A stretch of DNA of 64,000 bases from an uncultured delta proteobacterium (GTDB lineage Bacteria > Desulfobacterota > Desulfobacteria > Desulfobacterales > JAHEIW01): assembly GCA_963706575.1 (NCBI GenBank), contig CAVPNL010000006.1:128001-192000 (forward strand), in the 5' to 3' direction. The notes beneath the pieces are model-generated. The model saw only the letters and a list, made by a program, of their open reading frames with translations. It did no database searches and was not told where the DNA came from. Each line of letters starts with the position of its first letter. The stretch's first letter is position 1. The position numbers and the translations under genes were made by a program. Below are positions 1 through 64,000 of this stretch, piece by piece.

Positions 1-125
1 ATCTTTTGAAATTGTAAACTTTCATAGCTAACCGCAACACGGTTGAATGTCAATTAAATTATTTAATTTCTAACCCTGACCAAGCCGGGGCTAAACGGCT
101 ATAATACCACGAAGATCACAAAGTA

Positions 126-2555
126 ATGCCGAACCGAAAAACCAAATCCAAGATTTTAAAACAACGCAAAAGACCTAAAAAGCGGCGGTTTTTCCAAAAA
201 ATGTTGCTATGGTTGTTTGTGCTTGGTTTTTTTGTTGCGATCCTGGGGGCACTGGCCGGTGTCGGCGTATATTTCTACATCAGCAAGGATCTACCCCATA
301 TTAACTCTTTAACCGAATATCATCCTTCCATCATCACCAACGTCTACTCGGATGACGGCCGCAAGATTGCCGAGTTCTTTAATGAACGGCGGATTATAAA
401 ACCTCTGGATGAAATGCCCGCGGCGTTGATTAATGCCTTTATTGCCGCAGAAGATTCTCGCTTTTACAAACATCAGGGCATTGATTTTTACAGTATTGTC
501 CGGGCCTTTTTCAAAAACCTGGAGGCCGGTACCATCGTTCAAGGCGGCAGTACCATCACCCAACAGGTGACCAAATCCTTTTTGTTGTCGCCTGAAAGAA
601 GCTACACTCGCAAATTAAAGGAAGCCATTCTGGCCTATCGGATCGACAAAGCATTTAACAAAGACGAGATTCTTTATCTGTATTTGAACCAGATTTACCT
701 GGGGCATGGCGCTTACGGTGTGGAGGCGGCTGCTGAAAATTATTTTGGTAAAACAGTAAAGGATCTAAATATGGCCGAATGCGCCATCCTGGCGGGATTA
801 CCCCAGGCGCCCAGCAAATATTCGCCGTTTAAATATCCGGAACGGGCCAAACAGCGGCAAATCTATACGTTAAACCGTATGGTGGATGAAGGCTTTATTT
901 CCAACATCCAGGCCACCGAAGCCATTAATACCGTTGTGGAGATTAAGCCGCGCCGCAACTGGTATATTGAAGAAATTCCTTACTACACCGAACAGGTCCG
1001 CCGCTATGTCGAGGAAAAATACGGCCGCGATGTCCTATACACTCAGGGTCTCGAGATCTATACAGCCGCCAGTATCGAGATGCAAAAAATCGCCCGGGAA
1101 GAGGTTGAAAAAGGCCTGTATGATCTGGATAAGCGCCAGGGTTTCCGGGGACCGCTAAAAAATTTGGCCCCGGAAGAAATTGAGACATTTTCCCGCACGA
1201 TTCAATCCGAGCTGGGCGACAATTCACTTCAAGCCGGCCAGACCATTAAAGGTGTTGTCGTAAAAGTGGACGATAAAAACAAAACAGTCACGGTTCGAAT
1301 CGGAAATTTTCTGGGACAGATCGCGCTTGAGGATATGGAGTGGGCCCGCAAAGTGGACCTGGAGGTCGCTTACTATGAAACCAAAGTAAAACGTCCCGGT
1401 GAAGCGTTGGCTGCCGGAGATGTGATTCTGGTTAAAGTTAAAGAAAAAAAGAAGGATTCGGATTTATGGCAGCTGGCTTTGGAACAGGAGCCGGTGGCCC
1501 AGGCAGCGCTGCTGTGTTTAGAGGCTGAAACCGGATTCATCAAGGCCATGGTCGGCGGCCGCGATTTTCGCGACAGCCAGTTTCATCGGGCTTTGCAATC
1601 CAGGCGCCAGCCGGGTTCGGCCTTTAAACCCATCATTTATGCGGCGGCATTAGACAAGCAGTTTGATGATGAACCCGATAGATTTTATAACCCCGCCTCG
1701 GTGATTATTGATTCACCGATCGTGTTTGAAGACGAAGAGCGGGATTTTACCTGGAAGCCGAAGAACTATAAAGAGCGATTTTTCGGCCCCACCCTGATGC
1801 GCGACGCCCTGGCCAAATCACGCAATGTGGTGACGATCAAGATATTGCAGGATATCGGCATTGATTATGCCATCGAATACGCCCGTAAACTGGGAATAAC
1901 CTCTGATATGGCCAAAGATCTCTCTATCGCCCTGGGGTCCTCGGGTGTATCGTTGCTGGAGTTGACCAAAGCCTATTCGGTGTTCGCCAATCAGGGGTAT
2001 CTGGTTGAACCGGTATTTATCACAAAAATTGTCGACCGCGAAGGCAATGTGCTTGAAGAGGCGGCGCCGGAGCGCATCAAAGTCATCGAAAAGACGACCG
2101 CCTACCTGATGACGCACATGCTGGAAGGTGTGGTCAAGTACGGGACCGGCTGGCGCGCTAAGGCCTTAAACCGTCCGGTGGCGGGCAAGACCGGCACCAC
2201 CAATAATTTATTTGATGCCTGGTTTATGGGCTATACCCCCCAGTATATCACCGGGACCTGGGTGGGTTTTGATGACGAGGCCCCGCTGGGAAAATCCGAA
2301 ACAGGCTCCCGGGCTGCCAGCCCAATCTGGCTGGGTTTTATGAAGCGAGTTCTGGAAGATAAGCCCCCCAAAATTTTCGAGGTGCCGGAAGGCATTGTCT
2401 TTACCAAAATCGATGCTGAGACCGGGCTTTTGCCGATTCCCGAATCCAAAGAAACCGTTTTTGTTTCCTTTAAGGAAGGCACCGAGCCGACCGAATACAC
2501 GAAAAGACCGGGCGATATTGCCGATACGGGGGAGTTTTTCAAAAAAGATTTATAA
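126..2555 (+). CDS. mrcA: Penicillin-binding protein 1A (bifunctional transglycosylase/transpeptidase)
   Basis: N-terminal TM anchor; transglycosylase motifs EDSRFYKHQG and QGGSTITQQ; transpeptidase SAFK, SRN and KTGT motifs. Confidence 0.95.
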   Translation: MPNRKTKSKILKQRKRPKKRRFFQKMLLWLFVLGFFVAILGALAGVGVYFYISKDLPHINSLTEYHPSIITNVYSDDGRKIAEFFNERRIIKPLDEMPAALINAFIAAEDSRFYKHQGIDFYSIVRAFFKNLEAGTIVQGGSTITQQVTKSFLLSPERSYTRKLKEAILAYRIDKAFNKDEILYLYLNQIYLGHGAYGVEAAAENYFGKTVKDLNMAECAILAGLPQAPSKYSPFKYPERAKQRQIYTLNRMVDEGFISNIQATEAINTVVEIKPRRNWYIEEIPYYTEQVRRYVEEKYGRDVLYTQGLEIYTAASIEMQKIAREEVEKGLYDLDKRQGFRGPLKNLAPEEIETFSRTIQSELGDNSLQAGQTIKGVVVKVDDKNKTVTVRIGNFLGQIALEDMEWARKVDLEVAYYETKVKRPGEALAAGDVILVKVKEKKKDSDLWQLALEQEPVAQAALLCLEAETGFIKAMVGGRDFRDSQFHRALQSRRQPGSAFKPIIYAAALDKQFDDEPDRFYNPASVIIDSPIVFEDEERDFTWKPKNYKERFFGPTLMRDALAKSRNVVTIKILQDIGIDYAIEYARKLGITSDMAKDLSIALGSSGVSLLELTKAYSVFANQGYLVEPVFITKIVDREGNVLEEAAPERIKVIEKTTAYLMTHMLEGVVKYGTGWRAKALNRPVAGKTGTTNNLFDAWFMGYTPQYITGTWVGFDDEAPLGKSETGSRAASPIWLGFMKRVLEDKPPKIFEVPEGIVFTKIDAETGLLPIPESKETVFVSFKEGTEPTEYTKRPGDIADTGEFFKKDL

Positions 2556-2561
2556 ATAAAT

Positions 2562-2650
2562 TAGGTATTGGGTATTAGGTATTGGCTTGGGTACTGGGTA
2601 TTTGCTGTCAAGTCCTAAAACCAATACCCAGTACGGAATACCCAATACCA
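2562..2650. repeat. Intergenic imperfect palindrome built from 7-nt tandem units (GGTATTG/CAATACC)
   Basis: Left arm taggtattgggtattaggtattgg..., right arm ccaatacccagtac...tacccaatacc, between convergent genes. Confidence 0.8.
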
Positions 2651-2669
2651 GCCGAACTTTTACGAGACC

Positions 2670-3866
2670 TCATTGAGGGGCTGGATACACATACTTTTTA
2701 GTGGCCAGATGTTTGGGCCATACAATTTCGGCTTTACCATTGAGCCATTGCACCAGGAAAGTCGGCAATTTATTTTGCTGGCTTTTTTTATTGTAGGAAA
2801 TAAATTTAACCGGTCCCAATACGGTCATCAGGTTGGTTTTGGCCAGCGCATCGCGAATATTTTTAGGTCCTGATACCTTGGTGCGTTTTAGCGCGTCGGC
2901 GATCACGGTGATGCCGGCATAGGCCTCAGCCCCGTAATGTTCGGGTGGGGTCTTGTATCTGGCAATAAACTTTTCATTGAAAGTAGCGGCTCCGGGGTGA
3001 GGCACCGCGGGCGTCCAGATTGCGCTGCAGACAATATGATCGGAAGCCTTCCCGGCGTGCGCTGCAAATTCAGGCTGGACAAAGCCATTTCCCCCGCCGA
3101 CAAACAGTTTCGGATTCAGCTTCAGGTCCCTGGATTGGCGCACCAGCAATGCGGCGCCTTTGGCATTGTCAACAGCCGCGTATATTAGATCGGGATTCTT
3201 AGCCTTCACGCGGGTCAACAATGGCCTGAAATCGGCAGCGCCGGTCTCAAAACCTTCCCTGATAACCGGCTTTAAGCCCAGTTCGTCAGCTTTTTTGAAA
3301 AATCTGCGGGCGTCGGCAGCATGTTTAAGCGAATTTGCATGCACGATGGCAACGGTTCGAATGTCGCTGGCAACGCTGGTAACAGTTGAAACAAAAGAGG
3401 CCACTGCATCCAGTCGCTCACTCACCGGCGGATTCAGCCTGAAGATGTATTCCCAGCTTTGCTCGGTGATTTTGTCCGCCGCAGCACTGTTGACCAGAAA
3501 TGGGATTTTTTTTGTTTGGGCGATGGAAATGGCTGCCCAGGTTACCGTACTCGAAAAGCCGCCGCCGATCACAAGGACCTTGTCCCGGTTGATTAACTTT
3601 TGAATGGCGCTGCGTCCTACATCCGGATTGCTCTGTGTATCTGCCTCGATAAACTCAATTTTTTTACCGTTTATTCCGCCGCCGGCATTGACTTCTGCGG
3701 CTGCCATCAAAACCGCTTTTTGCTGAATGTGCCCGAAGGTCGCCTGGCGGCCTGTAAGCGGCAGCATGACCCCGATCTTTAATGCGCTGGCAGCCATTGC
3801 GCTGGAAAGCATGATTCCGCTGATCAATGTAAAAAAACTGAAAGCAATAACCGCTTTTTTCGTCAA
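2670..3866 (-). CDS. LivK/LivJ-type ABC periplasmic substrate-binding protein (no adjacent permease)
   Basis: Signal peptide, KIGVMLPLTG, VNAGGGINGKKI; TTG start with GGGGAG RBS. Confidence 0.9.
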   Translation of the reverse strand: MTKKAVIAFSFFTLISGIMLSSAMAASALKIGVMLPLTGRQATFGHIQQKAVLMAAAEVNAGGGINGKKIEFIEADTQSNPDVGRSAIQKLINRDKVLVIGGGFSSTVTWAAISIAQTKKIPFLVNSAAADKITEQSWEYIFRLNPPVSERLDAVASFVSTVTSVASDIRTVAIVHANSLKHAADARRFFKKADELGLKPVIREGFETGAADFRPLLTRVKAKNPDLIYAAVDNAKGAALLVRQSRDLKLNPKLFVGGGNGFVQPEFAAHAGKASDHIVCSAIWTPAVPHPGAATFNEKFIARYKTPPEHYGAEAYAGITVIADALKRTKVSGPKNIRDALAKTNLMTVLGPVKFISYNKKSQQNKLPTFLVQWLNGKAEIVWPKHLATKKYVYPAPQ

Positions 3867-3932
3867 GTTTATCTCCCCGTCAAATTGTTTTTCACCAAAA
3901 AGGCAGAAATAATTTTATACCCGCGGGTTGCA

Positions 3933-4571
3933 TCAGGGTTCAATCAACTGATTTTGCATGGCAAAACGAGATAACTCCGCGTTGTTGCGCAACCCGAGCT
4001 TTTTGAGCAGGCGTGCACGATAGGTATCTACGGTTTTGATACTGATGTGATAGGCGTGGGATATTTCACGGTTGGTCTGCCCCATAGCCAGGCGTCGTAA
4101 AACCTGCAATTCCCGCATGGATAAAGAATCCAGTAAAGACTGCCCGTCGGAGCCCCTGGCAATTCTCAGCGCCAGGGCTTCAGCGGCTTCATCCGTGAGA
4201 TAACGTTGGCCGGCGTGGACTTTACGGATGGCGTTGACCAGCTGCTCCGGTGCCGATTGTTTGGTGAGGTAGCCCATGGCACCGGCCTGAATCGCGCGAA
4301 CCACGTATTGCCCCTCTTCGTGCATCGTGAGGACCAAAATCGGCAATTCTGGGTGGCGGGTCTGCAGTTGGCTGATGACTTCCAAGCCATCCAGGCCGGG
4401 CATGGATATATCGATGACGGCCACATCCGGATCTGTTTTTTTGACCTGCTGAATGGCCTCGCGACCGTCATCGGCTTCAGCAACCACCTGCATATCACCA
4501 CTTTCCTCGACAATGCGGCGCAGTCCGGCACGCACGATGCTGTGGTCGTCTGCAAGGAGTACCTTGATCAA
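3933..4571 (-). CDS. NarL/UvrY-family response regulator (REC + LuxR HTH)
   Basis: VLLADDH, DISMPG, LSMRELQVL...TVDTYRARLLKKL; start moved to TTG 4571 with AGAGG RBS. Confidence 0.93.
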   Translation of the reverse strand: MIKVLLADDHSIVRAGLRRIVEESGDMQVVAEADDGREAIQQVKKTDPDVAVIDISMPGLDGLEVISQLQTRHPELPILVLTMHEEGQYVVRAIQAGAMGYLTKQSAPEQLVNAIRKVHAGQRYLTDEAAEALALRIARGSDGQSLLDSLSMRELQVLRRLAMGQTNREISHAYHISIKTVDTYRARLLKKLGLRNNAELSRFAMQNQLIEP

Positions 4572-4605
4572 AATGGAGCCTCTTTTTGATTTTATTGAAT
4601 ATGCC

Positions 4606-4672
4606 TCACGCAAAGACGCAAAGGCGCCAAGTAAAAAACCTATTTTTATTTTCTCTTTGCGCCTTTGCGAGA
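4606..4672. repeat. Short-period palindrome (8-nt unit CGCAAAGN)
   Basis: tcacgcaaagacgcaaaggcgccaag ... ctttgcgcctttgcgaga. Confidence 0.75.
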
Positions 4673-4689
4673 GGTTATCAAATCTTCCG

Positions 4690-7161
4690 CTAACCAGTAG
4701 AACCCAGCTGCCCATCTATCGGCACTTTGAAATACACCCGGGTTCCCTTTTTCGGTTCGGAATGGACTTCTAAAGCACCGCCGACAAGGGTGGCGCGTTC
4801 GCGCATACCGGCCACTCCCAGACCTTCGGATTCAGACAGATGTTGCGATTCAAATCCCTGACCATCATCGACGACAGCAAGGGTCAAAAGGCCATCGCGG
4901 GTTTTTAATACCACCTCGACACGATTGGCGGATGCGTGGCGCGCGACATTCGTCAGCGCTTCCTGGGCGATCCGATAGGCTGCGGTGGAAATGCCGTCGC
5001 TGAGGCTCGAAACATCATTGTGTTCAAACACACAGGCAATTTCGGTGCGTCTTTCAAAATCAGCCGTATACCACTCCAGCGCATCCACCAGTCCCAGGTC
5101 GTCGAAAACGCCCGGGTCGCAGGCGAAATGCCATGCCGCGCACATCCTCGATGTTCTTATCGATCAGCCGACACATTGTCAAGGCGCGTTGCGAGGCTTT
5201 AGGATCCGCTTGCTTTAAGCGCTCATACATCCAGACCGAATCCATGCGCAATGCGGTCAGAACCTGCCCCAGTTCATCGTGCAGCTCCCGGGCAATGGCC
5301 GAGCGCTCTTTTTCCTGATTGGCCATGATGCTGCCGGAAAGACGGCGCAGTTGCGTCTGGGCTTTTTTGACCGCCGTTATATCGTTTAAGATCCCGCATA
5401 CACCGCTGATCGCACCGGATTCATCATAAATCGGAAATTTAACCGCCAGGTAGGTATGCATTTCATTGGACTGTTGAATCTGTTCTTCGACCTGCAAAGA
5501 TCGGGATTCTGCTAAAACCTGCGAGTCGCTTGCGCGAAATTGGTCAGCGATCTGTTTTGGCAAAATGTCATAATCTGTTTTGCCGCGAATGTCCGTGTTG
5601 CGGACATTGAACAGCTCTTCATAACGCGTATTGACTAGCGTATAGCGCCCCGCTTTGTCCTTGATGTAAACCACCGCCGGTGTATAGGTTAATATATTGG
5701 TGATTTCCTCGGTTTGTTTGCGAACCAGGCGCTCAAGATCCTTGGAGTACAGGCTGAGCTCTTCCTTGGCTTGTTTTAAAGCCTCTTCGGCCCGTTTACG
5801 CTGGGTGACATCAATCGAGACGGCCAGGGATCTTTTTATTTTACCGGTAGCATCCCGATCGGCAATGGCCGAAAGCAGGACGTCGATTTTTTCTCCACTC
5901 TTTTTGACAAACTGATAGGGAATGTCCTGACAGAATACCGTTCTTAAAAAATTGAGGGAATGCGGTTTTCTCTGCATATTGGCGCGACTGCGGGGTGAAA
6001 AAATCCGTTAGCGGGCGTCCGATGACTTCGTCCCTTGAATATCCCATCACCTCCATCCAATAATCACTGACGCTGACCAGCCGGCCCTTCGGGTCGATGG
6101 AATGCAACATCGCCGGCGTATGGTGATACAAAGATCGGTAACGCCCCTCGCTTTCGCGGAGCGCTTGTTCAGCTGATCGTCTTTGCCGGATTTCATGACT
6201 GGCCTGGCGGTATAAAAAGAAAACCGCTATGCCGATCAGCACACATAGAGCCAGTACAATGGGACCGGTGGTTTTAATCAGCGGCTCGATCACGGTTTTG
6301 GTAATGGCATCCAGCTCGCGTAAATGCACCACGTTCCACTCCGGATAGTTTGATCCCAGTTCCGCGACATGGATCTGGTACTCATTGCCGGCACGGTCCA
6401 CGATATAGTCTCCCTTCGATTCCAAACCGGTCCATCTCCAGGGCCCGGTACCGAATTGACGGGATCTTTCAATTAACGGGATATTATCCTCATTGTATGG
6501 CCACAACAGATGATAGAGCCATTCTTTGCGGTTGGAAATAAAAACAACCCCGTGGGGGTCATTGACCATCAAAATTTCATCTAATTCCGTCCCCAACTGG
6601 CTTTCGATCAACTCAATCGACGCTTTGATAACGACAATGCCGACCGGGGAGGATCTATTTTCCGCAAACACCGGATGGCCGTAATAGGCGCCGCGTTTGC
6701 CGGATGCGGTACCCAGGGCCAGATAGGTGCTTGGGTTTTCCTGAAATGGCATCTTTAAAATAGGGTCGGAACGCAAAATTTTGGCCCACAAAACTATCGG
6801 GTGCATTGCGGTTGGTCGAGGCAATGGTTTTGCCGCTGGGGTCCATCAGATAACACACATCCGCAGCCAGCGTTTTCTTGAAATGATCCAGGGTGGCATT
6901 GGCTTCTGCCAGGTTTTGCCATCGGGCTGGTTCAGGGCCAAGCTGGAGCGGTTTCATGCCGGCCAGGGTTTTTACGGGTTTGACGTTTTCAGCAAGGAAG
7001 ATGGTTAAATTTTTTTTAATGGTTCTCAGGCGCAGATCCGCCTGTCGTTCGGCTTCTTTCAGGGCGGATTCTTTCAAAGAGGAATAATACAGATACCCGC
7101 CTGCGGAGGCTGATAAAAAAGCCAGCAAAGACAAAACGATTAAAATAATACGAAGCTTCAT
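4690..7161 (-). pseudogene. Cache-PAS-PAS-HisKA_3-HATPase sensor histidine kinase split over four ORFs by +1 frameshifts (likely sequencing errors)
   Basis: ORFs 6655-7161, 5841-6824, 5060-5977 and 4690-5145 join into one protein (FRPYF Cache motif, PAS, IARELHDELGQ, QEALTNVARH, DDGQGF, GLGVAGMRER) if single bases near 6731, 5936 and 5111 are removed. Confidence 0.85.
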
Positions 7162-7235
7162 GGTTCTTTTTTTCCGATTCGGCAGCTTTATGGAATGTAC
7201 CGATAAGGCTCTGCCCTAGTTCACTTAGCTCTCAA

Positions 7236-7338
7236 TTGGAAAAATGGAAAATTGGAATGTTGGGTTTGTTAAGCATCCCATTGAAAAATATTATGACGCG
7301 GATGTTTTATCTTTTTTACCATTATTCCATTATTTCAT
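7236..7338. repeat. Short-period palindrome (8-nt unit TGGAANAA / TTATTCCA)
   Basis: ttggaaaaatggaaaattggaatgttgg ... ccattattccattatttca. Confidence 0.65.
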
Positions 7339-7468
7339 GCAGGCGATATAAAACCCTCGTCTTTAAAAGCTACATGCATTCAATATGTTATAGAAATCCT
7401 GAAACGTTTGTTATTTTTACACCAACCCGGGCACGATGGCAAATAATTTCAAAAGACAGGAACGAATA

Positions 7469-7491
7469 CTTGTAAGAAATAATCTGACAAG
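7469..7491. promoter_or_regulatory. Imperfect palindrome resembling a GacA/UvrY-type (LuxR family) operator
   Basis: CTTGTAAG-aaataat-CTGACAAG in the divergent promoter region next to a NarL/UvrY-type two-component system. Confidence 0.4.
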
Positions 7492-7772
7492 AAAATCAGA
7501 AATCGTCTAATTGACAGTTTTAGCGCTTATTTGTAGGTATGAATACCTTAATTATTGCAAATAGCCTTTTCTCTGCTGAAAGGCATCGATATCCACCACA
7601 CCCATGTGCTTGAATTGCAGCGGCTGGTCTCAGCTCGTTCAAACGGCTATTTTGCTTTTTAGATAACGTTGGCTGCTGTTTAAGGAAACTGGCCATCCTT
7701 ACCCGGCCAACTTAATAAATGTTTTTCCACTGATCTATTATTTGCCTTTTTGGTCGTGATGGGAGGTGGATC

Positions 7773-8960
7773 ATGAAGCCGACATTCAAATTTTTATTTT
7801 ATCTTGTCATCCTTTCCGCAATTGCAGCAAATTTAGCCGCCCCGGCAACCACTTCTGCGTCTGAGCCCCTGGTTATCGGCGTCCCGCATTCAGAGGCGTA
7901 TACCTACGCCAACATGATGAAAAATTCATTTGAAATGGCTCTGGAGGCCATCAACAAGCAAGGCGGAATCAAGGGCCGGCTTCTAAAGCTGGTGTATGCC
8001 AACGACCAGGGCAAACCAAAGCCCGGAGAAAAAGCGATCGTAGAGCTGGTCGAAAAAAACGGAGCCGTTATGCTGGTGGGCGGCTATCAAAGCAGCAACA
8101 CCGTATTCATGGCCAGAATGGCCGATAAGCTCGACCGGCCTTTTCTGGTGTGCACGGCTGCCGATGACCGCATCACGCAAAGAAAGTGGAAAAATGTCTA
8201 TCGACTGAACCCGCCGGCCCAGGGTTACACCAATGGACTGGAAGATTTTTTTCTGAATAAAATCAAGCCCAAATCCATGGCCATCGTATATGAAAACAGC
8301 CCTTACGGCACCAGTGGCGCCATGCGGATGATGTGGTTTTGCCGGGGAAATGACATTGAGCTACGCGCCATCGAGCCTTACCACAAGGAAAGGCTCAGCC
8401 CGGACTATTTTAAACGCATTGTTGCGCGCTTGAAAGACAATCCGCCCGATGTGATTTACATGGTCTCCTACCTCAAGGATGGGGCCTTGCTGGTCAAAAA
8501 TATTCGAGATGCAAAGATCAAGTCATTGCTGTGTGGTGGTGCCGGCGGCTTTACGAGCCAAAAATTTATCACCGCTGCCGGGACCAGCGCCAATTATCTG
8601 TTGACCGCAACCCTGTGGACCCCGCAATTACAGTATCCGGGGACAAAAGAATATTACGATCAATATGCGAAAAAATACGGCAGTTCGCCGGACTATCACG
8701 GCGCCGAAGCCTATTCGGCCTTACTGGTGGCGGCGGATGTCTTGAAGCGGGCCGATTCGTATAGCCCCGCAAGTATTCGGGCAGCCCTGGACCAAACCGA
8801 TTTGATGACGCCCTTCGGCCCGGTGAAGTTTACCTCATATGAGAACTTTGAAAGACAAAATAATTTGCCGACTCAGGTTTTACAAATCATTAACGGCAAA
8901 TTCGAGTGTGTCTGGCCGCAAGAACTTGCAACGACCAATTTTGCTTCACCCCCTGAATGA
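7773..8960 (+). CDS. LivK/LivJ-type ABC periplasmic substrate-binding protein (paralog of 2670-3866)
   Basis: Signal peptide; INKQGGIKGR; shares YHGAEAY, MTPFGPVKF, QNNLPT and VWP motifs with the upstream paralog; GGGAGG RBS. Confidence 0.9.
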   Translation: MKPTFKFLFYLVILSAIAANLAAPATTSASEPLVIGVPHSEAYTYANMMKNSFEMALEAINKQGGIKGRLLKLVYANDQGKPKPGEKAIVELVEKNGAVMLVGGYQSSNTVFMARMADKLDRPFLVCTAADDRITQRKWKNVYRLNPPAQGYTNGLEDFFLNKIKPKSMAIVYENSPYGTSGAMRMMWFCRGNDIELRAIEPYHKERLSPDYFKRIVARLKDNPPDVIYMVSYLKDGALLVKNIRDAKIKSLLCGGAGGFTSQKFITAAGTSANYLLTATLWTPQLQYPGTKEYYDQYAKKYGSSPDYHGAEAYSALLVAADVLKRADSYSPASIRAALDQTDLMTPFGPVKFTSYENFERQNNLPTQVLQIINGKFECVWPQELATTNFASPPE

Positions 8961-9163
8961 AATGTCAGTGATTAGGCGGTTCCACTGCGGTTAAACATCG
9001 CAGCAGCCTATTGTAAAGTATTAAAATTGGAAGGAGGTGGTCTTCAAAGAAAAGCGTGACGGTACAAAAGACAACAAAAACTGAAATGGCATATCATGCG
9101 CCCAAATGGTTTGGTGGTATGATGCCAAAACCTTAACTAACTATAATTTTTAGGAGAGATATC

Positions 9164-10129
9164 ATGAGAAACAAATTTTTTACCATTCTGATCGGAATCT
9201 GTGTCTTGGCTTTGGCATTTTCCGGAAGTGCGTTTGCCAAAGAAAGAGTTATATTCGGCGGTGGACCGGCCGGTGGAACCTTCCAGGTGGTTGCCAACGG
9301 CATCCAGGTGTATAAACCGGTTAAAGCCAGTCCGGATTTTTCCGTTAAGGCCCAAACATCTGCAGGTTCGGTTGAAAATTTAAGGAAAACCAACGCTGGC
9401 AGACAACAGATGAGCGTGGTCTATTCCGGCCATGTCTGGCTGGGCCGCAACGGTCAGATGAAAAATGATCCCAAAAAATACGAAAATGTTTTGGCCATTT
9501 CCTGGCTGTACGGCGCTCCGGGTCAGCTGGTGGTTCGTAAGGGCTCGGGCATCAAAAGCGTCAAAGACCTGGTCGGCAAAAAGGTCGGTGTCGGCAATGC
9601 CGGCTCCGGTGCCTTTGCCAATTGCGAACTGTTCTTTTCCCACATGGGTGTCTGGGATAAGATCGAGCGCAATGCCATGGGCTACAACGATGCCGCCGCT
9701 GCTTTCGGCAACAAGCAACTGGATGCCTTCTGGTTGTTCACCGCCTTTCCGAGCGGTGCGGTCATTATGGCGGCCCAGACCAATGATATTGAACTGGTCG
9801 ACCTCGATGCGGATGCCGAAGCCTCGGGATTCTACAAAAAGTATCCGTATTTCGGCAAGCTGGCGGTTCCGGCCGGCACCTACAGAGGTGTGGATACGGA
9901 GGTAGGCTCCTTCCAGGACAGTGCCCTGTGGGTGGCCAATTCCAAGGTTTCCGCGGACACCGTTTACAAGCTGCTTGCCACGATTTACACCGATGAGGGT
10001 CTCAAGCACATGGTCGGTCAGAAAAAGACCTTTAAAAATATGAGCTTGAAAACCGGTGCCACCAACATCGTCACCCCGTTTCATCCGGGGGCGGAAAAAT
10101 TCTGGAAAGAAAAAGGCATGCTGAAATAA
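9164..10129 (+). CDS. TAXI-family TRAP transporter solute-binding protein
   Basis: GGGPAGGTF, SAGSVENL, PFHPGAEKFWKE; signal peptide; AGGAG RBS. Confidence 0.93.
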   Translation: MRNKFFTILIGICVLALAFSGSAFAKERVIFGGGPAGGTFQVVANGIQVYKPVKASPDFSVKAQTSAGSVENLRKTNAGRQQMSVVYSGHVWLGRNGQMKNDPKKYENVLAISWLYGAPGQLVVRKGSGIKSVKDLVGKKVGVGNAGSGAFANCELFFSHMGVWDKIERNAMGYNDAAAAFGNKQLDAFWLFTAFPSGAVIMAAQTNDIELVDLDADAEASGFYKKYPYFGKLAVPAGTYRGVDTEVGSFQDSALWVANSKVSADTVYKLLATIYTDEGLKHMVGQKKTFKNMSLKTGATNIVTPFHPGAEKFWKEKGMLK

Positions 10130-10180
10130 AATCGCTGCACGATTTTATATTCGGGCGGTTTCACCGCTTGAAATTAAGAT

Positions 10181-10237
10181 GCAAGATATGGGCATTGCAA
10201 AGCGCGCTTGCCTGATAAAGCCCAGCCCATATCTTGC
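10181..10237 (+). promoter_or_regulatory. Intercistronic stem-loop between TAXI and permease genes
   Basis: 13-bp inverted repeat gcaagatatgggc / gcccatatcttgc. Confidence 0.55.
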
Positions 10238-10308
10238 CTCTCCTATTTTGCAGATAAGAAATTAAAAAATTATTTAAAATTGAAAATTTTAAATAGGGGG
10301 GTAAAAAA

Positions 10309-12043
10309 GTGTACGACAAATTAAACAAATTCGAAAAAATAGTATTTGATGTGTTGGCTGTCATTCTGGTCCTTTTTTACTCCTATTCCGCTGTTTTACA
10401 ACCTGCCTCCACCCAGTATCACCGCGGGATATACGTGATCATCACCTACGTTCTGGTCTTTCTGCTGTATAAATCCAAAAGCCGCTGGCTGCGGGCAGTC
10501 GACTATCTGCTGATTTTTCTTTCCATCTTCAGCATCGGCTACTGGATCCTGAACTTCGAAGCCATCAACTACCGCACCGGTGCCGAGACGCAGTTCGATA
10601 TGTTCGTGGCGATGATCGGGGTTCTGATCGGAATCGAGCTTGCCCGACGGGTGGTGGGCTTTGTTTTTGTGATCATCGGGACGCTGATGTTGGTTTACGC
10701 GGTCTATGGTTACCTGGCCCCTGATCTTTTTGCCCATGCGGGCGACACCTTCCCGGCGGTGTGCACCAGCATCTTTTACAAAAGCGACGGCGTCTTCGGC
10801 ATTATGGCCAATGTCCTGGCCACCTATGTGATCTTATTTGTTCTTTTCGGGGCTTTTCTGGAAAAGTCCGGGGCCCAGCGCTTTTTTATTGATTTTCCCC
10901 TGGCGGCCGTCGGTCACAGAATCGGCGGGCCGGCCAAAGTTTCGGTCATCGCCAGCGGTCTGTTCGGCTCCATATCCGGAAGCGCCATCGCCAACACGGT
11001 TTCCACCGGCGCCTTCACCATTCCCATGATGAAAAAAGCCGGGTTCAGACCCCATATCGCCGGCGGCATCGAGCCGGCAGCCTCCATTTCCGGCATGTTC
11101 ATGCCCCCCATCATGGGAGCGGGCGGCTTTATCATGGCCGAGCTCACCGGGGTTCCGTATTCCAAAATTATGCTGGTGGCCATATTCCCGGCGATTATGT
11201 ATGTCTTCAGCGTGTTTATCATGGTGCACTACGAAGCCAAGAAGTATAATATCAAGGGCGAAAAAAGCGAGCACAGCGCCATGCAAATTATGAAAACCGA
11301 GTGGTACTACATCATGCCGCTGGTTATCATCACCATTCTGATGCTTTACGGCTTCTCCCCGGGTTATTCCGCTATTCTGGGCATCGTCACCTGCCTGATC
11401 GTCAGCTGGTTTAAAAAAGATACCCGCATCACGCCCAAAAGATTTGTGGAAGCCTCCCGGGCGGGCGCTGAAAACAGCCTCAAGATCGGCGCCACCGTGG
11501 GGGTCATCGGCATTATCATCGGGGTGCTGACTTACAGTGGACTGGTGCTCACCTTTGCCGATATTGTGATCGAACTGGCCGGTGGTTCCCTGGTTTTAAC
11601 GATTTTGTTTATTGCCCTGGCTTCCCTGGTACTGGGCATGGGGGTCCCGGTCACCGCCGCCTATCTGATTACCGCGGTTGTGGCCGTGCCGGCCTTAATC
11701 CACCTGGGGGTCAATGAAATCGCGGCCCATATGATCGTTTACTGGCTGTCGCAGGATTCCAATATCACACCGCCGGTGTGTATTGCGGCCTTTGCAGGCG
11801 CCACGATTGCCAAGGCCAACATGTGGAGAACGGCCTTTGCCTCTTTTAAATTTGCCAAATTTCTGTACCTGGGACCGTTTTTATTCGGTTATGTCCCGGG
11901 CTTTTCCTTAAACGGCAGCGCCTGGGATATTATTAAAGCATTTGTGCTTATCATATTGGGTACCTATGCGTATTCCTGATATTTTGAGCGGTATCTGGTT
12001 GAAGCCCTTAATAGGCATGTTGAAAAAAACACCGGCAAGCTGA
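10309..12043 (+). CDS. TRAP transporter fused 4TM/12TM permease. The annotated stop at 11979 is probably premature; a frameshift restores a C-terminus ending at 12043
   Basis: GGPAKVSV, SGSAIAN, PPIMGAGGF, LGMGVP, ITPPV motifs; the +1 frame after 11980 reads ILSGIWLKPLIGMLKKTPAS*. Confidence 0.9.
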
Positions 12044-12091
12044 TTTTCGTTTTTTTAAATTTCTTTATTTCATTTATGAAGAGGCAGAAAA

Positions 12092-12622
12092 ATGAAACTA
12101 CCCAAAGTTGATGTCAAAAAAATACTGTATGCCACCGATCTTTCTGAAAATGCACGCTTTGCGTTTGCTTACGCGGTGAGCCTGGCCGATCTTTATGGTG
12201 CAAAAATTGCCCTGCTACATGTACTACCCGAAATCTCGGAACTGATGGACCACCACGTTATCGGATATATTGACTCAGACCGATGGGAGGAAATAAAGGC
12301 AGAGCATTTTAAAGAAGCCAAAGAAGCCCTTATCGGGAAAAGAAAAAACCACCTGGCCATTAAAGATGTGCTGCATCAATTCAGTCAGAAAGTAAAGGAA
12401 GGACAGGAAGGTGAGGGCTTTATCACGGATGATATTATTGTCGAAAGAGGAAATCCGGTTGAACAGATTTTAAAGCAAGCTGAAGAACGCAGCTGCGACC
12501 TCATCGTTATGGGCACCCACGGGCATGGAACCCTGGCAGACGTCATGCTGGGCAGCACCGCCCGGCGGGTGATCCGAAGATCAAAGATACCGGTTTTGGT
12601 GGTCAGACTGCCAGAAGAATAA
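12092..12622 (+). CDS. Universal stress protein (TRAP-associated, TeaD-like)
   Basis: KKILYATDLS, DLIVMGTHG, LGSTARRV, PVLVV. Confidence 0.93.
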   Translation: MKLPKVDVKKILYATDLSENARFAFAYAVSLADLYGAKIALLHVLPEISELMDHHVIGYIDSDRWEEIKAEHFKEAKEALIGKRKNHLAIKDVLHQFSQKVKEGQEGEGFITDDIIVERGNPVEQILKQAEERSCDLIVMGTHGHGTLADVMLGSTARRVIRRSKIPVLVVRLPEE

Positions 12623-12725
12623 AACCGGCTTTTAGGGCATCATCATGGATAATTGCCCGAAGCTGTGTTGTGAACGGCGCGGCTGAACAATACCGCCTTG
12701 AGCTCACTGTCGAAAGGAATCGAGT

Positions 12726-12787
12726 AGCAGGCCGATTCAAAATGTTCACATACGCTCTTGTATAATCCGCTTTTGAATCGGTCTGCT
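12726..12787. repeat. Core hairpin of an ERIC-like repeat family (third, divergent copy)
   Basis: 17-bp stem agcaggccgattcaaaa / ttttgaatcggtctgct enclosing tgttcacatac...gtataatccgc, similar to the cores at 30811 and 47652. Confidence 0.6.
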
Positions 12788-12976
12788 TCTTGCCTTCGAG
12801 CGGTTTGTGATTGGAGCCGAAATCCCGCCCGCGGCATTCCGCCTATACGAAATAATTTAGCGGCATATTCAGAAATAGTCCAATTGGCAGCTTTTTTTGT
12901 TTACTAAATACGAGTATTCGACAAATCGTTTCATAACGGTTTTGATTTTTTGAAATAACTGCTGTGATCATTCAAC

Positions 12977-13006
12977 TTGACAATTTTCGACGGCTATCGA
13001 TATAAA
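12977..13006 (+). promoter_or_regulatory. Putative sigma70 promoter for the left arm of the polyP locus
   Basis: TTGACA-18 nt-TATAAA. Confidence 0.45.
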
Positions 13007-13288
13007 AGATTGTTCGATTCGTAAACACGTTTCCTCCCGAGGCGCTTATGGCCAATCAAAATCAGACCAAAAGCCTTATCCAGCGTTTAACAGCGGAGGA
13101 ATATGTCCGGCGACTTATTCTGCTCCCATTTCAGCCCATCATCTCCCACATCGACGATATTTTTAAAACCAGATGCCGAAAAAGTTTTCATCAATTTTGT
13201 GATTCGAACCGGGACGGTCGCCGATCGGCGCTTGCGGTCGTGAAAGACGGTCGGGTTGATCGGATTACCGATACAAAAGGAGAATATT

Positions 13289-13864
13289 ATGAAAAAGGAT
13301 GATCTTACGCAGGTGAAACACATCGGTGCTTTACGAATGAAAATGCTCAACGATGCGGGGATTAAAACCATCAAACAGCTTTCTGAAATACCGTTGGAAA
13401 AGTTGATCCAGGTAGAAACCATCGGTGAACATTATGCAAAGCTGATCAAGACTGCTGTGGCGGAATCTTATGGGGAAAAACCGGTGAAATCAGCCCCAAA
13501 GGCCGTTTCCGTCAGAAAAAGGAAAACGGCGGCGGCCGATACGGTCTTAAACAACAGGATTGCGGTGCTCAAAAAACGCTTAAAACAAGCCAATGAAAAA
13601 TTAAAGCCCCTGGACAAAAAGAAGTACCTGGAATTGTATGTCGATTTTAAGAAAAGATCCAAAAGGCTTAAGGCCCATCTTGGCCGGCTAAATGAAAACC
13701 CGGGAGATCTTTCCCAAAAGGCTACAAAAAATATCATCAAAAATGCCGATGCCTTGAGTGCCACCTTGAAAAATGTGGGCAAAAAACTCAAGAAGAAAAA
13801 ATATCGACAGGTATCTCAGGAAATTCAGTCGTTTTCTAAAATGCTCAAGAAGACTCGCCCCTAA
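13289..13864 (+). CDS. Helix-hairpin-helix domain protein with lysine-rich helical C-terminus
   Basis: DDLTQVKHIG...LNDAGI...LIQVETIG tandem HhH pattern; AAGGAG RBS before ATG 13289; stop abuts the next start. Confidence 0.8.
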   Translation: MKKDDLTQVKHIGALRMKMLNDAGIKTIKQLSEIPLEKLIQVETIGEHYAKLIKTAVAESYGEKPVKSAPKAVSVRKRKTAAADTVLNNRIAVLKKRLKQANEKLKPLDKKKYLELYVDFKKRSKRLKAHLGRLNENPGDLSQKATKNIIKNADALSATLKNVGKKLKKKKYRQVSQEIQSFSKMLKKTRP

Positions 13865-14587
13865 ATGACAAAAATACTATTGCTGGGGGATATCCATGCA
13901 AATTATCCGGCTTTAGAAGCGATTATAAAGTATATTCAGCCGGATCGGTTTGATTGGATCGTTAACACCGGTGATTTTACCGTTTACAGTACTTTTCCCA
14001 ACGAAACGATTCAATGGTTTCGTGAGCGCAAAAGAACCATCTGCATATTGGGCAATACGGATCGAAAAATTTTAAGAATACTCAACGGCAAGAAACTAAA
14101 AAAACCAAAAAAAAATGAAAAGCGGGTGATGTACTTTTGGACGTCTGAACATCTACATCCTGAAAATATCACCTACCTGAAATCTTTACCCGAGCAAACG
14201 GATTTTACGGCAGGCGGTTTCCGCATCGGGATATTTCATGGGACCCTGGAAGATCCGGATGAAGAGTTGTGTCCTTCGGCCTCCGAAAGTCGTTTTCGTA
14301 AACTCGCAAAGCACTCGCGCTATCAGGTTCAGATCATGGGCCATTCCCATGTGCCCTATTATCGGATTGTCGATGGGATTCATTTCGTCAATCCCGGCAG
14401 TGTGGGGCGCATGTTTGACGGTGATCCTCGGACCTCTTTTGCGATCCTTAAGGTTGCTTCCGGGAAAATAGCCGTGGAACATTTTCGGATTCCCTATGCG
14501 GTGGAAGCGGTGATCGCGGATCTGAAAAATCAAAAACTGCCGGACATCTATGCAAAAATGTTCAGGGTTGGAAAGAAATTAAATTGA
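13865..14587 (+). CDS. Calcineurin-like metallophosphoesterase (YfcE/Metallophos_2 type)
   Basis: GDIHAN, TGD, GNTD, FHG, GHSH, NPGSVG motifs. Confidence 0.92.
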   Translation: MTKILLLGDIHANYPALEAIIKYIQPDRFDWIVNTGDFTVYSTFPNETIQWFRERKRTICILGNTDRKILRILNGKKLKKPKKNEKRVMYFWTSEHLHPENITYLKSLPEQTDFTAGGFRIGIFHGTLEDPDEELCPSASESRFRKLAKHSRYQVQIMGHSHVPYYRIVDGIHFVNPGSVGRMFDGDPRTSFAILKVASGKIAVEHFRIPYAVEAVIADLKNQKLPDIYAKMFRVGKKLN

Positions 14588-14648
14588 TCCCGGCCAAACT
14601 CGACGCTTTTCAAGAAAAGGTTCTCCACGAGAAAGATGCCGTATTGTT

Positions 14649-15698
14649 ATGAAAACGATAGAAGCAAAAGAAAATAGACAAAAAGATTCGAAAGAAAAGG
14701 TACCGGGTTCGACGGCACAGATCAGAGATGCTTTGAAGAAAGCCGAATCGGAAGTCACACGTGTCGCTCCGGAAAAACGATTACGCAAGATCGTAAAGGT
14801 TCTCAAGAAAAAGGATAAAAATGAAATTATCCAGGCGGTTTTGGAGAAATTTTATAATGCCGAGGAGTTAAAACCTTACCAGGCGGAGCTTATCAAAATG
14901 CAGCACCATCTGGAACGGACCGGAAAAAAAATGGTGATCCTTTTCGATGGCCGGGATGCCTCCGGCAAGGGTGGGACCATCCGCCGAGTAACGCGCTATA
15001 TGAATGAAAAACGATATCATGTGGTGGCACTGGGCAAACCCAATGAAAACCAGAAGACAGAACTACATATCAAACGTTATATCGAACATTTTCCTTATGC
15101 CGGAGAAATTGTTTTGTTTGACAGAAGTTGGTACAATCGAGCCCTGGTTGAGCCGGTGATGGGATTTTGCACACAGAAGCAATATAACCGCTTTATGAAA
15201 AAAGTGAATACCTACGAGCAAAATTTCCTCGAAGATGACGGCAGGACCATCCTGCTCAAACTCTATTTTTCGGTAAGCAAAGAAGAACAGGCACGGCGCT
15301 TTGATAGAAGAAAGAACGATCCCTTAAGGCAATGGAAACTTTCGGAAGTGGATTTGCAGGCCCAGGACTTGTGGGACGAATTTACCAAAAAAAAATTCAT
15401 GCTGTTAAAAAAGACGCATACCAAAAAATCGCCATGGTACGTCATCCGATCCGACGATAAGCATCTGGCCCGACGGGAAACCATGAAAGTCATCCTTAAT
15501 AGGGTGCCTTATAGAGGAAGAAGCCGCAAATTGGATTTTACCCTGGATCCCAATATTGTTATCCCGGGCGATCGGGAATTAAAGATAATGAAAAAACAGA
15601 CTGAAAAAATATGGCAAGTCCCTGGTGTGATTGCTGAGATTTTTTGGTCCGGGAAAAATATTCCAGATTTCATAGATTGTGTTTTCTTCGTTAATTGA
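14649..15698 (+). CDS. ppk2: Polyphosphate kinase 2 (copy A). The true end is probably 15630 after correcting a +1 base near 15600
   Basis: DGRDASGKGG Walker A, LFDRSWYNRA, DPLRQWKLS lid, PWYVIRSDDK. Confidence 0.93.
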   Translation: MKTIEAKENRQKDSKEKVPGSTAQIRDALKKAESEVTRVAPEKRLRKIVKVLKKKDKNEIIQAVLEKFYNAEELKPYQAELIKMQHHLERTGKKMVILFDGRDASGKGGTIRRVTRYMNEKRYHVVALGKPNENQKTELHIKRYIEHFPYAGEIVLFDRSWYNRALVEPVMGFCTQKQYNRFMKKVNTYEQNFLEDDGRTILLKLYFSVSKEEQARRFDRRKNDPLRQWKLSEVDLQAQDLWDEFTKKKFMLLKKTHTKKSPWYVIRSDDKHLARRETMKVILNRVPYRGRSRKLDFTLDPNIVIPGDRELKIMKKQTEKIWQVPGVIAEIFWSGKNIPDFIDCVFFVN

Positions 15699-15716
15699 TA
15701 AACCGGAGGGGGAAAA

Positions 15717-16722
15717 ATGGCGAAAAAAAAACCGCAGAATAAAAAAAGTAAGAAGAAATCCAAGGCCTTAGCAGTGAAAGAAATTGAACCAATTGCGGTC
15801 AAAGATGAAAAAGCAGAAAAAAAAGAAAAGAAGTCACCGAAAAAAGGCAAAAAACTGAAGCGAAAGTTATCCGAACACACCAGTCTTAAAAAATTTAGAT
15901 AAGAAAAAAACAAAAAAACGCCAGGCCGTTTGGGTAAAAAAATTCACCCTCGCATACGAACAGGAGTTGCATAAGCTGCAAATAGAGCTTTTGAAATGGC
16001 AAAAACATGTCATTGCCAACGAACAGCGTGTATTGATGTTATTTGAAGGCAGGGATGCCGCCGGCAAGGGCGGGACGATAAAAAGGATTATTGAACATTT
16101 GAACCCAAGGGGTGCCCGGGTTGTGGCGCTTCTAAGACCCAGCGACAGGGAACGGACGCAGTGGTATTTTCAAAGATATATTCAACACCTCCCGTCTGGA
16201 GGGGAGATCGTACTCTTTGACCGTAGCTGGTACAATCGTGCCATGGTTGAACCGACGATGGGTTTCTGCACCGATGAGGAGAATAAACGCTTCTTAAAAG
16301 ACACACCGATGCTTGAGTCCATGCTGGTCAAGAACGGAATTATTTTGTTTAAGTTCTTTTTCTCTGTTTCAAAAGAGGAACAGCTGCGCCGGTTTGATTC
16401 CAGAGAGACGGATCCTTTGAAACAATATAAAATCTCCCCGGTTGATCGAGAGGCTCAAGAAAGGTGGGATGATTATACGGTAAGAAAATTCCAGATGCTC
16501 AATGAAACGAACCGAACCATTTCTCCATGGATAATTATCCGTTCCGACAACAAGAAAAAGGCCAGACTCAACTGCATCAAACATATTCTGTCCCGAGTCG
16601 AGTATAAAGGTAAAATTCCCGTGGAGGAAATCGAGATCGATCCTGAGGTCGTGGTATCGGGCATTGATGAAATCAGATTTATGGAAGATCATTTAATGAC
16701 GGGCGTGGAATTACCGGGATAA
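15717..16722 (+). CDS. ppk2: Polyphosphate kinase 2 (copy B) with Lys-rich N-terminal extension; frameshift near 15888-15896 joins ORFs 15717-15902 and 15967-16722
   Basis: EGRDAAGKGG, LFDRSWYNRA, DPLKQYKISPVD; GGAGG RBS at the 15717 start; the downstream frame is open back to the A6 run. Confidence 0.9.
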
Positions 16723-16794
16723 TTCAGGTTCATCAGCACGGTTTGGATATGCCATTCAAAATTATTGACCGTGATAAGAAATAAGGAGGACGAT

Positions 16795-17088
16795 ATGCCG
16801 ATTCAAGTTATCATTAAACGCAAATGGCAGATTGATAAGCCCGAGGCACTGCTCCCGCTTCTAACTGAACTGCGTTCTCTCGCAAAAAAACAACCCGGCT
16901 ATGTTTCCGGCGAGACATTAAGAAGCCTTGATGATCCCGAAGATTACATGGTCGTAAGTAAGTGGAAGACAGTTGACGATTGGAACAAATGGTTGCAGAG
17001 TAAAAAAAGAAGGGACCTTCAGGGCCGGGTGGACTCTCTGATCGGAGAAAAAACCTTTTACGAAATTTTTGAACCCGTGAGCCACTGA
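16795..17088 (+). CDS. Antibiotic biosynthesis monooxygenase (ABM) family protein
   Basis: AKKQPGYVSGETL, VVSKW...W..W...S pattern; AAGGAGG RBS. Confidence 0.85.
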   Translation: MPIQVIIKRKWQIDKPEALLPLLTELRSLAKKQPGYVSGETLRSLDDPEDYMVVSKWKTVDDWNKWLQSKKRRDLQGRVDSLIGEKTFYEIFEPVSH

Positions 17089-17178
17089 CGGACGGTTGTC
17101 GGCATAGCACCGGCTGGGGCAAAAAGGCAATCTGAAGAATGGACGGGCGTATTATGCGGGTTAAGGAACTCTTGGATA

Positions 17179-17216
17179 AAAAAGGGCAGTCTGACGTAAG
17201 GGTCCAGATTGCCCTT
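17179..17216. terminator. Intrinsic terminator between convergent ABM and Lys-rich genes
   Basis: aaaaa-gggcagtctg...cagattgccc-tt hairpin; U-tract on the minus strand. Confidence 0.65.
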
Positions 17217-17243
17217 GAATTTCATGCTTTTTTGAAATAACCG

Positions 17244-17507
17244 CTATTTCTTTTTTTTCGTCTTTTTTCCTTTTTTCTCCGTTTTCTTTTGTTTTTTCTT
17301 TGCTTTTACTTTCTTCTCTTTCTTTTTTTTCGTCTTTTTTCCTTTTTTCTCCGTTTTCTTTTGTTTTTTCTTTGCTTTTGCTTTCTTCTCTTTCTTTTGC
17401 TTCTTTTTCGCTTTCTTTGCCTTCTTCTTTTCCTTTGCTATCTTTACTTCGGCCTCCTCAGTTTTCTTTTCTTCCTCTTTCTTTTCTGGCTCCTTTTTTT
17501 CTGCCAT
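17244..17507 (-). CDS. Histone H1-like, extremely lysine-rich protein (50 of 87 residues K)
   Basis: Strong GGAGGAGGGG RBS, downstream terminator, acidic N-terminus, two 24-aa repeats. Confidence 0.8.
   Translation of the reverse strand: MAEKKEPEKKEEEKKTEEAEVKIAKEKKKAKKAKKKQKKEKKAKAKKKQKKTEKKGKKTKKKKEKKVKAKKKQKKTEKKGKKTKKKK
17247..17390. repeat. 72-bp tandem duplication inside the Lys-rich gene
   Basis: EKK(A/V)KAKKKQKKTEKKGKKTKKKK encoded twice; DNA copies nearly identical. Confidence 0.85.
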
Positions 17508-17702
17508 AGTCCCCTCCTCCCTTTTTAATGTATTTTCATTCAGACCGACCGTTTATTGATGTTTGATCCGCCGCCGGAACGATTTATGGATATCGCTCGC
17601 GCAGCGCAGACGCTTGCGCCGCGCGTTGCTCCGACATTTTGATGATTTGATTTTAATGGGAAGCATTTTGTCATTTGACAATTTCCAACTTAAAATGGTC
17701 AA

Positions 17703-18200
17703 TCATGATTTATGCTTTTTAGGGAATTCGAAGAATTTCAATTTGCCGCAGTTCGCGTTCATATTTGCCCATGATGCAATATCTAAATTCACGCAAAATA
17801 CGCCGCAGGTTGGAATATTGCTGATCGGCTGATCAGCGATGTAATTGGCCAATCCATTTATAGCCGGGTTATGGCCGACGACCATGGCCTCATTCACGGT
17901 ATCGTCAATTTGTTTAACAACATGAATTAAGGCATTTTCACTGAATTCATAAATGGCTTCGCTGTATCGAATATTTTCAAGCGGATAATTGATCGCTGCG
18001 GTAATCATTCGGGCGGTCATGGCCGCTCTGTTTGCCGGGCTGGATATGACGAGGTCCGGTGTTACCTTTAATTTTTTAAGAAGGTTGCCCATAAAAGGAG
18101 CGTTTTTACGCCCGCGTTTGTTCAGGGGTCTTTCAAAATCGTCCAGCTTGGGATATTTCCAGCTTGATTTGGCATGTCGAACGATATAAAGGGTTTTCAT
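17703..18200 (-). CDS. sixA: SixA-type phosphohistidine phosphatase
   Basis: RHAKS, DFERPLNKRG, SSPANRA, VGHNP, PTCG. Confidence 0.9.
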   Translation of the reverse strand: MKTLYIVRHAKSSWKYPKLDDFERPLNKRGRKNAPFMGNLLKKLKVTPDLVISSPANRAAMTARMITAAINYPLENIRYSEAIYEFSENALIHVVKQIDDTVNEAMVVGHNPAINGLANYIADQPISNIPTCGVFCVNLDIASWANMNANCGKLKFFEFPKKHKS

Positions 18201-18267
18201 TCTTTTCCACCGGTGGGAGATGAACGAAAAGACACAATTTAGGGTTAATCGCTGCGCAACTAGGTTA

Positions 18268-18432
18268 CTACTTTAAGGCCGTCGGTTTATGCAACCATTT
18301 TTTTTTGTCCGCTACTCTGCCGCACTTAGTGCATACGAATTGAGGATTGCGGACGATATCACTGTATTTACCCAGTTTTTTTATGATATCTTCCGACTTC
18401 CATTTGCAGAGCGCTTTTGCTTTCTTTGCCAT
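18268..18432 (-). CDS. 54-aa basic microprotein with Cys/His motif (absent from the ORF track)
   Basis: AAGGAG RBS then MAKKAKALCKWKSEDIIKKLGKYSDIVRNPQFVCTKCGRVADKKKWLHKPTALK*. Confidence 0.8.
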   Translation of the reverse strand: MAKKAKALCKWKSEDIIKKLGKYSDIVRNPQFVCTKCGRVADKKKWLHKPTALK

Positions 18433-18720
18433 TTTGTTACTCCTTATGGATCTAATAAATTCGCTAGCGCCTCAACTGATATTGAATCGTTTTTCATTCT
18501 TGATTAATCTAATATCCAAATACAGGTTTGTAAACGACAAATTGCGCCATCTCTTTTCTTCTGTCAGCTCAAAATTTTGGGCGAATGCCCGAAACTCTTA
18601 GCGCGGAATTATCTCCTGCATACGGTCTCTTCTTTTCGACAAGCGATTGTCATCCCTGTCAAACACGATCACGAACCCAGTCATAAGGCAAAGCCTGGAG
18701 CATCAGCATAGCGTGTGTTT

Positions 18721-19464
18721 TTAGGGTACCAGATCTTTTTCCCATTTTTCCACACTCGGGGGCGTCTCGTCCTGCAGCAGAGCCACAAATGCCAGCAGTG
18801 CTTTACGTGCATCTCCGATAGGGTAATAAAAAGCATCCCAGTGCTCGCTATCTTCGCCATCATGAGTGGGAATAACATAGTCGAATTTCCAAGCCTCCCG
18901 CAGCTCGATGATGGCGCTGGCAACCCGCTGCTCGATGTTTTCCAAATCTTTTAGCGACGGATTGATTTTCTGCCTTTTGGTGCGGCGCAGCAGCTTTCTT
19001 CGCATGATATCCGGCAGCAGTTTTCCAAGATCAGTCCGCTGTTGCGGACCTTTAAAGAATACAATCTCTTCGCGGCAAAGGGGCGCGAGAAAAATTTTAA
19101 GCGTCGGAATATCCTTTAGTTCCTTCAATTCACTGAGCTTGGCGGGTATGAAGGGGTTGCCCTCAAAAAAGGCGTCTTTGTTCTGCTCAAGGATCGCTTC
19201 AATACCGGCGATCTCGATAGCCTGTAAATCCCCCCGAACATTCGCCGACGTAAAGCCAGGCTTTTGCGCAAGTTCCTCGATTTGCGCACGCGACCGGAAA
19301 TAGTAGTCCACACCTTCCTGCTCTCCGGGTCGCGGATCACGGCTGTTGTAAAGGACGATCTGCTGCAGTCTTTCCGCCAGTTCTGGATAAAATCTGCGCA
19401 GGGCGTTATAAAGTGGACCCTTGCCGACACACGAGGGCCCCGATAACATAACGAATCGGCTCAT
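18721..19464 (-). CDS. Guanylate kinase-like P-loop protein (atypical)
   Basis: LSGPSCVGKG P-loop, SRDPRPGEQEGVDYYF Gmk motif; AAGGAG RBS. Confidence 0.8.
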   Translation of the reverse strand: MSRFVMLSGPSCVGKGPLYNALRRFYPELAERLQQIVLYNSRDPRPGEQEGVDYYFRSRAQIEELAQKPGFTSANVRGDLQAIEIAGIEAILEQNKDAFFEGNPFIPAKLSELKELKDIPTLKIFLAPLCREEIVFFKGPQQRTDLGKLLPDIMRRKLLRRTKRQKINPSLKDLENIEQRVASAIIELREAWKFDYVIPTHDGEDSEHWDAFYYPIGDARKALLAFVALLQDETPPSVEKWEKDLVP

Positions 19465-19576
19465 ATGTAACTCCTTTCTCGGCTTATCTTGCTTGACTTA
19501 TGCGTCGCGTAGAGGATATTTCGCCTCACTTGTGCTTAAACCTTGATCTCGTTTCTGTTCTCACGGTCAGATAACT

Positions 19577-19751
19577 GGTTTCAGGTGTCAGACATAAATG
19601 GGTTTCAGGTTTCGGGTTTCAGGTGTCAGGGCACTGCGCGTCGCATCGAAACCTGAAATCTCTCTGGAATTGATTCAAGCCCATAGGCCTCAAGGCCAAT
19701 GGAAGGCCCTCCGGGCCAATTGCTGACACCTGAACACAGACACCTGAAACC
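19577..19751. repeat. Short-period palindrome (7-nt unit CAGGT(G/T)T) enclosing small GC hairpins
   Basis: ggtttcaggtttcgggtttcaggtgtcagg ... ctgacacctgaacacagacacctgaaacc. Confidence 0.8.
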
Positions 19752-19754
19752 CTA

Positions 19755-20507
19755 TCATCGTTGATAAAGTATGGTTTTTTGAACCTTGTCCCACAGGTTT
19801 TGATAGGACTTTGCAGCCAGTGAATTTGGTGAGTAGACGGCAACCGGTGACCGATAGATTCCCATTTTTTCAATCTGCGCTAAATAAGGAACAAAGCTTT
19901 GTAAGACGCCCCTAAAATCCTTTGACACGCTAAGCATCAGTTCCCGGTGCATTTTTTTGTGCAGATCCACCATTGAAAAAAAAGGGTAAATCTTAGCGAC
20001 ATCATATCTTTTCTTTTTGCAGAACGCTAGCAATTGGTTATACGTTCGCACAGAAAGCGTGGTGGGGATCATTGGTACAAGGGTGTAGTCAGCAGCGTTC
20101 AATATGTTTTCAGCCAGAATGCCGATGGTAACCGGACAGTCCAGAATTATTAAGCGATATTCACCCGCAAATGGATAAAGCATTTTTTTCAGCCGCTTTT
20201 TTGAATTGCCAAATTTATTATAGAGAACATCTAGCTTGCGAAGCGAGAAATCCGCCGGAAGAATATCCAGGTTTTCAAAATCGGTGCTTTTAACGCTTTT
20301 ATAGACACCTTTGGTCCCCTTGACGAATCCTTTGGGTCCGGACTTGAGTTTGGGCTTTACCCGGAAGTAGTATGAGGTCGAACCCTGGGGATCTAAATCG
20401 CAAATTAAGGTTTTGGCCCCTGTCTGAGCGGCCTGATAAGATAAGTTTACTGCAGCGGCGGTTTTGCCCACTCCGCCTTTATTGCTGTAAAGCGCCAGCG
20501 TTGTCAT
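19755..20507 (-). CDS. ParA/MinD-family ATPase (orphan, no parB)
   Basis: Deviant Walker A KGGVGKT, DLDPQG, ILDCP; start overlaps the CHAD stop (ATGA). Confidence 0.92.
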   Translation of the reverse strand: MTTLALYSNKGGVGKTAAAVNLSYQAAQTGAKTLICDLDPQGSTSYYFRVKPKLKSGPKGFVKGTKGVYKSVKSTDFENLDILPADFSLRKLDVLYNKFGNSKKRLKKMLYPFAGEYRLIILDCPVTIGILAENILNAADYTLVPMIPTTLSVRTYNQLLAFCKKKRYDVAKIYPFFSMVDLHKKMHRELMLSVSKDFRGVLQSFVPYLAQIEKMGIYRSPVAVYSPNSLAAKSYQNLWDKVQKTILYQR

Positions 20508-22063
20508 GAATTATTCTCTCGGACGTTTGAGGCGAAAAGTTCTTGGAACAGCGCCTGATTTGCGGGCGCTGCAAAGTCCGTGAAGGTTCTGGCAAACGCA
20601 TCTTTAACGGACTGTTTTTCGTGCTCCAATGTTTCAACCAGACCGCCGATTGCCACCAGCGTTTTTTTTAAGTGCTGCTGGCTGGCAGGTAATTCCGCGG
20701 TAATACTTAGGAGATATTCTTGCTGAACACAGAGATCGTTGAAGTCCCCTAGATTGTCCTGTAAGTTCTTTAGCTGTTTAATCAAGGCATTAATTTTCTT
20801 GCGAGGAAAAAGACTGGCGAAAAACTCCATCAAATATCGCAATTTTTTGCACTCAATTCTGAGGACATGCAACATCTTATCTTCGGTGTTTGCCAGAATC
20901 TTGTTGCCCGTTTTAACAACCCCCCTGTACTTCTTATAAATTCTCTGGCGTGCCAGATCAATTACGGGAAGCTCCGCATTTGATGCTGTAACCGAAACGG
21001 GCGGCGGCCTATTTAAAAATGCTTCCCAATCCTTCATAATCGTTGCATATTTTTTGGATTTCAGGCCGCGCATGACGTGCTGAAACGCTTTTGCTCGTTT
21101 TTTGCGCAAATGCCGAAACAACGGATCGATGTCATCCCGCAAGACAGCGGGAAGCATCGCTTTATATGCATCTTGGTTGAGCAGATAGACGTCCAAGTCT
21201 CTTAAAGCGTTGGAGCGTTTACCCACATATGCAAAATCTTTCTTAAATCGATCCGTTGTCCTGGTTGAAAACACATTTTTAATTTGAGCCAAGGCCGAGC
21301 GGGTCCTGCGAATCGCCACTCTGAAATCATGTAAAACCTCCGTATCCAGATCCTTTTCAAAGATGGCTTCGTTTATCCGCATGACATTCAACAAAAAGCG
21401 CAAAACAACTTTGGCGGCCTGATCCGAGCGCATTGCCGGGTCGAGTTGGATATTAACTTTGGCAGAATAACTGCCCGGTTTTTTGTCGACGACCGCCAAG
21501 GCCTTAAAATATATATCGTCTGCTTTACCCAAGGTAAACCCGGCGGCTTCGATTCGCGTGGCTAGATTGCGCGCATATTTGGGATATCCTTTGAAGGGTT
21601 TCAGCCATAAATGATTGGCCAACGCCGTTGTGTTTCTTTTACGCAGCGGGCGAATTTCTTCAAAAACCAATCGTGCTACTGTTTTTTCATCCGGGTTTAA
21701 AATGCGATATGGCGTTGATCGGGATTGGAGCTCAACGAGGTGCAAAAGGGCGCGCATCTTTATAATGGGTGCCAATTGTTCCTTTAATTCACCGGCGGGA
21801 AAATCCCAAATGAATACCGGTATCTTGCTGAATTCTACGCTATGCAAAATTTCGCATTTTGCTAGTTTCCGTAAAAACAGCTTGTTTCCGGATGAATACA
21901 AAATGAGTGATTTATTAAATAAGCGCCAGTCGAACGTATCGCAAATCGTAACCCTCTCGGCACCAGCAGGCTCTTTTTTGATGCTGTATTGTCCGGCCAA
22001 TTGGCGAATGAATTGCTTTTCATCATGGCCGCCCGGTAAGTTGAACTTCAGATTGTTAATCAT
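20504..22063 (-). CDS. CHAD-domain polyP-binding protein with N-terminal CYTH-like region
   Basis: LHDFRVAIRRTRS, LRDLDV, LHVLRIECKKLRY, LQDNLGDFND; N-terminal DTFDWRL. Confidence 0.93.
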   Translation of the reverse strand: MINNLKFNLPGGHDEKQFIRQLAGQYSIKKEPAGAERVTICDTFDWRLFNKSLILYSSGNKLFLRKLAKCEILHSVEFSKIPVFIWDFPAGELKEQLAPIIKMRALLHLVELQSRSTPYRILNPDEKTVARLVFEEIRPLRKRNTTALANHLWLKPFKGYPKYARNLATRIEAAGFTLGKADDIYFKALAVVDKKPGSYSAKVNIQLDPAMRSDQAAKVVLRFLLNVMRINEAIFEKDLDTEVLHDFRVAIRRTRSALAQIKNVFSTRTTDRFKKDFAYVGKRSNALRDLDVYLLNQDAYKAMLPAVLRDDIDPLFRHLRKKRAKAFQHVMRGLKSKKYATIMKDWEAFLNRPPPVSVTASNAELPVIDLARQRIYKKYRGVVKTGNKILANTEDKMLHVLRIECKKLRYLMEFFASLFPRKKINALIKQLKNLQDNLGDFNDLCVQQEYLLSITAELPASQQHLKKTLVAIGGLVETLEHEKQSVKDAFARTFTDFAAPANQALFQELFASNVRENNS

Positions 22064-22188
22064 GATTTGATTCTTCAGATAGATATTTTTGGGACACATC
22101 CAGAAGACAAATCCTGGAAATGACGAATGATGACCGCTGAACCTGCTTGTTTCTCTGATATCCGGCTTTACTTTCGCTGAAGCCGCTT

Positions 22189-24435
22189 TTAGACCTTGGC
22201 TTTATTCTTTGATTGCTTACCGATGAGCTCGATAAACATTTCTTGTGCAGCGCATCTTTTTTTACCTTTGCGTAGGCGTCGTCTTACGTATTTACCGTCA
22301 GGCCGCATATCCCAGGCCGAGCAGTTGTCGTTTTCGTAAACTTGCACGGTCTGCTCCAACTCCAGTTTCAGTGTGGGGTCGGTAACGGGCATGATCGTTT
22401 CCATGCGGCGGTCAAGGTTACGCCGCATCCAGTCGGCTGAACCGATGAAGAATTCCGGGTCACCGCCGTTTTCAAACCGATAGATGCGTGAGTGCTCTAA
22501 AAAACGACCGAGGGTGCTGTAAACCCGTATCGTTTCGGATAGCCCGGGGACCCCCGCGCGCAGGCAGCACAGACCGCGAACATTCAGGCTTATGGGCACG
22601 CCTGCTTGACTGGCAAGGTAAAGTTCGCGAATCATACGTGCGTCCTGGAGCTGATTCATTTTGGCCCAAATACCTGAAAGACGGCCTGCCTGGCTGTGCT
22701 GCATTTCGCGATGGATCAAGTCGGTGAAGCTCTCGCGCAAATTGTAAGGAGCGACCATTAGCTTGCCGTAGCCGGGAGAAGGCGTGGCGCCTGTCAGTTC
22801 GTTGAACAAAGCCGCAACATTCGCTCCTAGTTCCGGTTCACAGCTCAGAATGCCCATGTCTTCATAAATTCGAGCAGTAATGGTGTGGTAGTTTCCGGTC
22901 CCCAAGTGAACATAGCGGCGGATGCCGTCTTTTTCTTCGCGGACGACGAGAGCCAACTTTACGTGGGTCTTCAGTCGCTCTACACCGTAGGCAACGTGAG
23001 CGCCCTCGCGCTCCAGTCGTCTGCCCCAGGCGATGTTCGGTGCCTCATCAAAGCGCGCTGTAATCTCCACCAGCACCGCTACCTGCTTGCCCTGCCGCGC
23101 CGCTTCCATCAGCGCCAGAATAATCGGCGAATCACTGCTGGTGCGATAGATGGTCAGCTTGATGGCCAGCACCTGTGGGTCAACCGCCGCACTTTGCAAA
23201 AAATGCAGTATGGAACTGTCGAAGCTGTGGTAAGGATGGTGCAATAAAATATCACCTTTGCGAATTTCGGCGAATATGTCTTCAGAATCGCTAAAATCTA
23301 AGCGTCGCAGACGGGGATGGGTTACCGGCTGATGGGGTGGATCGCGCAGTTCCGGGTAACCCTCCACCTGGAACTTCATCAAATCCGCCAGACTCATCAG
23401 ACCCTTGACAGGTTCGAGATCACTTGGATCAGCCTTGAGTTGCTCGCAGATCCAGCGTTGCAGCTTTTTGGGCATGTTAGCGCTAACCTGAAGGCGTGTT
23501 ACACCGGCAAATTTTCGGGCGGTCAGTTCTTCTGTTACCATGCCGATGAGCCGACCCGGAATAAGATCGGCATTAGGATCTTCCAAAATTGTCCGTTCCC
23601 ACGGGTCATCCTTGGCGACGCGGGTTACGCGGAAAAAATAATACTTAAGGCCGGCTGCCTTGGGGAATAGCAGTCTGAGGTTGGACGCGATCACCTGCTC
23701 CAACGGAACAAACCCTTTGCTGCCGGGCAGAGGGACCCAGCGCGGGCGGTTTGCCGGAACCTTGATGCGCACGAAGCGATTGCGTTTCTTTTTGGTTTCC
23801 TTAACCTCCACCGCAAGGTTGAGCCCCAGGTTGCTGATAAAAGGAAAGGGGTGTGAAACGTCCACGGCAAGCGGTGTCAGGATGGGCTCCACCGATTCAA
23901 GGAAATAGCGCTTCATTTGTTTCTGATGTTGGTTACTCAACTCCGTATATTCTACAATGGGGATTCCGGCCGCTTTCAAAGCGGGTCGAAGCTTATGGGT
24001 CACCAAACGAGAAACGAGGTAAGCCTGTCTATGTAATTCTTCTCGGCAGGCTTGCAGTTCCTCCTCTGGACTTAGCCCGTCGGGGGACAGTTTCTTTTTC
24101 TTTTTGCGTTTCCTTTTCTCTATCTTGCGTTTGAGCCCACCCATACGCTTCATCGCAAACTCGTCGTACAACATACCCATGATGCCAGCGAACTTGACAC
24201 GTTCAAGCAAGGGTAAATGCTTATCTTCTGCAAGTGCGAGCACCCGGCGGGCAAAGCTGAGCCAGCTTAACTCACGGTTGATGAGGGTACTTGGTGAATC
24301 AACATCGATTTTTTTCGGTTTTTCCGCGGTTCTTGATGCCGGTTCTATGGGCATATCTTTTGCAGTAGAAATGCCGGTTAACTGGCCTCCCCTGGCAATT
24401 AACGGTTTTTTGGGCTGATGCTCCTGAGGACTCAT
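22189..24435 (-). CDS. ppk1: Polyphosphate kinase 1
   Basis: NRELSWLSF, HPFPFISN, LLHHPYHSF, ARFDE, KTHVK, GRFLEHSR, SADWMRRNLDRR. Confidence 0.96.
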   Translation of the reverse strand: MSPQEHQPKKPLIARGGQLTGISTAKDMPIEPASRTAEKPKKIDVDSPSTLINRELSWLSFARRVLALAEDKHLPLLERVKFAGIMGMLYDEFAMKRMGGLKRKIEKRKRKKKKKLSPDGLSPEEELQACREELHRQAYLVSRLVTHKLRPALKAAGIPIVEYTELSNQHQKQMKRYFLESVEPILTPLAVDVSHPFPFISNLGLNLAVEVKETKKKRNRFVRIKVPANRPRWVPLPGSKGFVPLEQVIASNLRLLFPKAAGLKYYFFRVTRVAKDDPWERTILEDPNADLIPGRLIGMVTEELTARKFAGVTRLQVSANMPKKLQRWICEQLKADPSDLEPVKGLMSLADLMKFQVEGYPELRDPPHQPVTHPRLRRLDFSDSEDIFAEIRKGDILLHHPYHSFDSSILHFLQSAAVDPQVLAIKLTIYRTSSDSPIILALMEAARQGKQVAVLVEITARFDEAPNIAWGRRLEREGAHVAYGVERLKTHVKLALVVREEKDGIRRYVHLGTGNYHTITARIYEDMGILSCEPELGANVAALFNELTGATPSPGYGKLMVAPYNLRESFTDLIHREMQHSQAGRLSGIWAKMNQLQDARMIRELYLASQAGVPISLNVRGLCCLRAGVPGLSETIRVYSTLGRFLEHSRIYRFENGGDPEFFIGSADWMRRNLDRRMETIMPVTDPTLKLELEQTVQVYENDNCSAWDMRPDGKYVRRRLRKGKKRCAAQEMFIELIGKQSKNKAKV

Positions 24436-24929
24436 GATTTCTTTTTTCTCCGATCACCACAATTGATGGAGCGCTAATTTCATGAATTGACGAAGCGGGA
24501 AATATCGAATTGGCAAGAACGCGCGTTTGATAAACTTGCGAGACGTATTGTGGATCGACTTCAGGATTGTCGCAGGTTGTGAAATCAAATTTTTTCCCGA
24601 ATCAATGCTTTATAGATGACAGTCGGATTGAATGTCAACCCAAATTAATAAAGAATGCTGGTAACCCATTAATTTTTAATCGATTTTTTGCATGCTTGTT
24701 TTTGCGTTAAGCCATATAACTGAAAATTTATAAAAATGCAGCCAGGCGTTTACTCAAAATGGGAAGCCATGCAGCATTTGACTTTCTCATGAACCTGCTT
24801 CACAATATCATTAATGCAAATTTATGATTTCGTTTCGCTGGTTGGTTTTTGGCGCCTTTAACCAAATGCCGCAAGTGCGGACAGCCGTTTATTTTAAGCC
24901 TTAAAATTTCATTTAGAGCACTTTTTATC

Positions 24930-25943
24930 ATGGAATCACAATTAAAATTTGCCGCCATTGATATCGGCTCAAATGCCGTCAGACTTTTATTGTCCGGTGT
25001 ATTTGAAGAAGCGCATTCAGCGAGTTTCAGAAAAATGTCGTTGATCCGTATGCCCATTCGCCTGGGTGATGATGCCTTTACTCAAAAATGCATTTCTGAC
25101 AGCAAAGTCTCACAACTTGTCAAGAGCATGATCGGGTTCAAACACCTGATCGAAGCCTTCCAGCCGCTGGATTATATGGCCTGTGCCACATCGGCCATGC
25201 GTGAGGCGGAAAACGGGCCGGAGATATGCAATCGAATTCTCCAAGAATCTGACATAAAAATTAATATTATTGATGGCAAAACAGAGGCGCAATTTATTTT
25301 TGAGAACAAAAGTGCAGATATGTTCGGTGGAAACGATGCCTACCTGTATGTGGACATCGGCGGGGGTAGCACGGAAATTACCCTGTTTTCACAAGGCCGA
25401 ATCATTACATGTGGTTCATTTAACATCGGAACCATACGATTACTGGAGGGCCTGGTATCAAAGGCGTATTGGAAGAAAATGAGACTGTGGCTGAAAAACT
25501 GCTCCGCTCCCTTCACTTCATTGGCGGCGATTGGAAGCGGCGGTAATATTAATAAGATATTTCGTCTGGCAAACTGTAAAAACGGTAAACCGCTTTCGGA
25601 TAACAAGATGATGAAAGTCCGCCGGTTTTTAAAGCATTTTACCGTTGAGCAACGCATCAGGGAATTAGCTTTACGGCCGGACCGAGCCGACGTCATCATT
25701 CCGGCATTGGATATTTATCTTAAGATTATGAAATGGGCCGGTATCCGTAAAATCTACGTTCCTCAAGTCGGCTTAGCCGATGGTATCGTTCGCACATTAT
25801 ATGATAGATATAAAGTTTTATCCATTTTCCTGAAAGATTTCTTTGGCCACACGAAGGCTGTCCATTGCCGCCGGAACACCACAATAAATGGCGGCCTGGA
25901 GGAGAACCTCCATGATATCGTTCTTGCTACAGCCATTGTTTAA
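24930..25943 (+). CDS. ppx: Exopolyphosphatase Ppx/GppA (short form); 3' end overlaps the convergent CMD gene
   Basis: AAIDIGSNAVRL, ATSAMREA, DIGGGSTE, DRADVIIPA, GLADG. Confidence 0.92.
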   Translation: MESQLKFAAIDIGSNAVRLLLSGVFEEAHSASFRKMSLIRMPIRLGDDAFTQKCISDSKVSQLVKSMIGFKHLIEAFQPLDYMACATSAMREAENGPEICNRILQESDIKINIIDGKTEAQFIFENKSADMFGGNDAYLYVDIGGGSTEITLFSQGRIITCGSFNIGTIRLLEGLVSKAYWKKMRLWLKNCSAPFTSLAAIGSGGNINKIFRLANCKNGKPLSDNKMMKVRRFLKHFTVEQRIRELALRPDRADVIIPALDIYLKIMKWAGIRKIYVPQVGLADGIVRTLYDRYKVLSIFLKDFFGHTKAVHCRRNTTINGGLEENLHDIVLATAIV

Positions 25944-26192
25944 AGCGCCTTTTATGTGAAGCTTTACCTCGTGAGGTCGATTAAGGGCGGTGAGCATGGC
26001 TAAGTTAAGCAAGCTCCTGGTTTTTCGGTCCAGTCCTGGTCGGGCCCAGACATTACCCCAGCAGTATTCCGTAACGAGCTCCTGTAAAGGGCGACTGAAA
26101 TCGTCTGCCTGTGACATGGAAGCATCCACGTGCTCAGCACCCAGCACCTCCCGGCGAATTTGGAGTCCTTTTTCGAAAAGTTCATTCGTCAT
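25818..26192 (-). CDS. Carboxymuconolactone decarboxylase family protein
   Basis: GLQIRREVLG, WGNVWARPGLDRKTRS, LHIKGALNNG, AIYCGVPAA. Confidence 0.92.
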   Translation of the reverse strand: MTNELFEKGLQIRREVLGAEHVDASMSQADDFSRPLQELVTEYCWGNVWARPGLDRKTRSLLNLAMLTALNRPHEVKLHIKGALNNGCSKNDIMEVLLQAAIYCGVPAAMDSLRVAKEIFQENG

Positions 26193-26724
26193 CGTTATTT
26201 CCCTTCTCTGTTGACATACTTTTTTCTTCAAGCGCTTTCATCAAATTCAAAGCGTTATATTTCATCCGGTCCTATTCTTTATCTTTTCCGCTATTTTTTT
26301 ATTTCATATCAGTTAGTTATTTGTTCCGTCAAGCCTTAAATCTCGTTGCAAAGTTACTACTTTTCTCAATAAATCCAGACCTGAAATCACTCCGGGATAA
26401 TGGTGACCTTCGATTTTAATCTACCCAAGGAAATCACCTTTAAAATCAATAAGATTGACTTCAGAATTTATTATGTGGTATCAAAATTTGAAAAATTACT
26501 TACACATTATCTATTCTCGATCTTAGCGGAACTTTTTATCCTGCAATGTCCAATAATCCGCTGAGCCTCTTCTATAATCGGTAAATACTGCCGCCTTGCG
26601 GGATACTTTTTTCTGCTAATTAAATTATTTCCTAATAAAATGGTAAGGGAGGTGATGCTTGTCGATGTAGATAGTTCGAGATGCTAAGATCTTAAATCAG
26701 GAATAAAGCAAAAAGGAGATAAAA

Positions 26725-27801
26725 ATGAAAAAGCTTAAATTGCTATTGGTTTTAGGATTGGCTGTGGTGTTACTATCGGTATTTGTTTTACCTGGCCCTG
26801 CATCAGCAAAATACGTGTGGAGATGGGGAACCTCTGATCCAGCTGCCTATGGTTATCGGGTATCCGCTTTCATGTCAGATTTCCTGCGAAGGGGGATGCC
26901 GGATTACGACGTTACCGTTTACCCATTCGTTTCAACCACCGCCAGCGTCAAGAACTTTCTGGTGGGTGAGCTGGAAAGCACGTATATCGCCGAGCCGGGA
27001 TTCGGAAAATTGTACTCGTTTCAAAAACCATTTGAGGGTTTTGAACCCAACGTAAAGCAAATGCCGGTGCAGTCTTTATGGAGCTACACCATGGAAACGC
27101 ATATATTGACTTTACCGGAGAATAAAGACAAATATCGGTCCTGGCAGGATTTGGACGGCAAGAAAATCTATATGACCAAGGCGGGCTATATGAACCACAT
27201 CAACATTTTCAGAGCCATGAAGGACATCTGTGGTCTGAACATTACGCACGTCGAAGTCGATGCATCAAAAGCTGCGGATGCTCTCAGGGCCGGTACGATA
27301 GACGCCGTGGCAAGTTACACAACGGCTCTGGTATCACTGGCGACCTGGGCCAAGGCGATGGATGTTGCCACCCCCTTGCAGGGAGTGAACCCAACCCCGG
27401 AACAAATCAAGAAGCTTACGGCGGCAGGTTTTGCCCCCGTGAAGATCAACATGAAAAAAGCGTATACCAGAGACCTGGGAGTGAAGGAACTCTATGGCAT
27501 ACCTTTTTTCTTTGGCTACCACCACGGGACCCTTTTCTCGGAAGAGGGCGTTTATAAAGCTCTCAAAGTGTTTGAAGCCGCAGGACCTGAGCTAATTAAG
27601 CTGGACCCCGGTTTCGGACCACTGGCCGCAGACTTTGCCGGGTTCCAAGTCCAGGGGATAAACAGCATTCCCGAGGTTCCGGTACATCCGGGTCTGGCGC
27701 ATTATCTGAAGGAAAAGGGCCTGTGGGACCCGGCCTGGAAAATAGCGACTGAGGGGACGATCAAGGCAGCGATAGAGTCGATGAAAGCGAAAGCGAAGTG
27801 A
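26725..27801 (+). CDS. TAXI-family TRAP solute-binding protein (divergent type)
   Basis: Signal peptide, PVHPGLAHYLKEKGLW C-terminal TAXI motif; AAGGAG RBS; adjacent fused permease. Confidence 0.85.
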   Translation: MKKLKLLLVLGLAVVLLSVFVLPGPASAKYVWRWGTSDPAAYGYRVSAFMSDFLRRGMPDYDVTVYPFVSTTASVKNFLVGELESTYIAEPGFGKLYSFQKPFEGFEPNVKQMPVQSLWSYTMETHILTLPENKDKYRSWQDLDGKKIYMTKAGYMNHINIFRAMKDICGLNITHVEVDASKAADALRAGTIDAVASYTTALVSLATWAKAMDVATPLQGVNPTPEQIKKLTAAGFAPVKINMKKAYTRDLGVKELYGIPFFFGYHHGTLFSEEGVYKALKVFEAAGPELIKLDPGFGPLAADFAGFQVQGINSIPEVPVHPGLAHYLKEKGLWDPAWKIATEGTIKAAIESMKAKAK

Positions 27802-27840
27802 TCTTTTTGGGGAAAAGTAAGAGCTAGTTGAGGTTGATAA

Positions 27841-27886
27841 TAGTGGGCTCACCCCTGTAAAACGCCAACAAGGGGTGAGTTCACTA
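27841..27886 (+). promoter_or_regulatory. Intercistronic stem-loop between second TAXI gene and permease
   Basis: 16-bp stem tagtgggctcacccct / aggggtgagttcacta. Confidence 0.6.
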
Positions 27887-27918
27887 CTTCTTGAGTCATA
27901 CCGTTAGGGGGTGAAAAG

Positions 27919-29895
27919 ATGGAAAAAAATCCGCTGCCGGATGCAGCGAATTCACTGGCTAAAATGCGTAAATTCTTGATTCCCTCCTATCTTATAGCAA
28001 CCATCATATATTTAGCTTTTTCGTTACATTATTTCACAACCGGCTTGGGAGGAACCATGCTCCTGGCCGTAACCCTCGTCCCCATCGCATACGTGCTGTG
28101 GGTAATGAATTCCTTTGTCGAAGGCGTGCTGCCGTATCCACGTCTAGGACTTAAACTTAATATTGCCATAGCCGGCGCCTACATCGCTATGTGCATCTTT
28201 TCCCTAATATACATGCGAGTGGAGTATGACGCCCTCATTTATGACAGAGCGGGTTTCTATAATATCCATGACAAAATCGTAGGCCTGATGATGCTCGGTC
28301 TTGTGATCGAATATACCAGACGCGAGCATCGTACCCTCTTTTATCTGATCCTGTTTCTGATGTTTTATTCCGTTTACGGGTGGATGTTCCCCGGTATATT
28401 GGGTCATCCCGGAGTCTCCTGGACAAGAGTCATAACATCCTCTTCCGTTGAGATATCATTGGGTCTATTTGGAACTTATTCGCAAACCGGGGTGGGCGTT
28501 ATCGCCGCATTTTTCATGTTTTTGGGCATTGCACAGGGATTCGGTGTTCAGGAAGCGATTGTCAAAACGTTCACCGGGTTATTTGCCAGACGTACAAACC
28601 TCATTCCACAGACGGCGGTGGTGACTTCAATGGCCATCGCTACCTGTAGTGGATCGGGAGCAGCCAATGCCGCCATAACCGGGCAGTACACGATACCGTT
28701 GATGAAAAAAGCAGGGTTTCCCTCTCTTTACGCCGGTGCGGTGGAAGCCTCAGCTTCGCTGGGCGGCTTGCTCATGCCGCCGGTCATGGCAATAGCCGGT
28801 TTCCTCATGGCCGACTTTCTGGGCGTGACTTATTTCGAGGTTATCGCTCGAGGATATGCGCCGGCACTCATTTTCTTTGCGATCATATCCCTGTCGGTTT
28901 ACCTCTTTACAGTGCGCTTCCTGCGGGGGAAGGAAAGCCGCCCGGATTCGGCGCTGCTTTCCTTTGTCGAAAGATTCTCCAAAATAGAGGTGATCAACAC
29001 GGTGGTTTTCTTTGCCTTCATCGGCGTTTTGATCTATTTAATGGGTGGGCTTTGGTTTGAAGCATCAAGAGCTGCTCTATACATCGCGGCCGGTCTCTTG
29101 ATCACCGCTTCCGTAATCCACACGTATCTCCATCCCGGGACGACCTTGGATAAGTTCAAGGAATGGGTCAGGTGTTTGCGCCAAGCCTTGGAGGCATTTG
29201 CTGCAGTCACCGCTCCGCTCATTCTCTTGCTCGCCATGCTCGGGGTGATGATCAATCTGTTCGTGGTCAGTGGATGGATGATCAAGCTAATGGGGCTACT
29301 GGCGACGGTCGGAGAATTCCATGTTGTAGCCCTTATCGGGGTGGGGTTCGTAATCGGGGTCTTTTTGGGGCTGGGAATACCGCCGTCGGCCTGTTACATC
29401 ATCTCAGCCGTGATCGTCATCCCGCCGATGATACGAATCGGGATCAACCCGTGGATCGCTCATTTCTTCTTGTTTTTCATAGCGATAATATCCGAATATT
29501 CGCCACCAACATCACTTGTCGCTGCGGTTGCTTCCCGTATTTCAGGTGCCTCCTTCATGAAGACGATGATGGTAACGCTGCAAATATCGCTTCCATTTTT
29601 CTTTCTGACATTCGCGATTTTCAATTGGGATACGTTGTTGCTGGAGCCTGGCTGGGCACAACTGGCTGCTCTGGTTGCGCTAATTATTGGATGCTCGACA
29701 GCAGCTGCCGCCATCCACGGTAGGCTTTTTGAATCTAAACGGTATGACCTTCCCGCAAGGTTTTTAGTCCTCTTGGTGGCGCTATTTGTCTTGTACTATC
29801 CTAGAGGTACCCTTTCGGTAGTGGCACTGATACCCGCCGCGGCCATGATCGTTCTTGTGATCTTGCGGAGCCAAAAAATAGCGGCACCTTCTTAA
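27919..29895 (+). CDS. TRAP transporter fused permease
   Basis: SGSGAANAA, TIPLMKKAG, EASASLGGLLMPPVM, LGLGIP, SPPTS. Confidence 0.92.
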   Translation: MEKNPLPDAANSLAKMRKFLIPSYLIATIIYLAFSLHYFTTGLGGTMLLAVTLVPIAYVLWVMNSFVEGVLPYPRLGLKLNIAIAGAYIAMCIFSLIYMRVEYDALIYDRAGFYNIHDKIVGLMMLGLVIEYTRREHRTLFYLILFLMFYSVYGWMFPGILGHPGVSWTRVITSSSVEISLGLFGTYSQTGVGVIAAFFMFLGIAQGFGVQEAIVKTFTGLFARRTNLIPQTAVVTSMAIATCSGSGAANAAITGQYTIPLMKKAGFPSLYAGAVEASASLGGLLMPPVMAIAGFLMADFLGVTYFEVIARGYAPALIFFAIISLSVYLFTVRFLRGKESRPDSALLSFVERFSKIEVINTVVFFAFIGVLIYLMGGLWFEASRAALYIAAGLLITASVIHTYLHPGTTLDKFKEWVRCLRQALEAFAAVTAPLILLLAMLGVMINLFVVSGWMIKLMGLLATVGEFHVVALIGVGFVIGVFLGLGIPPSACYIISAVIVIPPMIRIGINPWIAHFFLFFIAIISEYSPPTSLVAAVASRISGASFMKTMMVTLQISLPFFFLTFAIFNWDTLLLEPGWAQLAALVALIIGCSTAAAAIHGRLFESKRYDLPARFLVLLVALFVLYYPRGTLSVVALIPAAAMIVLVILRSQKIAAPS

Positions 29896-29996
29896 GATTG
29901 CGATACCCGCTCCACCGGCCTCCACCCGCACGGCGTTCATCCCGGTTCAAGGGATATTTGCCATTGTTGCACCCGTTCTGTCGCAATTTGATGGGC

Positions 29997-30623
29997 TCAA
30001 AGGCTTACGCGACGCTCATTGCTGTCCGGATACGGATACTCCATATGCCGGGCCGTAGTCCGAGCGATATGTTCGCCGAGGTATCGGGCAACCACCTTGA
30101 GGGCCATATCGATGCCCGCTGAGATGCCTGCCGATGTCACCACGCGGCCGTCTTCGACGACATGTTTTTGGAATTCCACCGTCACCTCCGGAAAGGCATC
30201 ACGCATCCAGTTCAAAGATCGCCAGTGAGTGGTCGCGTGCCGTCCGTTCAACAGCCCGGCGAATCCCAGCAGCATCGATCCGGTACAAACAGAAGTCAGT
30301 GTTTCGACTTCCGCCGCGCGAGCGCGCAGCCATTCCAGCATGATCGGGTTTTTCAATTCCCTGCGTGTGCCCCAGCCCCCGGGTACAACAAGGATATGCA
30401 GGGGAGGACAGTTCTCAAAAGTGTAATGTGGCATGACTTGCATGTTGCCGGTCGTCGTGACCGGCTCAGGATACTCGGCCACCAACCATACTTCAAAGGG
30501 TGAAGGTTCTTCTCTGCGCATCTCTTCGTTAAGACGGGCGGCGGAAAAAACCTCGAACGGACCACAAAAGTCGAGCACTTCGATGTCTTCAAAAAGAACG
30601 ATCCCAACACGTTTCCTCTCCAA
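29997..30623 (-). CDS. DJ-1/PfpI family protein (InhA-like)
   Basis: EVLDFCGPFEVF, VPGGWG, SVCTG, ATTHW, TSAGISAGID. Confidence 0.92.
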   Translation of the reverse strand: MERKRVGIVLFEDIEVLDFCGPFEVFSAARLNEEMRREEPSPFEVWLVAEYPEPVTTTGNMQVMPHYTFENCPPLHILVVPGGWGTRRELKNPIMLEWLRARAAEVETLTSVCTGSMLLGFAGLLNGRHATTHWRSLNWMRDAFPEVTVEFQKHVVEDGRVVTSAGISAGIDMALKVVARYLGEHIARTTARHMEYPYPDSNERRVSL

Positions 30624-30810
30624 CTGTTTCCCCCTTTCTTTAAGATCGATAAATTGGCGACCTGCACAGCCATTTCGGTCAAATTCGCGTTATGCAGAAG
30701 TATTTCTCTATCTATTAACATCTATGGGTCTCATTTGAAATTAAGAAAGTGACATCGGACAAGAAATATTTGTTTCTGAAATTTATTGCAGAATATCATC
30801 GGCATTGTTA

Positions 30811-30954
30811 AGAAATGGTTTCAAAACCCCATCTAAGGCCCAATGGCTGCGTTGCAGGCCTCCGATAAATGCTCACATACCCACGTATGCTGCGCTTTCT
30901 CGATCGGCCTACGCCTTTCCCTTGAACCTGATCTGAGGTTTTGAAACCATTTCT
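30811..30954. mobile_element. ERIC-like MITE / structured repeat, copy 1
   Basis: 18-bp perfect TIR agaaatggtttcaaaacc; internal gctgcgttg...ctcacatac-loop-gtatgct...cgcctt; homologous to 47652-47808. Confidence 0.75.
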
Positions 30955-31034
30955 AATAATGCAGAGATTCAAGTATCATGCAAGCAAGTGTGAACTTGTG
31001 AATGTTGCCAAACGATGCACACAGGAGGACTGCG

Positions 31035-31922
31035 ATGAGCGAAGCAAACTTCCACGGGGTTTTTCCCTACCTTGTTTCACCCGTTCATGAGACCGGTGAG
31101 GTGAACGCGGAGGTTCTTGCACGCCTGTGCGACGACCTTATCGAGGCTGGCGTTCACGGATTGACACCCCTGGGCTCAACCGGCGAGTTTGCCTATCTCA
31201 CCCGGCCGCAACGGCGGCGCGTCGTTGAAGTGGTCATCGCCGCGGCCAAAGGCCGAGTTCCCGTTGTTGCAGGGGTGGCTTCGACCACGATCGCTGAGGC
31301 CGTTTCCCAGGCACGGGAGTTCGAGAATCTGGGCTGCAGCGGTATCCTCGCAATTCTCGAGGCCTACTTCCCCATCCCCGATGAGGGTGTATTCGCCTAT
31401 TTCAAGGCAATCGCCGAGACGGTCTCGATTCCCGTTGTGCTCTATACCAACCCGAACTTTCAGCGATCGGACCTGAGCCTCTCCGTCATAGACCGGCTGA
31501 GCCGAATTCCCAATATTGACTACATCAAGGACGCGTCCTTCAACACCGGCCGTTTGCTGTCGATTATCAACCGGGTGGAAGGGCGGCTGCAGGTATTTGC
31601 GGCCTCGTCGCATATTCCAACATGTGTAATGCTGATCGGCGGTATCGGCTGGATGGCCGGCCCTGCTTGCGTCGCGCCGAGACAAAGCGTCGAACTCTAC
31701 GAGATTTGCCGGCGCGGCGACTGGGTTACGGCGATGGAACGTCAGCACCCGTTGTGGAATCTGAACCAGGCGTTCGCCAAGTACAATCTCGCCGCGTGCA
31801 TCAAAGGCGGCCTCCAGCTCCAGGGTTATCCCGTCGGCGAGCCCTTGCCGCCGCAGGCACCGCTACCGCCTGAGGGCGTCGAAGACGTAAGGCGTGCGCT
31901 CGCAGCAATCGGGGCTCTATAG
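31035..31922 (+). CDS. DapA/NanA-family aldolase or dehydratase
   Basis: LGSTGEF, VVLYTNP, IKDAS Schiff-base lysine; AGGAGG RBS. Confidence 0.9.
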
Positions 31923-31958
31923 ACGGCTTTTGACAGTTGTTTTTAATACCCGAAATAT

Positions 31959-32804
31959 ATGGTGCGGATGATGGATAAGACCAAAGAAATATCGCAAACA
32001 GATTATATTACAACAGACGTACTCAATCGTATGAGCCTGACCCTTGATTACGATTTAACTTTTAATACTGGGGATATCGTGCCAAAACTCTGGCATTGGT
32101 TGTTTTTTTTACCACATGTCAAAGCTTCCGAAGAGGGGACGGACGGCCATCCTAAAACAGGCGGATTTATCCCGCTTATCGAAGGCCTTGACCGTCGTAT
32201 GTGGGCGGGCAGCCGTTTCTGGTTCCATAATGAGCTGTATGCTTCAAAATATGCCCGAAAAAAATCCAGGGTAGTCAGCGTAACCGAAAAGGAAGGTCGC
32301 AGCGGCAAATTGAGATTTGTGATTGTACGGCATGAGTATTACCAGGATGACCATCACATCCTGTCAGAAGAAAATGACATTGTCTATAAACAGGCACCAA
32401 AATCAGAGACTACGGTTGCGAATGTAAACGCCACTTTAAGTACGCCCACCAAGACGGCACAGTGGTCGGAAACCATTAAACCAAATCCGGTCCTGCTTTT
32501 TAAATATTCAGCACTTACCTTCAATGGCCATCGTATCCATTATGATCGTGACTTTTGTAAAAACAATTTCGGTTTTCCGGGATTGGTCGTCCACGGGCCA
32601 CTCATCGCAACTCTTTTAGTCGAGTTGATAAGAAAAAATATGGCTGATACCAAGGTGTTGGAATATTCATTTCGCGCCAAAGGCCCCATATTTGATTTCC
32701 AAGCCTTTAAAATAGAAGGGCGCCAAGAAGGAGATATCGTTTCACTTTGGGCGGTAAATGATAGCGGTCTTGAAACGATGTCCGCTCGTGCCAAGATCAT
32801 ATAG
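31959..32804 (+). CDS. MaoC/HTD2-type double hot-dog hydratase (mesaconyl-C4/itaconyl-CoA hydratase-like)
   Basis: LWHWLFF, DGHP..GGF, RRMWAG, FKYSALTFNGHRIHYD, GLVVHGPL. Confidence 0.88.
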   Translation: MVRMMDKTKEISQTDYITTDVLNRMSLTLDYDLTFNTGDIVPKLWHWLFFLPHVKASEEGTDGHPKTGGFIPLIEGLDRRMWAGSRFWFHNELYASKYARKKSRVVSVTEKEGRSGKLRFVIVRHEYYQDDHHILSEENDIVYKQAPKSETTVANVNATLSTPTKTAQWSETIKPNPVLLFKYSALTFNGHRIHYDRDFCKNNFGFPGLVVHGPLIATLLVELIRKNMADTKVLEYSFRAKGPIFDFQAFKIEGRQEGDIVSLWAVNDSGLETMSARAKII

Positions 32805-32833
32805 CCCGTTGAAAATAAATCAAATGGATTGTT

Positions 32834-33874
32834 TTAGGTGAGTCTACCGACCGTTAATTGGTCTTGCGCTAAAGCATCATTTGGTATTATCGCAATAGAT
32901 TCAAAACCAAATTTTTTCTTCAGAATTTCAATATTTCTGTTTCGCAATCCCCTTAATTTAGAAACATTGCTTGGGTTGGTACGAATTGAAATTGATTCCG
33001 TATTTAGCGCCGACGATTCAATTTGCGCCACCGCCATATCCAGGAAAATTTCAGAATAAACCAGATGGCCGAAGGCCGGGTGATAGGGGCCGGCCAAGAT
33101 TGTGGAGCCGTTCTCTAAATCCTCCGATGCCTGGAGGCCCATCCGAATCACCGAAATGTTTTTATTTTTAAAAAGCAGGTACAGATCCTTTACCTGCCTT
33201 ACAGCTTCTTCGAGACTCAAGGGACCATAATTGCCTTTTTTGTACCAGGCCGCAAGGGGGCTGCCTGCCAGAACCAGTGTCGGATAGATGCGGATAAAAT
33301 GCGGTTTCAGCCGGACGACCCGTTTGGCAGAGGCGATCGATCGCTCAGGCGTATCTCCCGGCAGGCCGACCATTAATTGTACGCCGACTTCGTAGTTTAA
33401 TTTTTTGAGGAGCTGAATGGCCTTTTCTGTATCTTCTGCGCTGTGACCGCGTTTTGTGTCCGACAATACCCGTTCATCCATTGATTGGACACCCAGTTCA
33501 ATGGTTTTTACGGGAAAATCTTTAATCCAATCTAACCGCTGAGAGTCAATGGTATCCGGCCGGGTCGAGAAACGGATGTTGTTTACCCGTCCGGTCATTA
33601 CATATTCAGCGGCTTCAGCCAGCAGCCGTTTGATTTTATCTGCCGGCATTCCGAGAAAATTTCCGCCGAAAAAAGCTATCTGGACCCTGTTGCGGCGAGC
33701 GGTTTTAAACTTTAAAAATGCTTCGATCTGATCGCGGATATCCTTTGGCGGTCTCTTTGGAGGAACGCCGGTAATTGAAGACTGGTCGCAGAAGATGCAT
33801 CGGTGAGGGCAGCCGGCGTGAGGCAGAAAAATGGGGATAATAAAATGCTTATGTGAGTTGGGTTTTGCAGTCAA
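32834..33874 (-). CDS. Elp3/YhcC-like radical SAM protein
   Basis: CPHRCIFC, FFGGNF, STRPD, ELGVQS, AGPYHPAFG; typical neighbour of rnc. Confidence 0.9.
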   Translation of the reverse strand: MTAKPNSHKHFIIPIFLPHAGCPHRCIFCDQSSITGVPPKRPPKDIRDQIEAFLKFKTARRNRVQIAFFGGNFLGMPADKIKRLLAEAAEYVMTGRVNNIRFSTRPDTIDSQRLDWIKDFPVKTIELGVQSMDERVLSDTKRGHSAEDTEKAIQLLKKLNYEVGVQLMVGLPGDTPERSIASAKRVVRLKPHFIRIYPTLVLAGSPLAAWYKKGNYGPLSLEEAVRQVKDLYLLFKNKNISVIRMGLQASEDLENGSTILAGPYHPAFGHLVYSEIFLDMAVAQIESSALNTESISIRTNPSNVSKLRGLRNRNIEILKKKFGFESIAIIPNDALAQDQLTVGRLT

Positions 33875-33889
33875 ATCGTTATCCCGGAA

Positions 33890-34132
33890 GCATGTTTTAT
33901 GGAAGGCGTTAAGAGCGCTGCGCTATGAGGAGCGTTTCACTCTAAGAGTATCCCGCTCGCAGCGGGATTTGATTCAATTGACTGGAGTACAAATGGTTAT
34001 TAACAAGATCTGTTGGACGGATTTTCTTTATTGCCTCAAGCCCGGCAGGGCGCTCCTAAAAGCCCGAAGGGCTGCTCATCGAACGCAGTGCTCCTCAAGC
34101 GGAGCGCTCCTTAAATCCCACCGAGGGAATGC
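33890..34132 (-). other. Structured intergenic element between rnc and the radical SAM gene
   Basis: Long-range pairing gagcgctgcg/cgcagtgctc, hairpins atcccgct/agcgggat and agccc-gaa-gggct (cUUCGg on the minus strand). Confidence 0.5.
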
Positions 34133-34834
34133 TCATTGAGATTCTTTGTTTAGAATCTCAAGCGCTTGATGGGCCGCATCCTGTTCTGCTGTTTTTTTGC
34201 TTTTGCCCGTGCCTTCCGTTTCAATATCAAAAACCTTTACGGAAACCCAGAAGGTTTTATCGTGATCCGGCCCTTCCTCACGAACGACTTTATAATACGG
34301 TATTTCACCGTGATTTTCCTGAACCAATTCCTGCAGCCGGCTTTTGAAATCATAACTGTCGATAGCCGAGTGAATCTGATCCAGAAAGGGAACAAAATTA
34401 TTTTCTATTATTTCAAAGGCAACTTTAAAACCGCCATCCAGATAAACAGCGGCCATCAATGCCTCAAAAGCTCCCGCTAAAATCGAGTTTTTCTCTATGC
34501 CGTTGGTTTGAATTTCACCCTTGCCCAGTTGAAGGCCTGCACCCAGGTCGATGGAGCGTGCCATAATGGCCAGATGGGTTTCATTGACCAGATTGGCCCG
34601 GGTTCTTGAAAGGTCACCCTCTTTTAAGTGCGGGTAGCGTTCCATTAAAATATGGCCGACGATGAGATTTAATACGGCATCGCCGAGGAACTCAAAGCGT
34701 TCATTGTCCCGCAACTCCGAGTCCGGCTGTTCATTGACATAAGAGCTGTGCCTTAAGGCTTCATCCAGCAGGTCTCTTGACTGAAATTGATATCCAAGCT
34801 TTTGTTCGATAGTGAGCTGATTGGCGTTAACCAT
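34133..34834 (-). CDS. rnc: Ribonuclease III
   Basis: NERFEFLGDAVL signature, dsRBD KSRLQE...GPDH...GKSKKTAEQ. Confidence 0.97.
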   Translation of the reverse strand: MVNANQLTIEQKLGYQFQSRDLLDEALRHSSYVNEQPDSELRDNERFEFLGDAVLNLIVGHILMERYPHLKEGDLSRTRANLVNETHLAIMARSIDLGAGLQLGKGEIQTNGIEKNSILAGAFEALMAAVYLDGGFKVAFEIIENNFVPFLDQIHSAIDSYDFKSRLQELVQENHGEIPYYKVVREEGPDHDKTFWVSVKVFDIETEGTGKSKKTAEQDAAHQALEILNKESQ

Positions 34835-34842
34835 AAAAGATC

Positions 34843-35724
34843 CTATGTTTGGGCCTGGGCTCCAAGTAATTTTTCATACAGCAAATACGGAACAAACAGT
34901 GTACCTTTTCCTGTTCCCATTTTTATTTGAGGCGTTATGGTTCCGTGAAAATCTGTGCCGCCGGTCATCAACAGGCCGAACTTTCTGGCCAGTTGCGTGT
35001 ATTGCCGTATTTGTTGAGGTGAATGTCCGGGATAATATACCTCTAATCCTGCGAGGCCTATTTTCTTTAAATTTTGCAGGAGCGCATCTAATTTTTGATC
35101 ATTTTCAATATTCAAAAGCGCCGGGTGTGCCAGAACAGGGACGCCCCCGGCCGCCCTGATGATGTGAATCGCCTGTTCACATTCAATGCGATACTTATCC
35201 ACATACGCCGGCCCGTTTGTCCCCAGATATTTGTCAAATGCTTCGTCGATGGATGCCACAAAGCCTTTTTTCACCATGGCATAGGCAATATGGGGTCTGC
35301 CCAGCTGGCCTTCTCCAACCTCCTGATTGACTTCTGCCAAAGAAATCTGGAATCCTAATTTATTTAAACGTTTTAAAATTGAGGGGTTACGATTTTTTCT
35401 GGCATCTTGGAGTTTGTTCAGCGCTTGATTTAAGCCGCGATTATCAAGGTGGATATTATAGCCCAAAATATGAAAACTTCCAGAGCCGGGGAAAAATGGG
35501 GGATGTGCCGCGCTGATCTCGACCCCGGTTAGAAAGTTTAAAGAAGGCGGTATGCCGATCCGCAGCGCCTCCCTTGATCCGTCTATGGAGTCGTGATCCG
35601 TTATTGCGATTGCGGCGAGGTTGAGCTTTCGGGCGTGGTCGAGGATTTCTGCTGCTGTAAAGGATCCATCTGAGGCGGTTGAATGTATGTGGAGGTCTAT
35701 GCCCAGATGATGATTACAATCCAA
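34843..35724 (-). CDS. PHP-domain phosphoesterase (TrpH/YciV-like)
   Basis: DLHIHSTASDG, ITDHD, GVEIS, HILGY, LAHP, TGGTDFHG. Confidence 0.92.
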   Translation of the reverse strand: MDCNHHLGIDLHIHSTASDGSFTAAEILDHARKLNLAAIAITDHDSIDGSREALRIGIPPSLNFLTGVEISAAHPPFFPGSGSFHILGYNIHLDNRGLNQALNKLQDARKNRNPSILKRLNKLGFQISLAEVNQEVGEGQLGRPHIAYAMVKKGFVASIDEAFDKYLGTNGPAYVDKYRIECEQAIHIIRAAGGVPVLAHPALLNIENDQKLDALLQNLKKIGLAGLEVYYPGHSPQQIRQYTQLARKFGLLMTGGTDFHGTITPQIKMGTGKGTLFVPYLLYEKLLGAQAQT

Positions 35725-36076
35725 GAGCCTTTTCCAATGCCTCCTCTTTGGATTTACAATCGATGCATTGAGTTGTGACCGGCCGGGCTTTTAGCCGTTT
35801 CAACGAGATATCTTCTCCGCAGGATTCACAAATTCCGTAAGTGTCATTTTCGATACGGCCAATGGCCTGTTTAATTTTTTTAATCAGTTTATGTTCTCTG
35901 TCCCGAATTCGAAGCATAAAATTACGGTCGGCCTCAAGGGCGGCACGATCTGTCGGGTCCGGAAAATTTTCTTTCGGCACGGTCATGCCCGACACCGTGT
36001 CACCAGCCTGGTTTAAAAGCTCTTCCAGCCAGTTTGTCAGCAATTTTTTGAAATTTTCTTTATCTTTCTTTTTCAT
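35714..36076 (-). CDS. dksA: RNA polymerase-binding protein DksA
   Basis: PDPTDRA coiled-coil tip, C4 zinc finger CESC...CIDC. Confidence 0.95.
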   Translation of the reverse strand: MKKKDKENFKKLLTNWLEELLNQAGDTVSGMTVPKENFPDPTDRAALEADRNFMLRIRDREHKLIKKIKQAIGRIENDTYGICESCGEDISLKRLKARPVTTQCIDCKSKEEALEKALGL

Positions 36077-36612
36077 AACGAAACCCCTAGCCTGTATCCT
36101 CTCTAAATAAATACGGTCTTTCAAAAATTGCACTAACTAACACAACTCAATTTACCTGTAAAGCATTAATTGTGGCTTTTTCATTTTTTGTGGAATGATA
36201 ATATCTTGCCCATGCTGCGATAATATATAACCTAAAAATTTTAAATCAATATTTTAGCGTCGATTATAGCATTCATCTGCACCTGGATCAATTCGTACCG
36301 AAACTGCATCGCAAAAAATAGTCTCATTCGTCACCGATCATAATTCGGAGCCGGTAACTGAGAGTAGAATAAATTATCAATTATTACAAATTGTTATTAG
36401 TATTCTTAGTAAAACCTCAGGATTATATTATATCGGTTTGATTATACCAGAACTTTAGAACCGGTTTCAACACCTTCATTTCTCCCTCTCACCGCTTTGC
36501 ATTTTGGTAAGTTCTTAAGATTTCCGTCTAAATTGCCGATATAAGGATATAAATAGACTCAAAAACCACAAAGACACCAAGAATACAAAAAATAACTGGG
36601 GAGTCTAAGATT

Positions 36613-36846
36613 ATGAATAGCCCAAACTACCAGAACACCGAGTATCGATCCATAACCATCAAAACCACGGACGGTTCTACCATTCACGGCAAGGTCAATC
36701 TGGCTTACAAACAGAGGGTTTCGGATTTATTTACAAAATGTACCACACCATTTTTGATCATGGTTGAGGTGATGTCAAAGGAGAGCAAAGGCAAGGTCAT
36801 GTTTATCAATAAAGAGCACATCGTGTGGGCCGAACCGGAAGAGTAG
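36613..36846 (+). CDS. Small conserved-looking hypothetical protein
   Basis: GGGAG RBS; TTDGSTIHGKVNL...RVSDLF...FINKEHIVWAEP. Confidence 0.7.
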   Translation: MNSPNYQNTEYRSITIKTTDGSTIHGKVNLAYKQRVSDLFTKCTTPFLIMVEVMSKESKGKVMFINKEHIVWAEPEE

Positions 36847-36934
36847 AGCCAAAGCAGTCGGCAGTAACCCATGGCCACGGGGGTGATTGTTGATAAAATA
36901 TATGACTTTTTCCACTTAGCAAATACCCCATGAG

Positions 36935-37873
36935 CTATATGTTTTCATTCATAAACTTTTCAAGTTGTTTCATAGTGCTGATATTGTAGACTCTTGCCGG
37001 GGAATCAGATGGTAAGGTCTTTTTTAGCAAACCCGCCAGGACCCTTCCCGGACCAACCTCCACAAAGGTTTCCGCTTGATCATCCATTAGCCTAACCATG
37101 GAATCATACCACTTCACCGGGTTGCATAGCTGCCGCCCCATCATGTCTTTGATCTCATCCGCCTCGCTGGAGGTATCTGCAGAAACATTAAAGATTATGG
37201 ATTTTTCAGGTGGATTGAAACTGATTTGGGCTAAAACCGCTTTGAACTCCTCTTCAGCCCCCTTTATGAGGTCACTATGCCAGGCGCCGCTGACTTTCAG
37301 CGGTATGGCCTTGGCGCCCTTTTGCACCGCCAGTCCGGAGACTTTTTCGACCGGCTGCGGTGAACCGGTGATCACAATCTGAAGCTCGCTGTTGTGGTTG
37401 GCCACCGATACAACGCCTTGCGGCTGAACTTCGGCAACAAGATCGTCGACTTCAGCAATCGGCAATCCGATGATGGCATGCATCGCACCCTTGTACTTTG
37501 TAGATTCGCGGTGCATGAGCTCACCTCTTTTATATACCAGCATGATGGTGTCTTCAGCGGATATAGCGCCGGCGGCATTAAGGGCACTGTATTCGCCCAG
37601 GCTGTGGCCGGCACAAAAATCATAGTCGATGCCCTCTTTTTTTAGAACCGCCAGACAGGCCAGGTTAACGGTTGTGACGGCCGGCTGGAGATTAACGGTC
37701 CGGGTCAATTCTTCCATGGGGCCCTGAAAACAAAATTTGGAGATATTCATTTTGGCCGTTTCTTCGGCCATATCAAAAATTTCGCGCACCACATCGTATT
37801 CCTGATAAAATTCCTGCCCCATACCCACATTCTGAGAGCCCTGACCGGGAAAAAGAAATGCTGTTTTGCTCAT
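36935..37873 (-). CDS. fabD: Malonyl-CoA:ACP transacylase
   Basis: FPGQGSQ, GHSLGEY, VSGAWHS, EVGPG; GGAGG RBS. Confidence 0.96.
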   Translation of the reverse strand: MSKTAFLFPGQGSQNVGMGQEFYQEYDVVREIFDMAEETAKMNISKFCFQGPMEELTRTVNLQPAVTTVNLACLAVLKKEGIDYDFCAGHSLGEYSALNAAGAISAEDTIMLVYKRGELMHRESTKYKGAMHAIIGLPIAEVDDLVAEVQPQGVVSVANHNSELQIVITGSPQPVEKVSGLAVQKGAKAIPLKVSGAWHSDLIKGAEEEFKAVLAQISFNPPEKSIIFNVSADTSSEADEIKDMMGRQLCNPVKWYDSMVRLMDDQAETFVEVGPGRVLAGLLKKTLPSDSPARVYNISTMKQLEKFMNENI

Positions 37874-37892
37874 AATAAATCCTCCGGATTTA

Positions 37893-39158
37893 TTATTCAT
37901 CCAGTTTAAACATTTTTCTGACCGTATCGATGTAAAAAGATTTATCTTCACGCATGCCGTTACTTTTCAAAAACCGGGTGGGATCGTGCAAAATTTTGTT
38001 AATCAGCGAATCCGCCATTTTGTGAAGCGCAGTTGCATCCTGTTCAGAGATGATGCTGGATTGCAGGGTTTTTTTCAGTTCCGCCGCAGCAATGGATTCC
38101 ATTTTGTTTCGCAGGGCGACAATCGTTGGAACCACATCCAGGCCTTCATACCATTCATGGAACCGAATAACGGCCTCATCAACGATGCGCTCGCCCTTAA
38201 TCGCCTCTTTCTGGCGATCTTCAACGTTTTCGTCAATCACCCCTTTTAGGTCATCGATGTCATAAACATAGGTATTGTTAAGGCGATTGATTTCCGGATC
38301 AATGTCCCGGGGGACCGCAATGTCGATAAAAAATAAAGGTCGATTCCTACGTTTGCGCAACACCCCTTTAACCTGATCGCGTTGGATCACATAATCGGGG
38401 GCGCCGGTCGAACTGATAATGATGTCCACCGTTTTTAAACTCTCCGGGATCTCCTCGAATCGAATGGCCTGACCCTTGAATTGTTTGGCCAGTTCAACAC
38501 CCTTTTCAAAGGTCCGGTTGGCGACCCATACCTTGACGGCCCTGTTGCGGATGAGGTGCTCAACCGCCAGTTCAGCCATTTCTCCGGCGCCGATGAGCAT
38601 AACCGTTTTGTCCGCCAGCACCCCAAAAATTTTGCGGGCGAGCTCAACGGCGGCATAGCTGATGGAAACAGCGCGATCACCGATGCCGGTTTCAGTGCGG
38701 ATTCTTTTGGCGACAAAAAAGGTGCGGTGCAGCAGGCGATTTAAAATGACACCGGAGGTTTTTTCGTCGGTGGCGGTTCGGTAGGCTTCTTTTACCTGGC
38801 CCAGAATCTGAGGCTCACCGACCACCATTGAATCCAGACTCGAGGCCACGCGGAACAAATGACGCACCGCATCATCGCCATCATGGATATAAAGGGCATC
38901 TTCAAATTTTTCCAACGGTATCTTATTGAATTCGGCGATAAACCCTTTGGTCTCTTCAACTGCCCGGGCCTTGTCATCGGTCACCAATAATATTTCCACC
39001 CGATTGCAGGTTGAAAAAAGCAGCGCTTCTTTGATGAAAGATTTCCCCAGAAGCGAATGCAGAGCCGTTTTGGTCTCATCCTCCGCAAAGGCGATACACT
39101 CCCTGACTTCAACGGAAGCGGTCTTGTGATTTATGCCCAGTAATATGATGTCCAACAT
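37893..39158 (-). CDS. hemA: Glutamyl-tRNA reductase
   Basis: GINHKTA, STCNRVE, SLDSMVVGEPQILGQ, GAGEM, DIAVPRD. Confidence 0.97.
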   Translation of the reverse strand: MLDIILLGINHKTASVEVRECIAFAEDETKTALHSLLGKSFIKEALLFSTCNRVEILLVTDDKARAVEETKGFIAEFNKIPLEKFEDALYIHDGDDAVRHLFRVASSLDSMVVGEPQILGQVKEAYRTATDEKTSGVILNRLLHRTFFVAKRIRTETGIGDRAVSISYAAVELARKIFGVLADKTVMLIGAGEMAELAVEHLIRNRAVKVWVANRTFEKGVELAKQFKGQAIRFEEIPESLKTVDIIISSTGAPDYVIQRDQVKGVLRKRRNRPLFFIDIAVPRDIDPEINRLNNTYVYDIDDLKGVIDENVEDRQKEAIKGERIVDEAVIRFHEWYEGLDVVPTIVALRNKMESIAAAELKKTLQSSIISEQDATALHKMADSLINKILHDPTRFLKSNGMREDKSFYIDTVRKMFKLDE

Positions 39159-39200
39159 GACTACACTTGTTATTTATAAAATCTATAAAACCCTTTAAAT

Positions 39201-39277
39201 GCATAGCGCAAAGGGCAAAGGGCATAGGGTAAAGAGCAGGGAGAAAAACCGCCATGCTCTATGCCCATGCGCTTTGC
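39201..39277. repeat. Short-period palindrome (7-nt unit GCA(A/T)AG(G/A))
   Basis: gcatagcgcaaagggcaaagggcatagggtaaagagc ... ccatgctctatgcccatgcgctttgc. Confidence 0.75.
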
Positions 39278-40098
39278 TAAAATCGGGTAAACACGCCATG
39301 ATGTCCTGTCATCAGAAGGTTTACGCCTAAAAAGGTAAATATCAACACCCCGAAGCCGATGATGGCCATAATGGCGGAGCGTCGCCCCCGCCATCCCACC
39401 GTCAGCCTTTCGTGCAGCAGGACCGCATAAAACAGCCAGGTAATTCCGGCCCAGACCTCTTTGGGATCCCAGCTCCAGAATCGGCCCCAGACTGCTTTGG
39501 CGTAAACAAAGCCGGTTATCAGGCCCAGGGTGAGCATGGTAAAGCCCACGACGATGCAAACATATCCGATGTTATCCAGCATTTCTAAAGACGGCAGACG
39601 TTTAAAGAAGAATCGATGTTTTTTTGTTTTAATTTCATTTTCCTGCAGCAAATAAAGCACACCCAGCCCGCAAGCCAGAGCAAAGCCGGCTTCACCGATG
39701 AAGATGACCGTCACGTGACTCATCAGCCAGAAGCTTTTAAAGATTTTGGTTGTCTGGGCCGGCTCATTGGGAAGTCCTGAGGCGATTAACATGATCAGGG
39801 CCAGGATTGGCGCTGCAAAAATTCCCAAAATTTTTAAGTTAAATTTTAATTGAATTGCCAGAAAGACGCCGGCCATTGCCCATGCGGCAAAAGAAAGCGT
39901 TTCATGCATATTGCTGACCGGTATGTGTCCGGCTTTGATAAAGCCGTAAACGATGGTCAGGGTATGAAACAAAAATCCGATCAGCAGCAGAAAGTACCCG
40001 GCACGTTGCAGATAGTCCTTCTGCGTGAAAAGATATGCAAAATAGCCGGCGCTGCTGAGCAAATATAAAATAATGCTAACGAAGATGATGGATTCCAT
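39277..40098 (-). CDS. ccsA: Cytochrome c biogenesis protein CcsA/CcsB (HemX-like)
   Basis: WSWDPKE WWD motif, multiple TMs, lies in a sirC-ccsA-hemA operon. Confidence 0.9.
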   Translation of the reverse strand: MESIIFVSIILYLLSSAGYFAYLFTQKDYLQRAGYFLLLIGFLFHTLTIVYGFIKAGHIPVSNMHETLSFAAWAMAGVFLAIQLKFNLKILGIFAAPILALIMLIASGLPNEPAQTTKIFKSFWLMSHVTVIFIGEAGFALACGLGVLYLLQENEIKTKKHRFFFKRLPSLEMLDNIGYVCIVVGFTMLTLGLITGFVYAKAVWGRFWSWDPKEVWAGITWLFYAVLLHERLTVGWRGRRSAIMAIIGFGVLIFTFLGVNLLMTGHHGVFTRF

Positions 40099-40112
40099 GA
40101 ATACTCCGATTC

Positions 40113-40220
40113 AGGTTGGCCTGTTTAGCCCGTTGAGCCCCTTGGCCCGTTTAAATTGGAAAAGATCTTTATTTTATTTTTTTTAACCGGCAAACGGGCT
40201 CAACGAGCAAACAGAACAAG
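40113..40220. repeat. Short-period palindrome (8-9-nt unit GCCCGTT(T/G)A)
   Basis: ggttggcctgtttagcccgttgagccc...gcccgttt / aaccggcaaacgggctcaacgagcaaac. Confidence 0.7.
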
Positions 40221-40243
40221 GCGCACAACCTATAAGCGATAGC

Positions 40244-40897
40244 TTATATTAGTGCTTCGATCTTGTACCCTTCTCCTAAAATTTTATAAAGCAGCGAATT
40301 TATTTCTTCTGTTTTACCCGCCTGCATTAACTGAATCAGATCACTGTCGATCAATTGATTAAATAATGCCTTGTGTGCCTCGGGTTCATGAGACTGGCTT
40401 AGCAGTTTTTGGCGGATGGCACCCATTAAAAGTAGAAAATCAGCATATTCCTGGCCGAACTGTGTTTCCAGTTTTTGCCGCAACTGTTTTGCCAGTGCCG
40501 GGCTTTTGCCGGATGTGGAGATGGTAATGACCAGATCTCCCCGGCGGACAATGGATGGCAGGATAAAATTGCAGACCTCGGGGCGATCGGCAATATTACA
40601 CAGGATATTTGCCTGATCGGCATCTTTGCTGACCTGACGATTTAAGGTTTCATCATCGGTGGCCCCGATAACCAGAAACATACCGCCTAAATCATCGCTT
40701 CGATAGGCGCGCTTTTTTAGCGCAACGGATCCCTCTGAAGCCAGCCGGGCCAACTGCGGTGTTGGATCGGGGCTGATAACCGTAACGCGGGCGCCGCATT
40801 CCAACAGGGTCTTGACCTTGCGGGTGCCCACTGCTCCCCCGCCGACAATCAGGCAATTGCGGTTTTTGATGTCGAGATGGATGGGGTAATACTTCAT
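40244..40897 (-). CDS. sirC: Precorrin-2 dehydrogenase / sirohydrochlorin ferrochelatase (SirC/Met8, CysG N-terminal type)
   Basis: YYPIHL, VGGGAVGTRK, NIADRPEVCNF, ISTSGKSPALA. Confidence 0.9.
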   Translation of the reverse strand: MKYYPIHLDIKNRNCLIVGGGAVGTRKVKTLLECGARVTVISPDPTPQLARLASEGSVALKKRAYRSDDLGGMFLVIGATDDETLNRQVSKDADQANILCNIADRPEVCNFILPSIVRRGDLVITISTSGKSPALAKQLRQKLETQFGQEYADFLLLMGAIRQKLLSQSHEPEAHKALFNQLIDSDLIQLMQAGKTEEINSLLYKILGEGYKIEALI

Positions 40898-40937
40898 GAT
40901 TTGAACCAATTAAACCAATTAAACGAATCTAATCAAT

Positions 40938-41726
40938 TCAACCGATTTCTATTTCCATTAAGTCCTCGGCTAGCACAATGGGACCGCTGTAAGTTTTGCG
41001 GCATTCGGCCTCGATGTCTTCTTCGTCACATTCCGGGTAAAAATGAGTTAAAATCAGCTTGCGAACTTCAGCCCTGGCGGCAAGATCGCCTGCCAAAGAC
41101 GGCGTCAGATGTCCTCTGACTCTGAGTTTGTCCGGGAGGGCACACTCACAGATCAGCAGATCCGCATCCTTTGCGAGATCGATGATTGTTTCACTGTAGT
41201 CTGTATCCCCGGTATACACGGCGGAAAATCCATCGGCGCTGATAATGCGGAAGGCTATGCTTTCTTCGTTGTGCTGCACCGGTGCGGTATATATCGCAAA
41301 ACCTTCAAATATAATCGTATCGGCATTTTTGTTGTCAAATTCGATGATCTCCAATAGGCCGGGAGCTAATTCAATCCACTGACCGTAGACGCCCTTCAAG
41401 CTTTCATAAAAATTCAGCAGGCCGCGGCCGCCGGCAACCGTCAGAGGGTTTTTCCGCCGGTCGCTGTCCGGATATTTGGTGGCAAAAATAAATGGAACGA
41501 ATTCGCTGGTATGGTCGGGATGAAAATGACTGTAAAAAATATGGGAAATATCAAAAATGGAGGTCCCCGCTTCCAGAAGCCGCCGCATGGTCCCGGGACC
41601 GGAATCAAATAATAATTTTGAAGCCCCCACCTGCATCAGAACAGAACACGAACTGCGCTTCAGGGACGGTACACAGGTCCCGGAGCCTAAAATTGTGACG
41701 TTTATGCCAGATTTGGTTCCAGCCAT
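40938..41726 (-). CDS. Metallo-beta-lactamase fold hydrolase (RNase Z-like)
   Basis: ILGSGT, SHFHPDH, YTGDT, HLTP, LTHFYP. Confidence 0.9.
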   Translation of the reverse strand: MAGTKSGINVTILGSGTCVPSLKRSSCSVLMQVGASKLLFDSGPGTMRRLLEAGTSIFDISHIFYSHFHPDHTSEFVPFIFATKYPDSDRRKNPLTVAGGRGLLNFYESLKGVYGQWIELAPGLLEIIEFDNKNADTIIFEGFAIYTAPVQHNEESIAFRIISADGFSAVYTGDTDYSETIIDLAKDADLLICECALPDKLRVRGHLTPSLAGDLAARAEVRKLILTHFYPECDEEDIEAECRKTYSGPIVLAEDLMEIEIG

Positions 41727-41786
41727 CTCTTATCAATCGGTTATGAACGAAATAATCTCTTTTGTGAACTGCAAAGCCTATAAAAA

Positions 41787-41917
41787 GTGATCTAAAGTTA
41801 CAAGTGACCTAAAGTGACTAAAGTTAAGGAATTCTATCATTTTTATAAAAAAGATGGAGCATAGCGACACCAAAACTTTAGGCACTTTAGCTCATTTTAG
41901 TTCATTTTAGTCACTTT
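41787..41917. repeat. Short-period palindrome (9-10-nt unit CTAAAGTGA)
   Basis: gtgacctaaagtgactaaagtt ... actttaggcactttagctcattttagttcattttagtcacttt. Confidence 0.8.
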
Positions 41918-41927
41918 TTGATTTTGG

Positions 41928-42917
41928 CTACTTCGGTTCGGCCCTGCGGGCCGTCCTACCAATAATCCACGATAGCACTCGATTGTCATCGTGCGTGTCC
42001 ACCTGCTCTTTTAGATCGCTGAGCGCAATTTCTGCCCGGGCCATGTTTTTATGGCCTCCGGCATTCCCCAGTTTTCCGAATCCTTCCTTGGCCACTTTGC
42101 CGGCGTTTTTTCGAATACCATCGTTTCGGAAAATAATGGTCAGTTTTTTATCACAAATACCGGATACAATACTCCAGGTGACGGTATTGACCCGCATAAA
42201 AAAATCGGCAATCAGCACACAAACGTCCGGATTCACCACACTGCCCAGGTGGACGTAGACCTTACCCTTTCGCCGGCGCATGTTTTGCAGGGCTATTTTA
42301 AAATATTTTAAAAGGTCGAATCGAAGGTCAACCTTCTCGATCTTGCGCGCAAGATGGATATTGGCGTGTCCTAATAAATATTGAAATGCGCGGACATCTT
42401 CGATCTGGGTTTGCCCCTTAAAGTCATTGGTGTCGGTTTTAATGCCATGATACAGGCCGGTCGCCAGCTTTGCCGAAGGTTTGATTTTTGCGGCCTGCAG
42501 ATATTCGGTCAAAATGGTGCAGGTGGCGCCGTAATGGGGTCGGATGTCTAAAAACGGTGCTTGGGCACCCGAATCCGGATGGTGGTCAATAATAACGGCC
42601 GGCTTTAGCTGAGCCAAGTCTTCATTGTGATCCGGCTGGGAATCCACCATAACCACCCGGCTGAATTGATCCACTTTAATTTCTTTAAAAGGAACCAGGC
42701 TGACATCCAGCAGCCGGATCATGGCCAGGTTGTCGGGCCGATTGATGGTGTTGATGTGAGAAATGGTCACATTTAGCACCTTGCGCCACAGCAGGCGGCT
42801 GATAGCCATTGAACTGGCGATCGCATCCGGATCGGCATTGATCACAATCAGCACGTGATCGTTGCCCGAAAACTGATCGTAGAATCGGCGGAGTTTTTCA
42901 GGTATAGATCGGCTCAT
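41928..42917 (-). CDS. DHH-family phosphoesterase
   Basis: ADPDAIAS, VDS, IDHH, GIKTDT, AGGH. Confidence 0.9.
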   Translation of the reverse strand: MSRSIPEKLRRFYDQFSGNDHVLIVINADPDAIASSMAISRLLWRKVLNVTISHINTINRPDNLAMIRLLDVSLVPFKEIKVDQFSRVVMVDSQPDHNEDLAQLKPAVIIDHHPDSGAQAPFLDIRPHYGATCTILTEYLQAAKIKPSAKLATGLYHGIKTDTNDFKGQTQIEDVRAFQYLLGHANIHLARKIEKVDLRFDLLKYFKIALQNMRRRKGKVYVHLGSVVNPDVCVLIADFFMRVNTVTWSIVSGICDKKLTIIFRNDGIRKNAGKVAKEGFGKLGNAGGHKNMARAEIALSDLKEQVDTHDDNRVLSWIIGRTARRAEPK

Positions 42918-43001
42918 AAGAAATTGATATCCAAGGGTAAATGCCGGGATATTACGATGTGTTAGCTGAGATTACAATAGGATTTTCAAATAAAGTACGA
43001 A

Positions 43002-43027
43002 AGCCCGGCTCCTAAAAAAGCCGGGCT
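43002..43027 (-). terminator. Intrinsic terminator after clpB
   Basis: agcccggct-loop-agccgggct 20 nt past the clpB stop. Confidence 0.6.
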
Positions 43028-43047
43028 CGTTAAGGCTGTATTGCCAT

Positions 43048-45636
43048 CTATACGATTTTAAAAACGATTTTATCTCCCTCAGCTTCAGCATTTACGCGGT
43101 CACCATCAGAAATTTTGCCCTCGAGGATTTCCAGAGACAACGGATTTTCGATATATTGCTGGATGACCCGTTTTAACGGCCGTGCGCCATAGACTGGATC
43201 ATAACCTTTTTCGGCAATCAGCGCTTTTGAGCTATCTGATAATATAAGCTCGATATTTTTGTCGGCAAGACGCTGGCCCAGCCGGCCCATCTGGATGTCG
43301 ACGATTTTGACGATTTCATCCGCTGTCAGGTTCTGGAATATGATAATTTCATCGATACGATTTAAAAATTCCGGCTTGAAGCTGGCACGCAGAGCCTCGG
43401 TCACCCGGGTTTCCAGTTCCTCACGGTCAGACCCGGCCAGCGTCTGAATCCACTGACTGCCCACATTGGATGTCATAATCACAATCGTATTCTTAAAATC
43501 AACCGTACGGCCATGGCCGTCGGTCATGCGCCCGTCGTCCAGAATCTGCAGCATCACGTTAAAGACTTCCGGGTGCGCTTTTTCAATTTCGTCAAACAGC
43601 ACCACCGAATACGGTCGACGGCGGACCGCTTCCGTCAGGTAGCCGCCTTCTTCATATCCCACATACCCGGGAGGGGCACCGATCAGCCGGGCAACGGAAT
43701 GCTTTTCCATGTACTCCGACATATCGACTCGAACGATGGCCTGTTCGCTGTCAAAAATAAATTCCGCCAGCGCTTTGGCCAGCTCGGTTTTACCGACCCC
43801 GGTCGGCCCCATGAAGATAAATGACCCGATGGGCCGGTTGGGATCCTGCAGCCCCGAACGGGCGCGGCGAACGGCGTTGGACACGGCTGAGACCGCCTCT
43901 TCCTGGCCGATCACCCGCTTGTGTAGCCGGCTTTCCATTTGTACCAGCTTATCTTTTTCACCTTCAAGCATTTTACTCACCGGTATCCCGGTCCAACGGG
44001 AAACAACATCGGCCACATCCTCATCATCGACTTCTTCTTTGAGCATTTTGCTGGCCTGCTGAAGCTCAGAAAGTTTTTGGTTGGCTTCCTCCAGTTGTTT
44101 TTCAAGCTCCAGGGCGTTGCCGTATCGGATCTCCGCCACCCGGGCCAGATTGCCCTCTCTTTCCGCCAACTGGGCCTCGGTGCCCAAATGTTCCTGATCT
44201 TCTTTGATTTTGCGTATCGTCTGGATCAGATCTTTTTCATTTTGCCAGTGGCCTTTCATGCGCATCAGCTCATCATTCAGGTCGGCCAGCTCGGCTTCCA
44301 GTTTTTTCAGTCGTTCTTTGGAAGCCGGGTCCGTTTCCTTTTTCAAAGCCTGGCGCTCGATCTCGGACTGGGTGATTTTGCGTTGGATTTCATCAATTTC
44401 AGCCGGCATGCTGTCAATTTCAATTCTCAGTTTGGAGGCGCATTCATCAATTAAGTCAATGGCTTTGTCCGGCAAAAAGCGATCGGCAATGTAGCGATGA
44501 GAAAGGGTGGCCGCCGCCACAATGGCCGAATCTTTGATGCGAACGCCGTGATGGATTTCATATTTTTCTTTCAAGCCCCGCAAAATCGAGATGGTGTCTT
44601 CCACGCTGGGTTCTCCCACCCGTACGGGCTGAAACCGGCGTTCCAGGGCGGCATCTTTTTCAATATATTTGCGATATTCGTTGAGGGTCGTTGCCCCCAC
44701 GCATCGCAGGGTGCCTCGGGCCAGGGCAGGTTTGAGCATGTTGGATGCATCGACGGCACCCTCTGCAGCGCCGGCACCCACCACCGTATGAAGTTCATCG
44801 ATAAAAAGGATAATCTCACCTTCTGCGGTTTCGACCTCTTTTAGTACCGCTTTAAGCCGGTCTTCAAATTCACCCCGGTATTTGGCACCGGCAATCAGGG
44901 CCCCCATATCAAGGGCGACCAGCCGTCGGTTTTTCAAAGTTTCGGAAACATCACCTTCCACGATTCGCTGTGCCAGACCTTCAACAATGGCGGTTTTGCC
45001 GACACCCGGTTCTCCGATTAAAACCGGATTGTTCTTCGTGCGCCGGGAAAGTACCTGAACAATGCGGCGGATTTCTTCGTCCCGGCCGATGACCGGATCC
45101 AATTTGCCCAGCCGCGCCAGATCGGTCAGGTCGCGGCTGAATTTTTCCAGGGCCTGGTATTTGTCTTCCGGATTGGGATCGGTGATGCGCTGTTTTCCTC
45201 TTATTTCTTTTAAAACACTCAGTATGGAATCCCGTGTAACCCCTGCCTGAGACAAAATTTTTGCAGCTTCACTGCTTTTTTCGTCAGCGATCGCCAAAAA
45301 TATATGCTCGATGCTGACATATTCGTCCTTCATCTTGGTTGCTTGCGCAAATGCCGCTTCCAGGACGGCTTTACTCCTGGGCGAAATATAGACCTCTCCG
45401 GTTCCAGCACCGCTAACACCGGGAAGCCGGGCAACTGCCGCATTGACTTGCTGAGCGATTTCGCCTGGAGAGACCCCCAGTTTGCGCAGCATGGCACCGG
45501 CGATGCCGCTGGTTTCAGCGAGCATCGCAGCCAGCAGATGCTCAGGTTCAATCTGGTGGTTATGGTGCTGTGAGGCCAGTGCCTGGGCATTCTGTATAAG
45601 CTCTTGAGATTTTATGGTAAATTTATCAAAGCGCAT
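43048..45636 (-). CDS. clpB: ATP-dependent chaperone ClpB
   Basis: Two AAA+ modules ([16 protein letters not shown]), middle coiled coil, GARPLKR. Confidence 0.97.
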
Positions 45637-45714
45637 TTATTATTGGTCCTCCCTTAAACGCAGATTATATTATGATTCTAAAATAATCGCATTACTAATT
45701 ATGTCAATAGGAAA

Positions 45715-45845
45715 ATAGTAATGGAGCGAATAAAATTTCGGAATGCAGATTTCGGATTGCGGATTTAAAATGCGCGACACAATAGATATTTCAATCTGCA
45801 ATCCGCAATCTAAAATCCGCAATTGATTTTACTCCAATACTCCGA
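45715..45845. repeat. Nested short-period palindromes (7-nt unit ATTGCGG inside TACTCCA-type arms)
   Basis: atttcggaatgcagatttcggattgcggattt / aatctgcaatccgcaatctaaaatccgcaatt; outer tactccaatactcc. Confidence 0.75.
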
Positions 45846-45872
45846 TTTTAAATATATCATAGATAAAAGTAT

Positions 45873-46391
45873 TTATTCAACTAACGGCCAGGCATGAAAA
45901 GGCGCAGCTGACCGCAGGCTTTCGTAAAGGGCAATAGCGGCAGCCGTGGAAAGATTTAATGAACGTATATTTTTGGTAATGGGAATATGGTAGGTGGCCT
46001 CCGGATACCTTTCTAGAATGCTTGCGGGGAGCCCGCGGGTCTCGGAGCCGAAGATCAGAAACAGCCGCGTCGGTGACGGCATGGACCAGAAAGACCGCTT
46101 TCCGCTTTTTGAAAAGATGGCCACCTCATGCTGGCGGGGCGCCAGGTTGGAATGCAGATCGTCAAAATTTTCCCAGACACCTAGTTTCACTTTTTTCCAG
46201 TAGTCTAAACCGGCCCGCTTTACTTCCTTGCTGTCCAGCGAAAACCCCAGCGGCCCGATAAGATGCAGATGGCTTCCGGTGGCCACACACGTGCGGCCGA
46301 TATTGCCGGTGTTCCAATGGATCTCCGGTGAGACGAGAACGACGTGCCTCTCAAGTCGTTGGTCCTCGGTTATTGTGAGATCATTATTCAT
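45873..46391 (-). CDS. trmL: tRNA (cytidine(34)-2'-O)-methyltransferase, SpoU family
   Basis: PEIHWNTGNIGRTC, RAGLDYW, FGSETRGLP, RSLNLS. Confidence 0.93.
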   Translation of the reverse strand: MNNDLTITEDQRLERHVVLVSPEIHWNTGNIGRTCVATGSHLHLIGPLGFSLDSKEVKRAGLDYWKKVKLGVWENFDDLHSNLAPRQHEVAIFSKSGKRSFWSMPSPTRLFLIFGSETRGLPASILERYPEATYHIPITKNIRSLNLSTAAAIALYESLRSAAPFHAWPLVE

Positions 46392-46428
46392 TAGGGTGGT
46401 GACTCTATCTATTCTAATTTCATCCTCA

Positions 46429-46523
46429 GGTTGACTGGTTAAATAGTTGATTGGTCAAATTGTCAACGGATCTAATCTTTTTAGCCTTATTTTACCATTT
46501 AACAAATCAACGAATTAACCAAT
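46429..46523. repeat. Short-period palindrome (TTGA(C/T)TGG / AACCAATC type)
   Basis: ggttgactggttaaatagttgattggtcaaat / atttaacaaatcaacgaattaaccaatc. Confidence 0.65.
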
Positions 46524-46840
46524 CACATTCGTTTCCCGCAATACGGACAGAATTTAAAATCGCCGGCGACGCCTTGACCACAATTTTTGCACCGGCTGGC
46601 CTCTTCCGGTTGCTGCCGGTCGACATCCGGCCCAAGCCCGTGGCCGGCCTGCTCACAGTGGTCGCATATGATAAATGGCTTCCCTTTTTTGACTCTGAAT
46701 ATCGGAATAAAAAACAGGCTGAGGTAGTGGTCGGTGCGCTTGTAATACGCCTGATGCAAGCCGCAAACCGGACATCGGCGTGGATTTTGATCCAGAACTT
46801 TTATTTTGGGTGCAACACCGGCGATGAAGATCATTTTCAA
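46523..46840 (-). CDS. Zinc-ribbon domain protein
   Basis: CPVC, LFFIP, CDHC, CKNC, CPYCG. Confidence 0.85.
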   Translation of the reverse strand: MKMIFIAGVAPKIKVLDQNPRRCPVCGLHQAYYKRTDHYLSLFFIPIFRVKKGKPFIICDHCEQAGHGLGPDVDRQQPEEASRCKNCGQGVAGDFKFCPYCGKRM

Positions 46841-46915
46841 ATGTTCATAGGTTCAGAGTTCTAATTAATGGTCAGTTGTTTTTCACTGGCGCAGAGGGCT
46901 TTATTATTAGTTAGA

Positions 46916-46985
46916 TTTGTTTTATTTGTTTAATTGGTTCTATTGGTTGGTTATAGCCGAACGAATTGAACCAATTAAACAATTG
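46916..46985. repeat. Short-period palindrome (9-nt unit AACCAATTA); a related single arm lies at 40901-40943
   Basis: ttgtttaattggttctattggtt / aacgaattgaaccaattaaacaa. Confidence 0.7.
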
Positions 46986-47025
46986 GACGGGGCCATCCAT
47001 GATATTTGCCAATATGATTGGCCGT

Positions 47026-47589
47026 TTAGAAGCTTCTCGGTTTGCAAACTACCTCCCGGATGCGCATATCAAAAAAATTGTTCTGGTGCGCCGGCTTAAG
47101 CACCAGGGCGGCATCGGCACCGTGGCCGGAGCCGCCGATGGAAATAATATCATTGCCGGTCAGGGCGCCGGCGTCTGCCGCCATCACTGCGACTTCTACC
47201 GCAACTTTGGTGCCCTGGCCAAAGAGCCGTAAGGTGTCGGCCATAATTAAGACCGGATACACCCCGGAATGCTTTTTAGCTATCGAGCGTTCAACACCGG
47301 AGAGCGCATGGCTGGCGGCGACCACCGTTATCGCTTTGCTTTGCAGGTCGGCTTTGACATCGGCACTCATTGCGTTTTTGAATGGCGCCTTAAATCCGCT
47401 ATGGTAGGTTACAGCCGTTATGCGGCAGCCGTTGAAAATTTCGATGGCCTTGTAAGCCGTAAAGCCTGTCGTTGATGCCACCACCACCTCGTTTATTGAC
47501 AGTTCTTTTGCCCTTTGCGCGGCAAGTGTCAGGGTCTGGTCTGTGTTGTCTTTTCCGGGTCTGTCAAAATACATATCTGTCTCCTCCAT
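47026..47589 (-). CDS. Pyruvate-kinase C-terminal-like domain protein (MTH1675-like)
   Basis: YFDRPGKDNT, VVASTTG, HALSGVER, FGQGTKVAVE, MAADAG. Confidence 0.85.
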   Translation of the reverse strand: MEETDMYFDRPGKDNTDQTLTLAAQRAKELSINEVVVASTTGFTAYKAIEIFNGCRITAVTYHSGFKAPFKNAMSADVKADLQSKAITVVAASHALSGVERSIAKKHSGVYPVLIMADTLRLFGQGTKVAVEVAVMAADAGALTGNDIISIGGSGHGADAALVLKPAHQNNFFDMRIREVVCKPRSF

Positions 47590-47651
47590 TCCTTGTCGTT
47601 ACGGTGGTTTGATATTCATTGGACATCATATCGGAAATCACCATCCAGTCA

Positions 47652-47808
47652 ATAGAAGTGGTCTCAAAACCCCATCTAATGTCCGATAGCTGCGTTCCAA
47701 GCCTCTTTAAAATGCTCACATACTTGCATGTATGCTGAGAACAACGACTTTTTCATCGGCTTGTGCCTTGCTCTCGAACATGATCTGAGGCTTTGAGACC
47801 ACTTCTAT
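47652..47808. mobile_element. ERIC-like MITE / structured repeat, copy 2
   Basis: 17-bp TIR atagaagtggtctcaaa; internal sequence homologous to 30811-30954. Confidence 0.75.
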
Positions 47809-48033
47809 AACTTATCTCAAAAATAGAAGGTTTAAATTTTGATGTCGAATTGATTGAAGTTGGCTAATATGCCGCTGAAAAATTGAGGGGTGCTGCTGTC
47901 AGGAACCTTCGGGGCGGGAAGGCGGACCGTTTGTAAATGAACTTTAGCGTATACTTAAAACTCTAGAATGTGTCTGGAAAGGCAGGATATCCATTCATTT
48001 TACTGCTAAATTCAGATATGAACAACCGGCAAG

Positions 48034-48396
48034 TTAGCCCTGATTTGATTCATTTTGAAAAGATTCAAGCAAATGCAGATCATCAAACAGGAGTTCTTTG
48101 GAAAGGCTGTTGTTTTTTCCGTAGATTTCCATAACGGTGTCGGCAATAATACCGACATAGGTGCTGATCGGATACAAATTATCCGTTCGCAATGCGCCAA
48201 CCAGGGCTTCCTTACCCTGTGATATCGCCTTTTTGATGGTCTTGTCCTCATAGGATTCAATACACAGCAGGGTAAAGTCGTCCTTGGCTAAAGCACTGAT
48301 CTCGTGTCTTTTTAAATTGCCGGAAATTACTGCATATTCCTCGATGGTCAATTCACTTGTCTTTTCGTCGCGGGAAATAAGATATCGTTGTTTCAT
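48034..48396 (-). CDS. Hypothetical protein
   Basis: 120-aa ORF with GGAG RBS; no recognised motif. Confidence 0.7.
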   Translation of the reverse strand: MKQRYLISRDEKTSELTIEEYAVISGNLKRHEISALAKDDFTLLCIESYEDKTIKKAISQGKEALVGALRTDNLYPISTYVGIIADTVMEIYGKNNSLSKELLFDDLHLLESFQNESNQG

Positions 48397-48413
48397 GTTT
48401 CTCCAATTAAGGT

Positions 48414-48447
48414 AAAAAAGGCAGGGCCCTGTCTGACCCTGCCTTTT
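48414..48447 (-). terminator. Intrinsic terminator after csp
   Basis: aaaaggcaggg / ccctgcctttt stem followed by T6 on the minus strand. Confidence 0.75.
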
Positions 48448-48474
48448 GGTTAATAAAGCGAAGGCAGCGAAAAA

Positions 48475-48675
48475 TCAAATTCGCTTGACTTTGATCGCCT
48501 GTTTGCCTCTCTGGGTCTCCTTTGTTTCAAATGAAACGCGGTCATCGCTTCGCAACGTAAAAAAACCGTGGTCTTCGATGCCGCTACTGTGTACAAAGAT
48601 ATCACCATCTTCATCGGATTCGATAAAACCGTATCCTTTTTTTTCGTTATACCATTTGATACGACCTTCAACCAT
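48475..48675 (-). CDS. Cold-shock domain protein
   Basis: GRIKWYNEKKGYGFI (RNP1), DIFVHSS (RNP2); AGGAGG RBS. Confidence 0.95.
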   Translation of the reverse strand: MVEGRIKWYNEKKGYGFIESDEDGDIFVHSSGIEDHGFFTLRSDDRVSFETKETQRGKQAIKVKRI

Positions 48676-48894
48676 AGATGAAATCCTCCTTAAAGTTAAT
48701 CATCTGTACGATTTCTTGGGAGGTCACCTCAAAAAGGGCCAGGAAGGCCTTTGGCAGAAATTTGTTAATTTGGAAATCTGCCTAAGCTCGGATCCAAAAA
48801 TTAATTCCCAGAAAGTGTACAAAATTTTCATTTCACACGCATGAAGCTCACTCTTCGTATCATCAAATAGCGTTCTCCACAAGCATTTTATTCG

Positions 48895-49052
48895 CCTTCG
48901 CCGGAGCTCTGACAGCAAAGGCAAGGCGCACCGCGCCGTAGCGCGTTAGAGCGCCCGCCCTCCGTCCCGCCTCGGCGGAATTGCGGAGGATGGAAAGGCG
49001 GGTTCCGCCCTGGCCCCCCCGTATTACCCTGGCGGCACGAGGTGAGCTTCGT
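48895..49052 (-). other. GC-rich structured element upstream of csp (candidate ncRNA or repeat)
   Basis: Nested stems ggagctc/gagcttc, cccgcc/ggcggg, ctccg/cggag; cgcgc-hairpin with a cUACGg loop on the minus strand. Confidence 0.45.
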
Positions 49053-49281
49053 TTTAAGGCCATAGGGTTGAAGCGTTTCTATAAAGAAGGCCGATTGAAA
49101 GCAAATTAAGAAATATATTGGCAGGTTTGATCTTTTTCAGTATGATGCCGCGGCTGACAGGGTAAGGATTAAAGAATCTTGCTATAATGTGTTGATTTGA
49201 TCGGTGAAATAATTATATAGTAATAGTCTGTATGTCTGCACTTGCGCGGCTGCTAGAACTTATTTATTAGAGGGGTTTGTA

Positions 49282-49617
49282 ATGGAGATCAGTCAAAAAG
49301 AGGAAAAAGGGATTGTTTTTCTGGCCTTTAAAGGCCGTTTGGATGGCAAATCTGCGTTTGAGGCCGAGCAAACCGTTAAAAACATCCTGAAAGATGAAAA
49401 TACCCGGCTCCTTTTCGATCTGGAGTTTCTTGAATATCTAAGCAGTGCTGGATTGAGGGTAATTTTGGGTGCGGCAAAAGAAATGAAACGCAGAGACGGC
49501 AAATTTGTTCTCTGTGCACTGAATGCTTACGTGAAGGAAGTGTTTGAGGTCAGCGGATTCGGCACCATTATTCCCATTGCGGAATCTGTTGAAGCTGGCA
49601 TAAAAGAAATAGCTTAG
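49282..49617 (+). CDS. STAS anti-sigma factor antagonist
   Basis: KGRLD, LEYLSSAGLR, VKEVFEVSGF. Confidence 0.93.
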   Translation: MEISQKEEKGIVFLAFKGRLDGKSAFEAEQTVKNILKDENTRLLFDLEFLEYLSSAGLRVILGAAKEMKRRDGKFVLCALNAYVKEVFEVSGFGTIIPIAESVEAGIKEIA

Positions 49618-49647
49618 GGTTTACTAAATTGATTTAAAGATTGACTG

Positions 49648-50796
49648 ATGTCAGACATTAATAACGAAAATGAAGCTTTGCTGCTGGTTGACGACAATCC
49701 AACAAATCTGCAGGTGCTCTATCAAACCCTTGAAACCACGGGCTGTAAACTGTTGGTGGCCAAAAACGGTGAAACCGCGTTGGCCATTGCGCAAAAGGCC
49801 TCCCCCGATCTGATCCTGCTGGATATCATGATGCCCGGAATCGATGGGTTTGAGGTCTGCCGCCGCTTAAAAGATAATCCGGATACCGCCAACATTCCGG
49901 TAATTTTTCTTTCAGCACTCACCGACACAAAAGACAAGGTCCAAGGGCTGCAGCTGGGAGCGGTTGACTATGTTTCCAAACCGTTTCAGCCGGACGAGGT
50001 CATCGCGCGGGTAAACACCCACCTGACCATCCATCGGCTCAAACGGGAAGTCGAACAAAAGAAAGATGCGCTCGAAGATGAGCTCGAGGCCGCCTCCGAT
50101 GTCCAACGCCGGCTGCTGCCCAAGAATCTGCCTGAAATTTCTGGCCTAAAACTCGCTGTTCATTATGAAACCAGTCTTTATGCCGGTGGTGATTATTACG
50201 ATATTGCCAAAATAGCGGATAATCAGTGGGGCTTTCTGGTGGCCGATGCCGAGGGCCACAGTGCACCGGCGGCTGTTATGATGGCCATGACCTGTGCGCT
50301 TTTCCGTTCATATCCGGAACCGCCCGCAGAACCCGGAGAGCTGTTATACTTTTTAAATAAACATCTTTGTAAAGTTGCCGACCCCAGCTTCGTTACCGCT
50401 TTATATGTTGTTTACGATGCCGAGCACCATCGTTTAAAAATTGCACGCGCCGGGCACCCTCCACCGATGATCTACCGATCTGCCGAGAAAAGAGCCAGCG
50501 AGTATACGTGCGGTGGTGTGTTTCCATTGGGAATTGATCCCTATGAGCAGGTGCCGGTGACCGAAGCCGAATTGCAGCCGGGCGACCGTGTTCTGATGTA
50601 TACCGATGGGATTACCGAGCGCTTTAGCATAGACGGAGAAACTTACGGAGAAGAGCGTCTACTGCGGCAGTTGGAGGGCGACGGGAATCTTCAGCCAGAT
50701 GAGCTGCTCGCTGCGATCATGAAAGATGTAGACGATTTTGCCAATGGGCGTCCGGCCGATGATGATCAGGCGCTTCTTTTAGGTGTTGTAAGATAG
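49648..50796 (+). CDS. Response regulator with SpoIIE/PP2C phosphatase output (RsbU/RsbY-like)
   Basis: REC (VDDNP, LDIMMP, KPF) + GGDYYD, ADAEGH, AGHP, YTDG, DDQ. Confidence 0.93.
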   Translation: MSDINNENEALLLVDDNPTNLQVLYQTLETTGCKLLVAKNGETALAIAQKASPDLILLDIMMPGIDGFEVCRRLKDNPDTANIPVIFLSALTDTKDKVQGLQLGAVDYVSKPFQPDEVIARVNTHLTIHRLKREVEQKKDALEDELEAASDVQRRLLPKNLPEISGLKLAVHYETSLYAGGDYYDIAKIADNQWGFLVADAEGHSAPAAVMMAMTCALFRSYPEPPAEPGELLYFLNKHLCKVADPSFVTALYVVYDAEHHRLKIARAGHPPPMIYRSAEKRASEYTCGGVFPLGIDPYEQVPVTEAELQPGDRVLMYTDGITERFSIDGETYGEERLLRQLEGDGNLQPDELLAAIMKDVDDFANGRPADDDQALLLGVVR

Positions 50797-50854
50797 GTCT
50801 TTAGAAAGACTCCTGCCCAATTCTTGCTCTCTATTATGACCCAAATTATATCTT

Positions 50855-50937
50855 ACCACGAAGTTCACGAAGGACACGAAGCAGAAAATCAAGAAAATTT
50901 ATATTCATTTTGGTAAATCTTCGTGTTCTTCGTGGTG
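50855..50937. repeat. Short-period palindrome (9-nt unit CACGAAGNN)
   Basis: accacgaagttcacgaaggacacgaag / cttcgtgttcttcgtggtg; related single arms near 106-123 and 36565-36590. Confidence 0.75.
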
Positions 50938-51011
50938 AATGCACTCAATACTTTTTAACCGGCTTATTCGGTGGAATCAATCTTTATGGGTGCCTTTGGC
51001 AGGCAAGCCGA

Positions 51012-54000
51012 TTAACCCTTACTCGCAATTTTTTCCAACTCACTGACGAGTTTAGAAATTCCCTCAAAGTCAAAGTCCTCCGCCAATTGAATGAATTTAT
51101 CACTGATGGGGGCCAAGGCATCGGATTTGGATTTGAGCGCTTCGGCAATGGATTTTATCTGGGTGACATCTCCCATTTCAGCCGGCTCTTTAATTCTATT
51201 GATGGCTTCCGCGACCATTTCTGGTGGTATGGCGGTCATTGCGTCTGCCGACGGTTGTTCCGTCTTTTGGGCCGGTACCGGACCTAATGTTTGAACTGCT
51301 TCCAGGGCTTGATTGATGGACGTTTCCAGCCTGGCAAATTTTTGATCCAGCTGCTTTTGGGATGCAGACTTCTTTTGATCCCCTTTTACCAGTTTTTCCA
51401 GTTCGACCGCCGCAGCCTGAAGCGCGGTGGCCGCCAGATTGCCGGCCAGCCCTTTAAGGTTGTGAATCAGGCTATGCGCCTGTTCGAAATCACCGTTATC
51501 CAGCGTCTTGCGAATTTCAGCGGCGACCTCAGTGTATTTGGCGCCGAAATCAAGCAGCAGCTTGCGGTATAGTTTTTGATTGCCCTGCAGCCGGCCGAGC
51601 CCTTCTGCCAGATTAAATCCCGGCAGAGAGTCCGGTAATCCTGGCTCATCCCGCACCTCTACCGGTGCCCGGGTTACGGTCTCTTTTGCAGCAGAAACGT
51701 CATCTTTGCGGCTCGGGATTCGCTTATCTGTCGGCTGGATCCATTTCTGCAAAGTGGAAAACAACTGATCCGGGTCAATGGGCTTGGTGACGTGGCCGTT
51801 CATGCCGGCCTGCAGGCTTTTGTCTTCATCACCGGCCATGGCGTGCGCCGTCATGGCGATGATCGGGATATTGCGGATTTCTGATTTCAGATTTCGGATT
51901 TCCCGGGTGGCGGTGTATCCGTCCATTACCGGCATCTGGATATCCATGAGCACAGCGTCATATTGGTTTTCTTTCACCAGATCGACAGCCTGCCGGCCGT
52001 TGTCGGCCAGACTGACGATCAGGTCGGCACCTTCGAGAATTTCTTTGGCGACCTGCTGGTTAATTTCATTGTCTTCCACCAGCAGGATTTTGGCTCCCTT
52101 GATAAGCGCCAGCGCTTCAGCTTCTTCCCGGCCTTGAGCAATCGGCGACGTATCAGGCAGTTCTTCACCATGCGCCTGAATGATGGTATCGAATAGCACC
52201 GAAGGGCTGACCGGCTTGAGCAGAAAACCATCCAGGCCGACCTTTTCGGCTTTTCGCATGACCTCTTCGCGTCCGTAGGCGGTCACCATGACCACGCGGG
52301 GGATATGGTTGATTTTAGGATTCTTCTTGATGCGTTTGGATGCCTCAATACCGTCCATGCCCGGCATTTTCCAGTCCATGATCACCATCTCAAAGGGTTT
52401 TTCTTTATCTGCCTTTTCAACTTCGGCGATACCTTCCTGGCCGGTTGCCGCCAGGGTGACCTCAAAGGAAAATGACTCCATCATGTCGCGTAAAATTTCT
52501 CTGGAGGTGTGATTGTCATCCACCACCAGAACTTTCATGCCGCGCAGATCACGTGAGGGGGCAAAGCGTTTTTTGACTTCTTCGCTCCCCAGGCCAAAGG
52601 AGGCCGTGAAGCTGAAGGTACTGCCCTGTCCGGGCTCGCTCTCCACCCAGATTTCCCCGTCCATCATCTCCACCAGCCGTTTGCTGATCGTCAGTCCCAG
52701 CCCGGTGCCGCCGTATTTGCGAGTGGTGGAGGTGTCGGCCTGGGTGAAAGACTGAAACAGTTTGCCGGCCTGCTCCTTTGTTAGTCCAATGCCGGTGTCA
52801 CTGACCGAAAATTTTAAAGTGATGTGGTCTTTGTTTTTCTTGACCCGTTCAGTGGAAACCACAATCTCTCCGGTATCGGTAAATTTGACGGCATTATTGG
52901 CCAAATTGATCAGAATCTGTCCCAGGCGCAAAGGATCGCCGACCAGAAAGCGCGGCACGTTCTGATCCGTGGCGAAAAGAACTTCCAGGCCTTCTTTTTC
53001 CTGCGCTTTTACACTGATTAAGTTGCCCAGATTATCCAGCACATCGTCCAGATTAAAATCGACGGACTCCATATCCAGTTTGCCGGCTTCGATTTTGGAG
53101 AAGTCTAAAATGTCGTTGATAATGCCCAGCAGGGAATTGGCGGATGACTGGATCTTGTTCAGATAATCCTTCTGTTTAGGGGTTAGTTCGGTTTTCAGCG
53201 CCAGGTGGGTCATGCCGATGACCGCATTCATGGGGGTGCGGATCTCATGACTCATGTTGGCCAAAAAATCGCTTTTGGCCTTGTTGGCCTCGTCAGCGAT
53301 GTGTTTGGCGTCGACGAGTTCATCTTCCATGTGTTTGCGTTCGGTAATGTCGGTAAACATGCCGAAGGATCCGAGTTTATTCCCTTCAGCATCTAAAAGG
53401 GGCGCAGCATTGACCAGGCAGGGCACGATGGTTCCATCTGCACGGGATAGCGAAACCTCATATAAGCCCTTTTCGCCTTCCCCGCGAATCTTTTCCTGCT
53501 CACGTACGATCTTAATGTTTTTATCATCCAGAAAATCGTTAATACTCTTGCCGACAACCTCTTCGCGCGAACGCTGCAGGATTTCACACATGGCATCGTT
53601 TATGTCCAGTGTGATGTCTTCGGGATCAATGAGCCAGAATCCTTCGTTTGTGGTCTTTAAGATGTTGCTCAGCCGCTCCTCACTTTCGCGGATGATGTCG
53701 TCGGCCTTCTTTTTTTCGGTGACATCACGCAGGGACTCGATGGCACCGGCCACTTCACCGGCAGCGTCGTAAATCATTCCTGCCGTTCCGTGCAGGTATA
53801 TCTCTTTTCCTCCCAGACTGGGGTGGTAGGATTCAGAAATGAGGTTCTCGCCTTCTTTTTTAACAGAGAGATATTTTTTTTCATATCCCGTATCCCAGTT
53901 TTTAACCAGATCGATCAGAATCGGTCGTCTTTCGCCGTAAAAGGGCAGGGCATATTCAAAATTGCTTTTACCCACCATATCATCGGCTTTTACACCGGTG

Positions 54001-55727
54001 AGTTCTTCCATGGACTGGTTCCAGATGCGCACCGTACCTTCATTGTCGACGACCATGGTGGGGTCCGGCAGAAAGTTGATGATCTGGGATAGACGCTGTT
54101 CCGAATTTTTGATCACCTCTTCGGCCTGTTTGCGCTCGGTGATGTCGTGGGCCACGTGAACCACCTGGCTGAAGGCGCCGTCTTCGTCCTTAATTGGAAA
54201 GGTCGATACTTCCACAATGACTTCATGACCATCCGCACCTTTGTGGATGTGTTCAACGGTGCATTTTTGACCGGCTTCTTTGGTTTTGAGCATGGGGCAT
54301 TCGTGGTGGGGCGGCGCACACAATTCTGAAAGGCTGTGGGTCAGTTCATGGCACAACTGGCCGACAACCTGGTCGCGGGGCAATTCAACATCAGTCAGAA
54401 AGGCTTCGTTAGCATCGACAATCCGGCCGCTGTCGATTTCGATGATCGAAATGGCGTCCGGTATGCTGTTGATGACGGTCTCGATGAAATCCCTTTGCTT
54501 GCGAATGGCTGTCTGCTTTTCCTTTAATTCGGCCGTGCGCTCTGCGACCAGGTCCTCGAGGTTGTCACGATGCTTCTTGAGTTCGGCTTCCGATGCTTTC
54601 AGCGCGGATTCCGCCTGGTCGATCGACGCCAACATCTCATTGAAAGACTGACCCAGGCTGCCGATTTCATCCGTTGATTTGATCTCAATTTTATAGTTAA
54701 GATCACCGGTTTGGGCGATGCGCCGGGTTCCGTCATTGAGTTTTTTGATGGGCTTGATGACAAACTTTTGCAGGCCGGTGACGGTTAAAAAACTCAGCAG
54801 CGCAAGCGAAACGACAAGGGCCAAAATAATCTTGTTCACAAAACTGTTAACCTCACCCTCTATTTGCTCGACCGGAATGACCATCCCGAGCTTCCAGCCC
54901 AGCTCGGGAGAGGTATAAAAGAAGAGATAGTGTTTTTCCGAATTCCGGGTGACGGTTATAAAGCCCCGGGCTTTTGTGAAAAGCTCCTGCAAATCATCTT
55001 TGTATAACGCCTCAATTGTCATGGCGCGTGCGGCTTGATCCTGGCTTGCTAAAAAAGTTCCCTCTTTATCCAGCAAAACCATATGCCCCTTATGGCCCAC
55101 TTTGACGTTTTCAATGTATTCGGTCAGGCCGGCAAGGGTGATATCAATGCCTACCACCCCGTAAATGCTACCTTTTTCATCCAAAAGCGCTTTGACGGTT
55201 CCGATATTAACATCCGTGGAGGTTACCGAAGCATATGGAGGGGTTCGCATGACCTGTCCCGGATTTTTGGCGGCCAGTATGTACCAGGGCCGTGTTCGCG
55301 GGTCATATTTCGTGGAGCGGGTCCTTTTATGAGATCGGACAAAACCACCGTTCTCCCGGCCCATATAAACCGAGTTCACATATTTATGGGTTTTTCGATA
55401 GCGGTTGAAGATGTTGATGATCCGCTGTTCCTGTGGACCAATGGCATATTGGAAGGTATCGGGGTCTGCTTCCGTAAAATTGGTAAAATCCGAGTCGTTT
55501 CTTGACCGAACCGTTTCATCGGAAACCAGGCCGTTCAGATCTTCTTCGACCTGGTAAAAGGTATTCTTCAAGGCAAAATCAATGTGGGTCAGCTCGTTCC
55601 GCAAACCGTTGGAGATTGTCGAAAACCGCTCTTTTTTCAGCCTTGATGAAACAAAGCTGCCAACTAGCAGCAAGATCAAAAAACCAACAGCCGCATAAAG
55701 CAGCAATATTTTATATCTAAGCTTCAT
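51012..55727 (-). CDS. Hybrid sensor histidine kinase (dCache-HAMP-3xPAS-HisKA-HATPase-2xREC-Hpt)
   Basis: YDPRTRPWY dCache motif, [29 protein letters not shown], two REC domains, [11 protein letters not shown]pt. Confidence 0.95.
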
Positions 55728-55788
55728 TGCGTTTTCCCCTTAGCGGGTTTTATTTATTCTGCAGTTGTGGTGTTTACTGGCTACATTA

Positions 55789-56003
55789 CGTAATTCCTGC
55801 TAAGCAGACTGTGTCGTAATTCAAAAAAGCGCTTAAATTCTGCCTGTCATGCCGGTCCCGGATCAGGCCCGGGATGACCGATCCGCCATCCAGCACTGTA
55901 ACGCTTTGAAAAAACACTGGATTTCGGGTCAAGCCCGGAATGACAAAAGGGCTCATTTTCCTCGCTTGAAGATTACGACACAGTCTGCGACGCGGGCATG
56001 ACG
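55789..56003. mobile_element. Nested MITE/REP-like palindromic element
   Basis: 17-bp TIR gcagactgtgtcgtaat (55804-55820 / 55972-55988) around gtcatgccgg...ccggaatgac, inside cgtaattcctgc...gcgggcatgacg arms. Confidence 0.7.
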
Positions 56004-56024
56004 GGAAAAACACCCCGCCTTCAT

Positions 56025-57380
56025 TTATTTTTGGGTCAGTATCTCAACACCGGTCCAGTCGTCCGGGACCCCGTTGACCATGTAGTTGGCGGAGCGTTTG
56101 AGATAGATGCGGGCGGCGCGATCCTCGGCGTGTTTTTCCAGCACCCGGTTAAACTTGACGCTGGCTTCTGAGAATTTGCGGTCATAATAAAGGCAGAGAC
56201 CCTGTTCAAATTCATCCTTGGTCTGTTCTTTCAATTCAATCACTTCCGGCGGATCGCCGTCGAAGACCTCATGCACCGAGACCGGATCTTTTTTCCCCTT
56301 GACCTGCACCTTATCGACGAACCGGTGTTTGTATCGGTCGGGATCTTTCAGTTGAGCCAGAGTGAGTTCGCTGATGCTGATCGAGGATCCATATACGCGT
56401 GTTAACCCTTCCAGGCGCGATGCCAGATTAACGGCATCGGCTACCACTGTGCCTTGCATGCGCTCTTCGTGGCCGATGATACCGAGCATCAGGTCACCAA
56501 TGTGCAGGCCCACGCCGATGCCGATGGGTTGATAACCTTTTTTCTTGCGCGCTTCATTATATTCGGAAACGGCCGCATGCATGGCAATCGCCGCTTGAAC
56601 GCCATTATCGGCTGATTCCGGGAATAGCGCCATCATTCCATCCCCTTGGAAATTGTCGATAAACCCGCGGTGGGCGTTGATCACCGGGCTGACCCGATTT
56701 AAAAAGGCATTGATAAAATTAAAACTTTCCTGGGCCGTCATCTCTTCCGAGAGGGTGGTCCAGCCGCGAATGTCGGAGAACAAAACGGTCATCTGCTGGG
56801 CGGTTTGATCCCCCAGTTTAACCTCTAGGATGCTCTCTTTTTTGAGCAAACTTAAAAATTCCCGGGGGACAAAGCGCTCGTAAGCGGTATTTAGTTCCAC
56901 CAGTTCTGCCGTGCGTTCTTTTACGCGCTCTTCCAGGAATTCATTGGCTTCCTGCAATTCATTATTTTTTTCATCCAGCGCTTTTTTTAGTCGATAAACG
57001 GTCAGATGGGTATTGACTCTGGCGATGACTTCATCGGGTTGAAACGGCTTGGTGACGTAATCCACAGCCCCCAGGTCCAATCCCTGCACCTTGTCTTTGG
57101 TGTCGGTCAGCGCCGACAGGAAAATAACCGGAATTTCAGTGGTAGCCGGATCGGCTTTTAATTGACGGCAGACTTCATAGCCATCGATTTCCGGCATCAT
57201 GATGTCCAGCAAAATTAAATTCGGTCGCGCTTTGCGGGCAATCGAAAGGGCGGCGTTACCGTCTTTGGCGATCAGCAGCTTAAAGCCCCTGCCGTCCAGG
57301 GTCTCAAACAACAGTTGCAGGTTGGTGGGATTGTCATCCACCAGCAAAATGGCTTCTGTTGCGTCATTGCTTTCAGTCAT
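56025..57380 (-). CDS. Response regulator with class III adenylate/guanylate cyclase output
   Basis: REC domain; FSDIRG, GDG, GIGVGLH, DAVNLASRLE, VKGK. Confidence 0.93.
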   Translation of the reverse strand: MTESNDATEAILLVDDNPTNLQLLFETLDGRGFKLLIAKDGNAALSIARKARPNLILLDIMMPEIDGYEVCRQLKADPATTEIPVIFLSALTDTKDKVQGLDLGAVDYVTKPFQPDEVIARVNTHLTVYRLKKALDEKNNELQEANEFLEERVKERTAELVELNTAYERFVPREFLSLLKKESILEVKLGDQTAQQMTVLFSDIRGWTTLSEEMTAQESFNFINAFLNRVSPVINAHRGFIDNFQGDGMMALFPESADNGVQAAIAMHAAVSEYNEARKKKGYQPIGIGVGLHIGDLMLGIIGHEERMQGTVVADAVNLASRLEGLTRVYGSSISISELTLAQLKDPDRYKHRFVDKVQVKGKKDPVSVHEVFDGDPPEVIELKEQTKDEFEQGLCLYYDRKFSEASVKFNRVLEKHAEDRAARIYLKRSANYMVNGVPDDWTGVEILTQK

Positions 57381-57455
57381 TGGAGGTACTCCCCTCATTC
57401 AGGGAAAACTGCAGCCGGATAGAGAATAGGTGGTAATATTTATCCGGCCTTCTTT

Positions 57456-57791
57456 CTAAGCAAGTTCTTTAAGGCCTTCTTCAACGGTATCCTTGATGGG
57501 AAGCATCGATGTGAAACCGCTGACCTCAAAAATCTCGTATACGTATTGCGTTAAGGCGGCCAGAGCCACTTTACCGTCTCTGCGCCGGATCTCTTTAGCG
57601 GCGCTTAAAATGACCCGCAACCCGCCACTGCTGAGGTATTCCAGATCACTTAAATCGAAAAGCAACCGGTTTTCTTCTCCTTCCAGCATTTTATTAATTT
57701 CCCCTTCGGCAACCGGCGCAGTGGTGGCATCCAAGCGCCCTTTTATGGCAACATTTAAAATTCCGTTCTCCACCGTATGATTAATTTCCAT
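57456..57791 (-). CDS. STAS anti-sigma factor antagonist (paralog of 49282-49617)
   Basis: KGRLD, LEYLSSGGLR, YEIFEVSGF. Confidence 0.93.
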   Translation of the reverse strand: MEINHTVENGILNVAIKGRLDATTAPVAEGEINKMLEGEENRLLFDLSDLEYLSSGGLRVILSAAKEIRRRDGKVALAALTQYVYEIFEVSGFTSMLPIKDTVEEGLKELA

Positions 57792-57941
57792 TTTCAGGTC
57801 CTTTCTATTGGGTGCAATTAAAATCTGTCATTATTTAAGGATCTTGTAATTATTCCAGACTGGATTGTCAATAAAGGATTGGGGAAGGCGTTTTGTTTTG
57901 AAAATATTCAGGAGGACGATTTGAACGGATGAAACAAAGCC

Positions 57942-60900
57942 TTACATGATTGCCGATCGAGTTTTCTCCTGTCTTTTGAGCGCAAGCGCCAATAAATTAA
58001 TGAGCACTTTGACGGCAAAGGGTTTTTCAATGAATTCGTTGACCCCTAATCGCAGGGCTTCAGAGAAAATATGATCATCGCGGTAAGCTGTAATCAAAAA
58101 CCGGATGGCCTGGGGCTGGGTGAAGGAAGTAAGTTTAAGAAATTCCAGGCCGTTAATGCCCGGCAGCCGCAAGTCACTGATGATGATGTCAAACTGCTGC
58201 TCCTTGATGGCCTGCAGGCCCTGTTCGGCACTCTCAGCCACCTGTAAACAGCAGCCCTTGGTTTTAAATGCCAGCTTGAGAGAATTTCGAATAAACTCAT
58301 CGTCATCGACGAGCAAGGTTTTAATGTTTTTTAATTCATTGAAAGGGTTCATTTTTTTCTCTGCCGTATTTTTTTTACGCGAAGGATTGAAAATAGACTG
58401 AAGCAACAAGAAAGCCAGTATGATTGAAACGATGGCAATGAGACCGTTAAAGGTGATATTGAATGCAGCCGGCGAGGTGCTGGTGGCGATAAAGCAGCCG
58501 GCAGCGCCGGCCGTTGCTGCTCCAAAACCTGTTGCAAGGGATGGCGGGCTGATCGCCAGGGATTGGGCGCTTTCATCTCCGCTCGAATCAACCGAGGTTA
58601 CCCCGTAGAAATAACTTGCGGCACCGCTGCCGCCTGAATCCTGGGCGCTGATGCTTGCAGGATCCGTATCGAGGTATTGGGTATCCGTGATCAGGATGCC
58701 ATTGATTTTGGTGTAGATACCACCGGCTGACTGGCTGCGGTAGACGTTATAACCGGCCACCGGATTGCCGTCGCAGTCTTCAACCGACTGCCAGCTTATG
58801 ATAATACCTTCTTCAACCTGTTGAACATCAACTTCGGTAGGCTTATACGGAATCGGGACCTGCAGGGTCAGAGCCGGATCACCAAAAAGCAAAAATGTTT
58901 CACTGATCTCTTCAAATGCTGTCCCACCATTGGCCAGCAGGGTTTGTTTGGCATCGACGACGGCCGGACCCAGTTGGCGGATATCCTTGGTGAAGATGGA
59001 TTCAAACAGAGCGGTGTCCAGAATATGCTGGCCGCCGGTAGACGTCATTCCGGTGGGCATCAGCGATGCAACCGCACCTTTGCCATCTGCCCGCAACAGC
59101 GCTTCGGCCAAAGAAGGCTCCGGGCCGTTTTGAGGATCCAGATAGCCGAAATAACCGGTTAAACAGCTCATACTGATAACGAACGGGTATCTGCCGGTAT
59201 TGCTTAAGCCATCTACATCCGAATTCTGGAAGATGCCTTCGCCGGCAAATCTCTGCAGGGAACCGTGACCGCTGTAATTGACGATCAAAGTTCCGTCATC
59301 GATCGCGGCCTTGATATCGTCTCTCAGCGCCGCCGCCGTCAGATAGTCGTTCAGATACCCTTTAAACGGCGCATTCATGGAGGCCGGCAATAGCATGGCC
59401 GCCTCCTCGTTCATGGTCTCAAAGGTGGCCTCGTAGGCTTCGATCTGATTGTCGGCAATCAGCAGCGTGTTTTTTTGCCAGGTTTTATCGTTGGGTGTGG
59501 TTTCATAGGTTAATATTTTATTGACCATGATGTTCGCTTCGGCCGCACTCTGTGCCGGCAGCCGGCCGATATACAGATCCGGCACGGCATCGTCGCCGCT
59601 GATCTTCACAAACCATTCATCGGTTAAGGTTTCTCCCATAAATTGCGTAAAGGTTAAATAGGAAGGCACATGGTTGGTAATGCCCAGCAGCAAGTTGTCC
59701 CTGAAGTCATAGTTGCTGTCGCCGACTAGCAGCACATAGCGGGGGGCCGGCGGTTCCCAGCTGGTGTAGGCATAATCCAGAAAATTGCGAATGGCCTCAG
59801 CGGATGTCAGACCGTAGCTGAACTCATCAAAGATGTCGGCCACATCCACCACCTTGACGCGCAGACCCTGGTCTTCACGCAAGGCCACCAGGTCATCGAG
59901 CCACCCATAGGCATCGCCGTTGGCATCCCAGCCCAGATCCCGGTGGGTGATGAGAATATAGTCTGCTCCGTTGGCGTTATCGGCCAGGTCTGCAGCTGTA
60001 TCCTCGATCAGCCCCACCGGAATCATGCTGGCATCCGACTCGAGCACGAGGTAGGTCGCGGTTGCTCCCGGGTTGACCGGCGGCTCAAATTCCAATGTAT
60101 ATGGATTGCTGCCGCTGATCGCAACGTTGGCCACTCGGCCGACATCGGTTGCTTGGGTAATATCAAAAACCATCAGGGCGTCGCTGCCAAAACCGTCAAT
60201 CTGATAGCGGAAGCCGCTGTCATGGGAAAATTTTAAGGTATTGTTAGCGGCCTCAAAGGTGCGCGGATAGGTGATCTCTACCCAATCGACGATGATACCG
60301 TCCAGATCCCGGTTGCATGCCAGGCTGATGGTATTATCGCCCTCTAAAAGATCGATTTCGTCGATCGTCGCCTCGTAAAAGGCGATCCCCGTCCAGTTAA
60401 ATATACCCGCCGGGTTGCCGTTTACCCAGACTTCGATCTCATGGTAGGTATCATAATATCCCCACATGGAAATCTTTATGCTGCCGTGGCCGGCGATTCC
60501 CGGCAGGTTGACGGTAAAGTCTGCCGGCACGGGATCCGGGGTGCCACTAAAACTGGTGCCCAGCACAAAGTCATCAAAGAACCAGCGATCCAGGGAATCA
60601 TCTCCCGGGGCCAGCCCTACATAGTATTCATCTTCCTCATGATGGACGGTGAAGCTATGGGTGGCGGCCAGCGGCCCGGCTGCCGGGATGCCGTCAACAT
60701 CGGCCATGCGCTTGGGGCTGCCCATGCCGCCGGCAGTCACCAGCCAGTAGACGTTGTCTCTGGCATATTTGGCGTAAAGGGCTGTGACCGGTCGGCCGTA
60801 AAACTCGATATAGTCGCTGGCATCCAGGATGTCATCCGTGTTTTGATCATACACGGAGAGGGCCACTTCCTCACCCAGGTTGTAGATGCGGATCTGACTT

Positions 60901-63900
60901 AAATCCATCGCAGCCACATCCACCCCGTTGGCGACCAGATAATCCCGCGTGAGCCGGTAGATGCCTTCTTGCTCGACATAGATCTTGTATGCAAGACCCT
61001 GGGCGCCGGTGTCCGGCGACCACAGGGCATTGACGAGCACGCCCAGAGAAGACAGAACCGGTGAAATCGGATTGTTGATCAGGGGCGTGGCACCGAAGGC
61101 CAGAGCCATTTTGCCCATGGAAGCGATGCTGTCGGAAGCACTAGTGTCAATCGGCAGCTGCCAGGGAGAAGGCGCGTTATGATCGACCTGGGCCAGTGAA
61201 CCGTCAACATAGTCCACCCGTACCCGAATTTTGCGATAATGACGCAGCTCGCCGCTCACCGGGTTGAAAGCGAGCGGGTGAAACAGCACCTGTTGTTTGT
61301 TCTGACCGCGGAAGACAAACACGTCGCCCAGTTGAGCAACATCCTGCGGGTAAATCGCGTCCAGCGCGTAGGCTTGTTGATCCCATACAAAGCTTTCACC
61401 CACCGCTGCGGTACTGCCCTGATCGTCAACCACCGGCTCGGGCACCGGCAAAATCCGGTAGCCGGCAGAGATCTCGACCTCGGTCTGCTGCAGGGTGAGG
61501 GTTGCGGTTTTATCGTCCGGGATATCCAGCAAAATGCCTTTAACCGGCATTTCGGGTTTGCCCACCTCCCGGGTGTGGCCGTGGATATAGTCGGCGATGC
61601 GCAGGCGCTCGAATTCCTCGCCGCCGGCATTGACGACCTCGGTGTCAAAACTATCGGTGTCAAGCTCCAGGGTCATCCCGCTCTCGTCTTCGGCCAGAAC
61701 CTGCACCCCACGGCCCAGCTGCCGAGAACCATCAGCTTCCAAGCTTTCTCGCTTCCTGGCCTCCTGGCCATCGAGTATACCGTCGCCGTCGCTGTCGGGA
61801 TTAAAGGGATCGGTACCCAGCTCATATTCCTGCCGGTTGGTCAGCCCGTCACCGTCGGCATCGACATCGGCATCGTTGACCCAGGGATTCAGGCCGTGGG
61901 CGATTTCCCAGTCATCGGGGATCCCATCGGCATCCCAGTCCACGCAGATGGGACCGTGAAAGGTGCGTTTGCCCGAGGCATCGATGTCTTCCAGCTTGTA
62001 GTAGTAAAGCGTGCCCGGGCTGACGGCGGCGTCGATGAAGCTGTAGGATTTGCCTTTGACGGAATAGATCAAGCCGGGAATCAGGCTGTCGTTTATTTTC
62101 ACAAATGGACCCGAGGGGCTGGTGCTGCGGTACAGGTTGAATCCCAGATTGCGGATTTCCTGGGCGGTCTGCCAGTCTACCCGAACATGATTTTCTTCTC
62201 CTGTAGCGCTAAAGGAGATGAGGTCGATGGCCGTGGCCGGTGTTTCCGGCCCCAGGGTGAAAAAAGTGCTCGGATCGCTTTGGTTGTTGTATTCGCTGTT
62301 CAGCCAGGCATTGCTGCGGGCGATTGAAGAGATGCGCACCTCGTCGATGATGCCGTCAAAGGGCAGATCCGCGCCGGTGGCATTGTCGCCGATTCTGACC
62401 TGATCGCTGTTTTCAGTCAGATTGCCGGTCTGGGACGACTGCGTATCAGCCGTGTTGTTGATGCGGATGTACTTGAGCGAGGCCGAGCCGTCGTATTTGC
62501 CGGTTACCATATACCAGGTGCTGGTTGAAAAGGCGTTGCTGCCGTCAAGCGCCGAGTTGGACACATACAAGCGCGCCCGGTAGCTGCCGCCCAGCTTGTC
62601 GGTACTGAGGGTCCACACATAATTGGTTGCGCTGGATTTGTCCAGAATGGTTTGGGTATCGGCAAAGCTTTCGTAGTTGACCCAGGCCTGCAGCGTCAGC
62701 GCGCTGCCGCTCACCGACCAGGTGCCGATGTCGATGTAATCGGAGTTGCTGCCCTCAAAATCAACCCCGTTGGCGATCTGTCCGCTGGCATAGCCCTGGG
62801 TCTGACCGCCGGTGCCGTTGTGCGAACCGGTGGAATCGTTCCAGTCGTCATGCAGGTGGTAGACAGCCTCGTAACCGTTGGACCACACGCCGGGGGCGTC
62901 CTGGGTGGAAGTCGTAATGCAGTCGTTGCCGTACCACATGTAAATGTCTGTATTACTGCTGCCCGATAAGCTGGGTATCCGCACCCAGGCCACCAGAATG
63001 TCATTGGTGGTGTCGTAGACTTCAATTTCATGATCCAGCTGCGCACCCCCAAGCGATGCCCGGAAGATGATGTCGTCGCCGTCGGGATCGGTGACATCGT
63101 CTTCGATGCTTTGAAAATCGGCGCCGGTCAGCTTGATCATCACCGGAAAATCGGTTAGATCCGCTTCCACTTTTGAAGCTTGAATGGTGATCTTGCGATA
63201 TCGGTCAAAAGTGCAGTCTTCCACCGTAATGGTGGGCGTATTACTGTAGGTATCCAGCCCTTTGATGCGCAGCTGAATAGTGTCGTTGTTTAACACATCC
63301 TCGCCCTTGATCATCAGGCTGAACTCGAGCTCGACCTCGTCGCTGCCGGAAAAATCCAGCACCGTACCGCCGGCCTGGCCGTTGGTCTCATCCACACCGT
63401 CGTTGTCGGAGATAAACGTACCGGATCCCAGTTGCTGGGTGGTATCTTCAGCCTCGGTCAGATTATCGGTGGCCTTGGCCTTGATGACTGAGGATGCGCC
63501 GGTGACATCGTTCCAGGCCCCAGCGTTGTGGCTGTACTCCAGTTGAAAGGTCTTGTCCGCAGCGCTGATCCCGCCGTTTTCGCGCACCAGAAAACGCACC
63601 CGAAAATGCTCGCCGTACTTCTCGCCGTAATGCTCAGTTACCACCTGCTGAGTCCAGTTGGTGTTGGCCGCCGCTATCCAGGTAGCAGTGGTCTCGCTGC
63701 CGTCGTTGTTGCGGGCGCGAAAAGCAGCCTGAACGAATTCCAGGATACCGGTGACGGTGACGGTGGGGGTGTTGGTATAGGTGTTTAAACCCTTGACGCG
63801 CAGCTCGATGGTATCGTCATTGCTTACATCGGCGCTGCGGATCTGCAGGCAGTACTCCAGTTCCACCTCGTCGCTGCCGCTAAAGTCCAGGTTGGTGCTG

Positions 63901-63995
63901 CCGGCCAGCCCGTCAACCTCGTCAAAAGCATCGTTGTTGGCCCCCACCGGGGTTCCCGAGCCGATCTGCTGGGTGGTATCGGCGCCGTCGGCCAC
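57942..63995 (-). CDS. Giant C25 (gingipain-like) cysteine peptidase surface protein, 5'-truncated by the window edge, with in-frame C-terminal receiver domain
   Basis: Tandem beta-rich repeats, DUF2341-like and LamG-like regions, DxDxDG Ca-binding repeats, C25 propeptide, YVLLVGD, IGRLP, catalytic GHG and MSC, FN3-like domain, GCFIAT + TM, REC. Confidence 0.88.
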   Translation of the reverse strand: MADGADTTQQIGSGTPVGANNDAFDEVDGLAGSTNLDFSGSDEVELEYCLQIRSADVSNDDTIELRVKGLNTYTNTPTVTVTGILEFVQAAFRARNNDGSETTATWIAAANTNWTQQVVTEHYGEKYGEHFRVRFLVRENGGISAADKTFQLEYSHNAGAWNDVTGASSVIKAKATDNLTEAEDTTQQLGSGTFISDNDGVDETNGQAGGTVLDFSGSDEVELEFSLMIKGEDVLNNDTIQLRIKGLDTYSNTPTITVEDCTFDRYRKITIQASKVEADLTDFPVMIKLTGADFQSIEDDVTDPDGDDIIFRASLGGAQLDHEIEVYDTTNDILVAWVRIPSLSGSSNTDIYMWYGNDCITTSTQDAPGVWSNGYEAVYHLHDDWNDSTGSHNGTGGQTQGYASGQIANGVDFEGSNSDYIDIGTWSVSGSALTLQAWVNYESFADTQTILDKSSATNYVWTLSTDKLGGSYRARLYVSNSALDGSNAFSTSTWYMVTGKYDGSASLKYIRINNTADTQSSQTGNLTENSDQVRIGDNATGADLPFDGIIDEVRISSIARSNAWLNSEYNNQSDPSTFFTLGPETPATAIDLISFSATGEENHVRVDWQTAQEIRNLGFNLYRSTSPSGPFVKINDSLIPGLIYSVKGKSYSFIDAAVSPGTLYYYKLEDIDASGKRTFHGPICVDWDADGIPDDWEIAHGLNPWVNDADVDADGDGLTNRQEYELGTDPFNPDSDGDGILDGQEARKRESLEADGSRQLGRGVQVLAEDESGMTLELDTDSFDTEVVNAGGEEFERLRIADYIHGHTREVGKPEMPVKGILLDIPDDKTATLTLQQTEVEISAGYRILPVPEPVVDDQGSTAAVGESFVWDQQAYALDAIYPQDVAQLGDVFVFRGQNKQQVLFHPLAFNPVSGELRHYRKIRVRVDYVDGSLAQVDHNAPSPWQLPIDTSASDSIASMGKMALAFGATPLINNPISPVLSSLGVLVNALWSPDTGAQGLAYKIYVEQEGIYRLTRDYLVANGVDVAAMDLSQIRIYNLGEEVALSVYDQNTDDILDASDYIEFYGRPVTALYAKYARDNVYWLVTAGGMGSPKRMADVDGIPAAGPLAATHSFTVHHEEDEYYVGLAPGDDSLDRWFFDDFVLGTSFSGTPDPVPADFTVNLPGIAGHGSIKISMWGYYDTYHEIEVWVNGNPAGIFNWTGIAFYEATIDEIDLLEGDNTISLACNRDLDGIIVDWVEITYPRTFEAANNTLKFSHDSGFRYQIDGFGSDALMVFDITQATDVGRVANVAISGSNPYTLEFEPPVNPGATATYLVLESDASMIPVGLIEDTAADLADNANGADYILITHRDLGWDANGDAYGWLDDLVALREDQGLRVKVVDVADIFDEFSYGLTSAEAIRNFLDYAYTSWEPPAPRYVLLVGDSNYDFRDNLLLGITNHVPSYLTFTQFMGETLTDEWFVKISGDDAVPDLYIGRLPAQSAAEANIMVNKILTYETTPNDKTWQKNTLLIADNQIEAYEATFETMNEEAAMLLPASMNAPFKGYLNDYLTAAALRDDIKAAIDDGTLIVNYSGHGSLQRFAGEGIFQNSDVDGLSNTGRYPFVISMSCLTGYFGYLDPQNGPEPSLAEALLRADGKGAVASLMPTGMTSTGGQHILDTALFESIFTKDIRQLGPAVVDAKQTLLANGGTAFEEISETFLLFGDPALTLQVPIPYKPTEVDVQQVEEGIIISWQSVEDCDGNPVAGYNVYRSQSAGGIYTKINGILITDTQYLDTDPASISAQDSGGSGAASYFYGVTSVDSSGDESAQSLAISPPSLATGFGAATAGAAGCFIATSTSPAAFNITFNGLIAIVSIILAFLLLQSIFNPSRKKNTAEKKMNPFNELKNIKTLLVDDDEFIRNSLKLAFKTKGCCLQVAESAEQGLQAIKEQQFDIIISDLRLPGINGLEFLKLTSFTQPQAIRFLITAYRDDHIFSEALRLGVNEFIEKPFAVKVLINLLALALKRQEKTRSAIM

Positions 63996-64000
63996 ATTGG

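Follow-up and report, generated by a model that had tools for sequence, protein, structure and literature searches.

A polyphosphate gene island of Desulfobacterota with a ParA ATPase and a TTM-CHAD protein as a putative granule-positioning pair

Enzymes of the PPK1 and PPK2 families make and spend polyphosphate (polyP), and Ppx removes it. In a genome whose relatives carry the label Desulfobacterales such genes lie together with an orphan ParA-type ATPase and several small basic proteins, which raises the question whether the locus, read in an initial annotation as a dedicated module for synthesis, coating, tethering, segregation and turnover of polyP granules, also places the granules in the cell.

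Gene content of the island

Profile searches confirmed the cluster at positions 13289..25943 of the window (the whole stretch of 64,000 nucleotides that was analysed), and all genes named initially, i.e. ppk1, two ppk2, ppx, the CHAD gene, sixA, a metallophosphoesterase and the accessory genes, are present. Since tblastn places ppk1, ppx, CHAD, sixA and both ppk2 here and nowhere else in the genome (5.67 Mb, 92% complete), the clustering is not due to chance. The features are as follows.

13289..13864, plus strand: HhH DNA-binding-type domain (residues 1-64) and a very basic four-helix bundle (77-191), model pLDDT 78.6
13865..14587, plus strand: calcineurin-like metallophosphoesterase (PF12850, 3e-24), in 18/27 long Desulfobacterota loci
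14649..15698, plus strand: PPK2 of class I type, ppk2a (PF03976), with one extra base near 15600
15717..16722, plus strand: PPK2 of class I type, ppk2b (PF03976), split by one extra base near 15890
16795..17088, plus strand: ABM-domain protein following ppk2b (PF03992), in 14/27 long Desulfobacterota loci
17244..17507, minus strand: disordered Lys/Glu-rich peptide of 87 aa, 57% Lys, with a strong ribosome-binding site
17703..18200, minus strand: SixA-like phosphohistidine phosphatase (PF00300; TIGR00249 below cut-off), in 25/27 long Desulfobacterota loci
18268..18432, minus strand: basic Cys/His peptide of 54 aa, probably zinc-binding, in 23/27 long Desulfobacterota loci
18553..18621, minus strand: remnant of a 200-aa gene, 23 codons with an in-frame stop
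18721..19464, minus strand: divergent guanylate-kinase paralog (Gmk-like protein), PF00625 matching residues 2-103 only
19755..20507, minus strand: orphan ATPase of ParA/Soj type belonging to a distinct basic subfamily, its start codon sharing 4 nt with the CHAD stop
20504..22099, minus strand: TTM-like domain (about 15-205) and CHAD polyP-binding domain (about 210-523) (PF05235, 1.6e-55)
22189..24435, minus strand: PPK1 with an internal poly-Lys stretch (TIGR03705, 732 bits, above cut-off)
24930..25943, plus strand: short single-domain Ppx/GppA (PF02541)

The island has two layers, a CHAD-ParA core and a shell restricted to Desulfobacterota. The shell, consisting of the HhH/basic-bundle protein, the Lys/Glu-rich peptide, two PPK2s, SixA, the phosphoesterase and the ABM protein, is preserved across several gene orders; neighbourhoods were counted in long loci, 27 from Desulfobacterota and 13 from other phyla. 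The islands of relatives also hold USP, Na/Pi-PhoU, CBS and DUF498 genes and, at the place of the remnant, a 200-aa gene followed by a 152-aa CYTH gene that retains EIERKF, both of which are lost here. The 200-aa gene, in which CYTH-like motifs were seen by eye, was rejected as a CYTH protein (no match in Pfam or PDB, and a probability of 0.2% with the profile of the 152-aa CYTH protein).

The two PPK2s score 355 and 295 bits with TIGR03707 (cut-off 302). In relatives ppk2b is a single ORF of about 310-350 aa. Its N-terminal tail (roughly 80 aa, Lys-rich) appears here as a separate 61-aa Lys-rich ORF (15717-15902), cut off by one base too many in a run of A near 15890. For ppk2a the stop of the relatives falls at about 15630. 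Both extra bases are absent in 4/4 relatives with alignment coverage there; these are probable assembly frameshifts. In one study, contigs of two RNA libraries span 29 and 30 of 30 bins, such contigs being no proof of transcription, and a 720-nt contig across both sites shows two gaps. The ppx reading frame is longer than that of the relatives and overlaps a converging CMD gene, and ABM has eight more matches elsewhere in the genome.

The locus shows the highest lysine richness of any stretch of the genome. Low GC was considered as its source and rejected, GC3 being 0.51 vs a median of 0.55 and the locus still ranking top after regression.

The CHAD-ParA core

The CHAD protein has the CHAD fold with the His/Arg pore residues of CHAD/phosin polyP-binding proteins, and comparison with the polyP-bound Chlorobium CHAD 6QVA gave 39% identity and a TM of 0.94 of target. 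The residues tested for polyP binding in Chlorobium tepidum (PDB 6QVA/3E0S), H253, R256, R260, R296, R418 and Y419, correspond to H257, R260, R264, R300, R421 and Y422 here (PMC6537752, in part; papers so marked are cited for their available sections), and the polyP-binding residues are invariant in 59/59 sequences. The solved structure is the CHAD domain alone (PMC6537752, in part), whereas the protein here has in addition a TTM-like N-domain and a candidate ATPase partner. In Ralstonia the deletion of CHAD proteins gave no apparent phenotype (PMC6537752, in part). The sole basis for calling the N-domain TTM-like is a fold search, matching TTM folds at E about 3e-4; PF01928 did not match the CHAD protein, nor was there a profile match between the N-domain and the 152-aa CYTH protein of relatives. 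The N-terminus reads NNLKF, the Glu pair is absent from the consensus, and the domain lacks the ExExK motif of active CYTH/TTM enzymes.

The ParA contains the deviant Walker A with signature Lys as well as intact Walker A' and B motifs, and K10, G11, G12, G14, K15, T16, D37, D39, Q41 and D123 are invariant in 77/77 sequences. A MinD-type C-terminal extension is absent, the mean net charge of the subfamily is +14, and the C-terminal basic residues K184 (77/77), K185 (65/77) and R219 (74/77) are kept. The second Arg of the PRNVR stretch in the closest solved ParA (8RAY) aligns to a non-basic column, and because this Soj-type Arg position is non-basic here, nucleoid binding is not assured. An additional basic patch of the subfamily lies at 49-66; polyP, rather than the nucleoid, could be the ligand of the basic surface. 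The gene does not belong to a ParABS arrangement, as no parB is adjacent; ParB matches were found only on other contigs, namely on C2 and, next to a Soj-like gene, at C8:171484.

Of the 72 loci with at least 500 nt of upstream sequence, 69 have the end of CHAD immediately upstream of parA, and in 38 of those 69 the genes overlap. Among 300 genomes of the phylum the ParA subfamily has 13 carriers, with CHAD adjacent in 13/13, while CHAD occurs in 37, 24 of them without a match to this ParA. In 36 other families of the order, ParA and CHAD are carried by an identical set of six genomes, and the HhH protein is found in 5/6. Kinship and physical linkage inflate all these co-occurrence counts. The core is also found in other phyla without the shell (0/13 long loci), and in 9/13 of these without ppk1 within 8 kb. 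Two genomes that seemed to have ppk1 and no module (G004, G017) were considered as cases of gene loss in close kin and are not counted as such because their contigs end inside CHAD.

Modelling of the complex predicted that ParA docks on the TTM-like domain with a score of 0.61, the best control reaching 0.01; the score mark was attained by 116/157 solved complexes and 2/215 mismatched pairs, counts that are only roughly valid here. At least 81% of the contacts were common to the runs, the pLDDT of the partner was at least 80, and the modelled interface consists of about 20 contacts made by two partner loops and one ParA copy only. Both of its faces consist of conserved residues: K139, K/R170, G171 and Y172 in 59/59 for the TTM-like/CHAD protein, and R49 in 76/77 and D76 and D81 in 77/77 for ParA. 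The interface motif is retained in G212 and L219 though the Gmk-like gene there occupies the place of ParA; G212 (100% complete) has sixA, CHAD, Gmk-like, HhH, phosphoesterase and ppk2 genes and no ParA match. Judged from sequence and model, the ATPase has an adjacent partner that would bind both it and the cargo.

Accessory proteins

The HhH part of the first protein has its structural match in the N-domain of Rad51 (64 residues at rmsd 1.8, Z 10.6), while the bundle matches generic bundles only; no CHAD chain was among the matches listed when the bundle was considered as half a CHAD domain. With a net charge of +31, and with 3 strong matches in 300 genomes, 3/3 beside phosphoesterase, ppk2 and CHAD, the protein is a candidate nucleoid-granule tether. 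The ESM Atlas gave named clusters for the Gmk-like and HhH proteins only.

ORFs resembling the 87-aa peptide occur in 14/27 long Desulfobacterota loci, at two different positions. The peptide and the ppk2b tail each contain a PASK window (16/20), defined as 20 aa with at least 75% D/E/S/K, although such a motif is no guarantee of polyP binding (PMC12345225); they are 2 of the 11 ORFs with a PASK window among 6268 crude ORFs, and the peptide is a candidate polyP-coating peptide. It had initially been described as H1-like and likened to AlgP of Pseudomonas aeruginosa, which is likewise small, strongly basic, of low complexity and linked to polyP (PMC9239181, PMC11894788). The analogy did not hold, as the KPAA repeats and the structured N-domain of AlgP are both missing from the peptide, which is Lys/Glu-rich and PASK-like and contains a single Pro; KPAA or PAA was found neither in it nor in any of the homologous peptides (0 in 17/17), and a KPAA-type ORF sits on another contig. 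A dedicated polyP role, also proposed for the Cys/His peptide, is not supported by its surroundings, as ppk2/ppx lie near 1/21 distant matches and the two paralogs that this genome encodes stand in unrelated contexts; this peptide is mostly not polyP-linked, a local recruit or a passenger.

The E..GNYYGT stretch of guanylate kinase accounts for nucleotide specificity and GMP recognition. At this place the Gmk-like protein reads VRGD(L/F)Q, whose V, R and D are shared by 36/36 distant homologs, in which the P-loop is also followed by Pro (36/36). Together with the partial PF00625 match and a TIGR03263 score of 61 bits (cut-off 160) this sets the protein apart from canonical guanylate kinases, and a canonical Gmk is encoded elsewhere in 4/5 carriers. 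In places without ParA the gene is again found next to CHAD, PPK2 or PPK3-like genes, which makes its product a candidate polyP-linked nucleotide kinase. The genomic pattern, an NMP-kinase paralog that lies among polyP genes while the canonical enzyme is encoded elsewhere, is that of PPK3 in Sulfolobus, where dTMP kinases found in sixA/ppx/CHAD neighbourhoods were exapted (PMC12995831, in part); the Gmk-like protein differs in its guanylate-kinase scaffold and in being a single gene. The terms guanylate, Gmk and COG0194 gave 0 matches in the supplement text examined of PMC12995831 (in part), and a literature search, with most subscription papers outside its reach, found no paper whose title, opening of the abstract or available sections link a guanylate-kinase paralog to polyP.

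Granule positioning and its alternatives

The initial annotation would have been weakened by accessory genes that do not accompany ppk/CHAD genes in other genomes; ParA, the HhH protein and the Gmk-like protein do accompany them. This co-occurrence, the predicted ParA-CHAD binding and the lysine richness favour the dedicated module; it is however not one indivisible, lineage-specific unit, because other phyla have the core with no shell around it and G212 has the shell but no ParA. With about even confidence we regard the locus as a polyP storage island with a two-gene mechanical core, ParA/TTM-CHAD, that would position granules. The CHAD domain would bind the granule, as shown for the 39%-identical Chlorobium protein, and the TTM-like domain, without a catalytic ExExK start, is predicted to be the adaptor on which ParA docks. 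An ATP dimer of ParA would sit on the nucleoid via its basic residues and be released near adaptor-coated granules, a cycle that may space the granules or set their number in the manner of McdA/McdB. In Desulfobacterota the core would have acquired the shell of lysine-rich proteins, probably for electrostatic granule targeting, with the HhH/bundle protein as a possible bridge between DNA and granule. The adjacency counts, the docking model with its conserved interface, the intact ATPase motifs, the basic charge with invariant K184 and the location of ParB matches on other contigs speak for this reading; the non-basic Soj-type position, the 24 CHAD carriers without a match to this ParA, the interface motif retained in G212 and L219, the long loci of other phyla with no ppk1 nearby and the Ralstonia deletions speak against it.

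In the McdA/McdB system of carboxysomes a signature-Lys ParA-type ATPase is likewise encoded beside a cargo-binding partner and cargo genes, with no ParB nearby, a basic C-terminal region and no MinD-type extension (PMC11407121, PMC13052382, both in part). Unlike there, the putative cargo is a polyP granule and the partner a folded TTM-like/CHAD protein that would dock by two loops instead of an N-terminal peptide, and the similarity of the ParA to McdA is distant only (E 5e-14). In Acidithiobacillus the neighbourhood folD-ppk-parA-(CYTH)CHAD also has ppk1, parA and CYTH-CHAD adjacent and conserved; in the available sections of PMC6416229 and PMC10892726 parA is called a partition protein, cAMP or copper is discussed, and neither granule positioning nor the shell genes of the present island are described.

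The same docking model, with its interface on one ParA copy only, would also suit a ParA that binds TTM/CHAD but senses ATP and acts as a switch at the granule. Its matrix would be polyP, not the nucleoid, and like FlhG/FleN-type ATPases it would regulate rather than transport, controlling size, nucleation or enzyme access by energy charge. The extra patch at 49-66, the missing Soj-type position, the partner switching of FlhG and a ParC that has the basic residues and yet has not been seen on the nucleoid (PMC11407121, in part) point this way, but K184, K185 and R219 are conserved in a pattern that the same paper (in part) ties to nucleoid binding, and a DNA-binding-type HhH protein accompanies the pair in Desulfobacterota; we consider this reading less likely than positioning. 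If, on the other hand, the locus were an ordinary phosphate/energy-stress island, its polyP enzymes, SixA, CYTH, Na/Pi transporter, USP and CBS genes would be co-regulated and co-transferred, lysine richness would reflect substrate binding, and ParA-CHAD would be non-spatial or position something else. Such ppk/ppx/sixA/CHAD neighbourhoods are already known (PMC12995831, PMC6537752, both in part), the additional genes of the relatives and the loss of two cluster genes here fit as well, but this reading does not explain why CHAD and parA overlap as a pair across phyla where the other genes are missing, nor why the predicted interface is conserved, and we consider it unlikely.

Granules might also be tethered passively, by the logic of AlgP/PhaM, through the Lys/Glu peptide together with the HhH/bundle protein, ParA being a dispensable modifier. 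This would agree with the gene set of G212 and with the reliance of known polyP and PHB spacing on single DNA-binding tethers (PMC13052382, in part); it appears very improbable, the HhH protein being rare (3/300) and missing from 13/13 long loci of other phyla that retain ParA. A wider proposal, in which the island is a polyP organelle kit of the ParA/TTM-CHAD machine, the HhH-basic-bundle tether, lysine-rich tags and a Gmk paralog exapted for phosphate transfer between polyP and nucleotides, is quite unlikely as a whole; if true, the Gmk paralog would add another independent family of polyP kinases to PPK1-3.

The same literature search found no paper assigning a ParA to polyP granules in its title, opening of the abstract or available sections. 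According to a 2025 review it is unknown whether polyP granule positioning depends on ATP, and AlgP is the sole factor that this review names (PMC13052382, in part). For the preferred reading, granule positioning by ParA/TTM-CHAD, the locus offers a named ATPase, a named adaptor and a predicted interface with point-mutable residues, and with the Gmk-like kinase and the HhH/bundle protein it adds two more undescribed candidates. This makes the question of granule positioning directly testable. The metagenomes with these organisms are from sediment and estuary, where polyP storage bears on phosphorus cycling.

Gene content of the polyphosphate island

All 14 ORFs that the initial annotation had assigned to one gene cluster were found in place, and a tblastn search of the whole genome (25 contigs, 92% complete) confined ppk1, ppx, CHAD, sixA and both ppk2 to this locus. 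The polyP island is real and conserved, as observed in its gene content, linkage and conserved residues. The genes discussed most are:

18268-18432, minus strand, Cys/His peptide (54 aa)
18721-19464, minus strand, Gmk-like protein, a divergent guanylate-kinase paralog
19755-20507, minus strand, orphan ParA ATPase
20504-22099, minus strand, TTM-like/CHAD protein (the partner)

Two reading-frame faults, an extra base in an A-run near 15600 and another near 15890, are specific to the source assembly, both being absent in all four relatives aligned across them, and are most likely homopolymer errors; the second PPK2 therefore carries, as in the relatives, a lysine-rich tail of ~80 aa. A remnant of 23 codons at 18553-18621 is the trace of a lost 200-aa gene and a lost 152-aa CYTH gene, both kept in relatives. 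Searches with the relatives' queries revealed no copy of either elsewhere in the source genome, which holds one other CYTH-family gene. The 200-aa gene (L061:9586-10188, a scanned locus, and homologues) belongs to no known family, is conserved, accompanies Gmk-like and CYTH genes and is CYTH-like by eye only.

The ppx frame passes the relatives' stop and overlaps a converging CMD-family gene by 126 nt (25818-25943), which looks like a recent junction. Pairs of a TAXI-type binding protein and a DctM transporter flank the island on both sides (9164-12622 and 26725-29895), the left flank including a USP gene and recurring at three scanned loci (L074, L076, L141). The short intergenic repeats at 17545-17650 and 19595-19755 are REP/MITE-like: blastn gave 18 genomic matches for the first and 14 for the second, and sediment metagenomes cover them at very high depth. 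Further along the window two very long minus-strand ORFs, 51012-55727 and 57942-63995, encode 1571 and 2017 aa.

Shell census in 27 Desulfobacterota loci of at least 12 kb, grouped by record title; 8 kb was covered on each side, so that all counts are lower bounds
sixA 25
Cys/His peptide 23
ppk2 22
CYTH 20
HhH 18
Phosphoesterase 18
ppk1 16
ABM 14
Lys-rich peptide 14
Gmk-like 7
ppx 5

Among 13 ParA loci of at least 12 kb from other phyla, at least 12 contained CHAD and three ppk1, with zero, likewise as a lower bound, for every other gene of the census. The shell is kept in at least four gene orders, which favours selection over inherited synteny alone. The proposed link of the HhH protein to polyP genes was borne out, as all three strong matches in 300 genomes adjoin phosphoesterase, ppk2 and CHAD; the family is small (32 clusters at E 1e-30), and its model pairs an HhH domain with a basic four-helix bundle, the latter with generic matches only. 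The Cys/His peptide had also been proposed as polyP-linked, a claim not upheld by its distant matches, of which only one in 21 has ppk2 or ppx within 1.5 kb.

Gmk-like protein and lysine richness

Taken as a whole, the Gmk-like protein is not basic (48th percentile). Its P-loop and RxxRxGE...DY stretch are retained, while a conserved VRGD(L/F)Q replaces the E..GNYYGT of solved guanylate kinases and a basic lid is added. A canonical Gmk exists elsewhere in four of five carriers of the gene; no other Gmk was found in the source genome, so a housekeeping role may apply there. In a metagenome scan (best 80 of 347 loci, near-duplicates included, 57 holding at least 3 kb) cluster genes accompany all 29 loci at ≥75% identity. 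Among the 28 more distant loci, 15 adjoin CHAD, ppk2, CYTH or a tandem dTMP-kinase-like pair, a further two the 200-aa gene and 11 none of these, a ppx in a housekeeping setting at one of the 11 being left uncounted; three CHAD calls were made via Pfam, before those proteins joined the CHAD profile. In one compared genome (G212) CHAD has the Gmk-like gene as its immediate downstream neighbour. PPK3 is described, in the part of PMC12995831 available, as tandem dTMP-kinase paralogs in sixA/ppx/CHAD neighbourhoods. At L239, L244 and L252 the Gmk-like gene has as neighbours SixA, Nudix or CHAD and bacterial dTMP-kinase-like genes, which form tandems at the first two loci; these are probably PPK3-type clusters. 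Our best guess is a nucleotide kinase partnering polyP enzymes; that it uses polyP as donor seems improbable.

The island has the highest mean lysine content of 3152 ten-ORF windows genome-wide (crude ORFs ≥150 aa) and the second-highest mean net charge, behind contig region C1:76-93 kb, which contains an L17-like ORF and is presumably a ribosomal-protein region. GC3 does not account for the lysine richness. The genome has 11 PASK-type ORFs, two of them within the island; in the available part of PMC12345225, E. coli YihI and Rnr bind polyP via lysine-rich stretches, a PASK motif being no guarantee. The 87-aa Lys/Glu-rich peptide had been likened to AlgP (PMC9239181, PMC11894788, as far as these were accessible); neither it nor its 17 listed homologues contain KPAA repeats, so the comparison is valid for charge only. 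The better AlgP/H1 look-alike of the source genome is a KPAA-type (Lys/Ala/Pro-repeat) ORF of 108 aa at C4:102307-102633, far from the island, between oxidoreductase and glycyl-tRNA synthetase-like genes.

Linkage of CHAD and ParA

The start of parA and the stop of the CHAD gene share 4 nt. Among the best 80 of 143 ParA relatives from a genome scan, mostly in genomes labelled Desulfobacterales, 72 loci extended 500 nt or more upstream; a CHAD gene ends within 400 nt upstream of parA in 69 of the 72 (overlapping in 38). In the remaining three, CHAD lies downstream (L126), on a separate contig of the same genome (L104) or was not found within 15 kb (L124). In a less biased sample of 300 evenly drawn genomes of the phylum (completeness ≥90%, up to nine candidates scored per genome) the ParA subfamily (E below 1e-64) occurs in 13, all with CHAD adjoining (12 tandem, one convergent), and a weaker fourteenth match (37%) is without CHAD. 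At a 37%-identical relative lacking CHAD (G029, L050:7572-9007) a same-strand gene for a charged, probably coiled-coil protein of 206 aa precedes, possibly a different cargo adaptor.

CHAD occurs in 37 of the 300 genomes, 24 of them without a match to this ParA among the up to nine candidates scored per genome. The CHAD frame is at most 425 aa in 18 of the 24 unpaired cases and at least 461 aa in all 13 paired ones; of six long unpaired CHADs, five were examined, with the same N-domain present in two and absent in three. Across the order's 36 other families ParA and CHAD are confined to the same six genomes (HhH in five, ppk1 in only two). Kinship and physical linkage make these co-occurrence counts non-independent. 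ParB matches in the source genome lie only on other contigs, none near parA.

Predicted docking and possible role

In the partner model (pLDDT 89.7) the N-domain has a TTM/CYTH fold, and the CHAD domain shares 39% identity with the polyP-bound structure from Chlorobium. The six polyP-binding residues tested in PMC6537752, as far as that source was available, are invariant in the partner family. No ExExK start is present in the TTM-like domain, which is therefore read as an adaptor. When two ParA copies and partner residues 10-512 were modelled together, the complex scored 0.61 against 0.01 for the best control, with at least 81% of contacts shared between runs and partner pLDDT of at least 80; among solved complexes 116 of 157 attain the mark for this score, as do two of 215 mismatched pairs, counts only roughly valid for the ParA-partner job. 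The model thus supports a predicted docking of ParA on the TTM-like domain, through ParA 48-51, 70-76 and 81 and partner 132, 137-140 and 169-172, with the CHAD domain left unoccupied. PDB sequence searches turned up neither a member of this ParA subfamily (best E 1.7e-33) nor any match to the partner N-domain, which makes recall of a similar complex by the model unlikely. Interface columns have a mean conservation of 0.79 versus 0.52 for the N-domain, 16% of whose columns attain 0.79; against docking counts that the interface motif is kept in G212 and L219, where no ParA is adjacent.

The ParA has all catalytic motifs intact, no C-terminal extension, a mean net charge of +14 and one Soj-type Arg position that is non-basic. 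For Acidithiobacillus a ppk-parA-CHAD neighbourhood has been published (PMC10892726, PMC6416229), the parts available giving it no positioning role, and reviews, in their accessible parts, name no ATPase for polyP granules (PMC13052382, PMC11894788, PMC11407121). The main rival, in which ParA is an ATP switch on the granule itself, appears rather unlikely, and we put the chance that the ParA/TTM-CHAD core positions polyP granules at about even. If the core does so, the island would work like McdAB without being a member of the McdAB family.

Follow-up and report, generated by a model that had tools for sequence, protein, structure and literature searches.

We propose that a CHAD protein and a ParA-type ATPase encoded by overlapping genes act as a two-protein, ATP-driven machine that places polyphosphate (polyP) granules on the nucleoid or shares them out, a reading to which we give a probability of roughly 0.4. 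The genes lie in a 64,000-nucleotide stretch of DNA from an uncultured delta proteobacterium of the Desulfobacterota (contig CAVPNL010000006.1, positions 128,001 to 192,000), the whole of which is referred to as the window. The strongest evidence for a direct CHAD-ParA partnership, which we judge likely from sequence comparison, is the loss of a specific CHAD motif (K127/G159-Y160) together with the loss of ParA.

The gene pair and its polyP cluster

The pair sits within a polyP gene cluster, in the minus-strand order ppk1 (polyphosphate kinase 1, TIGR03705 above cut-off; 22189..24435), the gene for a 519-aa CHAD protein (20504..22063) and the gene for a 250-aa ParA-type ATPase (19755..20507). 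The CHAD reading frame ends at 20504 and that of ParA begins at 20507, which bears out the ATGA stop/start overlap (20504..20507, minus strand) claimed in the original prediction. The pair had also been placed downstream of ppk1, and ppk1 indeed lies 125 bp upstream of the CHAD gene on the same strand. The longest CHAD reading frame opens at 22099, but its homologues start level with the ATG of position 22063, in agreement with the start first proposed. CHAD is directly upstream of ParA in 72 of the 76 related loci whose upstream sequence is available, which indicates a pairing beyond chance. The same-strand order CHAD>ParA is further seen in 108 of 110 loci having both genes (a count that a few genomes entered twice), and a 4-base overlap in 47/108 related loci; overlapping pairs occur in several bacterial phyla. 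A promoter and terminator scan at the locus stayed at chance level. In RNA runs, the matching sequences were all contigs from relatives (90-99% identity), which are uninformative on transcription or co-transcription.

We regard as context a divergent ppx-type exopolyphosphatase gene (24849..25943, plus strand), two tandem ppk2 genes (14649-15698 and 15967-16722, together 14649..16722, plus strand), genes for a SixA-like histidine phosphatase (17703..18200, minus strand) and a guanylate-kinase-like protein (18721..19464, minus strand; present in only 8/47 long related loci), and one for an 87-aa poly-lysine protein (17244..17507, minus strand) that recurs in the cluster and is a candidate accessory factor. 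A basic protein of net charge +31 (13256..13864, plus strand), with weak matches pointing to a likely helix-hairpin-helix N-terminus and with a Lys-rich, probably helical C-terminus, is a candidate accessory DNA tether; the idea that its C-terminus is half a CHAD domain was rejected (hhalign probability 0.8%). Long related loci carry ppk1, ppk2 or ppx in 34 of 47 cases and SixA in 32 of 47, SixA also being the commonest recognised gene behind ParA (18/80 loci).

A profile scan of the 13 neighbouring ORFs (12-26 kb of the window) found no ParB, MinE or Che gene, as originally claimed. This genome encodes its Soj-type ParA on contig C8, where a ParB-like gene follows it, away from the CHAD-ParA locus, and parS-like sites, scanned for with a consensus, are likewise elsewhere. 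These observations bear on whether the ATPase serves to partition DNA, either the chromosome or a mobile element, a role suggested by the label of plasmid partition gene given to the parA of an Acidithiobacillus folD-ppk-parA-CHAD cluster in the available part of PMC10892726, by eleven plasmid records with clade-like genes and by short repeats just downstream of ParA. The repeats were rejected as parS, being present as 65 copies in 50 clusters genome-wide and in only 3/80 related loci. With no ParB in the scanned neighbourhood, a separate Soj on C8, the ParB-arginine pocket lost (see below) and no annotated parB beside the clade ParA in the four plasmid copies inspected, the partition role is largely refuted and we hold it to be very improbable.

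The CHAD protein and its tie to ParA

The CHAD protein combines an N-terminal pseudo-CYTH/TTM domain (about aa 1-190) with a CHAD domain (about aa 200-512; PF05235 at aa 221-451, 1.5e-55). The closest solved structures to the latter are those of CtCHAD of Chlorobium tepidum, including its polyP complex (E 2e-61, 39% identity, TM 0.94-0.95 on target). The polyP ligands of CtCHAD, H253, R256, R260, R296, R418 and Y419 (PMC6537752), correspond to H245, R248, R252, R288, R409 and Y410 of the window protein and are kept in 83/83 rows. The window protein resembles CtCHAD (PDB 3E0S, 6QV7, 6QVA) and other phosins such as PptA and YgiF in having a CHAD domain with polyP ligands. CtCHAD was studied as residues 208-522, so some 200 aa precede the domain in that protein too (PMC6537752). 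By these comparisons the window protein likely binds polyP: as it is orthologous to the Chlorobium protein solved with polyP and retains every one of the six ligands, we are highly confident in polyP binding by its CHAD domain, which would be the part that holds the granule. Its presence on granules in vivo is suggested by relatives, since related CHAD phosins are located there as cited in PMC6537752 and in passages of PMC13556221.

The N-terminal domain has the CYTH/TTM fold: Foldseek matches it to many TTMs (E 7e-05 to 1e-02), 28 of 30 Atlas matches are CYTH (0.93-0.94), and there are weak profile matches to classical CYTH. We assign it to CYTH because of the fold comparison and the Atlas matches. 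The original label of "CYTH-like" is therefore right by fold, although Pfam CYTH has no match in the protein; hhalign of the domain against one classical CYTH sequence also found nothing. CYTH/TTM enzymes bind metal through an ExExK motif. This motif occurs in 0/82 pseudo-CYTH rows versus 7/9 classical CYTH-CHAD proteins, and the pseudo-CYTH domain instead conserves D42, R104, K127 and G159-Y160. Unlike the window type, classical CYTH-CHAD proteins keep ExExK and come without the clade ParA. The window protein has no basic or free N-terminal tail, its sequence opening directly with the first CYTH strand. The catalytically dead CYTH domain likely has an adaptor role.

The motif formed by K127 and G159-[YF]160 is kept in 92/92 ParA-adjacent CHAD proteins and broken in 5/5 genomes in which a search gave no ParA of the clade. 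A phylogeny based solely on the CHAD domain resolves seven separate losses of the motif, each of them in rows that have no ParA next door, and the six motif-loss rows that still have the pseudo-CYTH domain retain D42 and R104. Two of four unlinked CHAD copies have lost the motif though their genome has ParA. Independent pairs run five the same way and none the opposite way, which is too few pairs for the sign test (p 0.0625).

Gene fusions also join the two partners. Among 89 longer ParA homologues, 11 are ParA-CYTH fusions with an intact CYTH, 15 carry CHAD (13 in the usual gene order, several resembling frameshift joins) and nine are fused to HAD phosphatases; fusions to phosphatase-type and solute-binding domains are also present. 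One clean ParA-pseudoCYTH-CHAD fusion is found, recorded twice (P0133). Its predicted fold has pLDDT 90 and a pTM of 0.75, a value from an unpaired alignment with no controls or contacts that is roughly estimated to fall between undocked and docked. Co-loss and fusions together make it probable that ParA would dock directly on the pseudo-CYTH hairpin at K127 and G159-Y160. The original designation of the pseudo-CYTH-CHAD protein as the adaptor is accordingly a likely one, resting on motif co-loss, the dead CYTH domain and the fusions.

The pseudo-CYTH-CHAD type is closely followed by the clade ParA across genomes, the latter being present in 40/40 Bacteroidota, 50/54 genomes of one Desulfobacterota order, 5/6 genomes of the own-phylum sample and 6/7 Pseudomonadota that have this type; other CHAD types occur with it in 0/8 genomes of the own phylum and 0/64 Chloroflexota. 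The pair is probably also present in Chlorobia, and plasmids of Paracoccus aestuarii DSM 19484 and P. marcusii carry CHAD-ParA-CYTH-NUDIX. The reverse dependence varies, as the clade ParA occurs without the pseudo-CYTH-CHAD type in 59/65 Pseudomonadota carriers, 9/49 Bacteroidota carriers, 3/53 carriers in one Desulfobacterota order and 1/6 in the own phylum. The neighbours of stand-alone clade ParAs are mostly unrelated to polyP, which indicates that the clade has jobs or partners outside the granule-machine model. One large stand-alone group consists of magnetotactic genomes (magnetochrome family in 5/5 tested), most with a plain CHAD elsewhere, and ppk2 directly precedes ParA in 4/30 Pseudomonadota loci.

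These stand-alone copies, together with the stand-alone ParAs at the deepest branches of the clade's tree, would fit an ATPase that serves some other cargo or process and merely travels in the polyP cluster, with no CHAD contact. The near one-to-one dependence of the pseudo-CYTH-CHAD type on ParA, the overlapping genes, the selective loss of the motif where ParA is gone and the natural ParA-CYTH/CHAD fusions all argue against such a passenger, and we find it quite unlikely.

The ParA clade and its surface

The window ParA matches Pfam AAA_31 (8.9e-32). The ParA/MinD (A/D) family is defined by a deviant Walker A with a signature lysine, according to the available part of PMC11407121, and the KGGVGKT lysine claimed for this protein is present as K10 in SNKGGVGKT. 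Both K10 and K15 of the motif (KGGxxK[S/T]), along with the catalytic motif-2 D39 (Soj D40) and the Walker B D123, are invariant in 169/169 ParAs of the clade. Members of the family form ATP-sandwich dimers whose ATPase is stimulated by the matrix and the partner; with these catalytic residues intact, an ATP-dependent ParA dimer switch is very probable here.

The original prediction had called for a phylogeny in search of a CHAD-linked clade and had counted grouping with Soj or MinD against itself. In the tree, the ParA falls in a clade of its own (58/58 rows, SH-aLRT 99, stem 0.76), with Soj as its sister group and the MinD and FlhG rows within the outgroup. The separate clade supports the idea of a CHAD-linked ParA, and the six intact ligands that of a polyP-binding partner. 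Profile scores agree with the separation, at 350-390 bits for clade members versus at most 128 for others. The nearest solved homologue is a chromosomal ParA (8RAY, E 9.7e-20, aa 6-241); McdA structures match over aa 1-163 only (E 7e-07).

This placement matters for a reading in which the ATPase is a switch for phosphate or energy status: it would use the pseudo-CYTH protein to act on soluble PPK1, PPK2 and SixA and would have no spatial function. Such a switch would suit the frequency of SixA in related loci, the fusions to phosphatase-type and solute-binding domains and the report, in passages of PMC13556221, that phosin deletion in several organisms barely disturbs granule formation. The ParA/Soj core is nearest chromosomal ParA by structure and tree, however, members of the family studied in the literature excerpts available mostly place cargo, and the window ParA has no attached regulatory domain, so that we consider a purely signalling role improbable.

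The surface of the protein differs from that of Soj. The window ParA is very basic, with a net charge of +21 and pI 9.8 (net charges of the Soj proteins compared, -5 and 0). Soj binds DNA through the arginines R189 and R218 (for the latter, PMC3778016), and R238E abolishes DNA binding of M. xanthus ParA (PMC12462528). The R218 column holds K/R in 0/169 clade ParAs and is acidic in 65; the R189 column is H in the window ParA and K/R in 118/169. The K/R count of the R189 region is 3.7 in the clade versus 1.6 in Soj, and that of the R218 region 1.9 versus 2.7. K184, on the normal DNA-binding face, is K/R in 169/169. We lean slightly towards granule placement as the output of the proposed machine, with DNA as the track gripped through this shifted basic patch (182-184) and not through the Soj R218 site; placement on DNA is the weakest step of the mechanism.

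The face that would meet an activator is changed as well. By alignment, the ParB-arginine pocket of M. xanthus ParA (Y81/E82/D110/E117) becomes K59/G60/S88/L95 in the window ParA, a mapping derived from a 20-residue offset, and a near-invariant R90 adjoins the former pocket. Loop 47-75 averages 7.95 K/R and 1.44 D/E in the clade; the corresponding means for seven Soj-type ParAs are 2.57 K/R and 4.86 D/E. R49 in this loop is Arg in 113/113 CHAD-paired rows versus 11/51 stand-alone ones, with p 0.5 over independent pairs, and its link to CHAD pairing is a lead only. A C-terminal membrane tail is absent, the clade having a median of 11 aa past W239 and at least 20 aa in 11/169 ParAs.

These features could also describe a real granule complex with no nucleoid ratchet, in which the ATPase itself binds polyP through its basic face and its ATP switch loads or releases CHAD, CYTH or PPK, thereby setting granule number, size or turnover. 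The basic loop, the replaced pocket beside R90 and the lack of R218 would all suit it, as would the fusions to intact CYTH (11/89) and HAD phosphatases (9/89), the position directly after ppk2 and the stand-alone magnetotactic group. Against it, the review passages at hand name no ParA/MinD protein for which polyP is the matrix, and the basic patch with K184 remains on the normal DNA-binding face; a basic surface, moreover, cannot separate DNA from polyP by sequence. We regard this reading as rather unlikely.

Relation to known systems and significance

The original prediction likened the pair to McdAB, and this comparison holds in part. As with McdA and McdB, described in passages of PMC11407121 and PMC13556221, a ParA-type ATPase without ParB lies beside the gene of a predicted non-DNA-cargo protein, and the expected logic is a cargo-bound partner with an ATP-switched dimer. 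The likeness fails in the missing R218 (0/169), the basic activator face, the lack of an N-terminal tail and the 59/65 Pseudomonadota carriers without the partner. McdB acts via a free N-terminal region, whereas the CHAD partner is a folded protein of 519 aa; McdAB has a positively charged C-terminal face for non-specific DNA binding, and the face of the clade is altered, being more basic than that of Soj around R189 and less so around R218; and McdAB spaces carboxysomes by partner-driven gradients on the nucleoid, where the likely cargo here is polyP, no carboxysome genes being found among the 13 neighbouring ORFs scanned. The proposed machine would share the McdAB logic, probably with an activator interface that is different and charge-reversed.

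Among other ATPases, Soj/ParA of ParABS is the nearest solved homologue and sister group with the same catalytic residues; the window ParA differs in its long stem and in lacking a parB neighbour, R218 and the acidic ParB pocket. It differs from MinD/FlhG in having neither a C-terminal membrane-targeting helix nor a minC, minE or flhF neighbour. AlgP, PhaF, PhaM and PhaH similarly link storage granules to the nucleoid and affect their spacing, but are single DNA-binding proteins with no ATPase (available parts of PMC13052382 and PMC9239181); the poly-lysine and HhH-like genes of the window resemble these tethers in make-up only. Passages of PMC13556221 describe polyP spacing in Synechococcus as independent of a ParA-family ATPase, and those of PMC9239181 assign Pseudomonas granule spacing to AlgP, both of which count against placement by an ATPase.

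The closest precedent is the Acidithiobacillus folD-ppk-parA-CHAD cluster, where ppk1, parA and CHAD also come together (passages of PMC10892726 and PMC6416229). Compared by description, it differs in its order ppk-parA-CHAD, in that CHAD is called a CYTH adenylate cyclase and in that parA is given no polyP role. These two notes were all that the literature searched gave on a tie of CHAD, CYTH or phosins and ParA to polyP granules, and CHAD and CYTH are absent from the main text, as available, of a 2026 preprint on ParA immunity. Granule placement, including whether ATP is spent on it, is stated to be open in passages of a 2025 review (PMC13052382) and a 2026 paper (PMC13556221). The pair offers a concrete two-gene candidate, with CHAD K127 and Y160 and ParA K10, D39, R49, R90 and K184 as the residues of interest, and the Paracoccus plasmids place it in cultured, non-pathogenic bacteria.

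If the proposed machine is real, an inorganic polymer would join the cargos of ParA/MinD ATPases, CHAD proteins would gain a mechanical role and a pseudo-enzyme would serve as adaptor. A bolder extension, which we think doubtful, is that the clade is a widespread polyP-dedicated ParA subfamily, in which the dead CYTH is the cargo adaptor with hairpin K127 as the activating basic residue, the positive ParA face reads polyP and stand-alone members, such as the magnetotactic ones, act on granules directly. If true, this would be the first ATP-driven machine organising polyP granules, in a ParA subfamily undescribed so far.

Gene order around the ppk1 locus

On contig C6 of this 5.67 Mb genome, whose closest named kin belong to Desulfobacterales, ppk1 (22189-24435, minus strand) lies 125 bp before the gene for a 519-residue CHAD protein (20504-22063, minus), whose stop overlaps, as ATGA, the start of a gene for a 250-residue ParA-family protein (19755-20507, minus). 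The ORF coordinates confirm the original prediction of an overlapping pair downstream of ppk1, and a scan of 13 ORFs around the pair agrees with it in finding no ParB, MinE or Che gene. The Soj-type ParA of the same genome, which has a ParB-like neighbour, is located on another contig (C8). The surroundings of the pair include ppx, a guanylate-kinase-like gene, sixA, two ppk2 genes, a metallophosphoesterase gene and genes for small basic proteins.

Among the latter, an 87-residue poly-lysine protein with an acidic N-terminus (17244-17507, minus) is similar in composition to histone-H1-like tethers and may be a DNA or polyP binder; ORFs resembling it, frequently next to sixA or ppk2, are present in 19 of 80 related loci. 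A Lys-rich protein of 54 residues with a CxW...CxxCG pattern (18268-18432, minus; 33 of 80 related loci) is possibly a small zinc-binding member of the cluster. Of 47 long related loci, 21 encode a basic HhH-like protein (here 13256-13864, plus), whose gene is the first recognised one behind ParA in 13 of 80; hhalign gives no support for a half-CHAD. We further note that the family match of the guanylate-kinase-like protein (18721-19464, minus) is confined to its first 100 residues and falls under NCBIfam cut-offs, and that an inverted-repeat element at 19567-19752 is REP- or MITE-like, with a 15-nt core found 65 times in 50 clusters genome-wide.

A distinct ParA clade and its probable CHAD partner

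The deviant Walker A lysines, including the predicted signature lysine, and the catalytic aspartates are conserved in all 169 sequences of the clade formed by this ParA and its relatives. A profile built from 42 relatives scores clade ParAs at 350-390 bits, versus at most 128 for the remaining ParA/MinD proteins encoded in those five genomes. All 58 clade members form one group (SH-aLRT 99, stem 0.76) in a 76-sequence tree (quick search, SH-aLRT support without bootstrap), separate from ParB-linked Soj, a BMC-linked ParA, MinD and FlhG; near-duplicates, five contig-end sequences, one long-branch sequence and two poor outgroup sequences were left out. The CHAD-linked clade anticipated by the original prediction is thus recovered, and this ParA is neither Soj nor MinD. 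The window's own genome also encodes an FlhG/MinD-like ATPase whose N-terminus is extended by about 145 residues (L082:4074-5390). Two papers report such a gene cluster, alike in published gene content, in Acidithiobacillus and take its parA as a partition gene (PMC10892726, PMC6416229). A DNA partition ATPase is a very improbable reading of the protein studied here.

The AlphaFold2 model of the CHAD protein contains two confident domains (pLDDT 92, pTM 0.87). Its C-terminal part matches CtCHAD, including the polyP complex, in sequence (E 2e-61) and structure (TM 0.94-0.95), and the six residues demonstrated in PMC6537752 to contact polyP correspond to H245, R248, R252, R288, R409 and Y410, conserved in 83/83 sequences. 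The N-terminal 190 residues are predicted to adopt a CYTH/TTM fold, beginning with its first strand and without a free basic tail. The CYTH-like label holds for the fold but not for the catalytic motif: ExExK is found in 0/82 sequences with this domain versus 7/9 classical CYTH-CHAD proteins, and on this pattern we take the domain for a pseudo-enzyme.

The CHAD gene lies immediately upstream of ParA in 72 of the 76 related loci having upstream DNA, and ppk1, ppk2 or ppx occurs in 34 of 47 loci of at least 10 kb. The named records come from Desulfobacterota, Poribacteria, Chloroflexota, Calditrichota, Deferribacterota and beta-proteobacteria. Clade ParA accompanies pseudo-CYTH-CHAD in 40/40 Bacteroidota carriers (39 adjacent; 201 genomes), mostly of one lineage, probably Chlorobia; in 50/54 from the order of genome G016 (49 adjacent; 161 genomes); in 5/6 from the window's own phylum (one convergent; 151 genomes, overlapping the previous sample); and in 6/7 Pseudomonadota (301 genomes, divergent G191 counted). 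Other CHAD types were accompanied by clade ParA in 0/8 cases in the own phylum and 0/64 in Chloroflexota. On Paracoccus plasmids (L228:4299-7651, L229:4288-8249) the operon order is small ORF-CHAD-ParA-CYTH-NUDIX with CYTH intact, the small ORF encoding 62 residues that look ribbon-helix-helix-like by eye.

The dependence is one-sided. ParA carriers without pseudo-CYTH-CHAD make up 59/65 in Pseudomonadota, 9/49 in Bacteroidota, 3/53 in the G016 order and 1/6 in the own phylum. Since related genomes are not independent, the tallies of both joint and separate occurrence exceed the number of evolutionary events. Some 37 Pseudomonadota carriers seem, from the tree and genome handle order, to be one magnetotactic lineage; magnetochrome genes occur in 5/5 of its genomes tested, and in 36 of these carriers a plain CHAD match is found at another locus, in many cases adjoining ppk2. 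Large polyP inclusions are reported in magnetotactic cocci (PMC8786505). ppk2 lies immediately upstream of clade ParA in 4/30 loci, the remaining neighbours of stand-alone clade ParAs being mostly unrelated. A two-domain PPK2 gene directly precedes clade ParA, with no intervening CHAD, at L101 (repeated as L204), L104, L105 and L106, and in another phylum the gene immediately before a lone clade ParA encodes an HHH_5 protein (L190:4433-4873).

Residue patterns bearing on CHAD-ParA contact

In the AlphaFold2 model of the CHAD protein, K127 forms a hairpin tip and G159-[YF]160 ends the next strand; by strand order the two are likely adjacent in space. This motif is conserved in 92/92 CHAD proteins with an adjacent ParA and lost in 7/9 copies without one: in 5/5 from genomes without a detected clade ParA (one retains K127, one lost the domain) and in 2/4 unlinked copies whose genomes have one. 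A tree built from CHAD domains only (59 of 101 sequences) places the losses as seven separate changes. Independent pairs give five in the same direction and none opposite (p 0.0625), a number too small to reach significance. The six motif-loss sequences that retain the domain still have D42 and R104, which speaks against general decay, although some of them are long branches. ParA co-travelling with the CHAD gene, without contact, is an improbable account, and a CHAD-ParA partnership is likely.

Among 89 longer ParA homologues are fusions to Pfam CYTH (11), CHAD (15), HAD phosphatase (9) and solute-binding domains (9; the last two groups are among P0123-P0131 and P0146-P0178). Several ParA-CHAD joins resemble products of a frameshift, but a ParA-pseudoCYTH-CHAD fusion with the order reversed is on file twice and its linker is clean. 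Many other longer homologues carry an unannotated tail, and the five viewed resemble partial CYTH by eye.

The ParA has a net charge of +21, versus -5 and 0 in two Soj proteins. The column of Soj R218 holds K/R in 0/169 clade ParAs and D/E in 65; that of R189 holds K/R in 118/169 (H in the window), and the following residue, K184, is K/R in 169/169. The charge of the ParB-binding face is reversed relative to M. xanthus ParA, whose Tyr/acidic pocket is described in PMC12462528: the pocket positions correspond to K59, G60, S88 and L95, R90 is near-invariant, and loop 47-75 averages 7.95 K/R and 1.44 D/E versus 2.57 and 4.86 in seven Soj-type sequences. No C-terminal membrane tail is present in clade ParA. 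The main alternative, a granule-bound ATP switch that would itself bind polyP and, with no DNA as its track, set loading, size or turnover, is doubtful, though the strongest of the competing explanations. A soluble regulatory role for ParA is unlikely.

Granule positioning as a candidate function

Starting from the established genes, overlap, clade, predicted folds, residue patterns and co-occurrence, we propose, with a probability of about 0.4 for the whole model, that the CHAD domain would anchor the polyP granule while the dead CYTH domain would dock the ATP-bound ParA dimer, K127 possibly playing the part of the basic residue in ParB and MinE. ParA would then cycle on the nucleoid through its 182-184 patch, spacing or sharing out granules. 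The predicted McdAB-like system survives as a likeness in logic, but the pair does not qualify for the McdAB family, the CHAD protein having no free N-terminal region and no carboxysome gene lying among the 13 ORFs scanned. In a Calditrichota genome, a different orphan ParA adjoining a BMC shell gene (L238:597-1892) is possibly a microcompartment positioning pair.

In two model species, polyP granules are spaced with no ATPase of this kind (PMC13556221, PMC9239181). The pair is unmentioned in the reviewed passages of PMC11407121, PMC13052382 and PMC11894788 and, by term search, in the main text of a 2026 ParA survey, and our literature searches found no paper proposing a polyP role for it. Granule positioning is a plausible but still putative output of the pair. 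The CHAD and ParA genes themselves make up a genuine, conserved module linked to polyP, a variant on the ParA/MinD cargo-system kind.
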